Positions 1 to 50,746 of a DNA stretch of 50,746 nt are shown piece by piece. The position numbers were made by a program, and so were the translations under genes. Numbering within the stretch: position 1 is the first letter of the stretch; every line of letters starts with the position of its first letter. The stretch is from NCBI GenBank assembly GCA_026713835.1, contig JAPONP010000088.1, positions 1 to 50,746 of the forward strand, in the 5' to 3' direction. This stretch comes from Bacteriovoracales bacterium. GTDB lineage: Bacteria; Bdellovibrionota; Bacteriovoracia; Bacteriovoracales; Bacteriovoracaceae. Under the pieces are notes generated by a model, which was not told the DNA's origin, did not search any database, and saw nothing but the letters and a program-made list of their open reading frames with translations.

Positions 1-56
1 TGGAGAACAGTTACCTTGCCTTTATTACAGTTTTTGCTAGAGGTGCGAGCAGTTAC
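1..56 (+). mobile_element. MITE-like repeat element, copy A (right half only; the left part lies outside the window)
   Basis: nt 1-56 are identical to the reverse complement of 26564-26619 and match 40534-40589 at about 50 of 56 positions. Ends in the terminal repeat GGTGCGAGCAGTTAC. Sits just downstream of the lpxK stop. Confidence 0.75.
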
Positions 57-97
57 CAAATTAAAGAAGAGGACAAAAAAGATGAAAAAAAAACATC

Positions 98-1162
98 TCA
101 TAAAGAATCCAATTTGAGTGCCCCGGTCACGGCCTTCTTTAGCTCGCTCTTTCCGGAAATAAAGTCCACCTCAACCGGTATATAGTACACTTTTGCCGCC
201 ATGGATATTCTTCTGATTTTGATAATATCCTTCTCACTGGCTATAATGATCCCATCGTGTTTCTTCGCTTTTGCCAAAAGGCCCTCAACATCCTCCAACG
301 AAAAATAGTAGTGATCGGGGAAAGAAACTTTTTCCGCAATATCGACCTCAAGGTCTTCGAGTTGCTTGAAAAAAGACTTAGGGGAAGCGATGGCCGCCAC
401 CGCAACCACCTTTTTTTCTTTCATCTCCTCGATATCAAAAGCCTTTTCAAAGTTGGCATCGTAGAGACCTTGGGGTCTGTATTTAATCTTAACCCAAACG
501 GCTCCCGGGGCCACATAGGGGGCCAAAAATTCTTCCAGTCTTTTGATATTATATGGACTGGCCTGATCGCATCGGCTCAATACAATGGCATCCGCATCCT
601 TAAGAGAAGTCAAACCCTCCCTCAAATATCCCTTAGGCGCTACATTGTACTGGGACAAAGGCATGGCCGCATCAAACAAAACCACATCAAAGTTTCTAAA
701 AAGCCCCAAATGCTGAAAACCATCGTCCAAAACACCCACATCGGGTTTTATCTTATCGAAGAAAAAAGAGAGGTTTTTCGCCCTTCTCTTCCCCACGATA
801 ACGGCCCCATCGGTTAAATGGCGAGCGAGCATCAAGGGCTCATCTCCAAAATCGAGGGGATCATATCGAAAGGCCTGCCTTCCTTCAATGAGGTGACAAG
901 AATGTTCAAAACGTCCCTTATAACCCCTCGTCAACACCACCGAATGAAGGCCGTATTCACCAATAAGTTTTGTTAGCCAAAGGGTAAACGGCGTTTTTCC
1001 GGTTCCTCCAAAAGCGATATTCCCAACAGAAATGATAGGCATTTGAAAAAAAGTTCTCTTCAAAAAACCGTACTGATAGAGATATCGCCTCAAGCGATAG
1101 ATGCCCTCCCAAAGAAAGGCCAAGGGTGTAATCACCAAAGATTTTAAAAATTCAATCATCAA
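98..1162 (-). CDS. lpxK: Tetraacyldisaccharide 4'-kinase
   Basis: 354-aa ORF with an N-terminal hydrophobic helix followed by the P-loop GNIAFGGTGKTPF and TRGYKG, as in LpxK. Only a 3-nt gap separates it from lpxB. Confidence 0.9.
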   Translation of the reverse strand: MMIEFLKSLVITPLAFLWEGIYRLRRYLYQYGFLKRTFFQMPIISVGNIAFGGTGKTPFTLWLTKLIGEYGLHSVVLTRGYKGRFEHSCHLIEGRQAFRYDPLDFGDEPLMLARHLTDGAVIVGKRRAKNLSFFFDKIKPDVGVLDDGFQHLGLFRNFDVVLFDAAMPLSQYNVAPKGYLREGLTSLKDADAIVLSRCDQASPYNIKRLEEFLAPYVAPGAVWVKIKYRPQGLYDANFEKAFDIEEMKEKKVVAVAAIASPKSFFKQLEDLEVDIAEKVSFPDHYYFSLEDVEGLLAKAKKHDGIIIASEKDIIKIRRISMAAKVYYIPVEVDFISGKSELKKAVTGALKLDSL

Positions 1163-1165
1163 TGC

Positions 1166-2335
1166 TCACAAGGGGCCAGATCTATGAGAATGGATCACCG
1201 ATGCCATGTACTTAGCAACATGAATATCCTCTCCCTCAAGAGATTTTGGCATCGTCTTCAATTGTTCCCCTATTTTTTCATAAACCTCGGCTTTTGTTAG
1301 CCAAAGTTTTAAGATTCTCAAAAAATTAAACCCATTGGCCTCCACTTGTAAAAATTCCGGAAAAACTTTTTGACCTTTAATGATATTGGGTAAAGAGATG
1401 GGGCCTTTATAACCGGCAGATAGGAGAGAAAAAATCGTTTCGTTGAATAAATTCATCTTATAGGCCACAATGGTCGGCACTTGAAATAAAGCGCAGCTTA
1501 GGGTAACGGTCCCACTGGCCGCCAGACAAATATGGGCCCACTCCAGGGCATCGGCCAAACGGGTCTCTTCATAAACCACATCAAACGGATAGGGGTAACG
1601 AGCAAAGAGTTCTTCTCTAATACTTTGGGCCTTCACCACGCCCACTTCGATATTCCACCCCTTTTTGAGCTCCGAAACGGCCCATAAAAACTCCGGTAAA
1701 AGGGAGGTGATCTCCAATGTTCTCGATCCGGGCAAGAGTAAAATCCGGGCCTTCTTTTCGGGGGAGTTTTGGTTGAATGTTCCCTCCCGGTTCCCCTCAG
1801 ATTTCTTTTGAAGACGGGATAGTCTCTTTCGATACTTGGTCAACAAGGGGTGCTGAACGGTCTTGACTCTCCCCACGCCACGGGATTCAAACCACTTTCT
1901 TTCAAAGGGAAAAATCGTAAAGAGGGTGTGAACTCTTTGGGCCAAGGCCTTGGCCCGTCCCGGACGCCATATCCAGGCCGTCGGCGCCACATAATAGAGG
2001 ATCTTAACTCCTCTCTTTTTCAGTTTTTTGGCCAAAAACATATTAAAATCTTGAAAATCCACAAGGATCGCCGTCTCGGTCTTTCTGCGCGCGACCTCCG
2101 CTTCAATGGCCTTGACGGCCTTGAGATAAAACCCCAGTCGAGAGATCGCTTCGACAATTCCTAGAGTCGAAAAATCTCTAAGGTGGTAGAGAAGTTCAAA
2201 TCCTTTGGCCTCCAAAGCATCCCCGGCCACACCGTAAAATGAGGTTTTGGGGCAATCGGCGACAAGGTCGTCATAAAAACTAAGGACGTGTTCTTCTCCC
2301 GATTTTTCTCCGGCCACGATCAGACAACTCGTCAT
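1166..2335 (-). CDS. lpxB: Lipid-A-disaccharide synthase
   Basis: 389-aa ORF. The N-terminus LIVAGEKSGEEH and the YYVAPTAWIWRPGRAK segment are typical of LpxB (GT19). Located between lpxA and lpxK. Confidence 0.9.
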   Translation of the reverse strand: MTSCLIVAGEKSGEEHVLSFYDDLVADCPKTSFYGVAGDALEAKGFELLYHLRDFSTLGIVEAISRLGFYLKAVKAIEAEVARRKTETAILVDFQDFNMFLAKKLKKRGVKILYYVAPTAWIWRPGRAKALAQRVHTLFTIFPFERKWFESRGVGRVKTVQHPLLTKYRKRLSRLQKKSEGNREGTFNQNSPEKKARILLLPGSRTLEITSLLPEFLWAVSELKKGWNIEVGVVKAQSIREELFARYPYPFDVVYEETRLADALEWAHICLAASGTVTLSCALFQVPTIVAYKMNLFNETIFSLLSAGYKGPISLPNIIKGQKVFPEFLQVEANGFNFLRILKLWLTKAEVYEKIGEQLKTMPKSLEGEDIHVAKYMASVIHSHRSGPL

Positions 2336-2362
2336 GCCCCATCCTTTTCCTAGTGCTCCGAC

Positions 2363-3109
2363 CTATTTGGCAAAGGGGGCGAGACCGATTTCGCTTCGGC
2401 CGATAAAATCGACCATTTTTTTTACCAAGGGGTCGGAAATAAACTCGCTCGCCAGTTTCTCGTTTTTAACGAAGGCCCTAGGGGAAAGGGCCGAAGCCTC
2501 CATGGTTCGGAAAAAATCCACCAACACGGTAATGGTTTCTCTGGAATGGCCGCGTCGGCGAAGGCCTACGATATTGATGCCCTTGAGTTTAATGCGATTC
2601 CCATAGGCCGTACAAAAGGGGGGGATGTCGCGGTCAATCGTTGAATAGGCCCCGATATAGGCCCCTTCACCGACGGTGACAAATTGAATGACTCCGGAGC
2701 CTCCTCCCACAGTCACGTTGTTCTCTATTCTCACATGACCTGCCATATTGACAGCATTGACGATGATATTATGATTCCCCAAAACCACGTCATGGGCCAA
2801 ATGAACATAGCACATGATCAGATTGTGGGAACCCACGGAGGTGAGACCATTTTCCTTGACCGTCCCTTTGCGAATGGTCACATATTCCCTAATAGTGTTA
2901 TGATCCCCTATTTCAACTCTCGTTGGCTCTCCCTTATAGGATATATCTTGGGGGTTTTCACCGATGGAAGAAAAGGAATAAAAAACATTGTTTTTCCCAA
3001 CCGTCGTATCCCCACTCATCCTCACATGGGAAATGAGCCTACAGCCATCACCCAGCTTAACCTCTGGGCCCACGATGGAAAAAGGGCCGACCACAACGTT
3101 GGTGCCCAA
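2363..3109 (-). CDS. lpxA: Acyl-ACP--UDP-GlcNAc O-acyltransferase. The coordinates use the TTG start from the ORF track. Homology continues upstream and the real start is probably CTG at 3157.
   Basis: Hexapeptide-repeat left-handed beta-helix protein in the canonical fabZ-lpxA-lpxB position. The conserved LpxA N-terminus (IHPSSIVEKGAQLG) is encoded in frame upstream of the TTG. Confidence 0.9.
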   Translation of the reverse strand: MGTNVVVGPFSIVGPEVKLGDGCRLISHVRMSGDTTVGKNNVFYSFSSIGENPQDISYKGEPTRVEIGDHNTIREYVTIRKGTVKENGLTSVGSHNLIMCYVHLAHDVVLGNHNIIVNAVNMAGHVRIENNVTVGGGSGVIQFVTVGEGAYIGAYSTIDRDIPPFCTAYGNRIKLKGINIVGLRRRGHSRETITVLVDFFRTMEASALSPRAFVKNEKLASEFISDPLVKKMVDFIGRSEIGLAPFAK

Positions 3110-3153
3110 CTGGGCCCCTTTTTCTACGATAGATGAAGGATGTATCTCAACGC

Positions 3154-3687
3154 TCAGTTCTCTCTCCTTATCGGTTTGACCAAGGAAAAAATTTCACATT
3201 CGCTCATCAGATTCCCATCGCAAAAAATCGTACACTCGCTTTCAGAAAAAAAGTTCATCAATTGATGATCGCCTGCCTTGATTTTCAAATTTTTTAATTT
3301 GGATACGATCTCTAAATCCATTCCGGGGAATATGGGTTTTCTAAATTTGGCCCTGGAGATGCCAAGCAAAACCGTCTCAATAGAGATTTCGGAAAGATCC
3401 TCTACGAGTCCATAGAAAAAAAGGCAAAGATTTTGGGCCATGATCTCCACCTGAATAACTCCGGGTAAGATGGGAGAATCCGGAAAATGCCCCTCAAAAA
3501 GGGGAAGGTCTTTTTTCACATGAAAACGGCCCACGACTTTGCCCCCGAGAAGGGTTTTGACATCCGCTTTCTTGAAAGATTCGATATTTTTTTTCCCCTC
3601 AAAACCCATAAGCTTTGCGGAATCGATGAATAAAAACGGATCTCGATGGGGGAGAAATCCCATGATATCTTCTCTATTAAGTAACAT
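3154..3687 (-). CDS. fabZ: 3-hydroxyacyl-ACP dehydratase
   Basis: 177 aa with the hot-dog dehydratase motifs LPHRDPFLFID and FEGHFPDSPILPGV. Located between lpxD and lpxA. Confidence 0.93.
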   Translation of the reverse strand: MLLNREDIMGFLPHRDPFLFIDSAKLMGFEGKKNIESFKKADVKTLLGGKVVGRFHVKKDLPLFEGHFPDSPILPGVIQVEIMAQNLCLFFYGLVEDLSEISIETVLLGISRAKFRKPIFPGMDLEIVSKLKNLKIKAGDHQLMNFFSESECTIFCDGNLMSECEIFSLVKPIRREN

Positions 3688-3691
3688 CTCC

Positions 3692-4741
3692 TTAATCCCT
3701 TTTCTCTTCTTTTGTGATCAATTTTTTGATGGCAACGGAACTTCTTAGCCACTCGTTTAAAGACATGGCCGGATAACCCCCTAACCGTTGACCTTCGGGC
3801 CAACTCTTCATCGTGACGGTTCCTCCGGCCAAAGAGCAACCGGCACCGATATGGGCCCCATGGCCCACACCGCTCCTTCCTCCAAAAATCACACCGTCCC
3901 CTACCCGAACGGAACCGCTCAAAGCGCTCTGGCCACAAAAGATAACTCCTTTTCCCACGACACAATTATGTCCTATATGAACGGCGTTATCCAATTTTGA
4001 TCCCTGCCCGATAATCGTATCCCTAAATGTTCCCCTATCGATAGAGCAATTGGCCCCGATCTCCACGTGATCTTCGATCACCACTCCTCCAAGATGCCAA
4101 ATTTTAATCTGAGTTCCCTCGTGAAAACGATAGCCAAAGCCGTCGCTACCGATCACCGTATTGGAGTGAATACGGCAAAAAGGGCCGATCTTCACATCGT
4201 AATAAACGGAGACGTTGGGGTGAATCACCGTTTCCTTTCCAATACGGCAACCGGCCATCACCACGGAACCCGGATGAATGGTCACGTTCTCTTCCACCTC
4301 AACCCCCTCTCCGATAAAGACCTGTTGAGCGATGTCGGCCGAAGGGTGGATGGTGGCCGAACCCATTTGCCTTCCATCGACCATATCGTTGGTCTTCCCA
4401 TATTTTTTTCTATAAAACGGAAGGGAAAGAAGGGCCATGGATAGATCGATACTATCGACCGTCCCCATTCCGGAAAAAGTTTTGGAAAGAATATCGTATT
4501 CAGGAGAAGATTTGAGTTCGGTGAAAAATTTTTTTTCTACGAGCAAGTAGGCCCGCTCTATTTTTTTTTCCCTTTCCGATTGGAGAAAAACGCTCAACAA
4601 TTTTTTATTTTTCAAAAAGGTGATGGAATCCGGTTTGATAAAATCTAAAGAAGAGAGGGTTCGGAAAGAAAAATCTTCGGGAAGATGGCTAAAATGGGGA
4701 TCAAAGGATCGGTCATATTCCCCGATCTGCGAACATTTCAC
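3692..4741 (-). CDS. lpxD: UDP-3-O-acylglucosamine N-acyltransferase
   Basis: 349 aa with an N-terminal LpxD-type domain followed by long hexapeptide repeats (HPSADIAQQVFIGEGVEVEENVTIHPG...). Follows the skp-lpxD-fabZ gene order. Confidence 0.9.
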   Translation of the reverse strand: MKCSQIGEYDRSFDPHFSHLPEDFSFRTLSSLDFIKPDSITFLKNKKLLSVFLQSEREKKIERAYLLVEKKFFTELKSSPEYDILSKTFSGMGTVDSIDLSMALLSLPFYRKKYGKTNDMVDGRQMGSATIHPSADIAQQVFIGEGVEVEENVTIHPGSVVMAGCRIGKETVIHPNVSVYYDVKIGPFCRIHSNTVIGSDGFGYRFHEGTQIKIWHLGGVVIEDHVEIGANCSIDRGTFRDTIIGQGSKLDNAVHIGHNCVVGKGVIFCGQSALSGSVRVGDGVIFGGRSGVGHGAHIGAGCSLAGGTVTMKSWPEGQRLGGYPAMSLNEWLRSSVAIKKLITKEEKRD

Positions 4742-4744
4742 AGA

Positions 4745-5254
4745 CTATTTCCCGGGGTATTTTTTATTGTGCAATTTGGTCACGTCGCCGGTGATATCCT
4801 TTTTATTGGCGGCATAGATCACCGGGGATGAACCTTTCTCAAAAACCACATCGACCTTGCGCTTCTTGGCCACTTCGGCCACGACTCCATAAATCCTTTT
4901 CACCACGGGCCCGGTCAAATCCGCCTCCATTTTTCTGATTTCGCTTTCATATTGGCGGCGTTTCCCTTCGAGATCGAGGAGCATTTTCTGGAGTTTTTTC
5001 TCCTCCTTTCTTCTCGCATCGGCACTAAGAAGCCTAGACTTTTTATCAAAGCCCTCTTTGGCCTTTTTTAATTTGTTCTCTTGTTTTTTGAGAGCGGTCT
5101 TTTTCTTGTTAAAACTCGCTTCGAGCTTTTTGCGAATCTTTTGCCCCTCCTTAGTGGAAAAAAGGGTTTTTTGCATATCGATGGTTCCTACGACCATGGA
5201 AAAAACCTGGGTGGAGTGGAGCGAAAAAAGGAGGGTCAAGATCGACAAATACAT
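4745..5254 (-). CDS. skp: Periplasmic chaperone Skp/OmpH family
   Basis: 169 aa with a signal peptide followed by a Lys/Glu-rich coiled-coil region. Sits in the classic position between bamA and lpxD. Confidence 0.75.
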   Translation of the reverse strand: MYLSILTLLFSLHSTQVFSMVVGTIDMQKTLFSTKEGQKIRKKLEASFNKKKTALKKQENKLKKAKEGFDKKSRLLSADARRKEEKKLQKMLLDLEGKRRQYESEIRKMEADLTGPVVKRIYGVVAEVAKKRKVDVVFEKGSSPVIYAANKKDITGDVTKLHNKKYPGK

Positions 5255-5297
5255 GGTTAACCCCTTGCTATTATTGAATCTTTCTTAGTTCAGCTTC

Positions 5298-7658
5298 TCA
5301 AAATAATTGGCCGATGTCAAAGAAGAAAACGCTGGACTTTTCCCAGGGTTTTTTCTCTAGGGGATAGGCGAACTCAAAACGCAAGACTCCGAGAGGAGAA
5401 AACCACCGCATACCAAACCCATAGTCATAACGCAAGAAGTTACCATCCTGCGACCGAAACTCCTCCTCATAGACGTTGCCCGCATCCACGAAGACGACCG
5501 CCTTCATCCTGGCCTCTCTCACGAGAGGGTATTCCAGCTCAAAAGTCGTAAAGAGGCTGGCCATTCCCCCTTGGGCAAAGGATCGAATGGGCCGATTCGA
5601 CTCAGGCCTTTGTCGGGTACACTCCCCTTGCCCACTGTCTCCTTGAGGGACGAGGTAACATTGGGGCCCCACCTTTCTCGTCTCATAGCCTCTCATATTT
5701 CTCCCCCCCCCCAAAAAGAATTTAGCACTTCGCGGAATAGGCTGATCATCCACACGAAAAAGCTGACCGATGGCCAAGTGGTGGCGGGCGACCAAATCCC
5801 CTACGATTCGATGGTAATACCTCGTATCCAGTTCCAGTTTCGTCCATTTTTTTTCAAAGCCCAGTCCCGCATATTCGCCGGAAATGGAAACATAACTTCC
5901 CTTCGACGGTTCAAAACGATTGTCTCTGGAATCCCGAACAAGGGTCAAATCGATAATAGAGGCCACTCCATTTTCCACATCCTCATCGATGGTCGGGTCA
6001 TCCACATTGCTCACATTGGTGTCTAAGATCTTATAGGCTGCAAAAAGTCGGGTGTATTCAAAGACGGGCAGGCCGAACCGAAACGTCAGCCCCCTGTTTT
6101 TGACCAATTGATCTTCTCCCGTTTCATTTTTGTCATTATAGAGATCGATCCCCGCCGACCACTGGGTATCGTTAAAATAGGGTTCTGTAAAACCGAGTTG
6201 AAACGTGCGAACATCTTGGGAGTTTTGAATGGATAAACGCAAGTGTTGACCCAGCCCTCGAAAGTTATTTTGGGCCACCGACCCCTGGAAATAGGCCCCA
6301 CTGGTGGTGGAATAGCCACCTCCTATGGACAATTGTCCCGTATTTCTCTCCTTGAGTTGGATTTCCACATCCAAGACATTGGAATCCGATTCACTGGGGA
6401 TCGTATTAAAAACGACACTCCCCGGTTCAAAAAATCCCAGGCGGGCCACATTTTCCTTGGATTCTCTAAGTTTGGAGCCGGAGTATTTCATTCCCTCGTG
6501 AATCTTGAGTTCACGGCGAATGACTTTATCTCGCGTCTTGGTATTCCCCTTAACGGAGATTTTTCCGATGGAAGTGAGATTTCCCTTTTCAAAAGAAAAT
6601 CTCAGGTTGACTTTGGATTCTCCGGGAACGATGTCGAGATCTCTTAAAACATTGGCAAAGGCATACCCTTCATCTTGGTAGAGTTCCGTCAACATCCTGA
6701 TATCATCTCTTAGCTTATCCTCCGCATAGAGAGAGTCCGGTTTGAGAATCAACTTTTCTCTCAACTCCTCTTCGGGAAAAAGCATTTCTCCATTAAAGAA
6801 AATCTCATTGATCCTATAGGTAGGCCCTTCGACGATCTTAATTGTGATAAAAATCCACTTTTTATCCTTTGAAACCGTAATCGCCGGAGAAGCCATATTC
6901 ACCTGCAAGTGCCCTTTAACCTTATAAAAGTATTTAATTCTTTCGAGATCCGTTTTAAAATCAAATTCTTTAAAATTACCCGACCCACTCATTCCCGAAA
7001 AAAGTGACTCTTCCCGAGTGACCATGAGGGCCCTTAGCTCTTCATCGGAAAATTTTTCATTTCCCAAAAAGGTGATTTTTTTCACCTTAACCTTATCAAA
7101 TTCTTTGATATGGAAAAAAACTTCTGCTTGTTGCTTAGAGGTCTTCTTGACTTCAAAATTGACCGTTGCCAAAAAAAATCCTTTATCTTCGTAGAATTTT
7201 TGAAGGAGGGCGACATCGTTTTTTAAGGAATTGATGTCCAAAAGACTAAACCTTTTGGTCTTTAGCTGCTCTTTAATTTCTCCTTCATCGACTTCGACAT
7301 TTCCCTCAATGGCGATCTTGGAAATGATGGGCTTTTCCCTCACTCGAAAGATCAAGATGTCTTTCTTTCCATGACGTTTGTGATGAACCTCTACCGTTTC
7401 AAAATGCTTCATTCCATAAATACGCCTTATATCCCCTCGAATGAGATAATTATCCACGACCATCCCCTTGCGAACGGCCACCTTTTCCAAAATGGCTTCG
7501 GGTTCGACCTTTCTTAGACCTTCGACCCGAATCTCATCGACGGTGAAAAAGTTTTTTCGCTTCCCAATGAAGACCTCTCCGTTCTCCATCGATCCATCGG
7601 CCAAAGCCGGCAAAATAAAGACAAAAAAGAGAGGGATGGTTTTAAAGGCTGCGATCAC
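5298..7658 (-). CDS. bamA: Outer membrane protein assembly factor BamA
   Basis: 786 aa with a signal peptide, repeated POTRA-like modules (FVIDEIRVEG-type) and a C-terminal beta-barrel ending in an aromatic residue (...FFFDIGQLF). Confidence 0.92.
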   Translation of the reverse strand: MIAAFKTIPLFFVFILPALADGSMENGEVFIGKRKNFFTVDEIRVEGLRKVEPEAILEKVAVRKGMVVDNYLIRGDIRRIYGMKHFETVEVHHKRHGKKDILIFRVREKPIISKIAIEGNVEVDEGEIKEQLKTKRFSLLDINSLKNDVALLQKFYEDKGFFLATVNFEVKKTSKQQAEVFFHIKEFDKVKVKKITFLGNEKFSDEELRALMVTREESLFSGMSGSGNFKEFDFKTDLERIKYFYKVKGHLQVNMASPAITVSKDKKWIFITIKIVEGPTYRINEIFFNGEMLFPEEELREKLILKPDSLYAEDKLRDDIRMLTELYQDEGYAFANVLRDLDIVPGESKVNLRFSFEKGNLTSIGKISVKGNTKTRDKVIRRELKIHEGMKYSGSKLRESKENVARLGFFEPGSVVFNTIPSESDSNVLDVEIQLKERNTGQLSIGGGYSTTSGAYFQGSVAQNNFRGLGQHLRLSIQNSQDVRTFQLGFTEPYFNDTQWSAGIDLYNDKNETGEDQLVKNRGLTFRFGLPVFEYTRLFAAYKILDTNVSNVDDPTIDEDVENGVASIIDLTLVRDSRDNRFEPSKGSYVSISGEYAGLGFEKKWTKLELDTRYYHRIVGDLVARHHLAIGQLFRVDDQPIPRSAKFFLGGGRNMRGYETRKVGPQCYLVPQGDSGQGECTRQRPESNRPIRSFAQGGMASLFTTFELEYPLVREARMKAVVFVDAGNVYEEEFRSQDGNFLRYDYGFGMRWFSPLGVLRFEFAYPLEKKPWEKSSVFFFDIGQLF

Positions 7659-7661
7659 AAG

Positions 7662-8318
7662 TTAGCTCTCCGCTATCAAACCGTCATTCATGGTAAAAAC
7701 TCGCTCAAACTGCCGGGCCACCTCTCCATCGTGAGTCACGACGACGAGAGAAAGGCCCAAAGAGGACGACAGATTTTTAAGAAGTTGCACCACGTTTTGA
7801 GTATTTTCTAAGTCTAAATTTCCCGTAGGCTCATCACATAAAAGGAGCTTAGGGGCCAAAGAGCAGGCCCTGACGATATTAACCCTTTGCTGCTCTCCTC
7901 CGGAAAGTTGGTAAGGGTATTTTTTCAAACAATGGTCAATGCCTATGCGATGAGATATCTCCTCAACCCTTTCTTTCACCTCTCTCGAAACTTCTCCCCC
8001 AATTCTTGCGGGAAGGTAGATATTATCGATCACCTTCATGGAGGAGAGCAAAAAGTGAAACTGGAAGACAAATCCGATATGAGTATTGCGATACTTGGCC
8101 AAGGAGTCATCTTCTGAATGGCCCAGTTCAAACCCATCCACTGCAATACTTCCCTCATCTAAACTCTCAAGGCCTCCCAAAAGATAGAGAAAAGTCGATT
8201 TTCCCGATCCACTGGCCCCCCTAATAATACATTGCTCGCCACGGGAAAGAGAAAAATCGATCCCTCTCAAAACCTCCCTATCGCCGTAAGATTTTTTTAA
8301 ACTTTTGACAACGATCAC
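7662..8318 (-). CDS. lolD: Lipoprotein-releasing / MacB-type ABC transporter ATP-binding protein
   Basis: Walker [13 protein letters not shown] signature LSGGEQQRV and Walker [11 protein letters not shown] trimmed the listed ORF (to 8402) to the GTG at 8318, which overlaps the upstream permease stop as GTGA. Confidence 0.8.
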
Positions 8319-9508
8319 GAATGAAATCCCAAACGAAGTCGTGACAACAGGGATTCTTTTTGCAATCCCTTGAGCCCGAACCAAGCTATTCCCATAAGCC
8401 ATAAAAGGGCCAAGAGAAAGGCCGTCACATAGGAAAGAGGAGAAAGTTCCAGTTGGATTCGTCCCAAACTATAGATCTTCCCCGGCAATTCTAAAAATCC
8501 TATATTCAACAAGGCCCACTCAAAGACCTTGGAAAATGCCGTGGCCAATAGACATGAAGCCGCCCAAATCACGGTCAAAAGCATCATCCATCCCCATACC
8601 ATCCTCTGCCGAGAAACCCCAAGGGCCTGAAAGAGGAAGAGTTCCCTGGCCTTTTGTTCGCTCAAAAAGGTCACAAAGGCCACGATATTGAAGATGGCGA
8701 TGACGATGACCAATTGTAAAATGACGGCGATGGCCAATTTTTCCACCTCCACCGCTTCGAGAAGGGGGGCAAATTCCTGCCAAAAGGGGCGTAAAACCAT
8801 GGAGGAGTCGAGATGCTCGGCCAAATCCTCCCGAAGGATCGACACCTTGGAGGTAAGATCTTTTTCCTCCGGGGAAAACCGATTGAGGGCCACCAAATTG
8901 ACCAAAGCCTTGGCCCCCAACATCTCTTGAATTTTTGGCAAGGCCACATAGACAAATCTCATGTTCTTGTCGTAGATCCCGTGGTCGATGATTTGAGCGA
9001 TACGAAAACCGGAAAGGGTGGGCAAGGTACTCCACTGTCTTTTTCCCGTGGCCAAGGCCAAGGCGAGTTCATCCCCTTGGGCCAGCCCTGCGGTGCGGGC
9101 CAGTTCTCGGCCCACGGCCATCTCATTGCCTTTCAAAGAAATCGCAAGCCCACTCACTTTGGAAAAGGACTCGCTCTCAATTCCTTTGACGATAACCCCT
9201 TTGGAAAAATGATCCCGAACCACAAAGCCTTCGGTTTGAATAAAGGGGGCATAGTCCACTTCCCTTTCCTCAAAGAGATTCCGTTCCTCTTGGCCCAAGG
9301 TAAAAAAACCTCTCCGTGAAAAGAGGGAAATATCTCCCGAAGAAAGTTTGAGGGCCCTCTTGAGGGTATGCTCAAACCCATCCATCAAGCCAAACGTGCA
9401 TAAAATAACGGAGATAGAAAGGGCAAAGGAGAGGACGACCCCCACGACAAAACGGGGTGTGCCGGAACCTTCAAAGAGCATTTTAAAAAAAGAGACGCCG
9501 GCCTTCAT
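8315..9508 (-). CDS. LolC/LolE-family (FtsX-type) ABC transporter permease
   Basis: 397 aa with an N-terminal TM helix, a large periplasmic domain and a C-terminal FtsX-like 3-TM bundle. Adjacent to and overlapping the lolD-like ATPase gene. Confidence 0.75.
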   Translation of the reverse strand: MKAGVSFFKMLFEGSGTPRFVVGVVLSFALSISVILCTFGLMDGFEHTLKRALKLSSGDISLFSRRGFFTLGQEERNLFEEREVDYAPFIQTEGFVVRDHFSKGVIVKGIESESFSKVSGLAISLKGNEMAVGRELARTAGLAQGDELALALATGKRQWSTLPTLSGFRIAQIIDHGIYDKNMRFVYVALPKIQEMLGAKALVNLVALNRFSPEEKDLTSKVSILREDLAEHLDSSMVLRPFWQEFAPLLEAVEVEKLAIAVILQLVIVIAIFNIVAFVTFLSEQKARELFLFQALGVSRQRMVWGWMMLLTVIWAASCLLATAFSKVFEWALLNIGFLELPGKIYSLGRIQLELSPLSYVTAFLLALLWLMGIAWFGLKGLQKESLLSRLRLGFHS

Positions 9509-11109
9509 GGATCGTCTCGTGGTTCGTCTTGTGGTTCACCTTGCAATTCACCTTGAAAGAAAAGTTCATTTTTGAGAAGGGGGAACAAGATAACATCTCG
9601 AATGGAGGGAGAATCCGTAAGCAACATACAAAGGCGATCAATCCCTATTCCCTCCCCTGCCGTAGGGGGCATCCCGTACTCCAAGGCCCGAACGTAATCG
9701 TAGTCCACATCGCAGGCCTCATCGTCTCCCATTTCCTTCGCTATGGCTTGATCCGCAAAACGCCCCAGTTGATCGGCCGGATCGTTGAGTTCACTAAAGC
9801 CGTTGGCCACTTCCCAACCATTGATAAAGAGTTCAAACCGATCCACATAATCGGGGTTTTTATCGTTTCTCCTGGAAAGAGGAGAGACATGAGCCGGGTA
9901 TTCGGTGATGAAGGTGGGCTGGATCAAATGGGCCTCGGCAAATTCTTCAAAACAAAGCTCTTGCAATTTGCCCTTCTTGTATTTGAGTAGTTCTTCTCTT
10001 TCATAGGATGGATTTTTTTTGAGCAAGGTCTCCAACATACGGGCCTCATCGTCTAAATCCTCCATCTCAAAAGATGAGTAATGACAGACGGCCTCTCTTA
10101 GGGTCATGCGCCGAAAAGGTGGTTTAAAAGAAATGTCCTTTCCCCCGTAGCTCACCTCGTGACCCTTGTAAATTTCTCCCACGATAGAAGAGAAGAGGTT
10201 TTCGGTAAATGTCATCAAATCGAGATAGGTGACATAGGCCCAGTAAAATTCGATGGTGGTAAATTCGGGGTTATGCTTGATGGAAAGCCCTTCGTTACGA
10301 AAACAGCGATTGATCTCAAAAACCCTCGGGAGTCCCCCCACGATCAACCTTTTAAGATGCAATTCGGGAGCGATTCTCAAATTGAGATCCATGCCCAAGG
10401 CATTGTGTTTGGTCTTAAAGGGCCTGGCCACCGCTCCCCCCGCCACTCCGTGGAGCATCGGGGTCTCTACCTCCAAAAAATCCGCTTGGTGAAAAAAATC
10501 CCGAATCAAGCGAACGATTTTGGAACGAATTTTAAATTTTTCCCTCACCTTCGGATTCATCATCATATCCACATAGCGCATTCGATAGCAGAGTTCCGAG
10601 TCGGTCAAACCGTGAAACTTTTCCGGAAGTGGGCGAATGGATTTGGTCAGAATGTGAAAGCGCCGGGCATGAAGGGAAAGCTCTCCCTTATTCGTTTTAA
10701 AGATAAAGCCTTCGGCATAGAGAAGATCTCCATACTCGGCCGCTTTAAATTCACTAAAATCTTCTGCCGGTACATCCCCTTTTCTCACATAGAGTTGGAA
10801 TTGGTGTTGCCCATCATTGAGGGTGAAAAAACCGGCCTTGCCAAAACTTCGGGCCAGCATGGCCCGTCCCACGATGCGGTAAGGCCCTCTTTTTCCCTCT
10901 TCGAGTTTTTCCAACTCCTCCTTGGAAAACTCGTCGTATCGCTCTCTCAATTGCTCAAAGGAAATATCGGATGAAAACCCGTTCTTATAGGCCTTGATGC
11001 CGAGGGCCTCCAAACGCTTGAGCTTTTCTAGGCGGGCGTGAATTTGCTCATTGTACAAATCGGCCCATCGCTCGATATGGGCCTTGCGCCTCTTGTCGAA
11101 ATCGACCAT
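9505..11109 (-). CDS. lysS: Lysine--tRNA ligase (class II) with a short acidic repeat tail
   Basis: 534 aa. Class II motifs include YRMRYVDMMMNPKVREKF, FLEVETPMLH and GIGIDRLCMLLTDSPSIRDVILFP. Confidence 0.93.
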   Translation of the reverse strand: MVDFDKRRKAHIERWADLYNEQIHARLEKLKRLEALGIKAYKNGFSSDISFEQLRERYDEFSKEELEKLEEGKRGPYRIVGRAMLARSFGKAGFFTLNDGQHQFQLYVRKGDVPAEDFSEFKAAEYGDLLYAEGFIFKTNKGELSLHARRFHILTKSIRPLPEKFHGLTDSELCYRMRYVDMMMNPKVREKFKIRSKIVRLIRDFFHQADFLEVETPMLHGVAGGAVARPFKTKHNALGMDLNLRIAPELHLKRLIVGGLPRVFEINRCFRNEGLSIKHNPEFTTIEFYWAYVTYLDLMTFTENLFSSIVGEIYKGHEVSYGGKDISFKPPFRRMTLREAVCHYSSFEMEDLDDEARMLETLLKKNPSYEREELLKYKKGKLQELCFEEFAEAHLIQPTFITEYPAHVSPLSRRNDKNPDYVDRFELFINGWEVANGFSELNDPADQLGRFADQAIAKEMGDDEACDVDYDYVRALEYGMPPTAGEGIGIDRLCMLLTDSPSIRDVILFPLLKNELFFQGELQGEPQDEPRDDP

Positions 11110-11139
11110 GACTCATACTAGGTGTCTGAGCAGTGACAG

Positions 11140-11718
11140 TCAATAACCTGAAAAGGCCTCCATTTGAGGGGCCAATACTTCGATCTCGGGATTGTATTCG
11201 GCCCTCAAAAGACTTTGAATCGCCTGAAGGGTTCCGTACTGAGAACTCGGGCAATTGCCACAGGCCCCTTCGTAATTGATGACGAGGACATTGTCCCGGT
11301 AATCCACACAACGAAGATCCCCACCGTCGGCCTGAAGACCCGGACGAATGGTGTTGTCGAGAATCTTTTCGATTTCTTGAAGTTCTACGGGAAGCTTTTT
11401 GCGCCTTTCTTCTTCCGGGTTTCGGTCTTGAAAACCCGGATCGTGTTCCGGCAAAAACCTTCCTACGACCTCGAGCACTTTAGGCTCCAAAACCTCCCAA
11501 TCCTCATAGCCAAATTTGGTGACGGTGATGACGTTTTGAAAGAAATGAATATGATCCACACCCCGAACCTTAAAGAGTTCCACGGCCAAGGGAATGTCAT
11601 CACATTCCTCCAGACTGCGAAAGGTGGATCGGCCCTCGTCCTTGACGGAAGCATTTAAGACAAACTTCAAGGCGTTGGGATTGGGGGTAGGCTCCGTATA
11701 GAGTTCAACACTCACCAT
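11140..11718 (-). CDS. Nfu/NifU-type Fe-S cluster scaffold/carrier (Nfu_N + NifU C-terminal domain)
   Basis: The true start is MVSVELYTEPTPNPNALKF (Nfu N-terminal domain) and there is a C-terminal CGNCPSS CxxC motif. The listed ORF extension to 11892 overlaps sufS and was trimmed. Confidence 0.8.
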   Translation of the reverse strand: MVSVELYTEPTPNPNALKFVLNASVKDEGRSTFRSLEECDDIPLAVELFKVRGVDHIHFFQNVITVTKFGYEDWEVLEPKVLEVVGRFLPEHDPGFQDRNPEEERRKKLPVELQEIEKILDNTIRPGLQADGGDLRCVDYRDNVLVINYEGACGNCPSSQYGTLQAIQSLLRAEYNPEIEVLAPQMEAFSGY

Positions 11719-11782
11719 AGACTCCTTCGTACTCCACGGATAGTACCCCAAGGCCCTTCTAAGTCCATGACGACTCGCATTA

Positions 11783-13006
11783 TCAAACGGCCAATATCTT
11801 GAGGGCCTCTCGGATGCCCTTGGCCAATTGCTCGATCTCTTCGACCGTATTGTACATGGCCAAGGAGGCCCGGGTGGTGGAATCGGCCCCAAACCTTTTG
11901 AGCAAGGGCCAAGTGCAATGGTGTCCCGTCCTTACGGCCAGTCCCTTTTGCCCTAAAATCATGCCCAAATCCTGGGCGTGGGCCCCTTCGATGACGAAGG
12001 TAAAGAGCGGCACCCTTTGGGAGGCCTCCCCCAAAAGATGCAATCCGGAAATCCCCTTCAAAAGCTCGAGTCCACAGATTGTAAGCTCCTCTTCGTGGGC
12101 CATCACCCCCTCAAAATCCAAGGACTCAAGATAGCGGATCGCCGCTCCCAATCCTATGGAGCCCGCAATATGGGGAGTTCCCGCTTCAAACTTATAGGGA
12201 ATCGGAGCATAGGTCGTCTCGGCAAAATCCACCTGATCCACCATATCTCCACCTCCCAAAAAGGGGGGCATACGTTCCAAGAGTTCCTTTTTCCCATAGA
12301 GAACCCCAAGGCCCGTGGGGCCAAAGACCTTATGGGAGGAAAACACATAAAAATCCACACCCAAATCCCTGACATCCACACGAAGATGGGGGATCCCCTG
12401 GGCCCCATCCACAATGACGAGGGCCTTGGAGTTTTTTTTGACGAGAGAGACGATTTCTCCTACGGGATTGATCGTTCCCAAGGTATTGGAGACGTGGGGC
12501 AAGACCACGAGTTTCGTTTTTTTGGACAGGAGGGAGGTCAGGGCCGGCATCTCCAACTCCCCCCGATCACTTACGGGGATGACCTTGAGGACGACTCCTT
12601 TTCTTTCTCGAAGAAGTTGCCAGGGAACGATATTGGAATGATGGTCGCTTACGGTGAGCAATATCTCATCTTCGGGCCCAAGAAGGGATCCATAGGAGTG
12701 GGCCAAGAGGTTCAGTCCTGCGGTGGTTCCCGAAGTCAAAATGATTTCATCAGAGCTTGAGGCATTGATCCGGCTTTGCACGAGACTTCTCGTCTTTTCG
12801 TATTCGCTCGTGGCCTTCTTGGCCGGACCGTGAAGGGCGCGATGAACGTTGGCCGAATAAGAACAGTAATAGTCGCTCAAGGCCTCAATAACGGCCTTGG
12901 GTTTAAGGGTGGTGGCCCCGTTATCCAAGTAAACGAGAGGGGAGCCTTCAAAACCCTTGGCGATCATGGGAAAGTCGCGACGAATTTTTTTGACGGAAAA
13001 ACTCAT
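11783..13006 (-). CDS. sufS: Cysteine desulfurase SufS (class V aminotransferase, group II)
   Basis: 407 aa with the PLP-lysine motif FSSHKVFGPTG and the active-site loop RTGHHCTWPL. Located in a sufBCDS array. Confidence 0.9.
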   Translation of the reverse strand: MSFSVKKIRRDFPMIAKGFEGSPLVYLDNGATTLKPKAVIEALSDYYCSYSANVHRALHGPAKKATSEYEKTRSLVQSRINASSSDEIILTSGTTAGLNLLAHSYGSLLGPEDEILLTVSDHHSNIVPWQLLRERKGVVLKVIPVSDRGELEMPALTSLLSKKTKLVVLPHVSNTLGTINPVGEIVSLVKKNSKALVIVDGAQGIPHLRVDVRDLGVDFYVFSSHKVFGPTGLGVLYGKKELLERMPPFLGGGDMVDQVDFAETTYAPIPYKFEAGTPHIAGSIGLGAAIRYLESLDFEGVMAHEEELTICGLELLKGISGLHLLGEASQRVPLFTFVIEGAHAQDLGMILGQKGLAVRTGHHCTWPLLKRFGADSTTRASLAMYNTVEEIEQLAKGIREALKILAV

Positions 13007-14295
13007 GGGCCTTCTTCCCCATCCCCTATTTTTTCGAGGATGGATCGCTCCAAATAATCCGCACTCAACCTGTGGAGGGATTCATTTTCGATGGGAAAAA
13101 GGGTCTCCTCGCAAAACCCCCGGGCCAAAAACCTCTTGGCCTTGGATTCATCAAATCCCCTGGAGCGTAGATAAAAGAGTTGCTCCCCATCCATCTGACC
13201 TATGGTGGTTCCGTGGGTGCATTTGACATCACAATGACCTATTTCGAGGACGGGCCTTGAATCGACCCTTGCCGTATCCGATAACAAGATATTGTTGTTG
13301 AGTTGGGAAGACTCTATATCCGCTTGGTCTTTTCCCACCACGATGGTTCCCTGAAAGAAGGCATGGGAATGATGATTCAAAAGCCCCTTATAGAGTTGTC
13401 TTGACGATGTTTTTGGAGCTTTGTGATCGATCAAAGAGACGTGGGAAGAGTCCTCATTTGTATCGTGGACGTAAAGTCCCCCTAGGGAAACGTGGGCCCC
13501 TTCTCCCAAAAGCTCCACTCGAAGATCGTTTCGCAAAAAACTTCCCCCCAAGGCCAAGGCCGCATTGCCGTAGCGGGCCTCCTTATGAATCTGTGCCAAA
13601 ACCTTTGAAAAGGGCATAAGACCCTTTCGACTCTTAAAAATCCGAACGTGATCCAGATGGGCCCCTTGCCCCAAGGTGATTAGGGTGTGGGCATTGTAGA
13701 GGGCCGAACCCAAATCCTCTGTGGAAGAGGTGAACTCGAACAAATGGGCCTTGGACTTCTCACGGGCATGGACGATCAGGAGGGGATGGGCCATGGTTCC
13801 CTCAAAGTTTTTATCCATGAAATGATAGATTCCTAGAGGCCTTTCCCCCCTCTCTTCTATCTCCAAGCGGTAGGCTTCACGGCAATAGGTCAAGGCGAGA
13901 TCCGTAAAACAATCCTCACCTTGGAGTTGCCTCGTTAAAGGATCGAAGTCTCTTTCCTCTTTTAAGGGAAAGAATCGATACCCGGGGCCCAAGGTACTTA
14001 GGGTTTTATCCCAATGTCCGTTGTAAAAGACGATCCTTTGATCCAAAAGATCCACAGGGGGAGTTCCGGGGAATCTTTCCCCTTCGCTTTTCCAGGCATA
14101 AGATCCCGTAAGGCCCTTGAGGGAGGTGTATTTCCAGGCCTCATCTTTTCGTCCGGGAAGCCCCTTATCGGCAAACCCTTTGGCCCCAAGGGAGCGAAGG
14201 GCATGGAGGGAATCGGGCCCGGTTTGGCCCAAGGCTTTATAGGGGGCCAAGAGAGCTTCCAATGCATCCCCATCATTCATGCCCGTACGACCCAA
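13003..14295 (-). CDS. sufD: Fe-S cluster assembly protein SufD
   Basis: 430 aa with a SufB/D-type C-terminal beta-helix region. Located between sufC and sufS and overlaps both neighbours. Confidence 0.85.
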
Positions 14296-15041
14296 TCATA
14301 ACCCTTGCTCTCAAGCTCTAAGGCCAAAGACGAATCTCCCGTCTTGACGATAAGACCATCCGAGATAACGTGGACAAAATCCGGGGTGATGTAATTGAGC
14401 AAGCGCTGGTAATGGGTGACCAAAACGATGGCATTGTGTTGGGCCCGCAAGGAGTTGATCCCCTTGGCCACGATCTTTAAGGCATCGATATCAAGGCCCG
14501 AGTCCGTTTCATCGAGAAAGGCCAATCTTGGAGCGAGGACGGCCATTTGCAAAATTTCATTTTTCTTTTTTTCCCCGCCGCTAAAGCCCTCGTTAAGGGA
14601 ACGCTTCAAAAAGCTCCCATCCATTTCGAGAAGGTCTAGTTTTTCCCGAAGGTATTGGTCGAAGTCATAGGGGTCCATTTCTTCAAGACCTTGGGCCTTG
14701 CAAACCTCGTTAAAGGCCGTTCTTAAAAAGTTTTCATTGCTCACTCCCGGAATTTCCACAGGGTATTGAAGACCTAAAAAAATCCCCGCACGGGCCCTCT
14801 CATCCGGCTCCCAGTCCAAAAGGCCCACCTTTTTCCCGTCCACCTCGTAATCGATTTGCCCTTTGGTGACGTGGTAATCGGGATGCCCCGCCACGGCTTT
14901 GGCCAAGGTGCTCTTGCCGGAACCGTTGGGCCCCATGAGAGCATGGACTTCCCCCCTTTTCACCTCAAGGGAAACTCCCTTCAGGATGGAGGCCTCTTCA
15001 GGGCCTTCGGGGGAAACGTGGAGATCGGTAATACTCAACAT
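14277..15041 (-). CDS. sufC: Fe-S cluster assembly ATPase SufC
   Basis: 254 aa with Walker [10 protein letters not shown], signature [11 protein letters not shown] and Walker [12 protein letters not shown]. Confidence 0.93.
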
Positions 15042-15059
15042 ACTCGATGGCCCTCCCCT

Positions 15060-16493
15060 TTATCCTACGGAATGTTCAAGTTTCATTTCGAGAAGTTTAA
15101 CGGCTTCTTCGCTAAACTCTAAGGGGAGTTTCTTGAAGACCTCTTGGCAAAAACCATTGATCATAAGCCCCACCGTTTTTTCCATATCCATTCCTCGGGA
15201 ACGACAATAAAAAATTTGGTCTTCGCCGATCTTTGTGGTGGAGGCCTCATGTTCCACCTTGGCCGTTTTGTTCCCCACCTCGATGCTGGGGAATGTATTG
15301 GCCCGGCAACGATCTCCAATGAGCATACTATCGCATTGGGTGTAATTTTTGGCCCCATGGGCCCCCGGCATGACCTTGACGAGACCCCGATAGCTATTGA
15401 CGGACTCCTCCGCACTGATACCTTTGGAGATAATCGTACTCTTCGTTCCCTTTCCCACATGGATCATCTTCGTCCCCGTATCGGCTTGCATACGGTTATT
15501 GGTCAAGGCCACGGAGTAAAAAGACCCTCGGGAGTTTTCGCCAACGAGGTGACAGCTGGGGTACTTCCAAGTGATGGCACTCCCAGCCTCCACTTGAGTC
15601 CAGCTAATAGAACTATTTTCCCCTAGGCAATGGCCTCTTTTGGTCACGAAATTATAGATCCCCCCCTTGCCCTTTTCATCTCCCGCATACCAATTTTGAA
15701 CGGTGCTGTAGTTGATGGTCGCATCCTTTAGGGCGACGAGTTCCACGACGGCTGCATGGAGTTGGTTTTCATCTCGCTGGGGGGCCGTACAGCCCTCGAG
15801 ATAATTGACAAAGGAGCCTTCGTCGGCGATCAAAAGGGTGCGCTCAAATTGACCCGTCTCGGCTGCATTGATGCGAAAATAGGTGGAAAGATCCAAAGGA
15901 CAACGAACCCCTTTGGGGATATAGCAAAAGGAGCCGTCCGTAAAAACCGCTGAGTTTAAGGCCGCAAAATAATTATCTCTTCTTGGGACGACGGTGCCCA
16001 AGTACTTACGCACCAGTTCCGGGGGCATTTCGATGGCCTCGGCCATGGAACAAAAGATGATGCCAAATTTGTCCAACTCCTCCTGATGGGTCGTCCCAAG
16101 GCTTATGCTATCGAAAACCGCATCCACGGCCACTCCCGCCAAACGCTTTCTTTCCAAGAGGGGAATCCCCAATCGATCGAAGGTGGCCAGGAGTTCCGGG
16201 TCCACTTCGTCCATACTCTTGTACTTGGGTTTTTTGGACTTGGGGCGAGCATAAAAAGAGATTTCCCCGTAGTCGATGGATCCTATGTCCAGGGCGGCCC
16301 AACGGGGTTCGTCCATCTTTTTCCAGGTCTCGTAGGCCTTAAGACGCCAATCCAAAAGCCAGGTCGGCTCCTTTCTCTTTTCGCTAATAAGGCCTACGAT
16401 CCTTTCATCGAGTCCCTTGGGGAACTCTTCCATTTCAATATCGGTCACGAAACCGTATTTGTACTTTTCCTTGACTTTGCTTTTAAAGCTCAC
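15060..16493 (-). CDS. sufB: Fe-S cluster assembly protein SufB
   Basis: 477 aa with highly SufB-like sequence (YGFVTDIE..., FYCRSRGM...). GTG start preceded by GAGG. Confidence 0.93.
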
Positions 16494-16574
16494 GGCTTAC
16501 CTCTATCTCACTTATGAAAACCCACAAAAGGGGGAGGGGAAAGACCCTAGAACGGGCATCCTATTCAGAAAAGG

Positions 16575-16616
16575 GGGAAAAAGCAAGTTCCTCCCCCCGA
16601 GAAACAGGGGGAGGGG
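16575..16616 (-). terminator. Candidate rho-independent terminator after the Tyr-rich lipoprotein gene
   Basis: On the minus strand, an 8-bp G/C stem (16590-16597 pairs with 16607-16614) with a 9-nt loop is followed by AACTTGCTTTTT. Located between the lipoprotein stop (16627) and the sufB start (16493). Confidence 0.5.
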
Positions 16617-16626
16617 GGAAAGATCC

Positions 16627-17319
16627 TCAGGGATGGTAGGGAGCGCGGCGGGAATAATAGTGAGGATGACTGTAGGGGGAATAGGGATAATAGGGGTAGG
16701 AACAGGGCCCATAGTAGTCGTAAAGCCGCTCCTGTCGAACGTGTTTTCCCGTAAAATCACCCAATATCGGTTCCTGATTTCCCATGAGTTGAAAACGACT
16801 CTCCGTGACCTCGCTTCGAACCCGATAGATGACGGATCGGGTTCCAAAATAAGCATCGTGATAACACCCGTTAAAACCGCAATCATAATATCCGGGACCG
16901 TGATGATATCCTGGGCCGTAGTAAGGGCCGTAATCATGGACACTACAGGTTTCCTCTCCCCTTATGGGGGCGGAGGTATTTACGGTTTTCGTGTTATTTC
17001 CCCTGATACCAAAGAGCCTGTCGCCCTGCTTAGTTATAAACTCAAAGTCCCCTTCGGCACTCAAGTCAACTCCTTCGGGATACTCGAAAAGAAAGTTTCT
17101 TTTCCAATCTACGCCTTTGAGCCTGAGACGAACGAGTCTCTTTTTCTCGTTCTTCAAAGTCCACTTGGCCTTATAGGTTCCGGATTTGACAACGTGGCTT
17201 CTCCCACGGGCATCCGTGAGTTGGAGGTCATCGAATACCTCCAATTGCCCCTTAAAGGTCTTGCATCCCCACATAAGGGATAAGACGACGGTTAGAAAAA
17301 GTGCTTTTGTCTTCATCAT
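16627..17319 (-). CDS. Hypothetical lipoprotein with a Tyr/Pro/Gly/His-rich C-terminal half
   Basis: Signal peptide plus lipobox (MMKTKALFLTVVLSLMWGC). Low-complexity aromatic segments YGPYYGPGYHHGPGYY and YDYYGPCSYPYYPYSPYSHPHYY. I recognise no family. Confidence 0.6.
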   Translation of the reverse strand: MMKTKALFLTVVLSLMWGCKTFKGQLEVFDDLQLTDARGRSHVVKSGTYKAKWTLKNEKKRLVRLRLKGVDWKRNFLFEYPEGVDLSAEGDFEFITKQGDRLFGIRGNNTKTVNTSAPIRGEETCSVHDYGPYYGPGYHHGPGYYDCGFNGCYHDAYFGTRSVIYRVRSEVTESRFQLMGNQEPILGDFTGKHVRQERLYDYYGPCSYPYYPYSPYSHPHYYSRRAPYHP

Positions 17320-17439
17320 GGTAAAACCTCCTAACATTATGTAAAACCCTCTCCAATTTAGGGTGAATACTAAAGTGGAGCCGAAAACTTGTCATGGGTC
17401 AATGTGTTAAGACCCCCGCCTCTCTTTTGCCCACAGCAT

Positions 17440-18771
17440 CTATAGCCTCAGCTTTTGGCCCACAAAAATACGAGACGATCTCAATCGGTTTTTCCTCTTG
17501 ATATGGGCGATACTCACCCCAAAAAGAGAGGCAATCCTCGAAAGATTATCTCCCTTGCGCACTCGATAGGGCCCCCGCCCCTTGGAGGATGGGGAGATTC
17601 TAAGCCTTTGCCCGGGAAAGATGAGAGACGATGCCAAGCCGTTGAGTCTTCTTAGGGTGGAGAGTTTTTTCCCATATTTTTGGGCAATTTGGGTGAGGTT
17701 TTCCCCCCTTCTTACGATATGGTAGCGAGAAGATTTGGATTCGGACTTTCGGCTAACCCTGCGACGACGTTGAACCCGATGCCCTTTGAGGGAGGCCAAT
17801 TTTCTCGAATGGACGGCCCTTTCCTCGGGAATCCAAATCCTAGAGGCCTTCCCCCTAAAAGCTCCCGTATGCCCTCTTCTAAGCTGCGGATTGATCTTTT
17901 TGAGCTGAGATCTCGGGGTTTTTAAAGCTCCGGCCACTTTGGCCAGAGGAACGAAGGGGGGGACGGGGACGGCCTTCACGGCGGGGTGACGTTTAAGCCC
18001 CAAATGGCGGGGGTGTTGGAACCCAAACCTTTCGGGGTTTTGGCCTATGATAACTGCGGCCATGAGCTTGGGAACGTAATTTCTCGTCTCTTTGGGCAAA
18101 AGTTTTTTCCGGGCCAAGGTCCAAAAATTTCTGGAATCTCCTTTCATCACGGCCCGAAGCACCCGGTGTTCCCCACAGTTATAGGCCGCTAGGGCCAGTT
18201 CCCAGGAATGAAAGACTGTGTGGAGGTCTTTTAAATATTTGACGGCGGCCTTTGAGGCCCTGATGGGATCCCTTCTTTCATCCACAGAGGCGTTGACTCT
18301 AAGTCCGTATCGCTTCCCGGTTCCCTTCATAAATTGCCAAATCCCCACCGCTTTGGATCTGGATTTGGCGTGGGAGACATAGCTGCTTTCGATCAGGGGA
18401 AGAAAAAAAAGCTCTTCGGGCAATCCGCTTTCCTCCAAAGATGTTTTGACGATTCCCTCGTAAAAAAAACCTCGATTGAGGGCCCGTTGAAAGACGTCCG
18501 CTCCCCTAGAAGTGAAATACTCGATCCATTTTTTGACATTTTCATTTTCGACGATTTGAAAGGAGGAGAGGCTTCCCTTCTGCACCGAAGCGGGTGCGGA
18601 CGGTTTTCCGTAAGACTTTGAATACTCGGGAGAGACCACCAAGGGGGAGGAAGAGGGAAACGAAGAAGGGCCCAAGGAACTCGAAGCCTCACCACTCGAA
18701 GGCCTACTGTAAAGGGAAGAGCAGCCCACGAGAAAAAGAGACAAGAGAAGAGCGCAAAATCCTCGAATCAT
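17440..18771 (-). CDS. Membrane-bound lytic murein transglycosylase (SLT domain) with two C-terminal LysM domains, MltD-like lipoprotein
   Basis: Lipobox LFLVGC after the start MIRGF (trimmed from 18870). SLT motifs ESSYVSHAKSRSKAVGIWQF and AAYNCG. Two LysM repeats (YHIVRRGENLTQIAQKYG..., YRVRKGDNLSRIASLFG...). Confidence 0.85.
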   Translation of the reverse strand: MIRGFCALLLSLFLVGCSSLYSRPSSGEASSSLGPSSFPSSSPLVVSPEYSKSYGKPSAPASVQKGSLSSFQIVENENVKKWIEYFTSRGADVFQRALNRGFFYEGIVKTSLEESGLPEELFFLPLIESSYVSHAKSRSKAVGIWQFMKGTGKRYGLRVNASVDERRDPIRASKAAVKYLKDLHTVFHSWELALAAYNCGEHRVLRAVMKGDSRNFWTLARKKLLPKETRNYVPKLMAAVIIGQNPERFGFQHPRHLGLKRHPAVKAVPVPPFVPLAKVAGALKTPRSQLKKINPQLRRGHTGAFRGKASRIWIPEERAVHSRKLASLKGHRVQRRRRVSRKSESKSSRYHIVRRGENLTQIAQKYGKKLSTLRRLNGLASSLIFPGQRLRISPSSKGRGPYRVRKGDNLSRIASLFGVSIAHIKRKNRLRSSRIFVGQKLRL

Positions 18772-18866
18772 TCCGATTCCCCCAAATAGAAAAGGGCCAT
18801 CCTCATCGGCTGCCCACACTCCCATTATAGCAAAGGCCCGCAGTTTCTCAATAAAGTGCCTATCTA

Positions 18867-19682
18867 TCATATCTTGCCCCCGTTGACCCCGAAACGAATC
18901 CTAAAGGGACGAAAATGCCATTCCATGAGGAGGGCCCAAGCGATCATGGCCGTGCAAAAGAGTTGCCCCAGGGAAAGAGGGCCTAAGACCGGCCCCCATT
19001 GGGGGTCGGGGGCACGAAAAAAACCCACGATCAATCGACCCACACCGTAGGCAAAGAGGAATAAAATGGACTGATGTCCTTTGAGATAGAGGTATTTTTT
19101 TTGGCCGTAGAGAAGGATGAAAAGAAGGAGTCCTTCCACCAAGGCTCCGTAGAGTTGCGAGGGATGCCTCGGGGCCTCGTCCAAAGCCTTGGGGAAAATG
19201 ACCGCCCAAGGAACTCGAGTAATTTTGCCCACGAGTTCTCCATTGATAAAATTTCCAATTCTTCCCAGCATAAGCCCTAGGGGAGCGAGAGTGGCCACCA
19301 TATCCGTAAAATGCAGAGGAGAGATTTTGAGGAGGCGGGCCTGGAAAACGACGATCGCGACGATTCCCACAAGGGCCCCGTGAAAACTCATTCCCCCCGC
19401 CCAAATTTTGGGGATCATCTCGGGATTCTCCATAAAATAGCGGGGATGGTAGATCAAGATGTAAAAGACTCGACTTCCCAGAAATAAGGCCAACCAAGCG
19501 GGCCAGCACATTTTGACAAAATGACCCCTCGAGATATTCCCGTAACCTCGCCCGATAAGGGCCTGCCCCATGTAAAAGATCCAAAGAGAGCCCAGTAAAT
19601 AGAAAAGCCAATACCAATGAAAATCCAATCCGAAAAGATGAAAGGCAACGGAGTCCAATCGATGGATGGCATACCTTTCCAT
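18867..19682 (-). CDS. lgt: Prolipoprotein diacylglyceryl transferase
   Basis: 271 aa polytopic protein with Lgt motifs GGMSFHGALVG and GRIGNFINGELVGK. Confidence 0.9.
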   Translation of the reverse strand: MERYAIHRLDSVAFHLFGLDFHWYWLFYLLGSLWIFYMGQALIGRGYGNISRGHFVKMCWPAWLALFLGSRVFYILIYHPRYFMENPEMIPKIWAGGMSFHGALVGIVAIVVFQARLLKISPLHFTDMVATLAPLGLMLGRIGNFINGELVGKITRVPWAVIFPKALDEAPRHPSQLYGALVEGLLLFILLYGQKKYLYLKGHQSILFLFAYGVGRLIVGFFRAPDPQWGPVLGPLSLGQLFCTAMIAWALLMEWHFRPFRIRFGVNGGKI

Positions 19683-19703
19683 GGATGGCTTTGGGATAGG
19701 CCC

Positions 19704-20303
19704 TTATTTTTCGAGGACGATATCGAGCCTGACGTCCACTTCACTCCCTATGACCGTTTTGCCCACGATACCCTTAAATTTCTTCCATAGGTTTTTTTCC
19801 AAAGGACGATTCCAAGTCACTCCAAAATCGTCTTTGTTGATTTTGGTCAAGGCCTTAAAACGTCCGGGCCCCACTCTCTTGACATCCAGGGATACGTCCC
19901 TGGTTTTTCCCTTGAGGGTGAGTTTTCCCGGGAGCTTAAAACGATCCTCTATTTTGACTTTCCCGGGGCCTTGTCGAAACTTCATCACGGCGTTTTCGGA
20001 TTTTTCCACATCAAAAAAATCCGCACTTCTCAAATGATCGTCCCTCTTTTGTTTTCCCGTGTTGATACTGCCCACGGCGATATCGGCCGTCACCCCCGAC
20101 ATCATGGAGCCTTTACCGATGTTGACGGAACCGCTGAATCGATCAAAGTTTCCCTCAACGGTCGCTCCGATTTTATACTTGACGATTTCAAATCCCACGC
20201 GAGATTTTTTGGCATCGATCATCCGGCGGGCCGCATGGGCGGGATCGGAAAAAAAGGTGAGGGGGAAAGAAAGGAAAAGGGCGACGATCGGTAAAGCTTT
20301 CAT
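19704..20303 (-). CDS. YceI-family periplasmic protein
   Basis: 199 aa with a signal peptide ending AHA. Contains the YceI-like core SRVGFEIVKYKIGATVEGNFDRFSG. Its ATG overlaps the DUF2063 gene stop (ATGA). Confidence 0.8.
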   Translation of the reverse strand: MKALPIVALFLSFPLTFFSDPAHAARRMIDAKKSRVGFEIVKYKIGATVEGNFDRFSGSVNIGKGSMMSGVTADIAVGSINTGKQKRDDHLRSADFFDVEKSENAVMKFRQGPGKVKIEDRFKLPGKLTLKGKTRDVSLDVKRVGPGRFKALTKINKDDFGVTWNRPLEKNLWKKFKGIVGKTVIGSEVDVRLDIVLEK

Positions 20304-21061
20304 GGGGTTCTCCTATAAAAAATTGATTGTTTTTCTAAAAACGCTATTTTCTCTCGAAACTCCGATTTCGTAAACCGGACCCTTTCTCCCAAAATCTTTT
20401 GGACCGCAAGGTGAAAGGTTCTCTCATTTTGCCCCTCGCTAGGGCCCGTGGACAGGGCCTCATAGAGGGCCACATGGAAGATGTCACAAAGGGTCATCAC
20501 ACAATTTCCCGTCTTCTCATCCCTTGCGATCACGAGGATATTGGATTTTGGAGAAGGGCGTCCACGGAGAGGTGCGAAACCGTTTTCCCTCTCCCAATGA
20601 AAAATCCATCCGGCGATATCGAAGCGAAGTTCTAAAAGGACGTGGGCCTCATTGAGAATGTAGAGAGGGTCCCCCTGCCCACCGCGTCCCCGCTCGGCCC
20701 AAGCCTTGGGGGAACCTCGGTGACTATAGACCACATATTCGCCCCATTCATACCTGGCCAAATCCACGAGATCTTCCGAGACCAATCGGTTTTTTTCCAA
20801 ATAATCCGGAAAGTGCCGGGCCAAGTGGTTCAATTCCCAGGCGTAGGGGGGATACTCGCGAAAATAACCTTGGGCCCACTCATCCCAGGGGCATGGGTGA
20901 CATTCATCCAAACGAGTATAGACCTTCCCTAGAATCTCCCTATAATGATCCCGAACAAAGCCCCGGTAGAGTTCGCTCACCTTGGGGGAAAGACCCAAAT
21001 CCGCTTCTTGCCCTTCATAGAGGAGCTTTTTCCAACCGGAAAGATAATTTTTAAGCTCCAT
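20300..21061 (-). CDS. DUF2063-family protein, candidate RiPP recognition/partner subunit for the adjacent MNIO (MbnC/BufC/HvfC-like role)
   Basis: About 253 aa. The N-terminal region (YRGFVRDHYREILGKVYTRL...YFREYPPYAWELNHLARHFPDYL) follows the DUF2063 pattern. Its start overlaps the DUF692 stop (TGATG, or TTGA if the TTG at 21064 is used). Confidence 0.75.
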   Translation of the reverse strand: MELKNYLSGWKKLLYEGQEADLGLSPKVSELYRGFVRDHYREILGKVYTRLDECHPCPWDEWAQGYFREYPPYAWELNHLARHFPDYLEKNRLVSEDLVDLARYEWGEYVVYSHRGSPKAWAERGRGGQGDPLYILNEAHVLLELRFDIAGWIFHWERENGFAPLRGRPSPKSNILVIARDEKTGNCVMTLCDIFHVALYEALSTGPSEGQNERTFHLAVQKILGERVRFTKSEFREKIAFLEKQSIFYRRTP

Positions 21062-21969
21062 CAAGACGAAACCCCCGGAAAAAGTTTTTCAAGAACCCCC
21101 TTGGCCCTCACCACCTGTGCATCCAATGTCTCAAAAGGCGGCAGGTTATTGTCCCATTCGATCAAGGTGTTGATGGGACGCCCCGCTTCTTTCAAATACC
21201 ATTCGTAGAGTTCCCACACCTCCTCACAGACGGCCGAACCGTGGGTATCGATGACGAAATCCTGTCTCTGTTCATGGCCGGCCAAATGGATTTGAATCAC
21301 CCGATCACTTGGAAGACGGGTTAAAAAAGCCTTGGCCTTATGGCCCAAATTTTTTTCGTTCACATAAACGTTATTGATATCGAGGAGAAGATAACAAGAG
21401 GTTTCTGCGAGCAAACGGGTGATAAATTCCGATTCCTCCATGGTATGGTGGCGGGATTCCCCGTAATAGGTGATATTCTCTATGGCAAAAGGACGGTCGA
21501 AAAAACGTTGAATCCATCGGATTTTGTGGATCGTTTTCTCCAGAGAATCTTCGGTTTTGAGAATGGGGAGAAGGTCGTGGTAGTGATGCTTGAGAGAAGA
21601 GGAGATGCAAAGGTGGTCGCTAAACCAACGGGCTTCCGTGAAGTCCAAAAGTTCCCTTAAAGCCTCGCAGTAATCCGGGGGGACATCTTCACAGGAGCCA
21701 AGGGAAAGCCCCAAGCCATGGCAAACCAAGGGGTACTTTCCCTTGAGATTCGCGATGGCCCGGCGAGGTTTTCCCCCGTAGTCCATAAAGTTTTCACTGA
21801 TCAGCTCAAACCAATCGATGTGGTGGGAGGTCTCAAAAATGCCCCTCTCGTGTTCTAGGCGTAGGCCTGCCCCCACACCTAAAAATGAACGGGGATCAGC
21901 CGCAACTTCCCTTTCCGCATTTTCCACAGGAACCCTTTTTTCCCTTCTTGTCTTTTCCGCATTTCCCAC
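21061..21969 (-). CDS. DUF692 / multinuclear non-heme iron oxidase (MNIO, MbnB-TglH-BufB-HvfB family)
   Basis: TIM-barrel DUF692 pattern: GVGAGLRLEH, WFELISENF, CHGLGLSLGS, FSDHLC, HDLLP, AIENITYY, LLLDINNVYVNEKN, HLAGH, IDTHG, TLIEWD. The start is GTG at 21969 or 21927, both inside the 3' end of the precursor ORF. Confidence 0.88.
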   Translation of the reverse strand: MGNAEKTRREKRVPVENAEREVAADPRSFLGVGAGLRLEHERGIFETSHHIDWFELISENFMDYGGKPRRAIANLKGKYPLVCHGLGLSLGSCEDVPPDYCEALRELLDFTEARWFSDHLCISSSLKHHYHDLLPILKTEDSLEKTIHKIRWIQRFFDRPFAIENITYYGESRHHTMEESEFITRLLAETSCYLLLDINNVYVNEKNLGHKAKAFLTRLPSDRVIQIHLAGHEQRQDFVIDTHGSAVCEEVWELYEWYLKEAGRPINTLIEWDNNLPPFETLDAQVVRAKGVLEKLFPGVSS

Positions 21970-22108
21970 AGGAACCCTTTTTCATCTCTTTATGATCCCC
22001 GCTCTTCCAAGACTTTGGAGTCATATCGGCACAGCCGGTCATCCCGACGACCACGGCCCCCGTCAAAAAGGCCCTTTTGAGCAAATCTTTTGTCGCTTTC
22101 GTTTCCAT
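21896..22108 (-). CDS. Candidate RiPP precursor: 70-aa exported Cys/Gly/Lys-rich peptide (METKATKDLLKRAFLTGAVVVGMTGC-ADMTPKSWKSGDHKEMKKGSCGKCGKDKKGKKGSCGKCGKGSCG)
   Basis: The ATG at 22108 is preceded by AAGGAGGG with a 6-nt spacer. It has an N-terminal signal peptide with a lipobox-like MTGC and a core with five CG dipeptides. It lies immediately upstream of, and overlaps, the DUF692 gene. The listed 83-aa ORF (to 22147) is an upstream extension without an SD. Confidence 0.7.
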   Translation of the reverse strand: METKATKDLLKRAFLTGAVVVGMTGCADMTPKSWKSGDHKEMKKGSCGKCGKDKKGKKGSCGKCGKGSCG

Positions 22109-22226
22109 GGTGTTCCCTCCTTCTTTTAGATTAAGATCGACATTCACTTTTAAAACTCATATCTAAAGCATCCTAATCACCCGAAACGAAAATAGCAAAT
22201 TAAAAAAAATGTTATGGAGCGAACGA

Positions 22227-23906
22227 TCACCTGGTCAATTTTTTATAGACGATTCGATGGGGACGATCGGCTTCATCTCCTAGGCGACGACGAAGATCCT
22301 CTTCGTATTGAGAGAAATTGCCATCGAACCAAACCGCTCGGGAATGGCCTTCAAAGGCGAGAATATGGGTGGCGATGCGGTCGAGAAAGTAGCGGTCGTG
22401 GGAAATCACCACGGCACATCCCGGAAATTCCATAAGGGCGTTTTCGAGGGCCTGAAGGGTATTGACATCCAGATCGTTGGTGGGCTCATCGAGAAGAAGA
22501 AGATTCCCTCCCCCCAAAAGGGTTTTGGCCAAATGGGCCCTGGTCTTTTCTCCACCGGAAAACTCCTTGACCTTCTTTTTTTGGGTGTCTCCCGTAAAAC
22601 CAAACTTGGAGATATAGGCCCGCACGTTCACGTCCCTTCCCCCTACGGAAACCACGTCGAGATCCCCTCCAATCTCTTGAATGAGGGTTTTTTCTCCATC
22701 CATGGAGCGAGTTTGATCCACATGGGAAATTTGAACCGTCTCCCCCGTTTGAAAGGTTCCCTCATCCGGCTCCAATTCCCCTACGATCATCTTAAAAAGC
22801 GTCGTCTTCCCGGCCCCGTTGGGCCCGATCACCCCCACGATCCCTCCGGGAGGAAGCCCGAAGGAGAGATCTTCAAAGAGAAGTTTTTCCCCAAAGCCCT
22901 TCTTGATCCCGGAAGCCTTGACCACGAGGTTCCCCAAACGCGGGCCCGGGGGAATGGCCAATTCACTGACCTCCCGGTATTTTTCCTTTTGCTCCCGATA
23001 AATCCTGTCGTAATGATCGATTCTCGCCTTGGATTTGGCGTGACGGGCCTTGGGAGTGGAACGAATCCACTCCAATTCCTGGGCCAACCACTTTTGCCGC
23101 TTGGACTCTTGTTTTTCCTCTTTGGCCAAACGCTTGCGCTTTTGATCCAACCACGAGGTATAATTGCCCTCCCAAGGAACCCCGTGCCCTCGATCGAGTT
23201 CCAGTATCCAGCCGGCCACATTGTCGAGAAAATAACGGTCGTGGGTAATGGCGATCACCGTTCCTTTGTAGTGTTGAAGGTGACGCTCAAGCCATAAGAC
23301 GGTTTGGGCATCCAGGTGGTTGGTGGGCTCATCCAAGAGAAGAACGTCGGGCTCTTGTAAGAGCAATCGACAAAGGGCGACCCGCCTTCGCTCTCCTCCC
23401 GAAAGATCATCCACCACGGTTTCTTCGGGAGGACAGCGAAGAGAATCCATGGCCAGTTCCAAACGGGAATCCAAATCCCAAGCCCCACAGGCATCCAACT
23501 CGTCCTGAAGTTTGGCCTGACGATCCAAAAGATCGTTCATGGCCTTATCGTCCGTGACGCTCTCAAATTCTGCGTTGATCTTTTCAAATTCATTCAAGAG
23601 ATCCACCACCTCTTGGGCCCCCTCCCGCACCGTCTCCTTGACCGTCTTGCCGGGAGTAAGACTCGGCTCCTGGGGAAGATGACCTACGGAAATTCCCTTG
23701 CTCCGATCCACCTTCCCCAAATAATCCCCGTCGAGTCCTGCGATGATGCCAAGAAGGGTCGATTTTCCGGCCCCGTTAAGACCCAAAACTCCGATCTTGG
23801 CCCCGTAGAAAAAGGAAAGGGAGATGTCCTTGAGAACGTGTTTGCGTCCGGGGTAAACCTTACCGACCCCCGACATGGAAAAGATGATTTGCCGATCCGT
23901 ATTCAA
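22227..23906 (-). CDS. ettA: Energy-dependent translational throttle protein EttA (ABC-F)
   Basis: 559 aa with two ABC cassettes (GLNGAGKST / GPNGAGKTT, LSGGERRRV / FSGGEKTRA) and the EttA-like N-terminus IIFSMSGVGKVYPGRKHVLKDISLSFFYGAKIGVLG. Confidence 0.92.
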   Translation of the reverse strand: MNTDRQIIFSMSGVGKVYPGRKHVLKDISLSFFYGAKIGVLGLNGAGKSTLLGIIAGLDGDYLGKVDRSKGISVGHLPQEPSLTPGKTVKETVREGAQEVVDLLNEFEKINAEFESVTDDKAMNDLLDRQAKLQDELDACGAWDLDSRLELAMDSLRCPPEETVVDDLSGGERRRVALCRLLLQEPDVLLLDEPTNHLDAQTVLWLERHLQHYKGTVIAITHDRYFLDNVAGWILELDRGHGVPWEGNYTSWLDQKRKRLAKEEKQESKRQKWLAQELEWIRSTPKARHAKSKARIDHYDRIYREQKEKYREVSELAIPPGPRLGNLVVKASGIKKGFGEKLLFEDLSFGLPPGGIVGVIGPNGAGKTTLFKMIVGELEPDEGTFQTGETVQISHVDQTRSMDGEKTLIQEIGGDLDVVSVGGRDVNVRAYISKFGFTGDTQKKKVKEFSGGEKTRAHLAKTLLGGGNLLLLDEPTNDLDVNTLQALENALMEFPGCAVVISHDRYFLDRIATHILAFEGHSRAVWFDGNFSQYEEDLRRRLGDEADRPHRIVYKKLTR

Positions 23907-23961
23907 AACAGGGGCATTTTAGAAAAAATCCATCCGAGGGTCAAGCACTCAATATATCCCG

Positions 23962-24849
23962 TCATTTCGGAAAGAGGCCCCCAAAGAGGGAGAAGACAAA
24001 GATGAGGTAAGCCGGAAAATAAAAGAGGGCCAAGGTGAGAAATTTGATGCTTTTGGTGAAACGGAGAAAGGCCTTAAAATCCTCTTCCATGTAAAAATCC
24101 AACTCGTCTCTAAGTTCGTAAAGAGAATCGACCATGGAATGTCCACGGTGATGGCATTGGCCAAAAAGTTCCTCCAGTCGTCTTGCGATGACGGCGAGCT
24201 TTCCCTTCCTCGGCAAACGCTCCGGAGCGCATCGCTCGATCACTTCCCCAAGGGGCATTCCCAACTGCCCAAGGATAGCCGCACTGATGAGGGTGTGGTA
24301 ACAAGACTCGTAAGGACGAAAAAGTGCGATCTTTCTCTTTTGGTAGAAGAGATAAAAGCTTAACGCTCCCGCCCCTTGAAGCCCTGCCACCAGGAAAACA
24401 TCACCCCTTTCGGGCCATAGTTTCAAAACCCACCGACAAAAAAGACCAAAGCCCCATGTAACGGCCACAAAAGTGACGATTTGACCGAGTGTCGAAATGA
24501 GATGAGTGGAAAGTTTTTGTTCAAACTCCCAATCCTTGATTAAACACTTTCGCATATTTTTGAGATGCCCCGAAATAGGGGCCCCCCATTGCATGGAGTA
24601 TTGCAAAATGGTCTGAAGAAGAGCGGTATAAAATTTGTACCGGGGAAAGGCCAACTCCTCGGAAGAAACCCGTATTTGCCACTGAGCGTGACGGGCGATA
24701 AGATCCACCAATTGATCCAAGAGGTGCTTGGCCCGTCCACTCCTTCCCTCCGAGAAGGAGAAGCGAAAAGGGGAAGGGGAAGTGAGGGCCCAATTGAGGA
24801 CCATATAAAGTGCCGTCAGATAAAAAATAAAGGGTAATAAGGCCCACAT
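23962..24849 (-). CDS. Hypothetical polytopic membrane protein (weak resemblance to T2SS-F/TadB-type platform proteins)
   Basis: 295 aa with at least four hydrophobic helices and a cytosolic helical segment before the last TM. No family is confidently recognised. Confidence 0.5.
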   Translation of the reverse strand: MWALLPFIFYLTALYMVLNWALTSPSPFRFSFSEGRSGRAKHLLDQLVDLIARHAQWQIRVSSEELAFPRYKFYTALLQTILQYSMQWGAPISGHLKNMRKCLIKDWEFEQKLSTHLISTLGQIVTFVAVTWGFGLFCRWVLKLWPERGDVFLVAGLQGAGALSFYLFYQKRKIALFRPYESCYHTLISAAILGQLGMPLGEVIERCAPERLPRKGKLAVIARRLEELFGQCHHRGHSMVDSLYELRDELDFYMEEDFKAFLRFTKSIKFLTLALFYFPAYLIFVFSLFGGLFPK

Positions 24850-24914
24850 AAGCTCCCTTTGATGCAGGTTTCATTCCAAAGTTCGATGCATTTTAAAAAA
24901 GACTTCGTCTCGAT

Positions 24915-24943
24915 TTGACACCTTGGAAAAATCGGTTCATAAC
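24915..24943 (+). promoter_or_regulatory. Candidate sigma70-type promoter for the 24970 operon
   Basis: TTGACA (24915-24920), a 17-nt spacer, then CATAAC (24938-24943). Located in the divergent intergenic region, with AAGGAA before the ATG at 24970. Confidence 0.35.
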
Positions 24944-24969
24944 TTTTGTATTAAGGAATATATATTGTT

Positions 24970-25218
24970 ATGAGTCATCATAAGCACGAACTTCAACAGC
25001 AATACGATGAATTGAGCTTTTTGTGTCACCATTACGACCCCTATTGGCCCGACAAAACGTCGGAAAGTGTCAACGCCCTCCTTAAAAAATACCACCTGAC
25101 CCATCTGGACGATCCCTTTGTCATCAGCACCGAATTGCTCAAAATGCTCGTCCAATGTGAAAACGCCATGAAGAAACAAAAAGAGGAACGGGATGCATCC
25201 CAAACTTCCCTGCAATGA
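24970..25218 (+). CDS. Hypothetical small protein (82 aa, His/Gln-rich N-terminus)
   Basis: ORF with AAGGAA upstream. Its stop is directly followed by the ATG of the next gene at 25220. No recognisable family. Confidence 0.5.
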   Translation: MSHHKHELQQQYDELSFLCHHYDPYWPDKTSESVNALLKKYHLTHLDDPFVISTELLKMLVQCENAMKKQKEERDASQTSLQ

Positions 25219-25219
25219 G

Positions 25220-26767
25220 ATGGGGGATCCCTCTTTTTTCGTAACTGCTCTCCTCCTCCTTTTCCTTTCCTCTCCCTTTTTCACCGTCGCTCGGGGCAAT
25301 GTAACCTTCGACCTCGATCCCGATGGGGGTCAAAATGTTCTTTCCGGTCGAAGGATCGCTCAAAAATCTTTTCCCCTCTATGTGGATGAAGCCGACGGCT
25401 CCACCACCTCTCCCCATGTGATCTATTATCCCTTTATCAGTGCTTGCTCCAACACACCGGCCGATGCTAAGGCCTTCACGTTGGTCACATCTCCGGGGGA
25501 TAACGCCCCTTGTATGGGAACCACAGATCTCGAAGGAGAAATCCTCATCCCCCATTCATCCGTAGGAGACGGTCATCTCTATGCAGCTTTTGAAACCACC
25601 ATGCTTGGGCAATTTGAGATCATTTCCATAGGAAGGGGACCCGATGAAACACCCCAAGACAATTTGGAGGTTGAGGGCGAAACCCAAATCTCCGTTCGGG
25701 TGGATGTGGGACGGGCCTGCGCCGTCTATTCCTGCTCTCTTCCTTCAAACGACGTGTCCACTCTCTCGAGACGACTTTTGGTCTTTCATTCACAAGATGA
25801 AACCCTCCATACGGGAAAGTCCCTCACCACGGATGATGCGGTCTTTGAGCAAGGAGAAGTCTATAATATCAAAATATCCCGCAAACTCCCCTCACCATCG
25901 GCCGGCACCCATTTGCCCACTTACGAATTTTTCAAGGGAGATTCCCAGGTCTTCGTGAACTACAAAACCGAGGGACTTTCCATTAACCCCAACGAGATTC
26001 GCGCTCTGCGGGTGGTGGCCTATCCCAATCCCACGCAAACTTCGACTCCTTTTTGCGATAGCCAGACCACCGTGGACGGAGGTTGCCTCGCTCCCTGTGG
26101 AACCGAAAAATCCTGTCCCGTTTTCCGCCTGGAAGAGGCCGTGGAAACGGAAGAACGGGAACTCGTTCTTTCGGGTCTCAAAAACGGAGACCCCTTGCAC
26201 CTTTCGGTTTGCGTAGAAAACAAATGGGGCTTTTGCTCTGCTTTCCCTGCTACCCAAACCATTGCCCCCCAAGGGCTGGAAACATTTTTACAAGAACAGT
26301 CCTGCTTTTTTTTCTCGGCCGGCTTTAGACGAGAACACCGGGTGATCGAAGAACTCAAATGGTTTCGAGACCATATCTTGGCAGGCCATCCGTGGGGAAG
26401 ACAGTTCATCCGCTTTTACTACTCCAAGGCCCCTTCCTACGCCCTCTTTGTGGCCGAAACTCCCGTGCTCCGATTCTTTGTGCGCTCCGTGGCCCATGTT
26501 CTTTCCTCCGGCATCTCCCTCTATCGATCCTTGAGGGAGGAAGAAGGGGAAGACAAAGGCAATGTAACTGCTCGCACCTCTAGCAAAAACTGTAATAAAG
26601 GCAAGGTAACTGTTCTCCACCCGGATAAGATTGGTAGGAGGCAACGAGGAGCGCCCGAGGCGTGCTTCCTGCACGTCGCAGGGGAGCGACGAGGCAGTCG
26701 ACTGCCAAGATTGCCGGGGGGTGAGCAGTTACAAGGCAATAAGGACAAAGACCATGGCCGGACATAG
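25220..26767 (+). CDS. Hypothetical secreted protein with a Cys-initiated C-terminal helical/anchor-like domain. The 3' end is interrupted in frame by a MITE.
   Basis: Signal peptide MGDPSFFVTALLLLFLSSPFFTVARG. Cys-rich extracellular region. C-terminal segment CFFFSAGF...LKWFRDHIL...GRQFIRFYYSKAPSYA.... The last 59+ codons read through the repeat element at 26564-26732. Confidence 0.6.
   Translation: MGDPSFFVTALLLLFLSSPFFTVARGNVTFDLDPDGGQNVLSGRRIAQKSFPLYVDEADGSTTSPHVIYYPFISACSNTPADAKAFTLVTSPGDNAPCMGTTDLEGEILIPHSSVGDGHLYAAFETTMLGQFEIISIGRGPDETPQDNLEVEGETQISVRVDVGRACAVYSCSLPSNDVSTLSRRLLVFHSQDETLHTGKSLTTDDAVFEQGEVYNIKISRKLPSPSAGTHLPTYEFFKGDSQVFVNYKTEGLSINPNEIRALRVVAYPNPTQTSTPFCDSQTTVDGGCLAPCGTEKSCPVFRLEEAVETEERELVLSGLKNGDPLHLSVCVENKWGFCSAFPATQTIAPQGLETFLQEQSCFFFSAGFRREHRVIEELKWFRDHILAGHPWGRQFIRFYYSKAPSYALFVAETPVLRFFVRSVAHVLSSGISLYRSLREEEGEDKGNVTARTSSKNCNKGKVTVLHPDKIGRRQRGAPEACFLHVAGERRGSRLPRLPGGEQLQGNKDKDHGRT
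26564..26732 (-). mobile_element. MITE-like repeat element, copy B (169 nt, full length, with a nested 73-nt extra segment)
   Basis: Inverted termini GTAACTGCTCGCACC... / ...GGGGGGTGAGCAGTTAC. Flanked by a perfect 8-bp direct repeat AAGGCAAT (26556-26563 and 26733-26740). Homologous to copies at 1-56 and 40501-40589. Confidence 0.85.
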
Positions 26768-27473
26768 CAAATGGAAAAATATCCAACACCGCAAGGGGGC
26801 CCAAGACGCCAAGCGGGGCAAAATCTTTACCAAGATCATTAAGGAAATCACCGTCTCCGTGAAGATAGGAGGCCCCGATCCCGAGTCCAACCCCAGGTTG
26901 AGATTGGCCATGCAAAACGCCCGTAGCGCCAATATGCCTAAGGACAATATGGAAAGGGCCGTGAAAAAGGCTTTGGGAGAAGGCCCGGAAAACTATACGG
27001 AAGTGAGCTTTGAGGGATACGGGCCCGGAGGTGTGGCCTTTTTTGTGGAGTGCATGACGGACAATAATACTCGAACCGTCTCCAATATCCGATCCTATTT
27101 CAACAAATATGCAGGAAGTTTGGGTAAGGGCGGCTGTCTCCAATACGTCTTTTCCCGCAAAGGGGTTTTTTCCCTGTCTTCCGAAAACATTGAGGAGGAA
27201 GAGATTTCCTTGGCCATGATCGACGCAGGAGCCGAAGATGTGGAATTTGAGGACGGAAGGGTTATGATCGTGACCTCCATGGAAGATTTCGGCCAAGTTC
27301 AAAAGGCCCTTCAGTCCATGAAGATCGAGACCTGGGAAGGCAGTTTGGAAAGGATACCCCTCGAAATAAAAGAAGTGGATGAAAAGACCTTTGCCAAAAA
27401 TATGAAACTTTTAGATCTTCTCGAAGACGACGATGACGTTCAAAGGGTTTACCATAATATGGACACGATATGA
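26754..27473 (+). CDS. yebC: YebC/PmpR-family transcriptional/translational regulator
   Basis: Starts [32 protein letters not shown], the hallmark YebC N-terminus. The listed ORF start (26631) lies inside the MITE and was trimmed. Confidence 0.92.
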   Translation: [239 protein letters not shown]

Positions 27474-28126
27474 TGACGGCCCATGATCTCCAACATATCG
27501 AAAAGCTCACGGACGCCATTGAGGGTTGGTTTAGTGCCGAAGAGGGAAGGGCTTTTTATCATATCGCTAAGTCTTGCTCGGATGGTTCGGCCATTGTAGA
27601 AATCGGGTCTTGGCAGGGAAAATCCACCGTATGGATCGCCAAGGGCATCAAGGCCTCTCAAAAAGAAATTAAGTTTTACGCCATCGATCCCCATATCGGC
27701 TCCAAAGAACATCAAAAGGGCGAAAAAGTTTGGACCTTTGAAAAGTTTAAAGAAAATATGGCCAAGGCTTCCGTAGAGGATGTGGTTACTCCTCTCGTCA
27801 AATACAGTGACGACGCATTAAAGGATGTCGAAAGAGGCATCGACTTTCTTTTCATCGACGGTGCCCACGATTACGAATCGGTCAAAAACGATTTTGTCGG
27901 GTGGTTTCCCAAGGTCAATGACGGTGGGATGATCGCTTTCCATGATTCTACTTGGCCCGGAGTGAAAAGGGTGCTTACGGAAATGGTCTATCCCCATGAG
28001 TTTGTGACCCAAGCCAAGATGGTTCAGGGCACGACCATCGTCACCAAAAGCGGCCAAAAAGCCAACTTCACTCAACGCCTACAAAAGCGTCTTAGATCCT
28101 TTCAATTTCAACTCTTTCGCAAGTGA
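27470..28126 (+). CDS. Class I SAM-dependent methyltransferase (Methyltransf_24 / O-methyltransferase-like)
   Basis: 218 aa with motif I IVEIGSWQGKST and an FIDGAHDYESV acidic motif. Its ATG overlaps the yebC stop (ATGA). Confidence 0.75.
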   Translation: MMTAHDLQHIEKLTDAIEGWFSAEEGRAFYHIAKSCSDGSAIVEIGSWQGKSTVWIAKGIKASQKEIKFYAIDPHIGSKEHQKGEKVWTFEKFKENMAKASVEDVVTPLVKYSDDALKDVERGIDFLFIDGAHDYESVKNDFVGWFPKVNDGGMIAFHDSTWPGVKRVLTEMVYPHEFVTQAKMVQGTTIVTKSGQKANFTQRLQKRLRSFQFQLFRK

Positions 28127-28198
28127 GTTCCAAACAGTAAGAACCCTCCCTGCGTTATTGCATTCCCTCTAAAATAATGAATATTCTGCATACCATCC

Positions 28199-28227
28199 TT
28201 GACTCGGCGACTTTAGTTTCCTATAAC
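28199..28227 (+). promoter_or_regulatory. Candidate sigma70-type promoter for the 28277 gene
   Basis: TTGACT (28199-28204), a 17-nt spacer, then TATAAC (28222-28227), about 50 nt upstream of the ATG. GGAG lies before the start. Confidence 0.4.
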
Positions 28228-28276
28228 TTTTCATAAGACGATTAAAACTTTAAATTGAAATGACGGAGAAAAATCT

Positions 28277-28825
28277 ATGAAAAAAACTTTTGCCTCAATA
28301 GCTTTAGCATTTTCCCTCTCTCTCCTCTCCCATGCACAGATGTATGACGGAACATCGACTTGGAATGGAAATAACGCCTTCTCCTTTATAAGTATGGAGG
28401 GAGTAAAGATGCAATCCATCGAAGAAGCTCTTAAAAAGTGTCTGGAAAGTGGGGCCCGTCTCTGCTCCTACCAAAACTCGAAAACCAATAAATTTAATAA
28501 CGTAGAATGGTCTTACCTTCACAATATGAAAAGACACTACCATAGTATCACGAGTACGGTTGAGTCTCTCGATGATTTGGATTTATCCGAAGGAGAACTT
28601 TATACGGAAAACGATGGATGGCTGGCTCATAAACGAGCCCCCCTCACAATTGATGGAGTTCGGGCCATGGCACTGATGAAGGCCCTCCACAGTTGTTACA
28701 ATGACGGGTATCGCTTTTGCGTTTTGCTCACAGTTCCCCTTATAACGCAAAACCAATCGATTGGTAAAAACTACTATATTAACGCCGAAGCGAGCGTCCA
28801 GGGTTATAAGCTACGCAGAGAATAA
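28277..28825 (+). CDS. Hypothetical secreted protein (182 aa)
   Basis: Signal peptide MKKTFASIALAFSLSLLSHA. Several Cys pairs. The gene is AT-rich relative to its neighbours. No recognisable family. Confidence 0.55.
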   Translation: MKKTFASIALAFSLSLLSHAQMYDGTSTWNGNNAFSFISMEGVKMQSIEEALKKCLESGARLCSYQNSKTNKFNNVEWSYLHNMKRHYHSITSTVESLDDLDLSEGELYTENDGWLAHKRAPLTIDGVRAMALMKALHSCYNDGYRFCVLLTVPLITQNQSIGKNYYINAEASVQGYKLRRE

Positions 28826-29956
28826 AAATCTTAAGGATCTGCCCCACAGTTTTTGTAGAAAAAGCGGCCAAGGGAAAATGTGGATACCATCGGAAGTCAC
28901 CCTATGTTCAAGGTCTTGGGAAATGACAAAATACTCCTTCACAAGACCCTCTTCCTTAAAGGCCCGAAGCCCTTTCAGATGCTTATCTTGAACCATACTT
29001 GTGGACTTAATTTCAATAGCGGCCCATTTTTCTATGATGAGATCGACCTCAAATTTTGAAGTCGATCTCCAGTAAAACATTTGCAAAGACATTCTATGGT
29101 AACTGATAAAGGCCCGTATCTCCAAAATAATGAAATGCTCAAAAGCTTTTCCAAAGAGTTCACTGCGATCTTCAATCCCCCCCCTGTGGGATAAGCAATT
29201 GGTAACTCCAAGATCAAAGAGATAATATTTAAAACGGGATATGGCCTTACGCTTTTTGCTCCCGGTATATCCGGCCAAGGGAAACCCAAGAAGAGTATCA
29301 TTTAAAATACCGATGTAGTTTTTCAGTGTCGTCGGAGAAATTTGCAAATCTCTCGAAAACCCATCGTAGTTTATCTCTTGTCCGTTGGAGAGGGCCATCA
29401 ATTCCAAAAACTCAGAAAAAGCGGGGATATTGCGAGTAAGGGCCTCTTGTTGAACTTCCTCCCGAAGGTAAAGGCCCGTGTAGGACAGAAGTTCTTCTCG
29501 GTAGTCGGGAGAATCGTACACCTGGGGTAGTCCTCCTCGATTGAGATATCTAAGCAAATCAAAATCGGAAATCTCAGGCGAAGTCAAAGGGAAGAGTGAA
29601 GCCCACCAAGCCCTTCCTGCAAGGAGATTCACCCCCTTTCCCTTGAGCTTTCGGGCACTACTGCCGGTGAGCAAAAAAGTGTATTTTTTCTTCTCGATCA
29701 AACGGTGAACTTCATCTAAAAGGGGGGGGAATTTTTGAATTTCGTCGATAACGACGATGTTCTCGCCTCGGTGTTCCTCGTCCAACAAAGAGGGGCGTTT
29801 GACAAGGCGTTGGAATGTCAATGCATCCAGAAGATCATAAAAACGGGTACAGGGAATTTGTTTAACGAGGGTGGTTTTTCCCGTCGAGCGAGGCCCAAAG
29901 AGAAAGAAGGACTTCTTTTGGAGGAGGAGGGGGAGATCGAGAAGACGGCGATACAT
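28811..29956 (-). CDS. AAA_14 / DUF4143 family ATPase, paralog 1
   Basis: Walker A FGPRSTGKTT, Walker B VVIDEIQ and a C-terminal DUF4143-like region. I place the start at MYRRLLDLPLLLQKK (29956) by analogy with paralog 2. The listed start at 29995 lies inside an upstream repeat. Confidence 0.8.
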   Translation of the reverse strand: MYRRLLDLPLLLQKKSFFLFGPRSTGKTTLVKQIPCTRFYDLLDALTFQRLVKRPSLLDEEHRGENIVVIDEIQKFPPLLDEVHRLIEKKKYTFLLTGSSARKLKGKGVNLLAGRAWWASLFPLTSPEISDFDLLRYLNRGGLPQVYDSPDYREELLSYTGLYLREEVQQEALTRNIPAFSEFLELMALSNGQEINYDGFSRDLQISPTTLKNYIGILNDTLLGFPLAGYTGSKKRKAISRFKYYLFDLGVTNCLSHRGGIEDRSELFGKAFEHFIILEIRAFISYHRMSLQMFYWRSTSKFEVDLIIEKWAAIEIKSTSMVQDKHLKGLRAFKEEGLVKEYFVISQDLEHRVTSDGIHIFPWPLFLQKLWGRSLRFLFSA

Positions 29957-29962
29957 TTGGTC

Positions 29963-30054
29963 ATTATAGCGTCTATTTGATGAAAATCCATACATGAAGT
30001 GTGGATTTTAATGAAAATCCACATATAAGGCGTGGATTTTGATGAAAATCCATA
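29963..30054 (-). promoter_or_regulatory. TATAAT box plus three palindromic boxes spaced about 31 nt apart (GTGGATTTT-N4-AAAATCCAC), a candidate operator array
   Basis: Perfect 9-bp-arm palindrome at 30001-30022, an 8/9 palindrome at 30032-30053, and a degenerate copy at 29971-29993. On the minus strand TATAAT (29968-29963) lies 6 nt before the ATG at 29956, suggesting a leaderless or very short-leader mRNA. Confidence 0.5.
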
Positions 30055-30079
30055 CCTATCAATGTCTTCCCTCCCGTCC

Positions 30080-30937
30080 TCACGACGGAAGAGAGCCGGT
30101 CTTGATATGCAGATCCCGCTGGGGGAAGGGGATGATGACGGAATGTTCCCTGAACTTGGCCTCGATGGCAAACCTCAAGTCGCTTAGGATAAAATCCCCG
30201 CCCCAAATATCTCTGGTCCAGATGAAGAGTTTAAAATCCAGGGAAGAGGCCCCAAAACTAGAAAACTGAACCTGGGGCAAAGGAGAGGAGAGAATCTTCG
30301 GATGATCCCTGGCCGCTTCCAAGAGGGCCCTTTCCACCAAATTGGGATCGGTGCCGTAGGCCGCCCCCACCTCCACGCAAAGACGCATCTTTTCCGAGGA
30401 ATGGGATTCGTTGACCACCTGTTCGGAAATGAATTGGGCATTGGGCACGATAACGCTCACTTCGTCCCGAGTCTCCACAATCGTCGATCGCAACCCGATG
30501 CCGACGACTTTTCCCGTGACCCCTTGAACCTGCACGAGATCCCCCGCCTTGATGGGACGCTCGATCAAGATGATAAGGCCCGAAATAAAATTTTGGGTCA
30601 CGTTTTGAAGACCGAATCCAATCCCCACCATAAAGACGGCCCCGACGGTGGCCAAAGAACTCAAGCTGATCCCCACCGCATCCAAGGCCACCACAAGTCC
30701 TATGCCCATCATGGCGTAGCGGGAGAGGCGAGAGAGGGAATGGCCCACACCACTCTCCACGGAAGTCCTGGAAAGGGCCCTGCCCACGATCCTTTCGATC
30801 CAACGGGAAGCCGTAAAGAAAGAAAAGACGATCAATAGGCAAACGACGATGGAGAGAAAGGAGATATGGTGAGTCCCCACATGGAAGAGGGGTTTCGATA
30901 AATACTCCCAAGAAAATTTAGAAAGATCTAGATCCAT
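30080..30937 (-). CDS. mscS: Small-conductance mechanosensitive channel (MscS family)
   Basis: 285 aa with 3 TM helices followed by the MscS beta-domain motif IERPIKAGDLVQVQGVTGKVVGIGLRSTIVETRDEVSVIVPNAQF. Confidence 0.88.
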   Translation of the reverse strand: MDLDLSKFSWEYLSKPLFHVGTHHISFLSIVVCLLIVFSFFTASRWIERIVGRALSRTSVESGVGHSLSRLSRYAMMGIGLVVALDAVGISLSSLATVGAVFMVGIGFGLQNVTQNFISGLIILIERPIKAGDLVQVQGVTGKVVGIGLRSTIVETRDEVSVIVPNAQFISEQVVNESHSSEKMRLCVEVGAAYGTDPNLVERALLEAARDHPKILSSPLPQVQFSSFGASSLDFKLFIWTRDIWGGDFILSDLRFAIEAKFREHSVIIPFPQRDLHIKTGSLPS

Positions 30938-30946
30938 AAGGCTTCC

Positions 30947-31516
30947 TTACCTTTGAGAACGATTCGACCTCACTTTTGATGCCCTCTTTGGGGAGCTTTT
31001 TTTGGCCATCTTCTTGCCGGCTTTACCGGCCTTGCCGGACAATTTGTTGAGTTCAAACCAATCGTCTTTGACGATGGGATGAAAGTAATCGGCCTCATCC
31101 ACCAAGATTTTTGCAGTGGATTCGGCCACGGCCGCAATTTCAACCCTCACTCCACTTCCCTTGAGGTGTCTCACCAATTCCACATAATCGCTATCCCCGC
31201 TTAGGATGATGATGGTGTCCACCTTGGCGGCCAATTGGGTGGCCTTGATGCTCAAGGGGATGTCGGCGGATTTATGGCAGGGAACCGTGGAGCCGTGAAA
31301 ATTGGAGTGGAGGCGCTCCGTGAGTTTTCCGGAGATATTTTTCCCCTCTCTAAAATAAATCATGCGGTTGAGCCAACGACCGTCGAGAAGACGCGGAACC
31401 AGGGTATCGAAGTTAATCATGGCCGTTTCATTTTTTGTGACCGAATGAAGACTTCGCTCCACATTGTTTCCATCCACTAGGATGGCGACACTTTGGCTAA
31501 GAAGAACATCTTCCAT
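30947..31516 (-). CDS. NYN-domain (LabA/limkain-type) putative RNase with a Lys-rich basic tail
   Basis: VAILVDGNNV...IIILSGDSDYVELVRHLKGSGVRVEIAAV matches the NYN/LabA pattern. The start MEDVLL at 31516 overlaps the acnA stop (TGATG). The listed extension to 31603 was trimmed. Confidence 0.75.
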   Translation of the reverse strand: MEDVLLSQSVAILVDGNNVERSLHSVTKNETAMINFDTLVPRLLDGRWLNRMIYFREGKNISGKLTERLHSNFHGSTVPCHKSADIPLSIKATQLAAKVDTIIILSGDSDYVELVRHLKGSGVRVEIAAVAESTAKILVDEADYFHPIVKDDWFELNKLSGKAGKAGKKMAKKSSPKRASKVRSNRSQR

Positions 31517-34209
31517 CAGCGATCCGAGAGCCCACGAAGGACGTAGTGAAGAATCCCCCCATGTCGGTAATAGTCTAACTCGCCCTGAGTATCCAAACGA
31601 CAATTCATCTCAATTTGATCCTCCTCACCGTTTTTTCGGTGGATTTTCACCAAAACCTGCCCTCTTGGAACAAGCTCTTCAATTCCCATGATATCGAAAA
31701 CTTCGTTCCCCTGCAATTGAAGTCCCTCCACATCGGCCCCATCGGGAAACTCAAGGGGAAGAACCCCCATCCCGATGAGATTGGAGCGGTGAATACGCTC
31801 AAAACTTTGAGCCATGACCGCCTTCACTCCGAGAAGGGCCGTCCCCTTGGCCGCCCAATCCCTCGAGGAGCCGGTTCCGTACTCACGACCGGCCACCACC
31901 ACCAGAGGAATCCCTTGCTTTTGATACTCCATGGCCGCATCGAAAAGGGGACTCTCCTTTCCTTCGGGCCATTTTTTCGTCCATCCCCCCTCGGTTCCCG
32001 GGGCCATAAGATTGCGCAGGCGGATATTGGCAAAGGTTCCCCTCATCATCACCTCATGGTTGCCTCGTCTCGAGCCGTAGGAGTTAAATGCTTGAATCTC
32101 CACTCCCCGCTCCTTCAAATACAGTCCCGCCGGAGAATCTTTGTGGATCGGGCCCGCAGGGGAGATGTGATCCGTCGTCACCGAATCCCCTAGAATCGCA
32201 AGGGGCCTGGCCGAAAGGATGTCCTTGGGAGCGTCGGTCTCCCGTTTCATCCCCTCAAAATAGGGAGGACAGCGAACGTAGGTGGACTCCTCTTTCCACC
32301 GATAGGTTTCGCCGCCGCTTTCGGCCACTTTTCGCCACCGACCGTCGCCACAAAAAACATCGGCGTATTTATCTATAAACATTTTGGAATCGAGGCAATG
32401 GGCCAAGGTGTCGGCGATCTCTAAGTTGCTTGGCCAAATGTCTTTGAGATAGACCTCCTTTCCCTCCCCATCTCGTCCCAGAGGTTCCGTCGTCAAGTCC
32501 ACGTCCACGGAACCGGCCAAAGCGTAGGCCACCACCAAGGGGGGGGAGGCCAAAAAATTGGCCTTGACCTGGGGGGAGATGCGCCCCTCAAAGTTTCGGT
32601 TTCCCGAAAGAACCGAGGCCACGACCAAATCCCCTTTCTCCACGGCTTGGGAGATGTCTTCCGGCAAAGGTCCCGAGTTTCCGATACAGGTGGTGCAGCC
32701 GTAACCCACGATATGGAAACCCATCTTTTCAAGGGGTTCCAAAAGACCCGCAGCCTTGAGGTATTCGCCCACCACTTGGGAGCCCGGGGCCATGGAGGTC
32801 TTGACCCAAGGTTTGACCCGAAGGCCTAACTCGAAGGCCTTGGCCGCCACGAGACCTGCGGCCACCATCACGGATGGGTTGGAGGTGTTCGTGCAACTGG
32901 TGATGGCGGCGATGGCCACGTCTCCATCGGAAAGCCTTCCCTCTTCTCCCCTTTCCCCCTTCAGGGGAGTGGATCGGATCTTTTGAACCCGAAAGCTCTC
33001 CTTGAGGACGCTTTGAAACTCTTTTTTGACCTCTTCCAAGGGGATGCGATCCTGGGGCCTTTTGTGGCCGGCCAAACAGGGGGACACCTCTTTCAAATCC
33101 AACTCCAAAGTGGAAGTGAAGAGGGGTTCGGGGGAGTTTTGATCTCGCCAAAGACCTTGGGCCTTGGCGTATTCTTCCACCAAGAGAACACGAGATTCCT
33201 CACGCCCCGTAAAGCGAAGGTATCGAATGACCTCTTCGTCGATGGGGAAAAAGCCACAGGTGGCCCCGTACTCCGGGGCCATATTGGCGATGGTGGCCCG
33301 ATCGGCCAAGGAAAGGTGATCGAGGCCCGGGCCGTAAAATTCCACAAATTTTCCAACGACCCCAAAGGCCCTCAAGTTTTGAACGATTTGAAGCACGAGA
33401 TCCGTGGCCGTCACTCCCTCTCTCAAGCGACCGTCCAAACGAAACCCCACCACTTCCGGCACGGTCATGGTCACGGCTTGGCCCAACATGGCCGCTTCGG
33501 CTTCGATCCCTCCTACACCCCAACCCAAGACGGAAAGTCCGTTGATCATGGTGGTGTGGGAGTCGGTTCCGACACAGGTATCACAATAGGCCACGGTTTC
33601 CCCGCTCTCTTCCTCTTTCGTCCAAACCACTTGGGCCAAGGACTCCAAATTCACCTGGTGGATAATGCCCGTTCCGGGAGGAACCACTCGAAAATTGTCG
33701 AAGGCCTTGGCCCCCCATTTGAGAAACTCGTAGCGTTCCCGGTTTCTCACATACTCCAATTCCACGTTTTTTTGAAAGGCCTCCTTGGAGCCGAAATGAT
33801 CCACCTGAACGGAGTGGTCTATCACCAAATCCACCGGCACCTGGGGGTTGATCCTTTGGGCGTCCCCCCCCCATGCTTTGACCGCATCTCTCATCACGGC
33901 CAAATCTACCACGGCGGGAACTCCCGTAAAATCCTGCATCACCACTCGGGCCGGGTGATAGGCGATCTCTGCGTCACTCCTCTTTTTCTCCCCCCAACGG
34001 GCCATGGCCTCGATGTCCTTTTTCACGACGCTCTTGCCATCTTCGTGGCGCAAGAGGTTTTCCAAAAGAACTTTGAGGGAATAGGGCCACCGGTCAAAAT
34101 CTCCCAAGCTCTCGGCCGCCTTGGGGATGGAAAAATAGGTGTAGCTCTTTTGGCCCACCTTCAATATCTGCTTGGCGTCAAATGAATGGGGACCTTGGGG
34201 CAGGGCCAT
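31516..34209 (-). CDS. acnA: Aconitate hydratase A
   Basis: About 897 aa with the AcnA/IRP-type sequence throughout (SLKVLLENLLRHEDG, DSHTTMINGL, ITSCTNTSNP, CTTCIGNSG, SGNRNFEGR). Start chosen at the ATG 34209, which is preceded by GGAG. Confidence 0.93.
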   Translation of the reverse strand: MALPQGPHSFDAKQILKVGQKSYTYFSIPKAAESLGDFDRWPYSLKVLLENLLRHEDGKSVVKKDIEAMARWGEKKRSDAEIAYHPARVVMQDFTGVPAVVDLAVMRDAVKAWGGDAQRINPQVPVDLVIDHSVQVDHFGSKEAFQKNVELEYVRNRERYEFLKWGAKAFDNFRVVPPGTGIIHQVNLESLAQVVWTKEEESGETVAYCDTCVGTDSHTTMINGLSVLGWGVGGIEAEAAMLGQAVTMTVPEVVGFRLDGRLREGVTATDLVLQIVQNLRAFGVVGKFVEFYGPGLDHLSLADRATIANMAPEYGATCGFFPIDEEVIRYLRFTGREESRVLLVEEYAKAQGLWRDQNSPEPLFTSTLELDLKEVSPCLAGHKRPQDRIPLEEVKKEFQSVLKESFRVQKIRSTPLKGERGEEGRLSDGDVAIAAITSCTNTSNPSVMVAAGLVAAKAFELGLRVKPWVKTSMAPGSQVVGEYLKAAGLLEPLEKMGFHIVGYGCTTCIGNSGPLPEDISQAVEKGDLVVASVLSGNRNFEGRISPQVKANFLASPPLVVAYALAGSVDVDLTTEPLGRDGEGKEVYLKDIWPSNLEIADTLAHCLDSKMFIDKYADVFCGDGRWRKVAESGGETYRWKEESTYVRCPPYFEGMKRETDAPKDILSARPLAILGDSVTTDHISPAGPIHKDSPAGLYLKERGVEIQAFNSYGSRRGNHEVMMRGTFANIRLRNLMAPGTEGGWTKKWPEGKESPLFDAAMEYQKQGIPLVVVAGREYGTGSSRDWAAKGTALLGVKAVMAQSFERIHRSNLIGMGVLPLEFPDGADVEGLQLQGNEVFDIMGIEELVPRGQVLVKIHRKNGEEDQIEMNCRLDTQGELDYYRHGGILHYVLRGLSDR

Positions 34210-34320
34210 AAAAACTCCACAAAAAAGATTTCTCATGTTTTGGAAAGGGCCGTGATTCCCCGAAGTGTAAAGAATATCACCTTCCCCGTCAATAAAGCCA
34301 AGGGTATGCCCTAGAGTTTT

Positions 34321-34611
34321 TTAGGCAGCAGATTTGATTTTTAGTTCAATAGCCTTGCCCAGTGCGGTGATAATGCGAATAAGTCGTTCAATGGACACCC
34401 TTTGAAGGCTTCCGTTGACAATCCCCGTTACAGCTGAACGGGGGACTCCCGATAAGTCTGAAACTTCCTGGTGGGTAAGCCTCTCCCGTTTAATAATTTT
34501 GATAATTTCCTTGATGAGCTTCGCCTTAATTTCGGCAAGAACTCCTCTTGTAGGTGGCAGCTTGAGAGCCGTTGCAAGGTCGCTCATTTTTTTATAAGTT
34601 TTGAATTTCAC
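34321..34611 (-). CDS. XRE-family helix-turn-helix antitoxin (HigA-like)
   Basis: 96 aa with an HTH segment LTHQEVSDLSGVPRSAVTGIVNG. 4-nt overlap with the upstream toxin gene. Confidence 0.75.
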   Translation of the reverse strand: MKFKTYKKMSDLATALKLPPTRGVLAEIKAKLIKEIIKIIKRERLTHQEVSDLSGVPRSAVTGIVNGSLQRVSIERLIRIITALGKAIELKIKSAA

Positions 34612-34925
34612 AATAACCTCCTTATCCTCTTTTTTACCAGTTCTATACTTTTCTTTGGTGTCTTTTGTGTTTTCTTTTTAAAAGCATGAACAATGTATAT
34701 GGCCTCCTTTTTTTTGATGAAGTAAAAAACTCGATAAATTCCACTTTTGTCTTTTAACCTAAGTTCATGTACATTTCTCCCAATGCTTGGCATTGCCCGA
34801 GATAACGGCATATTCAAAGTTAAGCCTTCATTAAGACGAGAGACGATATCAAGAAAATCCTCTACAACCTCCCTAGGGAATAGAGTCAATTCCTTTTGAC
34901 AAACTTCCAAGATGATTGTTTTCAC
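34608..34925 (-). CDS. Type II toxin, RelE/ParE superfamily (phage Gp49 / HigB-like)
   Basis: 105 aa with HELRLKDKSGIYRVFYF...IYIVHAFKKKTQKTPKKSIELVKKR, the Gp49-like signature. GTG start. AT-rich. Confidence 0.75.
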   Translation of the reverse strand: MKTIILEVCQKELTLFPREVVEDFLDIVSRLNEGLTLNMPLSRAMPSIGRNVHELRLKDKSGIYRVFYFIKKKEAIYIVHAFKKKTQKTPKKSIELVKKRIRRLL

Positions 34926-35020
34926 GAGGAGATAGTCTCATAAATAAGACATATCGTCAAGAGATATTGGTTTTCGCTCCCAAAAAATACGTGTGGCTCC
35001 TCGCCGATTGTCCACCTGTA

Positions 35021-36154
35021 TTATGGCGATGGACGACTTATCTCCCTAAGTTTTTGGAGAAAACATTGGATCTCTTCCCCCGTCGTCGAAAAACCCAAAG
35101 AAACCCTCAAGAGATGATCTCCTTCCTCCTTGGAAAGACCCAAGGCCCTTAAAGTCTTTCCCCCTCCTTCGCTCTCTGCCCTGCTGGAGCAAGCCGAGGT
35201 TTGGGAGAGGAAAAAACCTTCGTCGTCCAATCTTTTAAGAAGTGTTTGGGCCTTTTGTGCAGGATGGATGAAGGTACAGATATGGGGGGCCGCTTGACCC
35301 TGATCGAAGGGAAAGCGGGCGCCTAAGTCTTTGAGCCCAAGGATCAAATCTTTCTTGAGTTCCCGTATCCTCTCCCTTCCCTTTCCCTCCACTCCTTCCC
35401 GCGCGCATTGGGTGAAGGCAAAGGCCAAAGAAAGGTTTTCCGTTCCACTGCGAAGTCCTCCTTCCTGCCCCCCTCCCCAAATCATGGGTCTTAGGGTGTA
35501 GCGCTTGGCGAGCAAGGCCCCAATTCCCTTGGGCGCCCCGATCTTATGTCCGGAAAGGGTCAAAGAATCGATGGATTCCGATTTCAAAGAAAGGGGGACT
35601 CTGGCCAAACTTTGGGAAGCGTCCACGTGGATATGGGGTCTTTCCATCCCTTTCTCGGCGGCTTCGTGGACAAGCGCTTGGGCGCAGGCCTCCACATCAC
35701 AAATCAAACCGGTTTGGCTATTGACGTGATCGAGAACGACCAATTTGACCCTCTCCGAAAGCGCTTCCTTCAAGGAGCGGGGGGTGACTCTCCCCTCTTC
35801 CAGGGGGATGGGACGCCACAGGGCCTGCGTCTTTTTCGAGGGAGCAAGAAGAGAGGGGTGGGAAACCTCACTGCACAAAATCTCATCTTCCGACCCATAA
35901 TCTCTTCCCCCAATGGCCATATTATTGGACTCGGTGGCCCCGGAGGTGAAGATCAGATCAAAGGTCTTTTTGGCCAAGAGGAGTTCTCTCATTCCCTTTC
36001 GACATTCTTCCAAGCGGGCCTTGGCCTTTTTTCCCGGGGCGTGGGGGGAGCTGGGGTTGGCAAACCATGAAAGGGATTCTTCCAAGGCCTTTTTGGCCGT
36101 TTCCGTTACGGGGTGTGTGGCCGCATAATCCAAATAGATAAAACGATCCGACAT
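35021..36154 (-). CDS. NifS/IscS-like cysteine desulfurase (class V aminotransferase)
   Basis: 377 aa with YLDYAATHP, the PLP-lysine motif LSGHKIGAPKGIGAL, and a C-terminal catalytic loop SQTSACSS. Confidence 0.85.
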   Translation of the reverse strand: MSDRFIYLDYAATHPVTETAKKALEESLSWFANPSSPHAPGKKAKARLEECRKGMRELLLAKKTFDLIFTSGATESNNMAIGGRDYGSEDEILCSEVSHPSLLAPSKKTQALWRPIPLEEGRVTPRSLKEALSERVKLVVLDHVNSQTGLICDVEACAQALVHEAAEKGMERPHIHVDASQSLARVPLSLKSESIDSLTLSGHKIGAPKGIGALLAKRYTLRPMIWGGGQEGGLRSGTENLSLAFAFTQCAREGVEGKGRERIRELKKDLILGLKDLGARFPFDQGQAAPHICTFIHPAQKAQTLLKRLDDEGFFLSQTSACSSRAESEGGGKTLRALGLSKEEGDHLLRVSLGFSTTGEEIQCFLQKLREISRPSP

Positions 36155-36172
36155 GGGTCTCCCTAAAAGCCG

Positions 36173-37304
36173 TTACGATGAAGAGGGCCCTAGGGCCTTC
36201 CATCTCAGATAAGATTTTATAAACCCGTCCAAGTCCCCGTCCAAAACCCTATCGGGGTTGGGGGATTCAAAATTTGTCCTCAAGTCCTTGACCATCTTGT
36301 AGGGATGGAGGACGTAGGATCGAATCTGGGAGCCCCAGCCGATATCCTTTTTGCCGGCCTCTATCTCGGCCTGTTTGGCCCTCTTTTCCTCCATGGCCTT
36401 TTCGTAGAGACGGGATTTGAGAATCTTCATGGCCATGGCCTTATTTTGCAATTGGGATCTTTCGTTTTGGCAAGCCACCACGATCCCCGAAGGCCGATGG
36501 GTGATTCTCACGGCTGAATCCGTGGTGTTGACCGACTGTCCCCCGGCCCCTCCCGACCGATAGACATCGATGCGCAAATCCCCCTCGTCGATTTCCACTT
36601 CGATATCGTCATCCACTTCCGGGGAGACGAAGACGGAGGCAAAGGAGGTATGCCTTCTCGAATTGGAATCGAAAGGAGAGAGGCGAACCAAGCGGTGGAT
36701 TCCCGACTCGCTCTTGAGATTCCCGTAGGCGTAGGGGCCTTCGATCAAGAGGGTGGCCGACTTAAGGCCTGCGGCGTCTCCGGTCTGTCTTTCCATTTCG
36801 GAAAGGGAAAAATCGTTTTTTTCGGCCCATTTGGTGATCATTCGATAGAGCATGGAGGCCCAATCGCAAGACTCCGTCCCTCCGGCCCCCGCATTGAGGG
36901 TCACGATGGCATTATGGGAATCCATTTCATCCGAAAGAAGGGTTTTGTGTTCAGCCAAATCAAAAGAGCGTTCGAGTTTGTCAAAGACATCCAAGGCCTG
37001 GGCCGCACTTTCCTCGTCCCCCTCTTCGCCGTACTCCAAAAGGATTTCAAATTCTTCTTTGGTTTCGACCAAGGCCTCAAAGGATTCGATGGTCGATGAG
37101 AGGAGAGATTTTTCTCTTTGAATTTTGGCGGCCCTTTGGGAGTCTTCCCAAAAGGACGACTCTTGCTCTAAGCGATGAATCTTGGAAAGTCTATTCCGTT
37201 TTGTGGCCAGGTCAAAGAGACCTCCGAATATGATCGATGCCCTCTTGAATACGGGTAAAATCCCGTTTTTTTTCATCCAGTTTGATAGCCAATTCTTGGT
37301 TCAT
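36173..37304 (-). CDS. prfB: Peptide chain release factor 2, requiring a programmed +1 frameshift: join(37304..37215, 37213..36173)
   Basis: The downstream frame has the RF2 SPF motif (LVRLSPFDS) and GGQ (SGGAGGQSVN). A 30-codon upstream frame (MNQELAIKLDEKKRDFTRIQEGIDHIRRSL) ends at CTT TGA C, preceded by GGAGG. Confidence 0.92.
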
Positions 37305-37411
37305 ATCAGTGCTTCTCCTCTCGCCTATCCTACGGCATGGAACAAACGAAGACAAGGGTGGGCAGTTTGCACGAATTGACAAAAATTTCTCCTCTCCCTA
37401 CCCTCAAATCA

Positions 37412-37831
37412 ATGGAACTCAAAAAAATCGTATTCTTCCTTCACTTGACCCTGGGGTTTTTTCTTTCGGGATGGGCCGCCCCCACATCCCTAGATGAACT
37501 TGTGGGCACCTATTCCGTCACCTCCGCCATTTCTGAAAATCCTCTGACCCTCACCATCGATGAAGATGGAGATGTAACACTGATCGCAGATTCGCCCCCA
37601 ACATACTGCCGGGGAAGTTCTCTTTTCCACTCCAATGCTCATTTGATTATGGAGCTTAACTGCCGACAAGAAGAGGACCCATTTCCCCTCACTTGGGATC
37701 TCGATTTTAGTTTTGCCGAGGGCGACGATCTCTCTCAAATCCCGGGCATCGTCACCATCATCTATGACGGACAACCCTTCAAAAGCTCTGATTTCTTTAC
37801 ATTCAAGAGGATAGACCCCCAAAATTATTAG
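37412..37831 (+). CDS. Hypothetical secreted protein (139 aa)
   Basis: Start trimmed to MELKKIVFFLHLTLGFFLSGWAAP (signal peptide). No recognisable family. Confidence 0.5.
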   Translation: MELKKIVFFLHLTLGFFLSGWAAPTSLDELVGTYSVTSAISENPLTLTIDEDGDVTLIADSPPTYCRGSSLFHSNAHLIMELNCRQEEDPFPLTWDLDFSFAEGDDLSQIPGIVTIIYDGQPFKSSDFFTFKRIDPQNY

Positions 37832-37891
37832 AAACCTATCCTTATTTCAGACCCCCTTGATAAAAAAGCCCACTCCCCCTACCCTGTACCC

Positions 37892-38335
37892 ATGACTTTC
37901 AAAAGCCTTTTTATCCTAAGCGTTCTATCGCTGCTTGCTTGCCCGGCTGCTTTTTCCATCTGCCGGATGGAAGGAGGGATTGCCATTTCCCTTCGTCTCT
38001 CTCCCCAAATAGATAGGGCCGCACGCAAGACCCCTCAAGTCCCCGTGCCCTTCGATGCCGAAGACAACACAACCGTAACCCTTCGCCTATCGCCCCACTC
38101 TCCTCCTCTCACTTTTTCCCAGGGGCAGTATCGGGACGAAGGCAATGGAGACTCCCAAATGCTCGCCAATCGTGCCGAAAAGGGCCATAGCTATCCCACC
38201 CAATTTCTCTCCTTCTCCCGGGATCACGAAGGGGGCCTCATCTCGGGTTTCTACGCTTCCACCGATCCGAGAAAATATGTGGATTTCAAAGGCGTTTGTG
38301 GGTACGAGGATTTATTTGGCCTTGGCCTTCATTAG
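37892..38335 (+). CDS. Hypothetical lipoprotein (147 aa)
   Basis: Signal peptide with lipobox SVLSLLAC. No recognisable family. Confidence 0.5.
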   Translation: MTFKSLFILSVLSLLACPAAFSICRMEGGIAISLRLSPQIDRAARKTPQVPVPFDAEDNTTVTLRLSPHSPPLTFSQGQYRDEGNGDSQMLANRAEKGHSYPTQFLSFSRDHEGGLISGFYASTDPRKYVDFKGVCGYEDLFGLGLH

Positions 38336-38461
38336 GTCTTCCCCCTATTTTGAAGCCAATAATTGCGCTGTAAATAGCCGAAAATTCATACGTGCAGTCT
38401 CTAAGTGTGAAAGCCTACAAATCAATTCACCTTTTCTCTCCCTGTATTTTAAAAAATCGTC

Positions 38462-38484
38462 TATAATAAAATCTTACTGGTAAG
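38462..38484 (+). promoter_or_regulatory. Candidate -10 box and operator palindrome of the AbrB/PIN toxin-antitoxin operon
   Basis: TATAAT at 38462-38467. The inverted repeat CTTAC-TG-GTAAG at 38473-38484 lies between it and the AAGGAG RBS. The -35 region is weak. Confidence 0.35.
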
Positions 38485-38498
38485 AAAAAGGAGCTATT

Positions 38499-38762
38499 AT
38501 GAGTACAATTGCAACGACCAAAATGTCTTCAAAGGGCCAAGTTGTTATACCTGAATCAATCAGAGATCAACTGAGTCTTGGCCCGGGAACTCAATTTGTC
38601 GTTCTCGGCCAAAAAGACACCGTTATTTTGAAATCTATTCAGGCCCCACCACTGGAAGAATTTTCAAATTTACGAAAGAATCTTCGACGGCAAGTCAAAA
38701 AAATTCAACTCAAAAAAACGGATGTAACAAAAGCCATACGGAAAGCTCGAAAGAAAAAATGA
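38499..38762 (+). CDS. AbrB/MazE/SpoVT-family antitoxin
   Basis: 87 aa with the looped-hinge-helix motif KMSSKGQVVIPESIRDQL. 4-nt overlap with the PIN gene. Confidence 0.75.
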   Translation: MSTIATTKMSSKGQVVIPESIRDQLSLGPGTQFVVLGQKDTVILKSIQAPPLEEFSNLRKNLRRQVKKIQLKKTDVTKAIRKARKKK

Positions 38763-39166
38763 GGGTTATCATTGATACCAATGTTTTTATCTCCGGCATT
38801 TTTTGGTCAGGTTCGCCTGCCCAGATTATGAAATTATGGGAAGAGAGAAAACTATCGCTTATCTTGTCAGATGAAATATTTGAAGAATACAAGAGGGTCG
38901 CTTTTCATCTAGAAGAGCAGTACGGCCCCATTGACTTAGAGCCTTTCTTTGATCTCTTAATTTTTTATGGTGAATTTTACACTCCCATTAAATCATCTAA
39001 AGTCATTTGCAAAGACCCTGACGACGATAAGTTTTTGAACTGTGCCCTTGCAGCCTCTGTCAATATCGTTATTAGTGGAGATAAGGAACTGTTAAGTTTA
39101 TCAAATTATCAAGGAGTAGAGATTTTAAAACCGGCAGCATTTTTAAAAAAATTTACCAAGGGGTGA
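38759..39166 (+). CDS. PIN-domain toxin (VapC-like)
   Basis: 135 aa with an N-terminal acidic motif VIIDTNVFISG and later DPDDDKFLNCALAA...VISGDKELL, typical of PIN nucleases. Confidence 0.78.
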   Translation: MRVIIDTNVFISGIFWSGSPAQIMKLWEERKLSLILSDEIFEEYKRVAFHLEEQYGPIDLEPFFDLLIFYGEFYTPIKSSKVICKDPDDDKFLNCALAASVNIVISGDKELLSLSNYQGVEILKPAAFLKKFTKG

Positions 39167-39354
39167 CGCTATAAGATTCTTTTATCGACATCTTCCCTAA
39201 AGGCAGGACGAATCCTGAAACGGGGTGCTAAACCCCTAAAAAACCGACCCTTTTCTGCCCCCTCTCTCGCCATGAACCCCACTTTTGTCTTGATTTGCAG
39301 TGGTTTCGCGGATTATCATGACAATAAACGAACCTATTGCGGATTTTTCAAATT

Positions 39355-40497
39355 ATGCTCCAAAGAACTCTTAACCTCTCGAAATTACTAAAAAAATCTT
39401 CCCACTTCCTCCTGGGCCCCCGAGGCAGTGGCAAAAGCACCCTCATCCGGGAAGAAGGGCTCCATGAGAGTGGGCTCATCGATCTTTTGGACTCAAAAAT
39501 CTACCTACGCCTCAAAGGCGACCCTTCCCTTCTCGGTTCCTTGGCCACAAGGCCCACGACGGTCATCGATGAAGTCCAAAGAATCCCGGAGCTATTAAAC
39601 GAGGTTCACCGTCTGATCGAAAATGAAGGCAAGCGCTTTTTGCTCACCGGAAGTAGTTCGAGAAAACTCAAGCGAGGAGGGGCCAACCTCTTGGCCGGAA
39701 GGGCCTTTATGGCAGAGCTTTTTCCTCTCACCTGGAAGGAAATTTCAAGGGCGCAAACTTTTGATCTGGGCCGCTATTTGCTCTTTGGCGGTCTCCCCAT
39801 GGCCTATCTCGGGGAACACCCTCGGGACTATCTCCACGCCTATGGAGACACCTATTTAAAAGAAGAAATCCAATCGGAGGGCCTGACCCGAAACTTGCCC
39901 AACTACACACGCTTTTTACAAAGTGCGGCCTTTAACAATGGACGACTCTTAAACTACACCAAAGTGGCCAACGACGCCGGACTCTCCCCCAATACCGTAA
40001 GGGATTATTACCAAATACTCCAAGATACCTTACTGGCCTTTGAACTCCCTCCTTGGAGAGGATCAAAAAAAAGAAAGCCCATCCAAACGGCCAAGTTCTA
40101 TTTTTTTGATCCCGGCATCACCCATATCCTAAGGGAAACCGAGGCCCTCGACCCAAAGAGCGATATTTTTGGCACTTCCCTGGAACAATTCATCGCCTGT
40201 GAACTAAGGGCGTATCTGAGCTATAAAAACAGTCGCTTGCCCCTGCAATTTTGGCGATCCAAATCCCAAATGGAGGTGGATTTTGTCATCGGAGATAAAA
40301 TGGCCATGGAGGTCAAGGCGAGCAAAAAGGTGGGGAAGCGGGAACACAAAGGCCTTCTCGCCATCCAAGAAGAGCGTTCGTGGGAACATCTTCTGCTCAT
40401 CTCTTGCGATGAATTGGAGATGCAAGGCCCAAACGGTATCCGCCACCTACACTGGGAAACCTTTTTGTCCGAGTTGTGGCAGGACAAATTCTTTTAA
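39355..40497 (+). CDS. AAA_14 / DUF4143 family ATPase, paralog 2
   Basis: MLQRTLNLSKLLKKSSHFLLGPRGSGKST, Walker B TVIDEVQ and a DUF4143-like C-terminus. By eye roughly 40% identical to paralog 1. The listed TTG start at 39337 is also possible. Confidence 0.8.
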   Translation: MLQRTLNLSKLLKKSSHFLLGPRGSGKSTLIREEGLHESGLIDLLDSKIYLRLKGDPSLLGSLATRPTTVIDEVQRIPELLNEVHRLIENEGKRFLLTGSSSRKLKRGGANLLAGRAFMAELFPLTWKEISRAQTFDLGRYLLFGGLPMAYLGEHPRDYLHAYGDTYLKEEIQSEGLTRNLPNYTRFLQSAAFNNGRLLNYTKVANDAGLSPNTVRDYYQILQDTLLAFELPPWRGSKKRKPIQTAKFYFFDPGITHILRETEALDPKSDIFGTSLEQFIACELRAYLSYKNSRLPLQFWRSKSQMEVDFVIGDKMAMEVKASKKVGKREHKGLLAIQEERSWEHLLLISCDELEMQGPNGIRHLHWETFLSELWQDKFF

Positions 40498-40500
40498 AGA

Positions 40501-40589
40501 GTAACTGCTCACCCCCCGGCAATCTTATCCGGGTGGAGAACAGTTACCTTGCCTTCGTTGGAATTTTTGCTATAGGTGCGAGCAGTTAC
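40501..40589 (+). mobile_element. MITE-like repeat element, copy C (89 nt, short form)
   Basis: Termini GTAACTGCTCACC... / ...GGTGCGAGCAGTTAC. Flanking 8-mers TTTAAAGA (40493-40500) and CCTAAAGA (40590-40597) match at 6 of 8 positions. Fills essentially the whole convergent intergenic gap. Confidence 0.8.
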
Positions 40590-40590
40590 C

Positions 40591-43029
40591 CTAAAGAGGG
40601 CCCGCCTGCAAAAGCTCTTGAAGATAGGTTTGGCGTTTTCTGTTATCGGCGTTTTTCACGGCAAGGGCCAAAGCCTTCCTCGTTCCCACAAAGACCACGC
40701 CTTTTTTGCCCCGAGTGAGTCCCGTATAGACGAGATTTCTAAAGAGGAGTTTAAAGTGCTGGGTGGCCATGGGGATGATGACCACATCGAACTCACTCCC
40801 TTGGGATTTGTGGATGGTGATGGCATAGGCGAGATCGATCTCCGGTAGATTTTCCTTTTTGTAAACCACCTTGCGCTCACTCTTGCCGTGATAGACGACG
40901 GAAAGTTCGAGGGCGGCCGTGTCCATGCCTACGACCGTTCCGATGTCACCGTTAAAGACTTCGAGATCGTAGTTATTTCTCTTTTGAATCACCCGATCCC
41001 CCACCCGAAAAACCTTTTGAGCAAAGACCAATTGCTTTTTTCCGGGAGCCATGGCGTTACATTCGTCTTGAATTTTTTTGTTGAGGGCCAACGTTCCCAT
41101 CGATCCTCTCGTCATAGGAGTTAAAACCTGAATCTCGACCTTCCTACCAAAGTATTTAGGCAAAATCTCTCGGTAGAGTTTGAGAATCATGTCCGTGGCC
41201 GTGAGCCCGTAGTGGAGGGAGGAGTGGGGATGGACTTTTCTAAGAATCGCCCTCACCTCCTGGGCCTGGGATTCGCTGGCCAAAAGATCTTCCAAACAAA
41301 CGTGTTTGAACTTTTCGGGAATGGTTAAAAACCCGCCTTCCTTTTTTTCTTCTTTTTCATCTTCATCCCCTTCCGCTTGGATATGACCCCCATCTCGAAA
41401 AACCCTTTTGGCCTTTTGGATAAAGCGAACCGCATCCAAACCGGCCTCTTCGGAATCGATAAAAAGGGTATCGTGGCCCTCTTGCCAAAGACCCGGGTTT
41501 TCAAAAGGAGACCGGATAAAGGGAACCTCGCCACCGTTGATCTTGTGGGCATAGCGAACGATCAGACTCTCCTTGGCCTGACGAAAGACCTCTGTGAGAC
41601 GAAAGACCGAAACGACTTCGCTGTCGATCAAGTCTCCCAACACATTCCCGGCCCCGACGGAAGGGAGTTGATCTCGGTCACCGATAAAGAGAACTTGGGT
41701 GTTTTTGGTATCGACGGCCTTGAGAAGGGAAGCCGTAAGAGAGATATCGAGCATGGAACATTCATCGATCACGATAAAATCGGCCTCCAAAGGATCGTCT
41801 TCTCCCTTTTTAAATCCTCCCTTGGCGGGATTCCAGACCAAAAGGCGGTGGATGGTTTTGGCCGCAAGACCGATCACCTCCTCCATCCTCTGGGCCGCCC
41901 GCCCGGTGGGTGCTGCGAGAACGACGTTTTTGCCCATGGCCTGGGACAATTTGACGATGGCCTTGGTGGTGGTGGTCTTTCCACAACCGGGCCCTCCCGT
42001 AAGAATGGAAAATCCCTGGCCCGCAATGCCGGCCACACTTTGGGCCTGCTTTTGACTAAGCGGTTGTTTTTGGCGCCGATTGAACGCCTCTATCCATCGC
42101 CAAATTCTTTTTTCGTCCACGGAGATTTTTTGCCGTCCCAAAAGAAGGATCTTTTTGCCCACGGACTCTTCGCTATAAAAAAGACTTTTGGAATAGTATC
42201 CCTCGTCTTCACCGATCTTTCGGGTCATGATCTCACGGGCCTTTTCCATCTCTTTGAGACAAGCCTTTAAAAGTTCCCTCAAAGATGTCTCCTCCAGCAA
42301 ATCTTCCACGGACTTTTCCACCTGGGAAAAGCGCAGATAGCAATGCCCTTCTTCCCGAGAGGCCGCCAAAACGTGGCCCACGGCGGCCCTCACCCTCCTG
42401 GGGTCTCGCCCCACGATGCCAAGGCTTTTCGCAATACGATCGGCCGAAAGAAAGCCGATGCCATAAATATCTTGACTCAGGCGATAGGGGTTGTCCTCCA
42501 CGATGGAGACGGCTTCCCTCCCGTATTGCTTGTAAATCTTGACTGCAAAAAGAGTACTCACGCCGTGGGTTTGAAGAAACATCATCACATTTCTAATCTC
42601 TCGGTGTTCGGTCCAAGACTTTCTTATCATCTCCAATTTGCCCTGGGCGATTCCGCAAACCTCCGTGAGCCTTTCCATCTCGTGTTCAAAGACATCGAGT
42701 GTGTCCCCACGGAAATGGGAGACGATCTTTTTGGCCGTCTTAGGGCCCACTCCGTAGATCAGGCCCGAGCCCAGATACTTTTCCAACGCAGCGGCCGAGG
42801 CGGGTCTTTTTTCGAGGAGGGCAAAGGCCTTGAATTGAGGGCCGTATTTGGGATGCTCGGTCCATTCCCCTTGAAAATCCACCGTGGCCCCGGCAAAAAC
42901 TTTGGCCTGATGGACGGTCACGGTCACCAACTCTTCTCGAATCTTGAGAGGAGAAACCTTGAGAACGGACCAGCCGGATTCTTCGCTATGAAAGGTCACC
43001 CTCTCGACAATACCCGATAAAACGTCCAA
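40591..43029 (-). CDS. recD2: RecD2-like SF1B ATP-dependent DNA helicase
   Basis: N-terminal OB-like GIVERVTFHSEESGWSVLKV, HhH region, Walker A GGPGCGKTT, Walker B FIVIDECSM and a C-terminal AITIHKSQGSEF. Start trimmed to the TTG at 43029, just after the nuoI stop. Confidence 0.88.
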   Translation of the reverse strand: MDVLSGIVERVTFHSEESGWSVLKVSPLKIREELVTVTVHQAKVFAGATVDFQGEWTEHPKYGPQFKAFALLEKRPASAAALEKYLGSGLIYGVGPKTAKKIVSHFRGDTLDVFEHEMERLTEVCGIAQGKLEMIRKSWTEHREIRNVMMFLQTHGVSTLFAVKIYKQYGREAVSIVEDNPYRLSQDIYGIGFLSADRIAKSLGIVGRDPRRVRAAVGHVLAASREEGHCYLRFSQVEKSVEDLLEETSLRELLKACLKEMEKAREIMTRKIGEDEGYYSKSLFYSEESVGKKILLLGRQKISVDEKRIWRWIEAFNRRQKQPLSQKQAQSVAGIAGQGFSILTGGPGCGKTTTTKAIVKLSQAMGKNVVLAAPTGRAAQRMEEVIGLAAKTIHRLLVWNPAKGGFKKGEDDPLEADFIVIDECSMLDISLTASLLKAVDTKNTQVLFIGDRDQLPSVGAGNVLGDLIDSEVVSVFRLTEVFRQAKESLIVRYAHKINGGEVPFIRSPFENPGLWQEGHDTLFIDSEEAGLDAVRFIQKAKRVFRDGGHIQAEGDEDEKEEKKEGGFLTIPEKFKHVCLEDLLASESQAQEVRAILRKVHPHSSLHYGLTATDMILKLYREILPKYFGRKVEIQVLTPMTRGSMGTLALNKKIQDECNAMAPGKKQLVFAQKVFRVGDRVIQKRNNYDLEVFNGDIGTVVGMDTAALELSVVYHGKSERKVVYKKENLPEIDLAYAITIHKSQGSEFDVVIIPMATQHFKLLFRNLVYTGLTRGKKGVVFVGTRKALALAVKNADNRKRQTYLQELLQAGPL

Positions 43030-43031
43030 TC

Positions 43032-43568
43032 TTATTTCTCGACGATGCGATCTCGCCAGGCCACGATCTCGGGATCGAGATAATCGTATTTCATTTGATC
43101 GAGATCGTATTGGGTGAACTCGAAATCCTTCGTATGGGTGAGACATTCCGTAGGGCAAACGGTGGTGCATAGACCACAGTAGCAGCACAGGGCCTCATCG
43201 ATGGTAAATTGGTTGAGGTTTAAGCGAATCGGGGTTCCATTGGAAGTCTTGGGAATTTCCTCCCCCTCGGGCTTTGGCGTAGAAGCGATGTAGATGCAAT
43301 CCACCGGGCAGACCATGGCGCATTGGTTGCAGGCGATACAATCGGCCACGTCGTTATAGAGGCGTCCTCTCGACCTTTCCGGAAGAACTTCTCTGACCTC
43401 CGGGTATTCGATGGTCACGGGTTTATGGGCCCAAACGTAGCGAAAGGTAATCCACATCCCTTTGGCCACGGAAAAGACCGCCTGCCAGATATTGATGAAG
43501 TATTGCCTAAAACTGATACTTTCTTCAAAATCCGAAAGCCCTTTGGCCTCCATTCTTTCACTTATCAT
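43032..43568 (-). CDS. nuoI: NADH-quinone oxidoreductase subunit I (2x[4Fe-4S] ferredoxin)
   Basis: 178 aa with CIACNQCAMVCP and CCYCGLCTTVCP cluster motifs. ATGA overlap with nuoD. Confidence 0.88.
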   Translation of the reverse strand: MISERMEAKGLSDFEESISFRQYFINIWQAVFSVAKGMWITFRYVWAHKPVTIEYPEVREVLPERSRGRLYNDVADCIACNQCAMVCPVDCIYIASTPKPEGEEIPKTSNGTPIRLNLNQFTIDEALCCYCGLCTTVCPTECLTHTKDFEFTQYDLDQMKYDYLDPEIVAWRDRIVEK

Positions 43569-44719
43569 CGATCAACCTCCCCTAAAACGATATCGATACT
43601 TCCAATGACGGCCACAAAATCGGCCACCAAAAGCCCCGGTGCAAGGTGGGGCAACAAAGAGACGTGGGTAAAACAAGGGGATTTCACTTTGATTCGATGG
43701 GGTTTTTTATCCCCCGTGGAAACGATGTGATAGCCGATCTCTCCTCGTGGGGATTCGGTTTTGTGGTAGATTTCCCCTTGGGGAAGACGAATGATCTTGG
43801 AAACCTTACTCATAACGGGCCCCGCTTCGATGCCCTTTAAGCATTGGCGAACAATCTTGATGGACTCGTACATCTCCCTCATGCGCACGATGTGACGATC
43901 CCAACAATCCCCCTTGCTTCCCTGCTCCCCGCTTCCCACGGGAATGGAAAAATCGAATCGATCATAGATGCTATAGGGTCGTTTTTTGCGCAAATCCCAC
44001 TCCACCCCCGATCCCCTCAGTATAGGCCCCGTGGCCCCGTATTGATAGGCGGCTTCCTCGGAAAGAACACCCACATTGGCCGTTCGATTGATAAAGATTT
44101 TATTGTAGGAAACCAAATTATTGTATTTATCGATCTCTTCCCACATCTCATCGCAAAATGTTTCGATAAGGCCCAATTGGGCATCGGTCAAGTCATTCCA
44201 CACACCCCCAATCCAAATGTAGTTGTAGAGGAGTCTCGCCCCACTGATCTCCTCGAAGAAGCGCAGGATTTTTTCCCGCATATCGAAGGCGTAGAGAAAG
44301 GGGGTAAAGGCCCCCAAATCGATGGCGTAGGTGCCAAAGGCCAAGAGGTGGGAGGCGATTCGGCCCAGTTCACAGACGATGACCCTTATGTATTCGGCCC
44401 GAATCGGAACCTCTTGCCCCATCATCTTCTCACAAGCCGTCACATAGCCAAGCTCCATATTCATGGCCGCAAGATAGTCCATTCGATCCACAAAGGGGAT
44501 GATCCCCCGATAGTCGAGGTTTTCTGCGTGCTTTTCAAAGCAGCGATGAAGGTAGCCGATATGGGGGATGGCCTGCACCACCACTTCCGAATCGGTCTTG
44601 ATCTCCACCCTAAGAACACCGTGAGTGGCCGGGTGCTGGGGGCCCATATTGAGGGTGAGAAGTTCCGATTCGACTCCCTCTTGCCCTTCCGTTTGAATCC
44701 GATCCCTTTTAACGTCCAT
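43565..44719 (-). CDS. nuoD: NADH-quinone oxidoreductase subunit D
   Basis: 384 aa with LNMGPQHPATHGVLR, the HIGYLHRCFEK-type pattern and the C-terminus SIDIVLGEVDR. Confidence 0.92.
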   Translation of the reverse strand: MDVKRDRIQTEGQEGVESELLTLNMGPQHPATHGVLRVEIKTDSEVVVQAIPHIGYLHRCFEKHAENLDYRGIIPFVDRMDYLAAMNMELGYVTACEKMMGQEVPIRAEYIRVIVCELGRIASHLLAFGTYAIDLGAFTPFLYAFDMREKILRFFEEISGARLLYNYIWIGGVWNDLTDAQLGLIETFCDEMWEEIDKYNNLVSYNKIFINRTANVGVLSEEAAYQYGATGPILRGSGVEWDLRKKRPYSIYDRFDFSIPVGSGEQGSKGDCWDRHIVRMREMYESIKIVRQCLKGIEAGPVMSKVSKIIRLPQGEIYHKTESPRGEIGYHIVSTGDKKPHRIKVKSPCFTHVSLLPHLAPGLLVADFVAVIGSIDIVLGEVDR

Positions 44720-44749
44720 TCCCTTTTTTCCTCTTTCCCCTAGACCCCG

Positions 44750-45331
44750 TTAAACCCCGTGCTTGGCGGCCATTTCCTTTTGGCGCTTTTCAAACTCCCT
44801 TTCGGGAAGATTCATCTTGTGTTCCGGCTCCACCTCCATTCCGTGCCAAGACTTTTGAACTTCATAATCTCGGCGAAGGGGGTACCCTTCCCAATCGTCC
44901 GGGCAAAGAATCCTTCTGAGATCCGGGTGGTTTTCAAAGCGAACCCCTACCATATCGAAACATTCCCGCTCCTGAAAATTGGCGCTGGCCCAAAGATCGC
45001 ACACGGAATCGAGGGTTGGGTTTTCCCGAGGGAGTTCGACTTTGAGGATGAGGTCGTGGTTTTTGCGAAAGCTCGTAAGAAGGTAACTCACCTCGATGCG
45101 GGCCCTTTGGGCCGGGGTATCTTTGGTTTCTTCAGAGGCCAAGTAATCGTGTCCCGTGATGAGTTGGAGAACATGAAAATCGAAATCCTCGTGGGAGAAG
45201 AGAAGTGTGCAGACCCGGTGAAGGGAGGGAGACGCTACAAAGATGGATTTGTCTCCGGCCTTCCCAAAAACCACTTTGGCCTCACAGTCGGGAACCCGAT
45301 CGCTGAGAAGAGCCGCCCATTCCTCATGCAT
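44750..45331 (-). CDS. nuoC: NADH-quinone oxidoreductase subunit C
   Basis: 193 aa with a NuoC/30-kDa subunit pattern ([32 protein letters not shown]). Confidence 0.88.
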
Positions 45332-45806
45332 TTTTCACCCACTTATCTCGAAGAAGTCCCTCGTTGGCGATTTTTTTTTGCAAGGTAAGAAAGCCTTCGA
45401 TCAAGGCCTCCGGGCGGGGGGGACAGCCGGGGACATAGACATCCACGGGAACCACCTCATCCACTCCCTTTAAAACGTGGTACCCGTATTGCCAATAGGG
45501 CCCTCCTTTGTTGGAGCATGAGCCCATGGAGATGACGTACTTGGGGGCGGGCATCTGGTCGTAGAGGACTTTGATTCGTTCGGCCATCTTCAAGGTCACG
45601 GTTCCGGCCACGATCATGAGATCGGCCCTTCTCGGGGTGGCCATAAAGGCCCCACAACCGAAGCGCTCCAAATCGTATTTGGAAGCCCCTGTGGCCATCA
45701 TCTCGATGGCACAGCAAGCGAGACCAAAGGTCATGGGCCACAAGCTATTTTTTCGTCCCCAGTTGAGAAACTCATCCACCTTCGCAATGACGACGCCATC
45801 TTGCAT
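45324..45806 (-). CDS. nuoB: NADH-quinone oxidoreductase subunit B
   Basis: 160 aa with [29 protein letters not shown] and [11 protein letters not shown] (N2-cluster cysteines). Confidence 0.92.
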
Positions 45807-45832
45807 ATCCCATCACCTTTCAACATATTGTA

Positions 45833-46873
45833 TCATAGTCGAAAAGCAGTATAGACCAAAGCTCGCCCCTTGACTACTCGATCTCCCAAAATATCCCGCA
45901 ATTGAAACAGATCCGCCTTGGAACATCTAAGAAAATAGCTCCTTTTGAACCTGCGCAAATCCTCCGCCAGGTTTTCTTCCCCGGGGTTTGGCCCCTCTCT
46001 CATCTTCTTCTCCATGAGCCCCAAACGCCTTCGATCGTTGCGACAGGCCTTTTCCATAATGGAGACGTATTCACTCAAAGCGGCCAAGGGATAGGGGGCC
46101 TCGTGGGCCGATGAGATAAAGGCGGGATGGCGGGGGGAGATCAAAGGGACACTCTTTTCCGAAACCCCCAAAAATCCCAGGGCGGCCTTCACTGTATCGT
46201 AGGATTGACCCACCCGATAGAAGAGTTGGGCCGCCTTTGAGGGGGAGTAGCGACCGTTTGGGAGGCGAATCTTGGGGCATTTGGCCTGGATCGCTTCCTT
46301 GGATCCAGCCAGCTCGTCCAAAACCATACACTCGGCGATATAGGCCTCCACCTCGCCTCCTTTCCCCTCGATGGTGTGGGCCATAAATTGCCGAGCCGAA
46401 AACTTGAGAGAATAGGGATTGAAGACCTCCCGCTCTATAAAATGGGTGAGTTCGTGGGCCAAATCCAAAGCGGCTTCGAGCATGGTCAACTCCCGGTCGA
46501 TGCGCACTTGAAACCTCACCCTGGGCTCAAACCTATTCCAATCCTTTGGGTGGAAATGTCTCACGAGGGTGATGTCCGTCAAGGATCGCTTTCCCCCCTC
46601 GACAAAGTCCGTGAGGGTTTTCCCAAGACGCCGGGCCTTTTTATGGGCCTTGGCCAAAAGACGCCGGCCCGTGGGGGCCTGCTCCAGGTAGGTCAAAAGC
46701 AGCCGAAGCGCCTGGGCCGGATCCCTTGCCCGATCCACCCAACGCTTTTGCCCATTGGCCCTATCCCAGTGAACCCACCGCTCCTTCCGCTCCCCCTTCG
46801 CTCTTGCCGTGGTGGAGATGAAGAGGGCAGAAAAAAGAAAGAAGAGGCAAAGAGAACCCTTAAAAGACCCCAT
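45833..46873 (-). CDS. Hypothetical secreted protein with an HExxH motif (putative zinc metalloprotease-like)
   Basis: Start trimmed to MGSFKGSLCLFFLFSALFISTTARA (signal peptide). Contains LAHELTHFIERE. No family confidently recognised. Confidence 0.55.
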   Translation of the reverse strand: MGSFKGSLCLFFLFSALFISTTARAKGERKERWVHWDRANGQKRWVDRARDPAQALRLLLTYLEQAPTGRRLLAKAHKKARRLGKTLTDFVEGGKRSLTDITLVRHFHPKDWNRFEPRVRFQVRIDRELTMLEAALDLAHELTHFIEREVFNPYSLKFSARQFMAHTIEGKGGEVEAYIAECMVLDELAGSKEAIQAKCPKIRLPNGRYSPSKAAQLFYRVGQSYDTVKAALGFLGVSEKSVPLISPRHPAFISSAHEAPYPLAALSEYVSIMEKACRNDRRRLGLMEKKMREGPNPGEENLAEDLRRFKRSYFLRCSKADLFQLRDILGDRVVKGRALVYTAFRL

Positions 46874-47023
46874 GGGGCCTTGTCGGCAAGTCAAAGGGGG
46901 GTCTTAGGGAAAAAAGGAGAGGGGAAAGACCTGACACTCCAAGCCAAGCCCCATGGATTTTGCCCCCTTCCCTTGTCGAAAAGACGAAAATATCGTAATC
47001 AGGAGAAGCGAACGAAGATCGAT

Positions 47024-47998
47024 ATGAAAAACGAACTAAGGAAAGGGGCCAAGGCCTTGCTTAAACGCAGCGTTCCTGAACTCGACCTCGCAAGCTATCT
47101 TGAGGGCCACGAAACCGAAAGGGCGGTTTTTGTGGATCGGCTCTTTGCCGGACTCAAAGACTATGGCTTTATCATCCTCACGGGGCATACGGTTTCCCAA
47201 GATGAGGTGGATGAGGCCTATGAACTGACCACCCAGCTCTTTTCTCTCCCCCGGGAAATCAAAAGCAAATACAGTGGAGAAAGTAACGGAGGGCAAAGGG
47301 GGCATACCCGCTTTGGCCAAGAACACGCCGTGGGACACCCCTACCCGGATCTTAAAGAGTTTTGGCACGTGGGAAGGGAAGTTCCCCCCTCCCACCCCTA
47401 CGCCCAATACTATCCCGGCAATTTTTGGCCCGAGGAATTCCCCCACTTTCGCCGGGTGATGACCGCCCTCTACGATGCCATGGAAAAAACGGCCGATACA
47501 CTCCTCAAGGCCTTAGGCACGGCCTTGGATCTTCCCCCGAACTATTTTTCCGAGATGATCCATGAGGGCAATTCCGTCCTTCGCCTCATCCACTACCCCC
47601 CCCTGGCCCAGGATGCCCACCCCCAAAGTGTGAGGGCCGCGGCCCATGAGGATATCAACCTCATCACCCTCTTGGTGGGGGCCACGGATTCCGGTCTCCA
47701 ATTGCTGGATCGAAACGGTCAGTGGCTCGATGTCCACTCCCAACCCAACCAAATCGTGGTGGATACGGGAGATATGATGTCGAGAATTACCAATGAGGTC
47801 ATTCCCTCGACCACCCATCGAGTCACCAACCCCAACAATAGTCGATCCCGTCGCTACTCCATGCCCTATTTCGTTCATCCCCACCCCCAAGCGGTTTTGA
47901 GTTGCCTTCCCTCCTGTCGGGAAGGGGGGGAGAAATACCCTCCCATTTCCTCCAATGACTTTCTGATGGAGAGGTTAAAAGATATCGGTCTGAAATAA
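47024..47998 (+). CDS. 2-oxoglutarate/Fe(II)-dependent oxygenase (isopenicillin N synthase-like family)
   Basis: 324 aa from MKNELRKG. Facial triad context AAHEDINLITLL ... STTHRV. The N-terminal 216 aa of the listed ORF are antisense to the neighbouring gene and were trimmed. Confidence 0.82.
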   Translation: MKNELRKGAKALLKRSVPELDLASYLEGHETERAVFVDRLFAGLKDYGFIILTGHTVSQDEVDEAYELTTQLFSLPREIKSKYSGESNGGQRGHTRFGQEHAVGHPYPDLKEFWHVGREVPPSHPYAQYYPGNFWPEEFPHFRRVMTALYDAMEKTADTLLKALGTALDLPPNYFSEMIHEGNSVLRLIHYPPLAQDAHPQSVRAAAHEDINLITLLVGATDSGLQLLDRNGQWLDVHSQPNQIVVDTGDMMSRITNEVIPSTTHRVTNPNNSRSRRYSMPYFVHPHPQAVLSCLPSCREGGEKYPPISSNDFLMERLKDIGLK

Positions 47999-48029
47999 GG
48001 GCCCGTCCCAAAGGTGATTTGAGAACGGT

Positions 48030-48746
48030 TTAAGCGGCCTTCAGTTTTCCCAAAATAAATTTTTTGGTAAACTCCTCCATCTTATTCTCAGGGATGTTTT
48101 CGAGAAGTCGGCAAACGGTCTTCATTTTGCCTCTATCGACCGGCCCGTCCATTCTAATGGTCCACTCATCCTGTTCGCTCAAGGGGGTGTCTTTGTCCCG
48201 TCTTTGCAAAAGAAGACCCGTTCGGGCCCCCTCCCCGTCCTTCCATTCGATAAAATGATCCGTAAACAAAATCTGGATTTTCTCATACACCCCGTCTCCG
48301 TGGGCCCAGACCAAAACTTCAAAAACGGAAGCGGATTTCAACCAGTATTTGAGCCGTGGCGGTTTCTCTTCATCGAAGGGAGGGTGATGGAGAATTTTCG
48401 CCCCTTGAATAATGTTTTTCATGGAAAAAAAATCTTCTATCTCTTGGGGTTTCTCAAAGGTCACACCGGCTTGGGCCCTGGTCTTAGCGACCCAGGCCAC
48501 TTTGGCGTCAATGAGAAGCTCTCTTCCCTGCCAACGGATCATTCCTCGAACAGAATCCTTTTTATCGAAGTCGTGAGTGCCCACTTTGAGTTGAATTTTC
48601 ATTCCACTGGGGGAAACATCATCCACTTCAAAGATTTTTTTGGAATTTTGATCCTTAAAAGTGATCGACGGTATTCTAAAGCGGGGAAAAGTCCTCTTTT
48701 CCTCCTGTTCTCGGTCATTTTTGAGCAAATTCAAATGCCTTACCAT
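48030..48746 (-). CDS. PilZ-domain protein (putative c-di-GMP receptor) with an uncharacterised C-terminal domain
   Basis: RTFPR (RxxxR) followed by DVSPSG (DxSxxG) about 25 residues later, which is the PilZ signature. Confidence 0.7.
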   Translation of the reverse strand: MVRHLNLLKNDREQEEKRTFPRFRIPSITFKDQNSKKIFEVDDVSPSGMKIQLKVGTHDFDKKDSVRGMIRWQGRELLIDAKVAWVAKTRAQAGVTFEKPQEIEDFFSMKNIIQGAKILHHPPFDEEKPPRLKYWLKSASVFEVLVWAHGDGVYEKIQILFTDHFIEWKDGEGARTGLLLQRRDKDTPLSEQDEWTIRMDGPVDRGKMKTVCRLLENIPENKMEEFTKKFILGKLKAA

Positions 48747-48836
48747 CCCTTTTTATTATATAGTGGATTTTCCAATACGAAGTGCTAGGGGCAATTTATA
48801 ACCCGTATCCCGAACGTCCAATGGGAGAAGATCCTC

Positions 48837-49508
48837 TTGAGAAAAAACATCATTTCAAAAAATCTACAAAATATTCTGGCCGAAATTCCTCAAGAAAAAA
48901 ACCTCGTCGCCGTCTCCAAAACCTTTCCCTTCTCGGATATCGAAATGGCCTACGGAGAAGGTCAAAGAGATTTTGGGGAAAATAGGGTTCAAGAATTGAC
49001 CGCCAAGGCCCAAGAAGCCCTAGAGAGAGGCATGGACATTCGATGGCACTTTATCGGAAGACTCCAGAGCAACAAAGTCAAAAAATTGCTCCAAACTCCA
49101 AATCTTTTTGCCATTCATTCCATCTCCTCCCTAAAGCAGATCGAATTGCTCAAAAAATTGTCTTCCGTTCCCATAGGCCCCATCTCCGTTTTCCTCCAGG
49201 TCAATACCAGTTTGGAAGAGGAAAAGGCCGGGTTTATTCATCTCGAAGAACTCAAAGAGGCCGTAGGAGAGTTGGATTCCGTCTCTCACTCATTTCCCCT
49301 TTTGGGGCTTATGACGATGGGAGGTGTTAGGGCGAATGATTTTGAAGGAGAGGCCCACAGATGTTTCCGTCACCTTCAAAAACTTAGAGAGCAAATCGAT
49401 CGGCCATTACGACTTTCCATGGGGATGGGTCGAGATTATCCCATCGCCCTTTCCCATGGAGCCGACTATATTCGGATCGGCGAGCTTGTCTTTGGCCCTC
49501 GAAAATAA
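48837..49508 (+). CDS. yggS: YggS-family pyridoxal-phosphate homeostasis protein
   Basis: 223 aa with LVAVSKTFP (PLP lysine), FGENRVQE and RWHFIGRLQSNKVK. TTG start preceded by GGGAGAAG. Confidence 0.9.
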   Translation: MRKNIISKNLQNILAEIPQEKNLVAVSKTFPFSDIEMAYGEGQRDFGENRVQELTAKAQEALERGMDIRWHFIGRLQSNKVKKLLQTPNLFAIHSISSLKQIELLKKLSSVPIGPISVFLQVNTSLEEEKAGFIHLEELKEAVGELDSVSHSFPLLGLMTMGGVRANDFEGEAHRCFRHLQKLREQIDRPLRLSMGMGRDYPIALSHGADYIRIGELVFGPRK

Positions 49509-49616
49509 TACCGAATGTGTCGGTCTCAAAGTTTTCCCTCTAGCCTCCATCGTAAAAAAAATTTACCATTTTATGAGGGGGTTATCCTAAGGGAACAAAT
49601 CAATCGGGAAATAGTT

Positions 49617-50746
49617 TTGAATCTCTTTACAATCATCATCTCTTCTTCACTACTCCTATCAAGTTTCACCTTGCAGGCCGATGAAACCAGTGCCCCATCC
49701 GTCCTTGAAAGATACCGCGCCGTGCTTCCTTTTCACGAAGGGATTAAAGATCCCATGCCCGTTGAAAAATGCACCCCCCGCCCCAAAAAGAAAAACACGT
49801 GCACCATCGCCATCGAATGGGAAGAAAGGCCTCAAAAATTTTATGATCTCTTAGAACTTACGGAAAAAAACTTTAAGACAACCGATCCGGACTTTCTCGC
49901 CACCGACCTTGGGAGACATTACGAGCAGCTCAAAAATTTTATGGATATTTACAGGCGTCTCAATTCTTGTGAACAAGCGGCTCCCTTTCTAAGTGAAGAT
50001 ATCCTTCGAGGAATTCTCGAAGGATTCATTCAAGATGCTTCCTATAGTGCGACCGCCCGCCCGCCCTGTCTTCCCGAAGCCTTTCCCGAAAGCCCTCTTC
50101 CCTTTCAGGTAAAAAACATAGAGCCTGCCCTTGAAAATCTCTCCCAAAATGAGGAAGGCCCCAAATCCTCTGAATCTCTCTTGCAAGACCAAATCCTTGA
50201 AACTGCGCTTGAAAAAAGTATCGAAGCCAATATCTCCTTTGCCATGAAATTTCAAAATCGAGACCCCTTGGAGCCAAATTTTCAAAAGGCTTTAGTCGAT
50301 GAAATATGTGTTTACAAAATTCAAAAGTGGACAGGTTCTTCTAAAGCTTCCTGTCCGAAAGAAGATCGACATTCCCTTGAATCTTTAGTCAAGAGACAAA
50401 GTCAAAAATTGGCCGAACGCTCCTCCTCTTTTATGGGCCAAGAAAGTATCGTCAAAGACATCAACGGGAAAATAGATAAAATCAATGACGCTTTAAGGAG
50501 ATACAATAAAAAATCACAGGATATAAAAAAAGCCTTCGATGATAAATACAAAAGCCATCGTGGGCAAACGCCACGAACTCCCCAAAAGAGAATGCAATTT
50601 GAACTCCTCAAATTAAAAGGAGAAATCTTTGACATCTATCGCACGATTTTTTCTGAAAGCCATGAGTCCGGTGCGGGAGAACTCTTTCAAATGGAAGCCG
50701 TTAAATCTAAAATAAAAATCTCTAGACTAGAAAAGCTCAAGCCGAA
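49617..50746 (+). CDS. Hypothetical secreted protein, partial (open to the right window edge; absent from the ORF track)
   Basis: My manual translation gives a stop-free frame from at least 49515 to 50746. The TTG at 49617 starts a signal-peptide-like LNLFTIIISSSLLLSSFTLQA-DE. An in-frame ATG at 49515 is an alternative start. Lys/Glu-rich helical C-terminal part. Confidence 0.55.
   Translation, partial: MNLFTIIISSSLLLSSFTLQADETSAPSVLERYRAVLPFHEGIKDPMPVEKCTPRPKKKNTCTIAIEWEERPQKFYDLLELTEKNFKTTDPDFLATDLGRHYEQLKNFMDIYRRLNSCEQAAPFLSEDILRGILEGFIQDASYSATARPPCLPEAFPESPLPFQVKNIEPALENLSQNEEGPKSSESLLQDQILETALEKSIEANISFAMKFQNRDPLEPNFQKALVDEICVYKIQKWTGSSKASCPKEDRHSLESLVKRQSQKLAERSSSFMGQESIVKDINGKIDKINDALRRYNKKSQDIKKAFDDKYKSHRGQTPRTPQKRMQFELLKLKGEIFDIYRTIFSESHESGAGELFQMEAVKSKIKISRLEKLKP

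Follow-up and report, generated by a model that had tools for sequence, protein, structure and literature searches.

The four-gene operon on the minus strand of the window, by which we mean the whole 50,746-bp contig that was analysed, probably belongs to the captophorin class (HvfA/oxazolin-fontiphorin-bufferin type), and its peptide would undergo modification in the cytoplasm, followed by export, and would most likely serve to bind copper. The class has already been described under the names oxazolin, bufferin and "captophorin", and the window holds an unusual shortened variant of it from a poorly sampled lineage. Surveys have covered more than 24,000 MNIO-PME1 loci, an EGKCG family with lengths of 31-506 aa and hundreds of small, Cys-rich ORFs that lie beside MNIOs, carry signal peptides and belong to no named class (PMC12452194, PMC13097082), and the novelty that a preliminary description had claimed for the locus was thus overstated.

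The operon comprises four tightly coupled genes, read directly from the sequence, which encode a 70-aa peptide, an MNIO, a DUF2063/HvfC-type partner and a YceI-like protein (Table 1), all of them located as in the preliminary description. Since its GTG start lies at 21927 or, in the longest ORF, at 21969, the MNIO gene begins inside the precursor gene and shares its last 32 nt in the first case and 74 nt in the second. The partner gene adjoins the MNIO gene directly, and the same order is found in all related loci. A weak promoter candidate sits in the 118-bp gap after ettA, in a region where the count of sigma-70-like sites is not above the shuffled expectation. At the other end, no terminator separates yceI from lgt, which is a syntenic neighbour of the operon, possibly co-transcribed with it, and which adjoins in the related loci L002, L005, L006 and L007 and not in L003, L004 and L009. 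Neither copper-resistance nor regulator genes were found near the operon. As LpxK, LpxB, BamA and Lgt are encoded in the window, the host is a diderm with a periplasm.

Table 1. Features of the operon and its surroundings, in window coordinates.
Feature	Position	Strand	Remarks
Sigma-70-like promoter candidate, weak	22209..22238	(-)	TTGACC-18-TAACAT, 9/12 consensus match only
Shine-Dalgarno AGGAGG	22116..22121	(-)	7 nt 5' of precursor ATG; read directly
Precursor gene, 70 aa, putative divergent HvfA/EGKCG member	21896..22108	(-)	ATG 22108 to TGA 21896
Signal-peptide-like N-terminus, residues 1-27	22028..22108	(-)	Predicted; K/R-rich n-region, hydrophobic stretch AFLTGAVVVGMT
Clade motif D-M-T-P-K-S-W, residues 28-34	22007..22027	(-)	D, T, P, S, W invariant in 21
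Core KGSCGKCGK DKKGK KGSCGKCGK GSCG	21899..21979	(-)	Five Cys-Gly sites, two contracted C-G-K-C-G units
MNIO (DUF692) oxidase, 288 aa	21061..21927	(-)	GTG 21927 start; longest ORF from GTG 21969
Partner, probable divergent DUF2063/HvfC type (PME type 1)	20300..21061	(-)	Profile matches; ATG 21061 overlaps MNIO stop (TGATG)
YceI-like periplasmic lipid/polyisoprenoid-binding protein	19704..20303	(-)	ATGA overlap with partner gene
lgt (prolipoprotein diacylglyceryl transferase)	18867..19682	(-)	21 nt 3' of yceI

Judged by its conservation, the 70-aa ORF is a real gene. A pairwise BLASTP comparison with the relative P0124 gives E = 2e-16; residues D28, T30, P31, S33 and W34 are invariant among 21 aligned relatives; and in a DNA alignment of the N-terminal 33 codons from five loci, 14, 14 and 30 of 33 columns vary at codon positions 1, 2 and 3, respectively, as is typical of coding DNA. 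Together, these results place the ORF beyond chance. It had been portrayed as hidden; in fact, precursor and MNIO are both called genes of the contig in the protein collection (P0001, 70 aa, and P0002, 288 aa). The accompanying claim that gene callers would miss such a precursor fails for the window and holds for two related loci, namely L003, where the precursor is uncalled and the MNIO is called at 393 aa, and L004, where the caller took a wrong-frame 62-aa ORF.

Among 1.84 billion representative proteins searched with a profile, 69 matched at E <= 1e-3, and the combination of D-x-T-P-x-S-W and CG repeats is common to the window and 48 other sequences (49 in total in the set examined). Furthermore, nine related loci with readable DNA have, directly 5' of the MNIO gene, an ORF that joins this N-terminus to CG repeats. 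Of the two refuting outcomes open to sequence comparison, the lack of such an ORF in orthologous loci and an MNIO that fails the DUF692 models, neither arose. This arrangement bears on the idea that the peptide stays unmodified, as a Cys-rich peptide of the metallothionein type, and that the MNIO acts on another substrate. Peptides rich in Cys, Gly and Lys can coordinate metals through free thiols, but the pairing recurs in every readable related locus, and HvfA, FonA and NgoA are proven substrates encoded in the same gene order (PMC11252979, PMC13097082), which makes this explanation extremely remote. Because 14 of the 21 aligned family members match the NCBIfam HvfA model NF050188 (best E = 5.8e-11), with eight matching NF050137, the locus can be assigned to the HvfA/oxazolin ("captophorin") operons, and the proposal of an HvfA-type operon is borne out. 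The window peptide itself matches neither model even at E <= 10, and its putative membership in the family rests on N-terminal homology and gene order.

The MNIO, of 288 or 302 aa depending on the start, matches PF05114 (MbnB_TglH_ChrH / DUF692) over profile positions 1-261 of 263 with 300.6 bits (cut-off 25), confirming its earlier identification. Its best models are BufB (NF050167, 286.7 bits) and HvfB (NF003818, 236.4 bits), both below their curated equivalog cut-offs of 310 and 360; the enzyme belongs to the same broad group as HvfB/BufB and is an equivalog of neither. The motifs ENF, CHG, FSDHL, HDLLP, IEN, LDINN, HLAGH, DTHG and EWD align with PDB 3BWW and are kept in 28 homologues, their assignment as metal ligands resting on published structures. 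The partner, previously called DUF2063-like, is, by profile, probably a divergent protein of the DUF2063/HvfC type whose own scores lie below the cut-offs, with 25.5 bits for Pfam DUF2063 (gathering 27.2, E = 1.7e-5) and 29.6 bits for NCBIfam HvfC (NF050145, cut-off 142, E = 5.6e-7, residues 22-208). Five of eight partner orthologues match DUF2063 (best 4.5e-8), and their profile finds PDB 3DEE (Neisseria gonorrhoeae PME1) at E = 9e-4; for the putative C-terminal RRE fold of the partner, a single-sequence AlphaFold2 model reached a mean pLDDT of only 37.9, too low for use. The fourth protein is YceI-like, as had been noted: it matches PF04264 with 114 bits (cut-off 23.7), has PDB relatives that include 3HPE, 1WUB and 1Y0G, and bears its own signal peptide (…DPAHA|A). 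YceI occupies the same operon slot in 8/10 loci with readable downstream genes (at the same position in L002-L007 and L009), and its presence in place of DoxX is conserved in the window's clade.

In the precursor core, KKGSCGKCGK-DKKG-KKGSCGKCGK-GSCG with its first Lys included, all five Cys residues are followed by Gly, and the core is encoded by a 30-nt direct repeat whose copies lie 42 nt apart and differ by 2 mismatches. The Cys spacing of 3 (GSCG-KCG) is unique to the window among 80 proteins; in the relatives, with GSCGEGKCG, spacing 5 occurs in 201 adjacent Cys pairs and spacing 3 in none. Repeated E-G-K-C-G 5-mers are absent from the window core, which has C-G-K-C-G and no Glu, and an acidic residue occupies 5-mer position 1 at 0/5 of its Cys residues, as compared with most core Cys in most relatives. 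Relative to the usual GSCGEGKCG unit, 'EG' has been lost from the window core, and the peptide, with 70 aa, is among the shortest of a family whose other members measure 67-168 aa. All four differences from HvfA that had been listed, namely shorter length, C-G-K-C-G packing, a lipobox-like Cys and YceI rather than DoxX, are observed. FonB depended on a pair of complete EGKCG repeats and on a small residue following Cys (PMC13097082), which speaks against the captophorin-class interpretation, where both Cys residues of C-G-K-C-G would have to be oxidised.

A second departure concerns the enzyme. Its N-terminal substrate-contact motif reads G-L-R-L in the window, where 27/28 nearest homologues have R-R and one has R-K, and its catalytic-base motif reads E-W-D-N, with D-N or D-H after E-W in the clade and the catalytic Asp kept. 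PDB 3BWW carries R-R and D-F at these positions. In place of the FonB-like signature (R15, R16, D249, F250), the window thus has R-L and D-N, FonB Arg15/16 and Asp249/Phe250 having been mapped onto the window MNIO by motif position through 3BWW and not by direct alignment with FonB. Arg15 and Arg16 of FonB flank Glu1 of EGKCG, and its R15A variant accepts a basic residue at position 1 (PMC13097082). Because the Arg lost in the MNIO reportedly contacts the Glu that is lost from the core, the two changes look like enzyme-substrate co-adaptation, a covariation that is a single case, involves a single-nucleotide change and comes from a metagenomic contig. Extended to the whole operon, this would give a re-tuned captophorin pair, with a Glu-free core, an MNIO without the Glu-contacting Arg, YceI replacing DoxX and, owing to the exchange of the family's AxA site for a lipobox, a lipid-anchored metallophore; we consider this reading unlikely. 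Two thiooxazoles three residues apart would form a CxxC-like bidentate unit, which is found in none of the 79 relatives examined.

The same two changes could also mark a decaying copy, in which the contracted core is a poor substrate or none at all, the Arg-to-Leu exchange has no effect or does harm, and the operon is on its way to becoming non-functional. Such decay would be consistent with the short peptide, with a core that falls outside every family model and with the few changes beside Cys that FonB tolerates (PMC13097082). We nevertheless rate it as quite improbable, given that the four ORFs are intact, their coupling is preserved, the ribosome-binding site is strong and the MNIO retains its motifs and catalytic Asp. 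In addition, each core Cys still stands before Gly and after a small residue or Lys, at positions that FonB accepts (PMC13097082), and the contracted unit has itself been duplicated.

The N-terminus of the precursor starts with a basic n-region, continues with some 15 uncharged residues and offers small-x-small sites, a layout that fits a predicted Sec signal peptide; the D-M-T-P-K-S-W motif that follows may be the element that the partner protein recognises. Were the N-terminus only a cytoplasmic leader, with D-x-T-P-x-S-W serving for recognition, the product would be intracellular or would exit by another route. This region is far more conserved than ordinary signal peptides, and its hydrophobic stretch is moderate (maximum 12-residue Kyte-Doolittle mean about 1.9), as a leader might be. 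However, the signal-peptide layout is accompanied by an AxA-type site in most members, Sec signal peptides are characteristic of precursors of MNIOs with DUF2063 partners (PMC12452194), YceI from the same operon carries an evident signal peptide, and neither a transporter nor a leader protease is encoded in the operon, all of which makes a purely cytoplasmic leader very improbable.

The preliminary description suggested a lipid anchor, and the chemistry would be the same if Lgt and signal peptidase II acted at Cys26 and yielded a membrane-tethered copper-binding peptide instead of a soluble one. G-M-T-G-C26 fits the PROSITE-type lipobox [LIVMFWSTAG]2-[LIVMFYSTAGCQ]-[AGS]-C and follows an uncharged stretch with K4, K7, K11 and R12 upstream; moreover, the window has K-S-G where 30/49 relatives carry an AxA signal-peptidase-I site just after the motif. 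On the other hand, G-C-A27|D is an acceptable alternative site for signal peptidase I, comparable to the xAG|D site of 16/49 relatives, and Met at lipobox position -3 is uncommon. The lipobox Cys occurs in none of the other motif-bearing relatives, which have Ala or Gly at that position. Likewise, lgt, which lies immediately downstream, also adjoins the operon in the Cys-lacking relatives L002 and L005-L007, so that its adjacency reflects synteny and not a functional link. Of the earlier suggestion, therefore, the lipobox-like Cys stands, and lipid anchoring becomes a window-specific possibility and not a family trait. Since four canonical HvfA-like peptides (P0175, P0180, P0189 and P0191) bear lipoboxes, tethered versions of that class plausibly exist, and for the window peptide we regard a lipoprotein in place of a soluble product as conceivable, though less likely than not.

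In the captophorin-class interpretation that we prefer, the four genes would be translated from one tightly coupled transcript, as their overlaps suggest. By analogy with HvfC/FonC biochemistry, the DUF2063/HvfC-type partner would bind the 70-aa precursor, probably via D-x-T-P-x-S-W, and present it to the multi-iron MNIO, which, following FonB, HvfB, NgoB and BufB, would, with O2, turn the Cys residue at every one of the five Cys-Gly sites into a 5-thiooxazole (-4 Da per site). The chemistry and the Cu(I) binding of the related systems have been reported (PMC13097082, PMC11252979), and for HvfA, 5-thiooxazole has replaced oxazolone/thioamide as the assigned modification (PMC13097082), which corrects the preliminary description on this point. 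The signal-like segment would then direct Sec export to the periplasm, followed by cleavage by signal peptidase I after G-C-A27 or by lipidation at Cys26. There, the Lys-rich product may bind Cu(I) through its thiooxazoles and buffer copper or oxidative stress. More speculatively, YceI, a periplasmic polyisoprenoid/lipid-binding barrel that in this clade stands where Pseudomonadota have DoxX, might act as the accessory protein.

MNIO-DUF2063 clusters rank with the most widespread RiPP pathways and have been connected with tolerance of copper and oxidative stress, in pathogens too, yet their characterisation has hardly gone beyond Pseudomonadota. The window locus and its relatives form a small undescribed branch with its own motif after the signal peptide and with YceI in the usual DoxX slot. 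Within this branch, the window pair amounts to a natural experiment on Cys selectivity, as a Glu-less contracted core coincides with the replacement of Arg by Leu at a position published as a substrate contact. Its practical value is modest, namely a case on which to try the specificity rules put forward in 2026 and a clue to what the accessory fourth gene does. If the pair were indeed re-tuned, the specificity of thiooxazole-forming MNIOs could be read as a code, and the product would be a first membrane-tethered, differently spaced copper site.

Among the known systems, the methanobactin pathway MbnABC is analogous in that it, too, makes a copper ligand by having an MNIO act on Cys residues in a ribosomal peptide. 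It differs in its enzyme, as the MbnB model scores only 37 bits on the window MNIO, and in its partner, which is MbnC and not of the DUF2063 type. Furthermore, methanobactins have a cleaved leader and oxazolone/thioamide products for copper acquisition, whereas the window precursor is signal-peptide-like and detoxification would be expected. As to bufferins (BufABC, with Buf1 = DUF2282 and Buf2 = the 6/12-Cys 'Cys-Lys' group), BufB is the top model of the window MNIO, and the two systems share a partner that in the window is probably of the DUF2063 type, a precursor whose signal peptide is predicted in the window and, by analogy, the expected 5-thiooxazole formation and copper buffering. However, the window enzyme does not reach the BufB cut-off, its precursor has neither the DUF2282 or Buf2 fold nor their motifs, DoxX, sigma and anti-sigma genes are absent from the window locus, and a typical Buf1 locus, L001 (Steroidobacteraceae), has a layout quite unlike it.

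The fourth gene shares its domain and signal peptide with known YceI proteins (E. coli YceI 1Y0G, Thermus TT1927b 1WUB and Helicobacter HP1286 3HPE). Classical yceI genes pair with cytochrome b561, whereas yceI in the window is coupled to the gene of the MNIO partner and has no cytochrome gene beside it; YceI with cytochrome b is mentioned for one bufferin cluster only, in a supplement (PMC12452194).

The closest likeness is to the 'Lys-Cys'/EGKCG captophorins HvfABC (oxazolin, Haemophilus influenzae), FonABC (fontiphorin) and NgoABC (gonophorin), which share the gene order of precursor, MNIO and partner, a DUF2063/RRE protein whose RRE is putative in the window. Both sides have an N-terminal export signal, predicted in the case of the window, and a C-terminal x-G-x-C-G array with Lys-rich spacers, the Cys residues of the modified type always precede Gly, and the window's orthologues match the HvfA NCBIfam models. 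The differences are as follows: the EGKCGEGKCG spacing of 5 contrasts with the Glu-free spacing of 3 in the window; proteobacterial HvfA-type peptides have N-P-F…G-Y after the signal peptide, where the window has D-x-T-P-x-S-W; the MNIOs of the group have Arg-Arg, and Phe after the catalytic Asp, where the window MNIO has Arg-Leu and Asn; and the window MNIO and partner score below the HvfB and the HvfC cut-off, respectively. Finally, the HvfABC group belongs to Pseudomonadota and has DoxX as its fourth gene, whereas the window has YceI and its nearest named relatives are Bacteriovoracaceae and Halobacteriovoraceae.

The four tightly packed minus-strand genes proposed in the preliminary description are present exactly where it placed them, and its interpretation of the operon proved essentially right. 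The precursor start is marked by AGGAGG 7 nt 5' of the ATG at position 22108; a longer, 83-aa GTG-started version (from 22147) was ruled out, since this ribosome-binding site belongs to the ATG, whose Met corresponds to the start of the homologues. The homologues of the MNIO start only a few residues ahead of a conserved L-G-V-G motif, and with a start at 21927 the MNIO gene shares 32 nt with the 3' end of the precursor gene. Furthermore, the partner ATG (21061) overlaps the MNIO stop and the YceI and partner genes share an ATGA overlap. These overlaps are seen in the sequence itself, and transcription of the genes is proposed to be coupled. The precursor had been described as hidden from standard gene callers, which does not hold for the window contig, where both the peptide (P0001) and the MNIO are called; the concern over missed precursors is borne out in two of the compared loci, L003 and L004. 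There, long Lys/Cys/Gly repeat arrays (L003:3895-4302, L004:3601-4107) create long alternative-frame ORFs, because of which the gene caller made the MNIO too long (393 aa in L003, 322 aa in L004); the precursor is uncalled in L003, and in L004 a 62-aa ORF is called in the wrong frame.

The enzyme matches the DUF692 model PF05114 at 300.6 bits, as had been expected of it, scores best on NCBIfam BufB (286.7) and HvfB (236.4), in both cases under the equivalog cut-offs, and shares conserved sequence motifs that align with the MNIO structure PDB 3BWW. The partner reaches 25.5 bits against Pfam's 27.2 for DUF2063 and matches HvfC at E = 5.6e-7; DUF2063 is matched by 5/8 partner orthologues, and their profile retrieves PDB 3DEE, a Neisseria partner, at E = 9e-4. 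On these matches, the gene after that of the MNIO probably encodes a divergent DUF2063/HvfC-type partner. Its single-sequence AlphaFold2 model (mean pLDDT 37.9) was too low to use.

The core of the window peptide reads KKGSCGKCGK-DKKG-KKGSCGKCGK-GSCG, and the DNA behind it contains a 30-nt direct repeat, its copies differing at two positions, that was found by eye and script and on which Tandem Repeats Finder reported nothing. Taken alone, the peptide matched no Pfam or NCBIfam family and a word search retrieved only itself; a metagenome-contig scan gave, among the matches listed, the single hit L011, which was discarded as spurious, being high-GC and proline-rich. Relatives surfaced only through a profile built from orthologous loci, namely those of the closest MNIO homologues (57-69% identical), which come from metagenome assemblies in ENA and Logan. 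In each locus read, a small CG-rich ORF adjoins the MNIO directly 5', as the proposed precursor role had anticipated, with the N-terminus K-D-L-V-K-R-A-L-x-x-G-A-V-T-x-G…D-L-T-P-D-S-W-K-A-x-A, followed in the relatives (90-168 aa) by C-G-E-G-x-C-G repeats between Lys-rich spacers. The profile finds 20 proteins in a collection of 5.8 billion and, among 1.84 billion proteins, 69 representatives at E <= 1e-3, 16 of them at E <= 1e-10, the named sources being Bacteriovoracaceae and Halobacteriovoraceae. All 21 aligned members have D28, T30, P31, S33 and W34, and the window peptide matches the relative P0124 at E = 2e-16 (BLASTP). By codon position, 14/14/30 of 33 columns are variable. The model NF050188 ('RiPP metallophore HvfA') is matched by 14/21 aligned members (best E = 5.8e-11) and NF050137 by 8/21. 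These matches, together with the shared homology, mark the family as one branch of the HvfA/EGKCG precursors, with the window peptide as a divergent member of it.

The divergence is concentrated in the core, where relatives carry G-S-C-G-E-G-K-C-G whereas the window peptide has the contracted form G-S-C-G-K-C-G. Among 80 proteins, only the window peptide has adjacent cysteines at spacing 3; the Cys pairs of the relatives include 201 at spacing 5 and none at spacing 3. In the window peptide, 0/5 core cysteines have a 5-mer that begins with an acidic residue. The MNIO is altered as well, reading G-L-R-L where 27/28 nearest homologues and 3BWW have R-R and the remaining 1/28 has R-K. For the MNIO FonB, it is reported that Arg15 and Arg16 lie on either side of the EGKCG residue Glu1, that a substrate with Arg at position 1 is processed only once Arg15 is removed, and that position 5 has to be small (PMC13097082). 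The changed residue corresponds to the Glu-contacting Arg16, as mapped indirectly by motif position. The joint loss of the substrate Glu and its Arg partner in the enzyme fits what co-adaptation would predict, as a single case that involves a single-nucleotide change and an indirect residue mapping. The contracted core could also be that of a decaying, poorly processed copy, which is unlikely.

Under the main reading of a functional modification system, the partner would bind the precursor in the cytoplasm, where the MNIO would turn the cysteine of each of its five Cys-Gly sites into a 5-thiooxazole by oxidation, a step inferred because homologous systems are biochemically proven. HvfA, which carries a Sec signal peptide, has six cysteines modified by HvfB and HvfC (PMC11252979). 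That the window peptide instead acts as an unmodified thiol peptide is considered extremely improbable. The modified peptide would then be exported by Sec and cleaved or lipidated, as its sequence layout suggests, and the product would bind Cu(I) in the periplasm.

The putative export signal would allow more than one kind of processing. The AxA site that lies one residue past the D-x-T-P-x-S-W motif in 30/49 relatives is K-S-G in the window peptide, and Cys26, where relatives have Ala or Gly, stands in a lipobox-compatible G-M-T-G-C, which could mark a switch to lipoprotein processing; G-C-A27|D is a plausible alternative site for signal peptidase I. That the same product is lipid-anchored, a sub-question of the main reading, is a real though tentative possibility. 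Four canonical EGKCG/HvfA-like peptides (P0175, P0180, P0189 and P0191) have a lipobox (LAAGC, GATAC, LAGC and ATGC) at the end of the signal peptide, and their sequences suggest that membrane-tethered members exist in this class; no mention of such members was found in the class papers cited here. A functional link between the lipobox and the neighboring lgt was dropped as the main reading because relatives without the Cys also have an adjacent lgt. Tat export via the twin-arginine-like K-R-A-F-L was likewise ruled out, R-R occurring only in L003 and K-R, K-K or K-T in the others. Just past the signal peptide, D-x-T-P-x-S-W-x-A-x-A in the Bacteriovoracaceae-like clade and N-P-F-x(4-6)-L-x-x-G-Y in proteobacterial HvfA-like peptides are mutually exclusive, so that each lineage has its own conserved segment; this segment may be a candidate recognition element for the lineage's own partner, which is very divergent here. 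The N-P-F-type motif also occurs in 3/4 of the lipobox-bearing peptides. It is very unlikely that the N-terminus is a leader only, with no export.

The fourth gene clearly encodes a YceI protein (114 bits), the PDB relatives of which are periplasmic barrels that bind polyisoprenoids or lipids. Its gene comes after that of the partner in the window, L002-L007 and L009, a Bacteriovoracaceae genome, and is absent from L008 and one JGI locus. The operon has no DoxX, in line with the earlier description of a link to YceI rather than to DoxX. YceI might serve as a periplasmic accessory, perhaps holding a quinone or polyprenyl ligand as DoxX may elsewhere. The literature search returned no paper linking YceI with DUF692; a single bufferin cluster containing both YceI and cytochrome b appears in a supplement (PMC12452194).

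The genes lgt and that of an MltD-like transglycosylase lie 3' of yceI, with no terminator in between, and ettA lies 5' of the operon; the block from precursor to MltD is syntenic in L002, L005, L006 and L007. Near its N-terminus, the transglycosylase likewise carries a lipobox-like L-F-L-V-G-C. The window also encodes LpxK, LpxB, BamA, the Suf operon and other housekeeping genes, which identifies it as chromosomal DNA from a diderm. Its larger ORFs, when searched for copper-resistance genes, regulators or DoxX, yielded only housekeeping genes. Scanning the window for Rfam families and tRNAs gave no match and hence no taxonomic marker. The 540-aa oxygenase ORF has a long N-terminal part without a match.

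Features of the operon and of the surrounding window
Feature	Position	Strand	Remark
Suf Fe-S cluster assembly operon (SufB-like, SufC ATPase, SufD-like, SufS aminotransferase)	11783-16493	-	downstream
lgt and MltD-like SLT+LysM transglycosylase	17440-19682	-	after yceI
MNIO ORF	start GTG 21969 or GTG 21927	-	collection's gene call (P0002) 21927, 288 aa
Precursor ORF	ATG 22108 to TGA 21896	-	70 aa
295-aa ORF, membrane-protein-like	23962-24849	-	just 5' of ettA; no Pfam/NCBIfam match
524-aa ORF	25193-26767	+	no Pfam/NCBIfam match
Paralogous AAA_14+DUF4143 ATPase genes	28811-29995 (-), 39337-40497 (+)		flanking toxin-antitoxin pair
Two small signal-peptide proteins	37337-37831, 37892-38335		no family; adjoining toxin-antitoxin pair
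MazE/AbrB-type antitoxin (87 aa) overlapping PIN_3-domain toxin (135 aa)	38499-39166	+	VapBC-like pair
353-aa ORF	45833-46894	-	overlapping 540-aa oxygenase ORF; no family
540-aa ORF	46376-47998	+	C-terminal half 2OG-Fe(II) oxygenase domain (DIOX_N plus 2OG-FeII_Oxy)

Antoine et al. (2025) described a Buf_EGKCG/oxazolin family of 31-506 aa and hundreds more small Cys-rich signal-peptide ORFs beside MNIOs (PMC12452194), and Gadgil et al. (2026) surveyed >24,000 MNIO-PME1 loci, named the class captophorins, revised the oxazolin structure to a 5-thiooxazole and demonstrated Cu(I) binding (PMC13097082). For Bdellovibrio bacteriovorus (GCF_000196175.1), supplementary file 3 of PMC12452194 gives, with the column order assumed, MNIO, DUF2063 and DoxX matches and no recognised precursor signature; if read rightly, this row fits the view that Bdellovibrionota precursors escape published precursor profiles. 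The sole match of a genome-contig scan with the MNIO was L001, a Steroidobacteraceae MAG (MNIO 37% identical), which, in contrast to the window cluster, has a standard 85-aa DUF2282-type bufferin precursor (L001:3715-3972) 5' of its MNIO. FonB uses Asp249 as catalytic base and Phe250 tunes its selectivity (PMC13097082), and after the catalytic Asp the whole window clade has Asn or His (E-W-D-N), whereas HvfB-like enzymes have Phe and Buf2-type enzymes are reported with Asp. Peptide, MNIO and partner each score under the curated family cut-offs and the peptide lacks the defining EGKCG repeat, and they are therefore not filed as HvfA, HvfB or HvfC equivalogs. Functionally, the system belongs with the captophorins, a class already well surveyed, to which the leads added here are an Arg-to-Leu change paired with a contracted core, a motif particular to the clade, and YceI in its operon slot.

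Follow-up and report, generated by a model that had tools for sequence, protein, structure and literature searches.

Oxazolin precursors of the HvfA type, described together with HvfB and HvfC from Haemophilus influenzae (PMC11252979; survey in PMC12452194), are small secreted peptides with an N-terminal signal peptide and a Lys/Gly-rich core in which x-G-x-C-G is repeated a variable number of times (PMC12452194), and their genes adjoin those of an MNIO and a DUF2063 partner. A DoxX gene is frequent, but not universal, in Buf_EGKCG/oxazolin clusters. Lipidated oxazolins (NedA, DAG-RiPPs) have already been published: the CG-motif precursor lipo-NedA of Neisseria dentiae has a lipobox at the end of its signal peptide, is first modified by an MNIO in the cytoplasm and later matured by Lgt, LspA and Lnt, and its lipidation was shown experimentally (PMC13056109). 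Bufferins (BufA1/DUF2282 and BufA2/Buf_6/12Cys, with BufB and BufC) also combine a Sec-type signal peptide on the precursor with a DUF2063 partner, and ~16% of Buf2 precursors are predicted lipoproteins (PMC12452194).

Here, a 50,746-nt stretch of DNA (the window) from a Bacteriovoracales bacterium (assembly GCA_026713835.1, contig JAPONP010000088.1), a single metagenome contig, was analyzed for a locus of this kind. Our joint reading, to which we assign a probability of about 0.7, is that the window encodes an oxazolin/bufferin-type precursor that is likely lipidated and has a duplicated core, followed by an MNIO gene that likely starts at GTG 21876. The precursor, MNIO and DUF2063 genes lie in this order, with the MNIO and the partner identified by HMM matches, and the operon continues with genes for YceI, Lgt and an SLT/LysM protein:

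21896..22108, minus strand: precursor peptide gene, 70 aa plus stop, METKATKDLLKRAFLTGAVVVGMTGCADMTPKSWKSGDHKEMKKGSCGKCGKDKKGKKGSCGKCGKGSCG (open reading frame, family profile and database call)
21061..21876, minus strand: MNIO (DUF692 / MbnB_TglH_ChrH) maturase, BufB/HvfB-like (PF05114, 300.6 bits)
20300..21064, minus strand: DUF2063/HvfC-like partner, its start overlapping the MNIO stop by 4 nt (PF09836, 25.5 bits)
19704..20303, minus strand: YceI-like periplasmic protein, overlapping the partner gene by 4 nt (PF04264, 114 bits)
18867..19682, minus strand: Lgt, prolipoprotein diacylglyceryl transferase (TIGR00544, 167 bits, over cutoff), noted as synteny and not as functional evidence

The MNIO scored well over the PF05114 cutoff and matched the solved H. 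somnus DUF692 chain (PDB 3BWW) at E = 1e-37, but remained below the NCBIfam equivalog cutoffs for both BufB, its best NCBIfam match (286.7 bits, cutoff 310), and HvfB (236.4 bits, cutoff 360). The partner scored just below the PF09836 cutoff (27.2) and reached 29.6 bits against HvfC, likewise short of the NCBIfam equivalog level; PF09836 was matched by six of nine members of its family, and the family profile matched PDB 3DEE (NGO1945) at E = 1.8e-4. By these profile matches, gene 20300..21064 is a DUF2063 (HvfC/BufC, PME-type 1) partner.

Precursor relatives were found through MNIO neighbors and then with a leader profile. All ten related loci (L001-L010) carry a homologous small ORF directly 5′ of an MNIO that is 49-69% identical to that of the window, which bears out the proposal that the ORF at 22108 encodes the precursor for the MNIO next to it. 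The leader and the CG motifs are kept in ~35 precursor relatives from Bdellovibrionota-like MAGs, and the family profile matched the window precursor at E = 2e-14 and 2e-11. The 70-aa protein is also a gene call in a public database, and was the sole match when the peptide alone was searched against 5.8 billion proteins. A contig scan with the window MNIO returned nothing closer than an Oligoflexia MAG (49% identity) and found no strain-level relatives. The window peptide, with its core motifs K-G-S-C-G and C-G-K-C-G and no exact EGKCG, matched neither of the HvfA/EGKCG models (NF050188, NF050137) even at E ≤ 10. The precursors of its relatives match NCBIfam HvfA models weakly (E = 6e-11 for L003), with that of L008 passing the KCGExKCG_twice (NF050137) cutoff (28.7 versus 19.5), and the profile built from the subfamily also recovers classical EGKCG peptides at weaker E-values. 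Because the window peptide matches no model itself and its relatives do so weakly, it is, as judged from sequence, a divergent relative of Buf_EGKCG/oxazolin (HvfA-like) precursors and not a model-level member.

Compared with the oxazolins, the locus shares the small precursor with a signal-like leader, the Lys/Gly-rich CG-motif core and the neighboring MNIO and DUF2063 genes, but has C-G-K-C in place of C-G-E-G-K-C, a repeat unit of 14 rather than 17 residues, and an MNIO nearer BufB than HvfB, under both cutoffs. The subfamily has an extra invariant motif, D-[LIMV]-T-P-x-S-W, and YceI stands in the place of DoxX, following the partner gene in L001-L006 and L008, with DoxX absent from the window operon and from L001-L009. 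Unlike NedA, which has canonical EGKCG and demonstrated lipidation, the window precursor is predicted to be lipidated from a sequence pattern, its lipobox has Met at −3, and the lipobox Cys, absent from the rest of the subfamily, is a lineage-specific substitution. Differences from the bufferins are larger in the precursor, which has neither a DUF2282 nor a 6/12-Cys domain and is a low-complexity repeat instead of a folded domain; the operon also lacks the sigma/anti-sigma genes as well as DoxX.

The elements within the precursor gene and directly upstream of it are:

22115..22122, minus strand: Shine-Dalgarno sequence AAGGAGGG, followed by the 6-nt spacer AACACC and ATG 22108
22031..22108, minus strand: signal-like leader, residues 1-26, METKATKDLLKRAFLTGAVVVGMTGC, with a positively charged n-region, the h-region AFLTGAVVVGM and the candidate lipobox M-T-G-C
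22007..22027, minus strand: D-M-T-P-K-S-W, the window copy of the subfamily-invariant D-[LIMV]-T-P-x-S-W
21912..21995, minus strand: two tandem 42-nt units (21954-21995 and 21912-21953) from a repeat search, encoding KKGSCGKCGK twice

As originally predicted, a strong Shine-Dalgarno sequence lies 6 nt before ATG 22108 and none precedes the longest-ORF start, GTG 22147 (anti-SD duplex energies of −12.2 versus −2.2 kcal/mol). Strong Shine-Dalgarno sequences were also present in 10/10 related precursor genes (−8.2 to −13.3 kcal/mol), and the relatives start at the Met homologous to ATG 22108, which is thus identified by sequence comparison as the true precursor start.

The leader aligns with those of its relatives and has an n-region with a net charge of +2, a 13-residue stretch with a mean Kyte-Doolittle value of 1.75 and a small-residue c-region. 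It contains the K-R-A-F-L noted before, and M-T-G-C fits a relaxed lipobox as had been proposed: the PROSITE PS51257 pattern matches at Cys26 (TGT 22033-22031, minus strand), but the strict pattern [LVI][ASTVI][GAS]C fails on the Met at −3. No subfamily relative matches PS51257, and none of the ~35 has Cys at this position, which lies two residues before the D of DLTP and is occupied by Ala, Gly or another small residue (Ser). In the motif itself D, T, P and W do not vary and S hardly varies (two subfamily alignments, A1 and A2), and an [AV]-x-[AG] site follows 2-4 residues past the W in 24/28 relatives, where the window has S-G-D with Asp at −1. A metagenome scan with the exact back-translation of G-M-T-G-C-A-D-M-T-P gave 0 matches; the looser G-C-x-D-x-T-P-x-S-W gave at least 120 unrelated matches, with none family-like among the matches listed. 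The adjacent lgt gene was considered as evidence of lipidation and rejected, because it occupies the same position in L001, L004, L005 and L006, whose precursors have no lipobox. Overall, the pattern match makes lipidation at Cys26 plausible; lipidation would represent an apparent one-residue change from secretion to lipid anchoring in one genome.

The core contains five Cys residues, each with a Gly next to it. The direct repeat described in the original prediction is real, with a 42-nt period and KKGSCGKCGK encoded twice, but its near-perfect part measures 29 nt with one mismatch (21982-21954 versus 21940-21912) and not ~27 nt; the full 42-nt units are 79% identical. Growth of the core by tandem duplication was upheld, as the longest such repeat in 1000 codon shuffles was 16 nt against the 29 nt observed. 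TRF detected nothing in this region of the window, as the repeat has only two copies. Precursors of the relatives range from 70 to 168 aa and from 3 to 13 Cys, with repeat periods of 42, 57 and 129 nt (5.8 copies of a 57-nt unit in L003), so that the predicted variation in core copy number holds between related genomes, strain-level relatives having not been found. From these comparisons, the core arose when a 42-nt unit was duplicated in tandem, in a family in which repeat number and period change freely. Across this region the conserved frame is that of the peptide and not that of the MNIO, so the comparison on which the original prediction had staked the peptide comes out in its favor.

Three in-frame GTG codons are candidates for the MNIO start, the last of which had not been listed before:

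21967..21969, minus strand: GTG in repeat copy 1, start of the longest MNIO ORF, with AAGGG-N5-GTG; the least likely start
21925..21927, minus strand: GTG in repeat copy 2, with AAGGG-N5-GTG and a 32-nt precursor overlap; the database call, 288 aa
21874..21876, minus strand: GTG located 19 nt past the precursor stop, encoding the Val of G-V-G-A-G-L-R

Position 1 of the BufB profile aligns with the Val at GTG 21876 (residue 32 of the longest MNIO ORF) and position 1 of PF05114 with the preceding residue. In seven of the ten relatives an in-frame stop closes off the MNIO frame beyond the precursor stop, and the gene starts downstream of it, 15–73 nt past the precursor stop, at an ATG that lies 4-8 codons ahead of G-[VI]-G-x-G-L-R; the corresponding codon in the window is CGT. 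Gene calls of homologues begin 4-12 residues before this motif in 89/116 cases and more than 20 before it in 14/116, several of which are over-extensions, and the deposited 3BWW sequence begins ~4 residues before it. A start at GTG 21876 would drop the 4-5 residues that relatives carry there, has an SD duplex of only −3.0 kcal/mol and lies inside a predicted 13-bp hairpin (21884-21853), while a start at GTG 21969 would leave 30 codons ahead of the motif. The precursor/MNIO junctions of individual loci are predicted to fold well (z = −2.6 to −5.5), but a conserved RNA element was rejected as the hairpin registers differ and RNAalifold finds no consensus. Taken together, GTG 21876, just past the precursor stop, is the most likely MNIO start, with GTG 21927, which overlaps the precursor, as a real alternative because the usual start codon is missing in the window. 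Starts that overlap the precursor 3′ end may be real in some family members, as L003 and L010 have no canonical MNIO start at the usual place. The 393- and 322-aa database MNIO calls that reach into the repeats look like over-extensions.

In the original prediction the maturase starts were embedded in the repeats, and a possible, if rather doubtful, account is that the MNIO is translated from GTG 21927 (or 21969) with a 32-nt (or 74-nt) overlap, translationally coupled to the precursor, so that each added repeat adds a start. AAGGG-TTCCT-GTG is indeed present at both sites in the MNIO frame, although this frame is shifted by +1 from that of the peptide (22108-21969 = 139) and not by −1 as stated; the SD-like pairing at the two GTGs is weak, at −4.5 to −5.3 kcal/mol, but slightly better than that at 21876. 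An embedded start would also retain the residues F-L-G before the motif, agree with the gene caller's choice of 21927 and fit the CGT at the canonical position, and it finds parallels in L003, which has no canonical start past the precursor stop, and L010, where the last TGT-GGA codons give rise to a GTG 7 codons ahead of the motif. However, as a design shared by the family it is not supported: the in-frame stop makes it impossible in 7/10 relatives, and the MNIO lies in the frame of the peptide or is shifted from it by +1 or +2, depending on the relative. The N-terminal extension has no homologue, and the single mismatch between the repeats, GGG versus GGA, is silent for the peptide but gives a G/E difference when read in the MNIO frame. 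The AAGGG-N5-GTG pair is one feature copied by duplication rather than two independent ones, and follows automatically from the Lys-Gly (AAA/AAG GGT) and Cys-Gly (TGT GGx) codons of K-G-S-C-G. Its duplex is weak compared with those of the precursor (−12.2 kcal/mol) and the partner gene (−9.3 kcal/mol), and initiation would have to contend with the heavy traffic of elongating ribosomes on the precursor ORF. An extended version, in which each 42-nt duplication supplies new substrate Cys together with another in-frame start and its SD-like site, seems improbable; if true, the number of core copies would govern how much enzyme is made and which N-terminal isoforms it has, and the product, with its non-canonical C-x2-C motif, would be the smallest lipid-anchored oxazolin known.

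The fate of the peptide allows further alternatives to the lipidated, MNIO-modified product that we prefer. The hallmark of a lipoprotein is an uncharged h-region that closes with [AGS] and a directly following Cys, and signal peptidase I, by its −3/−1 rule, permits Thr at −3 and Cys at −1, although Cys is rare at −1. The precursor could thus be exported by Sec and cleaved by signal peptidase I, perhaps behind Thr-Gly-Cys26 or at another site, giving a soluble periplasmic peptide like those of its relatives, with Cys26 as a substitution of no effect or an additional metal ligand and no lipid site. This would fit the ~35 relatives without Cys, whose Ala, Gly or Ser suits the −1 position, and the unmet strict lipobox consensus; yet Cys26 does follow such an h-region and passes PS51257, the alternative A-x-A site past the W is gone in the window, and lipidated oxazolins and bufferins are on record (PMC13056109, PMC12452194), which leaves this route tentative and on the unlikely side. 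Export of the modified peptide by the twin-arginine (Tat) pathway, which the likeness of K-R-A-F-L to R-R-x-F-L-K had suggested, would in principle suit a peptide that receives its modifications in the cytoplasm, and at the same position L002 carries a true R-R. The Tat reading was nevertheless rejected as the KR pair is not conserved (KR, KK, KT, QK or uncharged across relatives, RR once); there was no match to the TAT-signal model even at E ≤ 10, and Sec dependence is documented for the family, with HvfA processed by signal peptidase I (PMC11252979, PMC12452194), making Tat export extremely improbable. Nor is it at all probable that the ORF encodes an unmodified small Cys-rich (metallothionein-like) lipoprotein beside an MNIO acting on another substrate: this would agree with the failure of curated RiPP precursor models to match the window peptide, but the small ORF with its CG motifs is kept directly upstream of the MNIO in 10/10 related loci, the relatives' precursors do match HvfA models, and the operon holds no other candidate substrate.

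Under the preferred reading of a lipidated, MNIO-modified peptide, the precursor would be translated efficiently from ATG 22108, and the MNIO iron enzyme and its DUF2063 partner would oxidize the five core Cys, each in x-G-[S/K]-C-G, in the cytoplasm by analogy with HvfABC, BufABC and NedABC. The expected products, 5-thiooxazole or oxazolone/thioamide groups with a shift of −4 Da each, would bind Cu(I); to our knowledge, this chemistry has been shown for no core with the C-G-K-C spacing of two residues between Cys. By the same analogy, the N-terminal signal sequence would then carry the modified peptide through Sec. Cys26, which in M-T-G-C has replaced the small residue that ends the h-region in relatives, would most likely be diacylglycerol-modified by Lgt and exposed by LspA cleavage before it, resulting in a 45-residue membrane-anchored lipopeptide, with the relatives' peptides probably released by signal peptidase I instead. 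The +1-frame GTG codons and AAGGG strings would be by-products of the Lys-Gly-Ser-Cys-Gly codons, and the MNIO, presumably translated far less efficiently than the precursor whichever start it uses, probably relies on ribosomes arriving from the precursor ORF. The window peptide is thus probably enzyme-modified, Cys-rich, secreted and, by analogy, copper-binding.

For annotation, the locus is a warning that gene callers stretch the MNIO ORF into the precursor repeats, whose alternative frame is open; the resulting calls (288, 322 and 393 aa) should not be taken for gene overlap. Its 45 residues and five Cys would make the peptide a compact test substrate for MNIO substrate tolerance and the DAG-RiPP pathway. 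Overall, these findings would extend the oxazolin/bufferin metallophore family into Bdellovibrionota-like bacteria, with a subfamily marked by the previously undescribed invariant D-L-T-P-x-S-W motif and by YceI replacing DoxX, and, in the window only, by an apparent single-residue shift from release to lipid anchoring and a compressed C-G-K-C motif.

Used as the sole query, the precursor peptide retrieved only itself among 5.8 billion proteins. Relatives of its MNIO were found on ENA metagenome contigs (63-69% identity) and in Halobacteriovoraceae, Bacteriovoracaceae and Oligoflexia MAGs (49-53% identity), and in all ten loci fetched (L001-L010) a small ORF lies directly upstream of the MNIO gene. 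Common to these ORFs are a leader (K-D-L-V-K-R-A-L-x-G-A with a hydrophobic stretch behind it), the invariant motif D-[LIMV]-T-P-x-S-W, and C-G-x-G-x-C-G motifs spaced by Lys-rich linkers. A leader profile retrieved ~28 proteins in a word-indexed database and 82 cluster representatives (E <= 0.001) among 1.84 billion; the DxTPxSW motif occurs in ~35 of the 82, and classical EGKCG peptides make up the weaker matches. Only this Bdellovibrionota-like subfamily has the motif, also present in database precursors P0122-P0166; classical EGKCG/HvfA peptides lack it. It might serve in recognition by a partner protein or form the signal c-region. NCBIfam HvfA models match several relatives (L003, 6e-11; L008, above the KCGExKCG_twice cutoff) and gave no match to the window peptide. 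The window precursor is assigned to the Buf_EGKCG/oxazolin family, where repeat number is variable (PMC12452194) and HvfBC act on every Cys of the repeats (-4 Da each) to give heterocycles that bind Cu(I), a modification that works without a signal peptide (PMC11252979). The locus is judged a divergent member of the oxazolin/bufferin-type MNIO RiPPs and may be a DAG-RiPP. Its main features are:

22108 to 21896, minus strand: precursor ORF of 70 aa (ATG to TGA), product METKATKDLLKRAFLTGAVVVGMTGCADMTPKSWKSGDHKEMKKGSCGKCGKDKKGKKGSCGKCGKGSCG
22007-22027, minus strand: D-[LIMV]-T-P-x-S-W motif, right behind the hydrophobic leader segment
22004-21993 with 21898-21887, minus strand: predicted 12-bp long-range stem bracketing both 42-nt repeats
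21884-21853, minus strand: predicted 13-bp hairpin covering GTG 21876
19704-20303, minus strand: YceI-like gene, overlapping the DUF2063 partner gene by 4 nt
18867-19682, minus strand: lgt, immediately downstream of the cluster

The original choice of ATG 22108 as the precursor start was borne out. A Shine-Dalgarno (SD) sequence, AAGGAGGG (22122-22115, minus strand), is spaced 6 nt from this codon with an anti-SD duplex energy of -12.2 kcal/mol, versus -2.2 kcal/mol at GTG 22147, the longest-ORF start, which has no SD. All precursor genes compared have strong SDs (-8.2 to -13.3 kcal/mol) and most MNIO genes have weaker ones, which fits a high precursor:enzyme ratio. A sigma-70-like promoter match (TTGACC-18-TAACAT, 9/12; 22209-22238, minus strand) sits right behind the ABC-F gene, ~100 nt upstream of the precursor ATG; such matches were no more numerous in the region than in shuffles. 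A 103-aa ORF (21818-22129, plus strand) reads through the repeats in antisense direction to the precursor; in all likelihood it is an artefact of the composition of this low-complexity repeat.

The leader had been read as Tat-like because of its KRAFL sequence. A Tat signal was rejected, as the basic pair in relatives is KR, RR (once), KK, KT, QK or absent, and no match to the TAT-signal model was found. The proposed relaxed lipobox fared better: M-T-G-C fits the PROSITE PS51257 pattern at Cys26, but fails the strict [LVI][ASTVI][GAS]C consensus. Within the subfamily, only the window has Cys at this position; the relatives carry Ala, Gly or Ser there, two positions ahead of the D in DLTP, plausibly as the -1 residue of SPase I. 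Also, [AV]-x-[AG] occurs 2-4 residues after the W in 24 of 28 relatives, and the window has S-G-D there. On the simplest reading, plausible but unproven, one substitution has switched the signal from SPI-type to SPII-type. Alternatively, the window precursor may be cut by SPase I rather than lipidated, since Thr-Gly-Cys also satisfies the -3/-1 rule. Lipidation of oxazolins has a documented precedent: experiments on NedA of Neisseria dentiae showed it to be triacylated and MNIO-modified. Some oxazolins and some bufferins have predicted SPII signals (PMC13056109), and among Buf2 bufferins ~16% have been predicted as lipoproteins (PMC12452194). Lipoboxes (GLSC, LSAC, ATAC, LSSC) were also observed in the bufferin-type precursors of two more distant MNIO loci, L011 1881-2165 and L012 2567-2953 (DUF2282-like), and in two classical EGKCG peptides (P0199, P0214), in agreement with published DAG-RiPP mining.

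The direct repeat noticed originally in the core, encoding KKGSCGKCGK twice with a 42-nt period, was recovered by a repeat search as two 42-nt units (21912-21953 and 21954-21995; 79% identical). Its core spans 29 nt, identical but for one position (21982-21954 vs 21940-21912); shuffling the codons of the ORF 1000 times gave no comparable repeat longer than 16 nt. The one difference, GGG/GGA, is silent for the peptide and replaces Gly by Glu in the MNIO frame. TRF did not report the 42-nt repeat, two-copy arrays of such quality lying outside its reporting. Precursors of the relatives range from 70 to 168 aa with 3-13 Cys; in that of L003 a 57-nt unit is present in 5.8 copies (93% identity), and that of L002 shows 57- and 129-nt periods. 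This fluid repeat content, seen across genomes with no strain-level relative among them, supports the proposed variation in copy number between genomes.

Both GTG codons proposed as MNIO starts inside the repeats are present and in frame (AAGGG-TTCCT-GTG at 21969 and 21927). Their reading as MNIO starts is weakened on three counts: they are one feature copied by the repeat duplication, AAGGG-N5-GTG is an automatic product of Lys-Gly and Cys-Gly codons, and the SD duplexes of the AAGGG sites are weak (-4.5 to -5.3 kcal/mol). Alignment to the BufB and Pfam profiles starts at residues 31-32 of the long MNIO ORF, at G-V-G-A-G-L-R, whose Val is GTG 21876, 19 nt past the precursor stop. For seven of the ten relatives (L001, L004-L009), the MNIO opens with an ATG that lies 4-8 codons ahead of this motif and 15-73 nt past the precursor stop; since a stop codon in the same frame intervenes, these MNIOs cannot start inside the precursor. 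Gene calls of 89 of 116 homologues place 4-12 residues before the motif, and the solved structure of the H. somnus DUF692 chain (3BWW) begins ~4 chain residues before it. L002 has GTG at the usual position. The starts of L003 (4107-4154; GTT where L002 has GTG, and AAGGG-N7-ATT 7 codons before the motif) and L010 (2974-3006; ATG inside the motif, or GTG from the precursor's last TGT-GGA (Cys-Gly) codons) are as ambiguous as that of the window, with no canonical start codon at the usual position. Precursor and MNIO share a frame in four relatives and differ by +1 in four and +2 in one. The MNIO database calls of L002 (4001-5182, 393 aa), L003 (4001-4969, 322 aa) and the window (21061-21927, 288 aa) look like over-extensions into the repeats, an annotation artefact caused by a +1 frame that is free of stop codons across the repeats.

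As the window has CGT at the usual position, only GTG 21876, GTG 21927 and GTG 21969 remain. We give GTG 21876 roughly even odds; it has no SD (-3.0 kcal/mol), lies within the 13-bp hairpin, and its use would lose F-L-G. Initiation at GTG 21927 is possible but doubtful, and at GTG 21969 improbable. Under any start, precursor-MNIO translational coupling via termination-reinitiation or overlap is plausible, as originally suggested; this is no special property of the repeats. The window mRNA (22020-21850) folds better than shuffles (z = -3.2), and stable hairpins occur at the MNIO 5' end in 7 of 11 loci (window and six relatives). These hairpins lie in different registers, RNAalifold found no consensus at the junction, and a conserved RNA element is not claimed.

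Downstream of the precursor the genes are tightly packed in the order MNIO/DUF692, DUF2063/HvfC-like partner, YceI, Lgt and SLT/LysM transglycosylase. The MNIO scores 300.6 bits against PF05114 and stays below both NCBIfam cutoffs (BufB, 286.7, cutoff 310; HvfB, 236.4, cutoff 360). The partner gene overlaps it by 4 nt; six of nine partner-family members match PF09836, and the family profile matches the DUF2063 structure 3DEE (E = 1.8e-4). A YceI-like gene follows the partner in 7/9 related loci (L001 5569-6132, L002 5895-6464, L003 5682-6254, L004 4583-5155, L005 4527-5105, L006 4545-5115, L008 4573-5160), whereas hvf/buf operons usually have DoxX at this position; YceI is unmentioned in a survey of MNIO clusters (PMC12452194). 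The lgt gene also adjoins the cluster in the four closest relatives (L001 6140-6931, L004 5243-6040, L005 5115-5930, L006 5150-5941), whose precursors have no lipobox; its adjacency was thus rejected as evidence for lipidation, and its position is conserved synteny, not a functional link. Further downstream of the cluster, by a few kb and on the same strand, are SufB, SufC and SufD-like genes for Fe-S cluster assembly (13003-16493, minus). MNIOs are iron-dependent.

Overall, the original observation was confirmed and its interpretation partly supported. Strong translation from ATG 22108, evident from the sequence, would supply a precursor whose five x-G-[S/K]-C-G cysteines may be oxidized in the cytoplasm by the MNIO and its DUF2063 partner, by analogy with HvfABC, BufABC and NedABC. 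The leader points to Sec export, after which Lgt/LspA processing at G25|C26 would yield a 45-residue lipopeptide (probability about 0.55-0.6); by the same analogy, the product may bind Cu(I) at the membrane or in the periplasm. The locus is of modest interest for its unique lipobox substitution, compressed C-G-K-C motif, DLTPxSW motif and YceI association.
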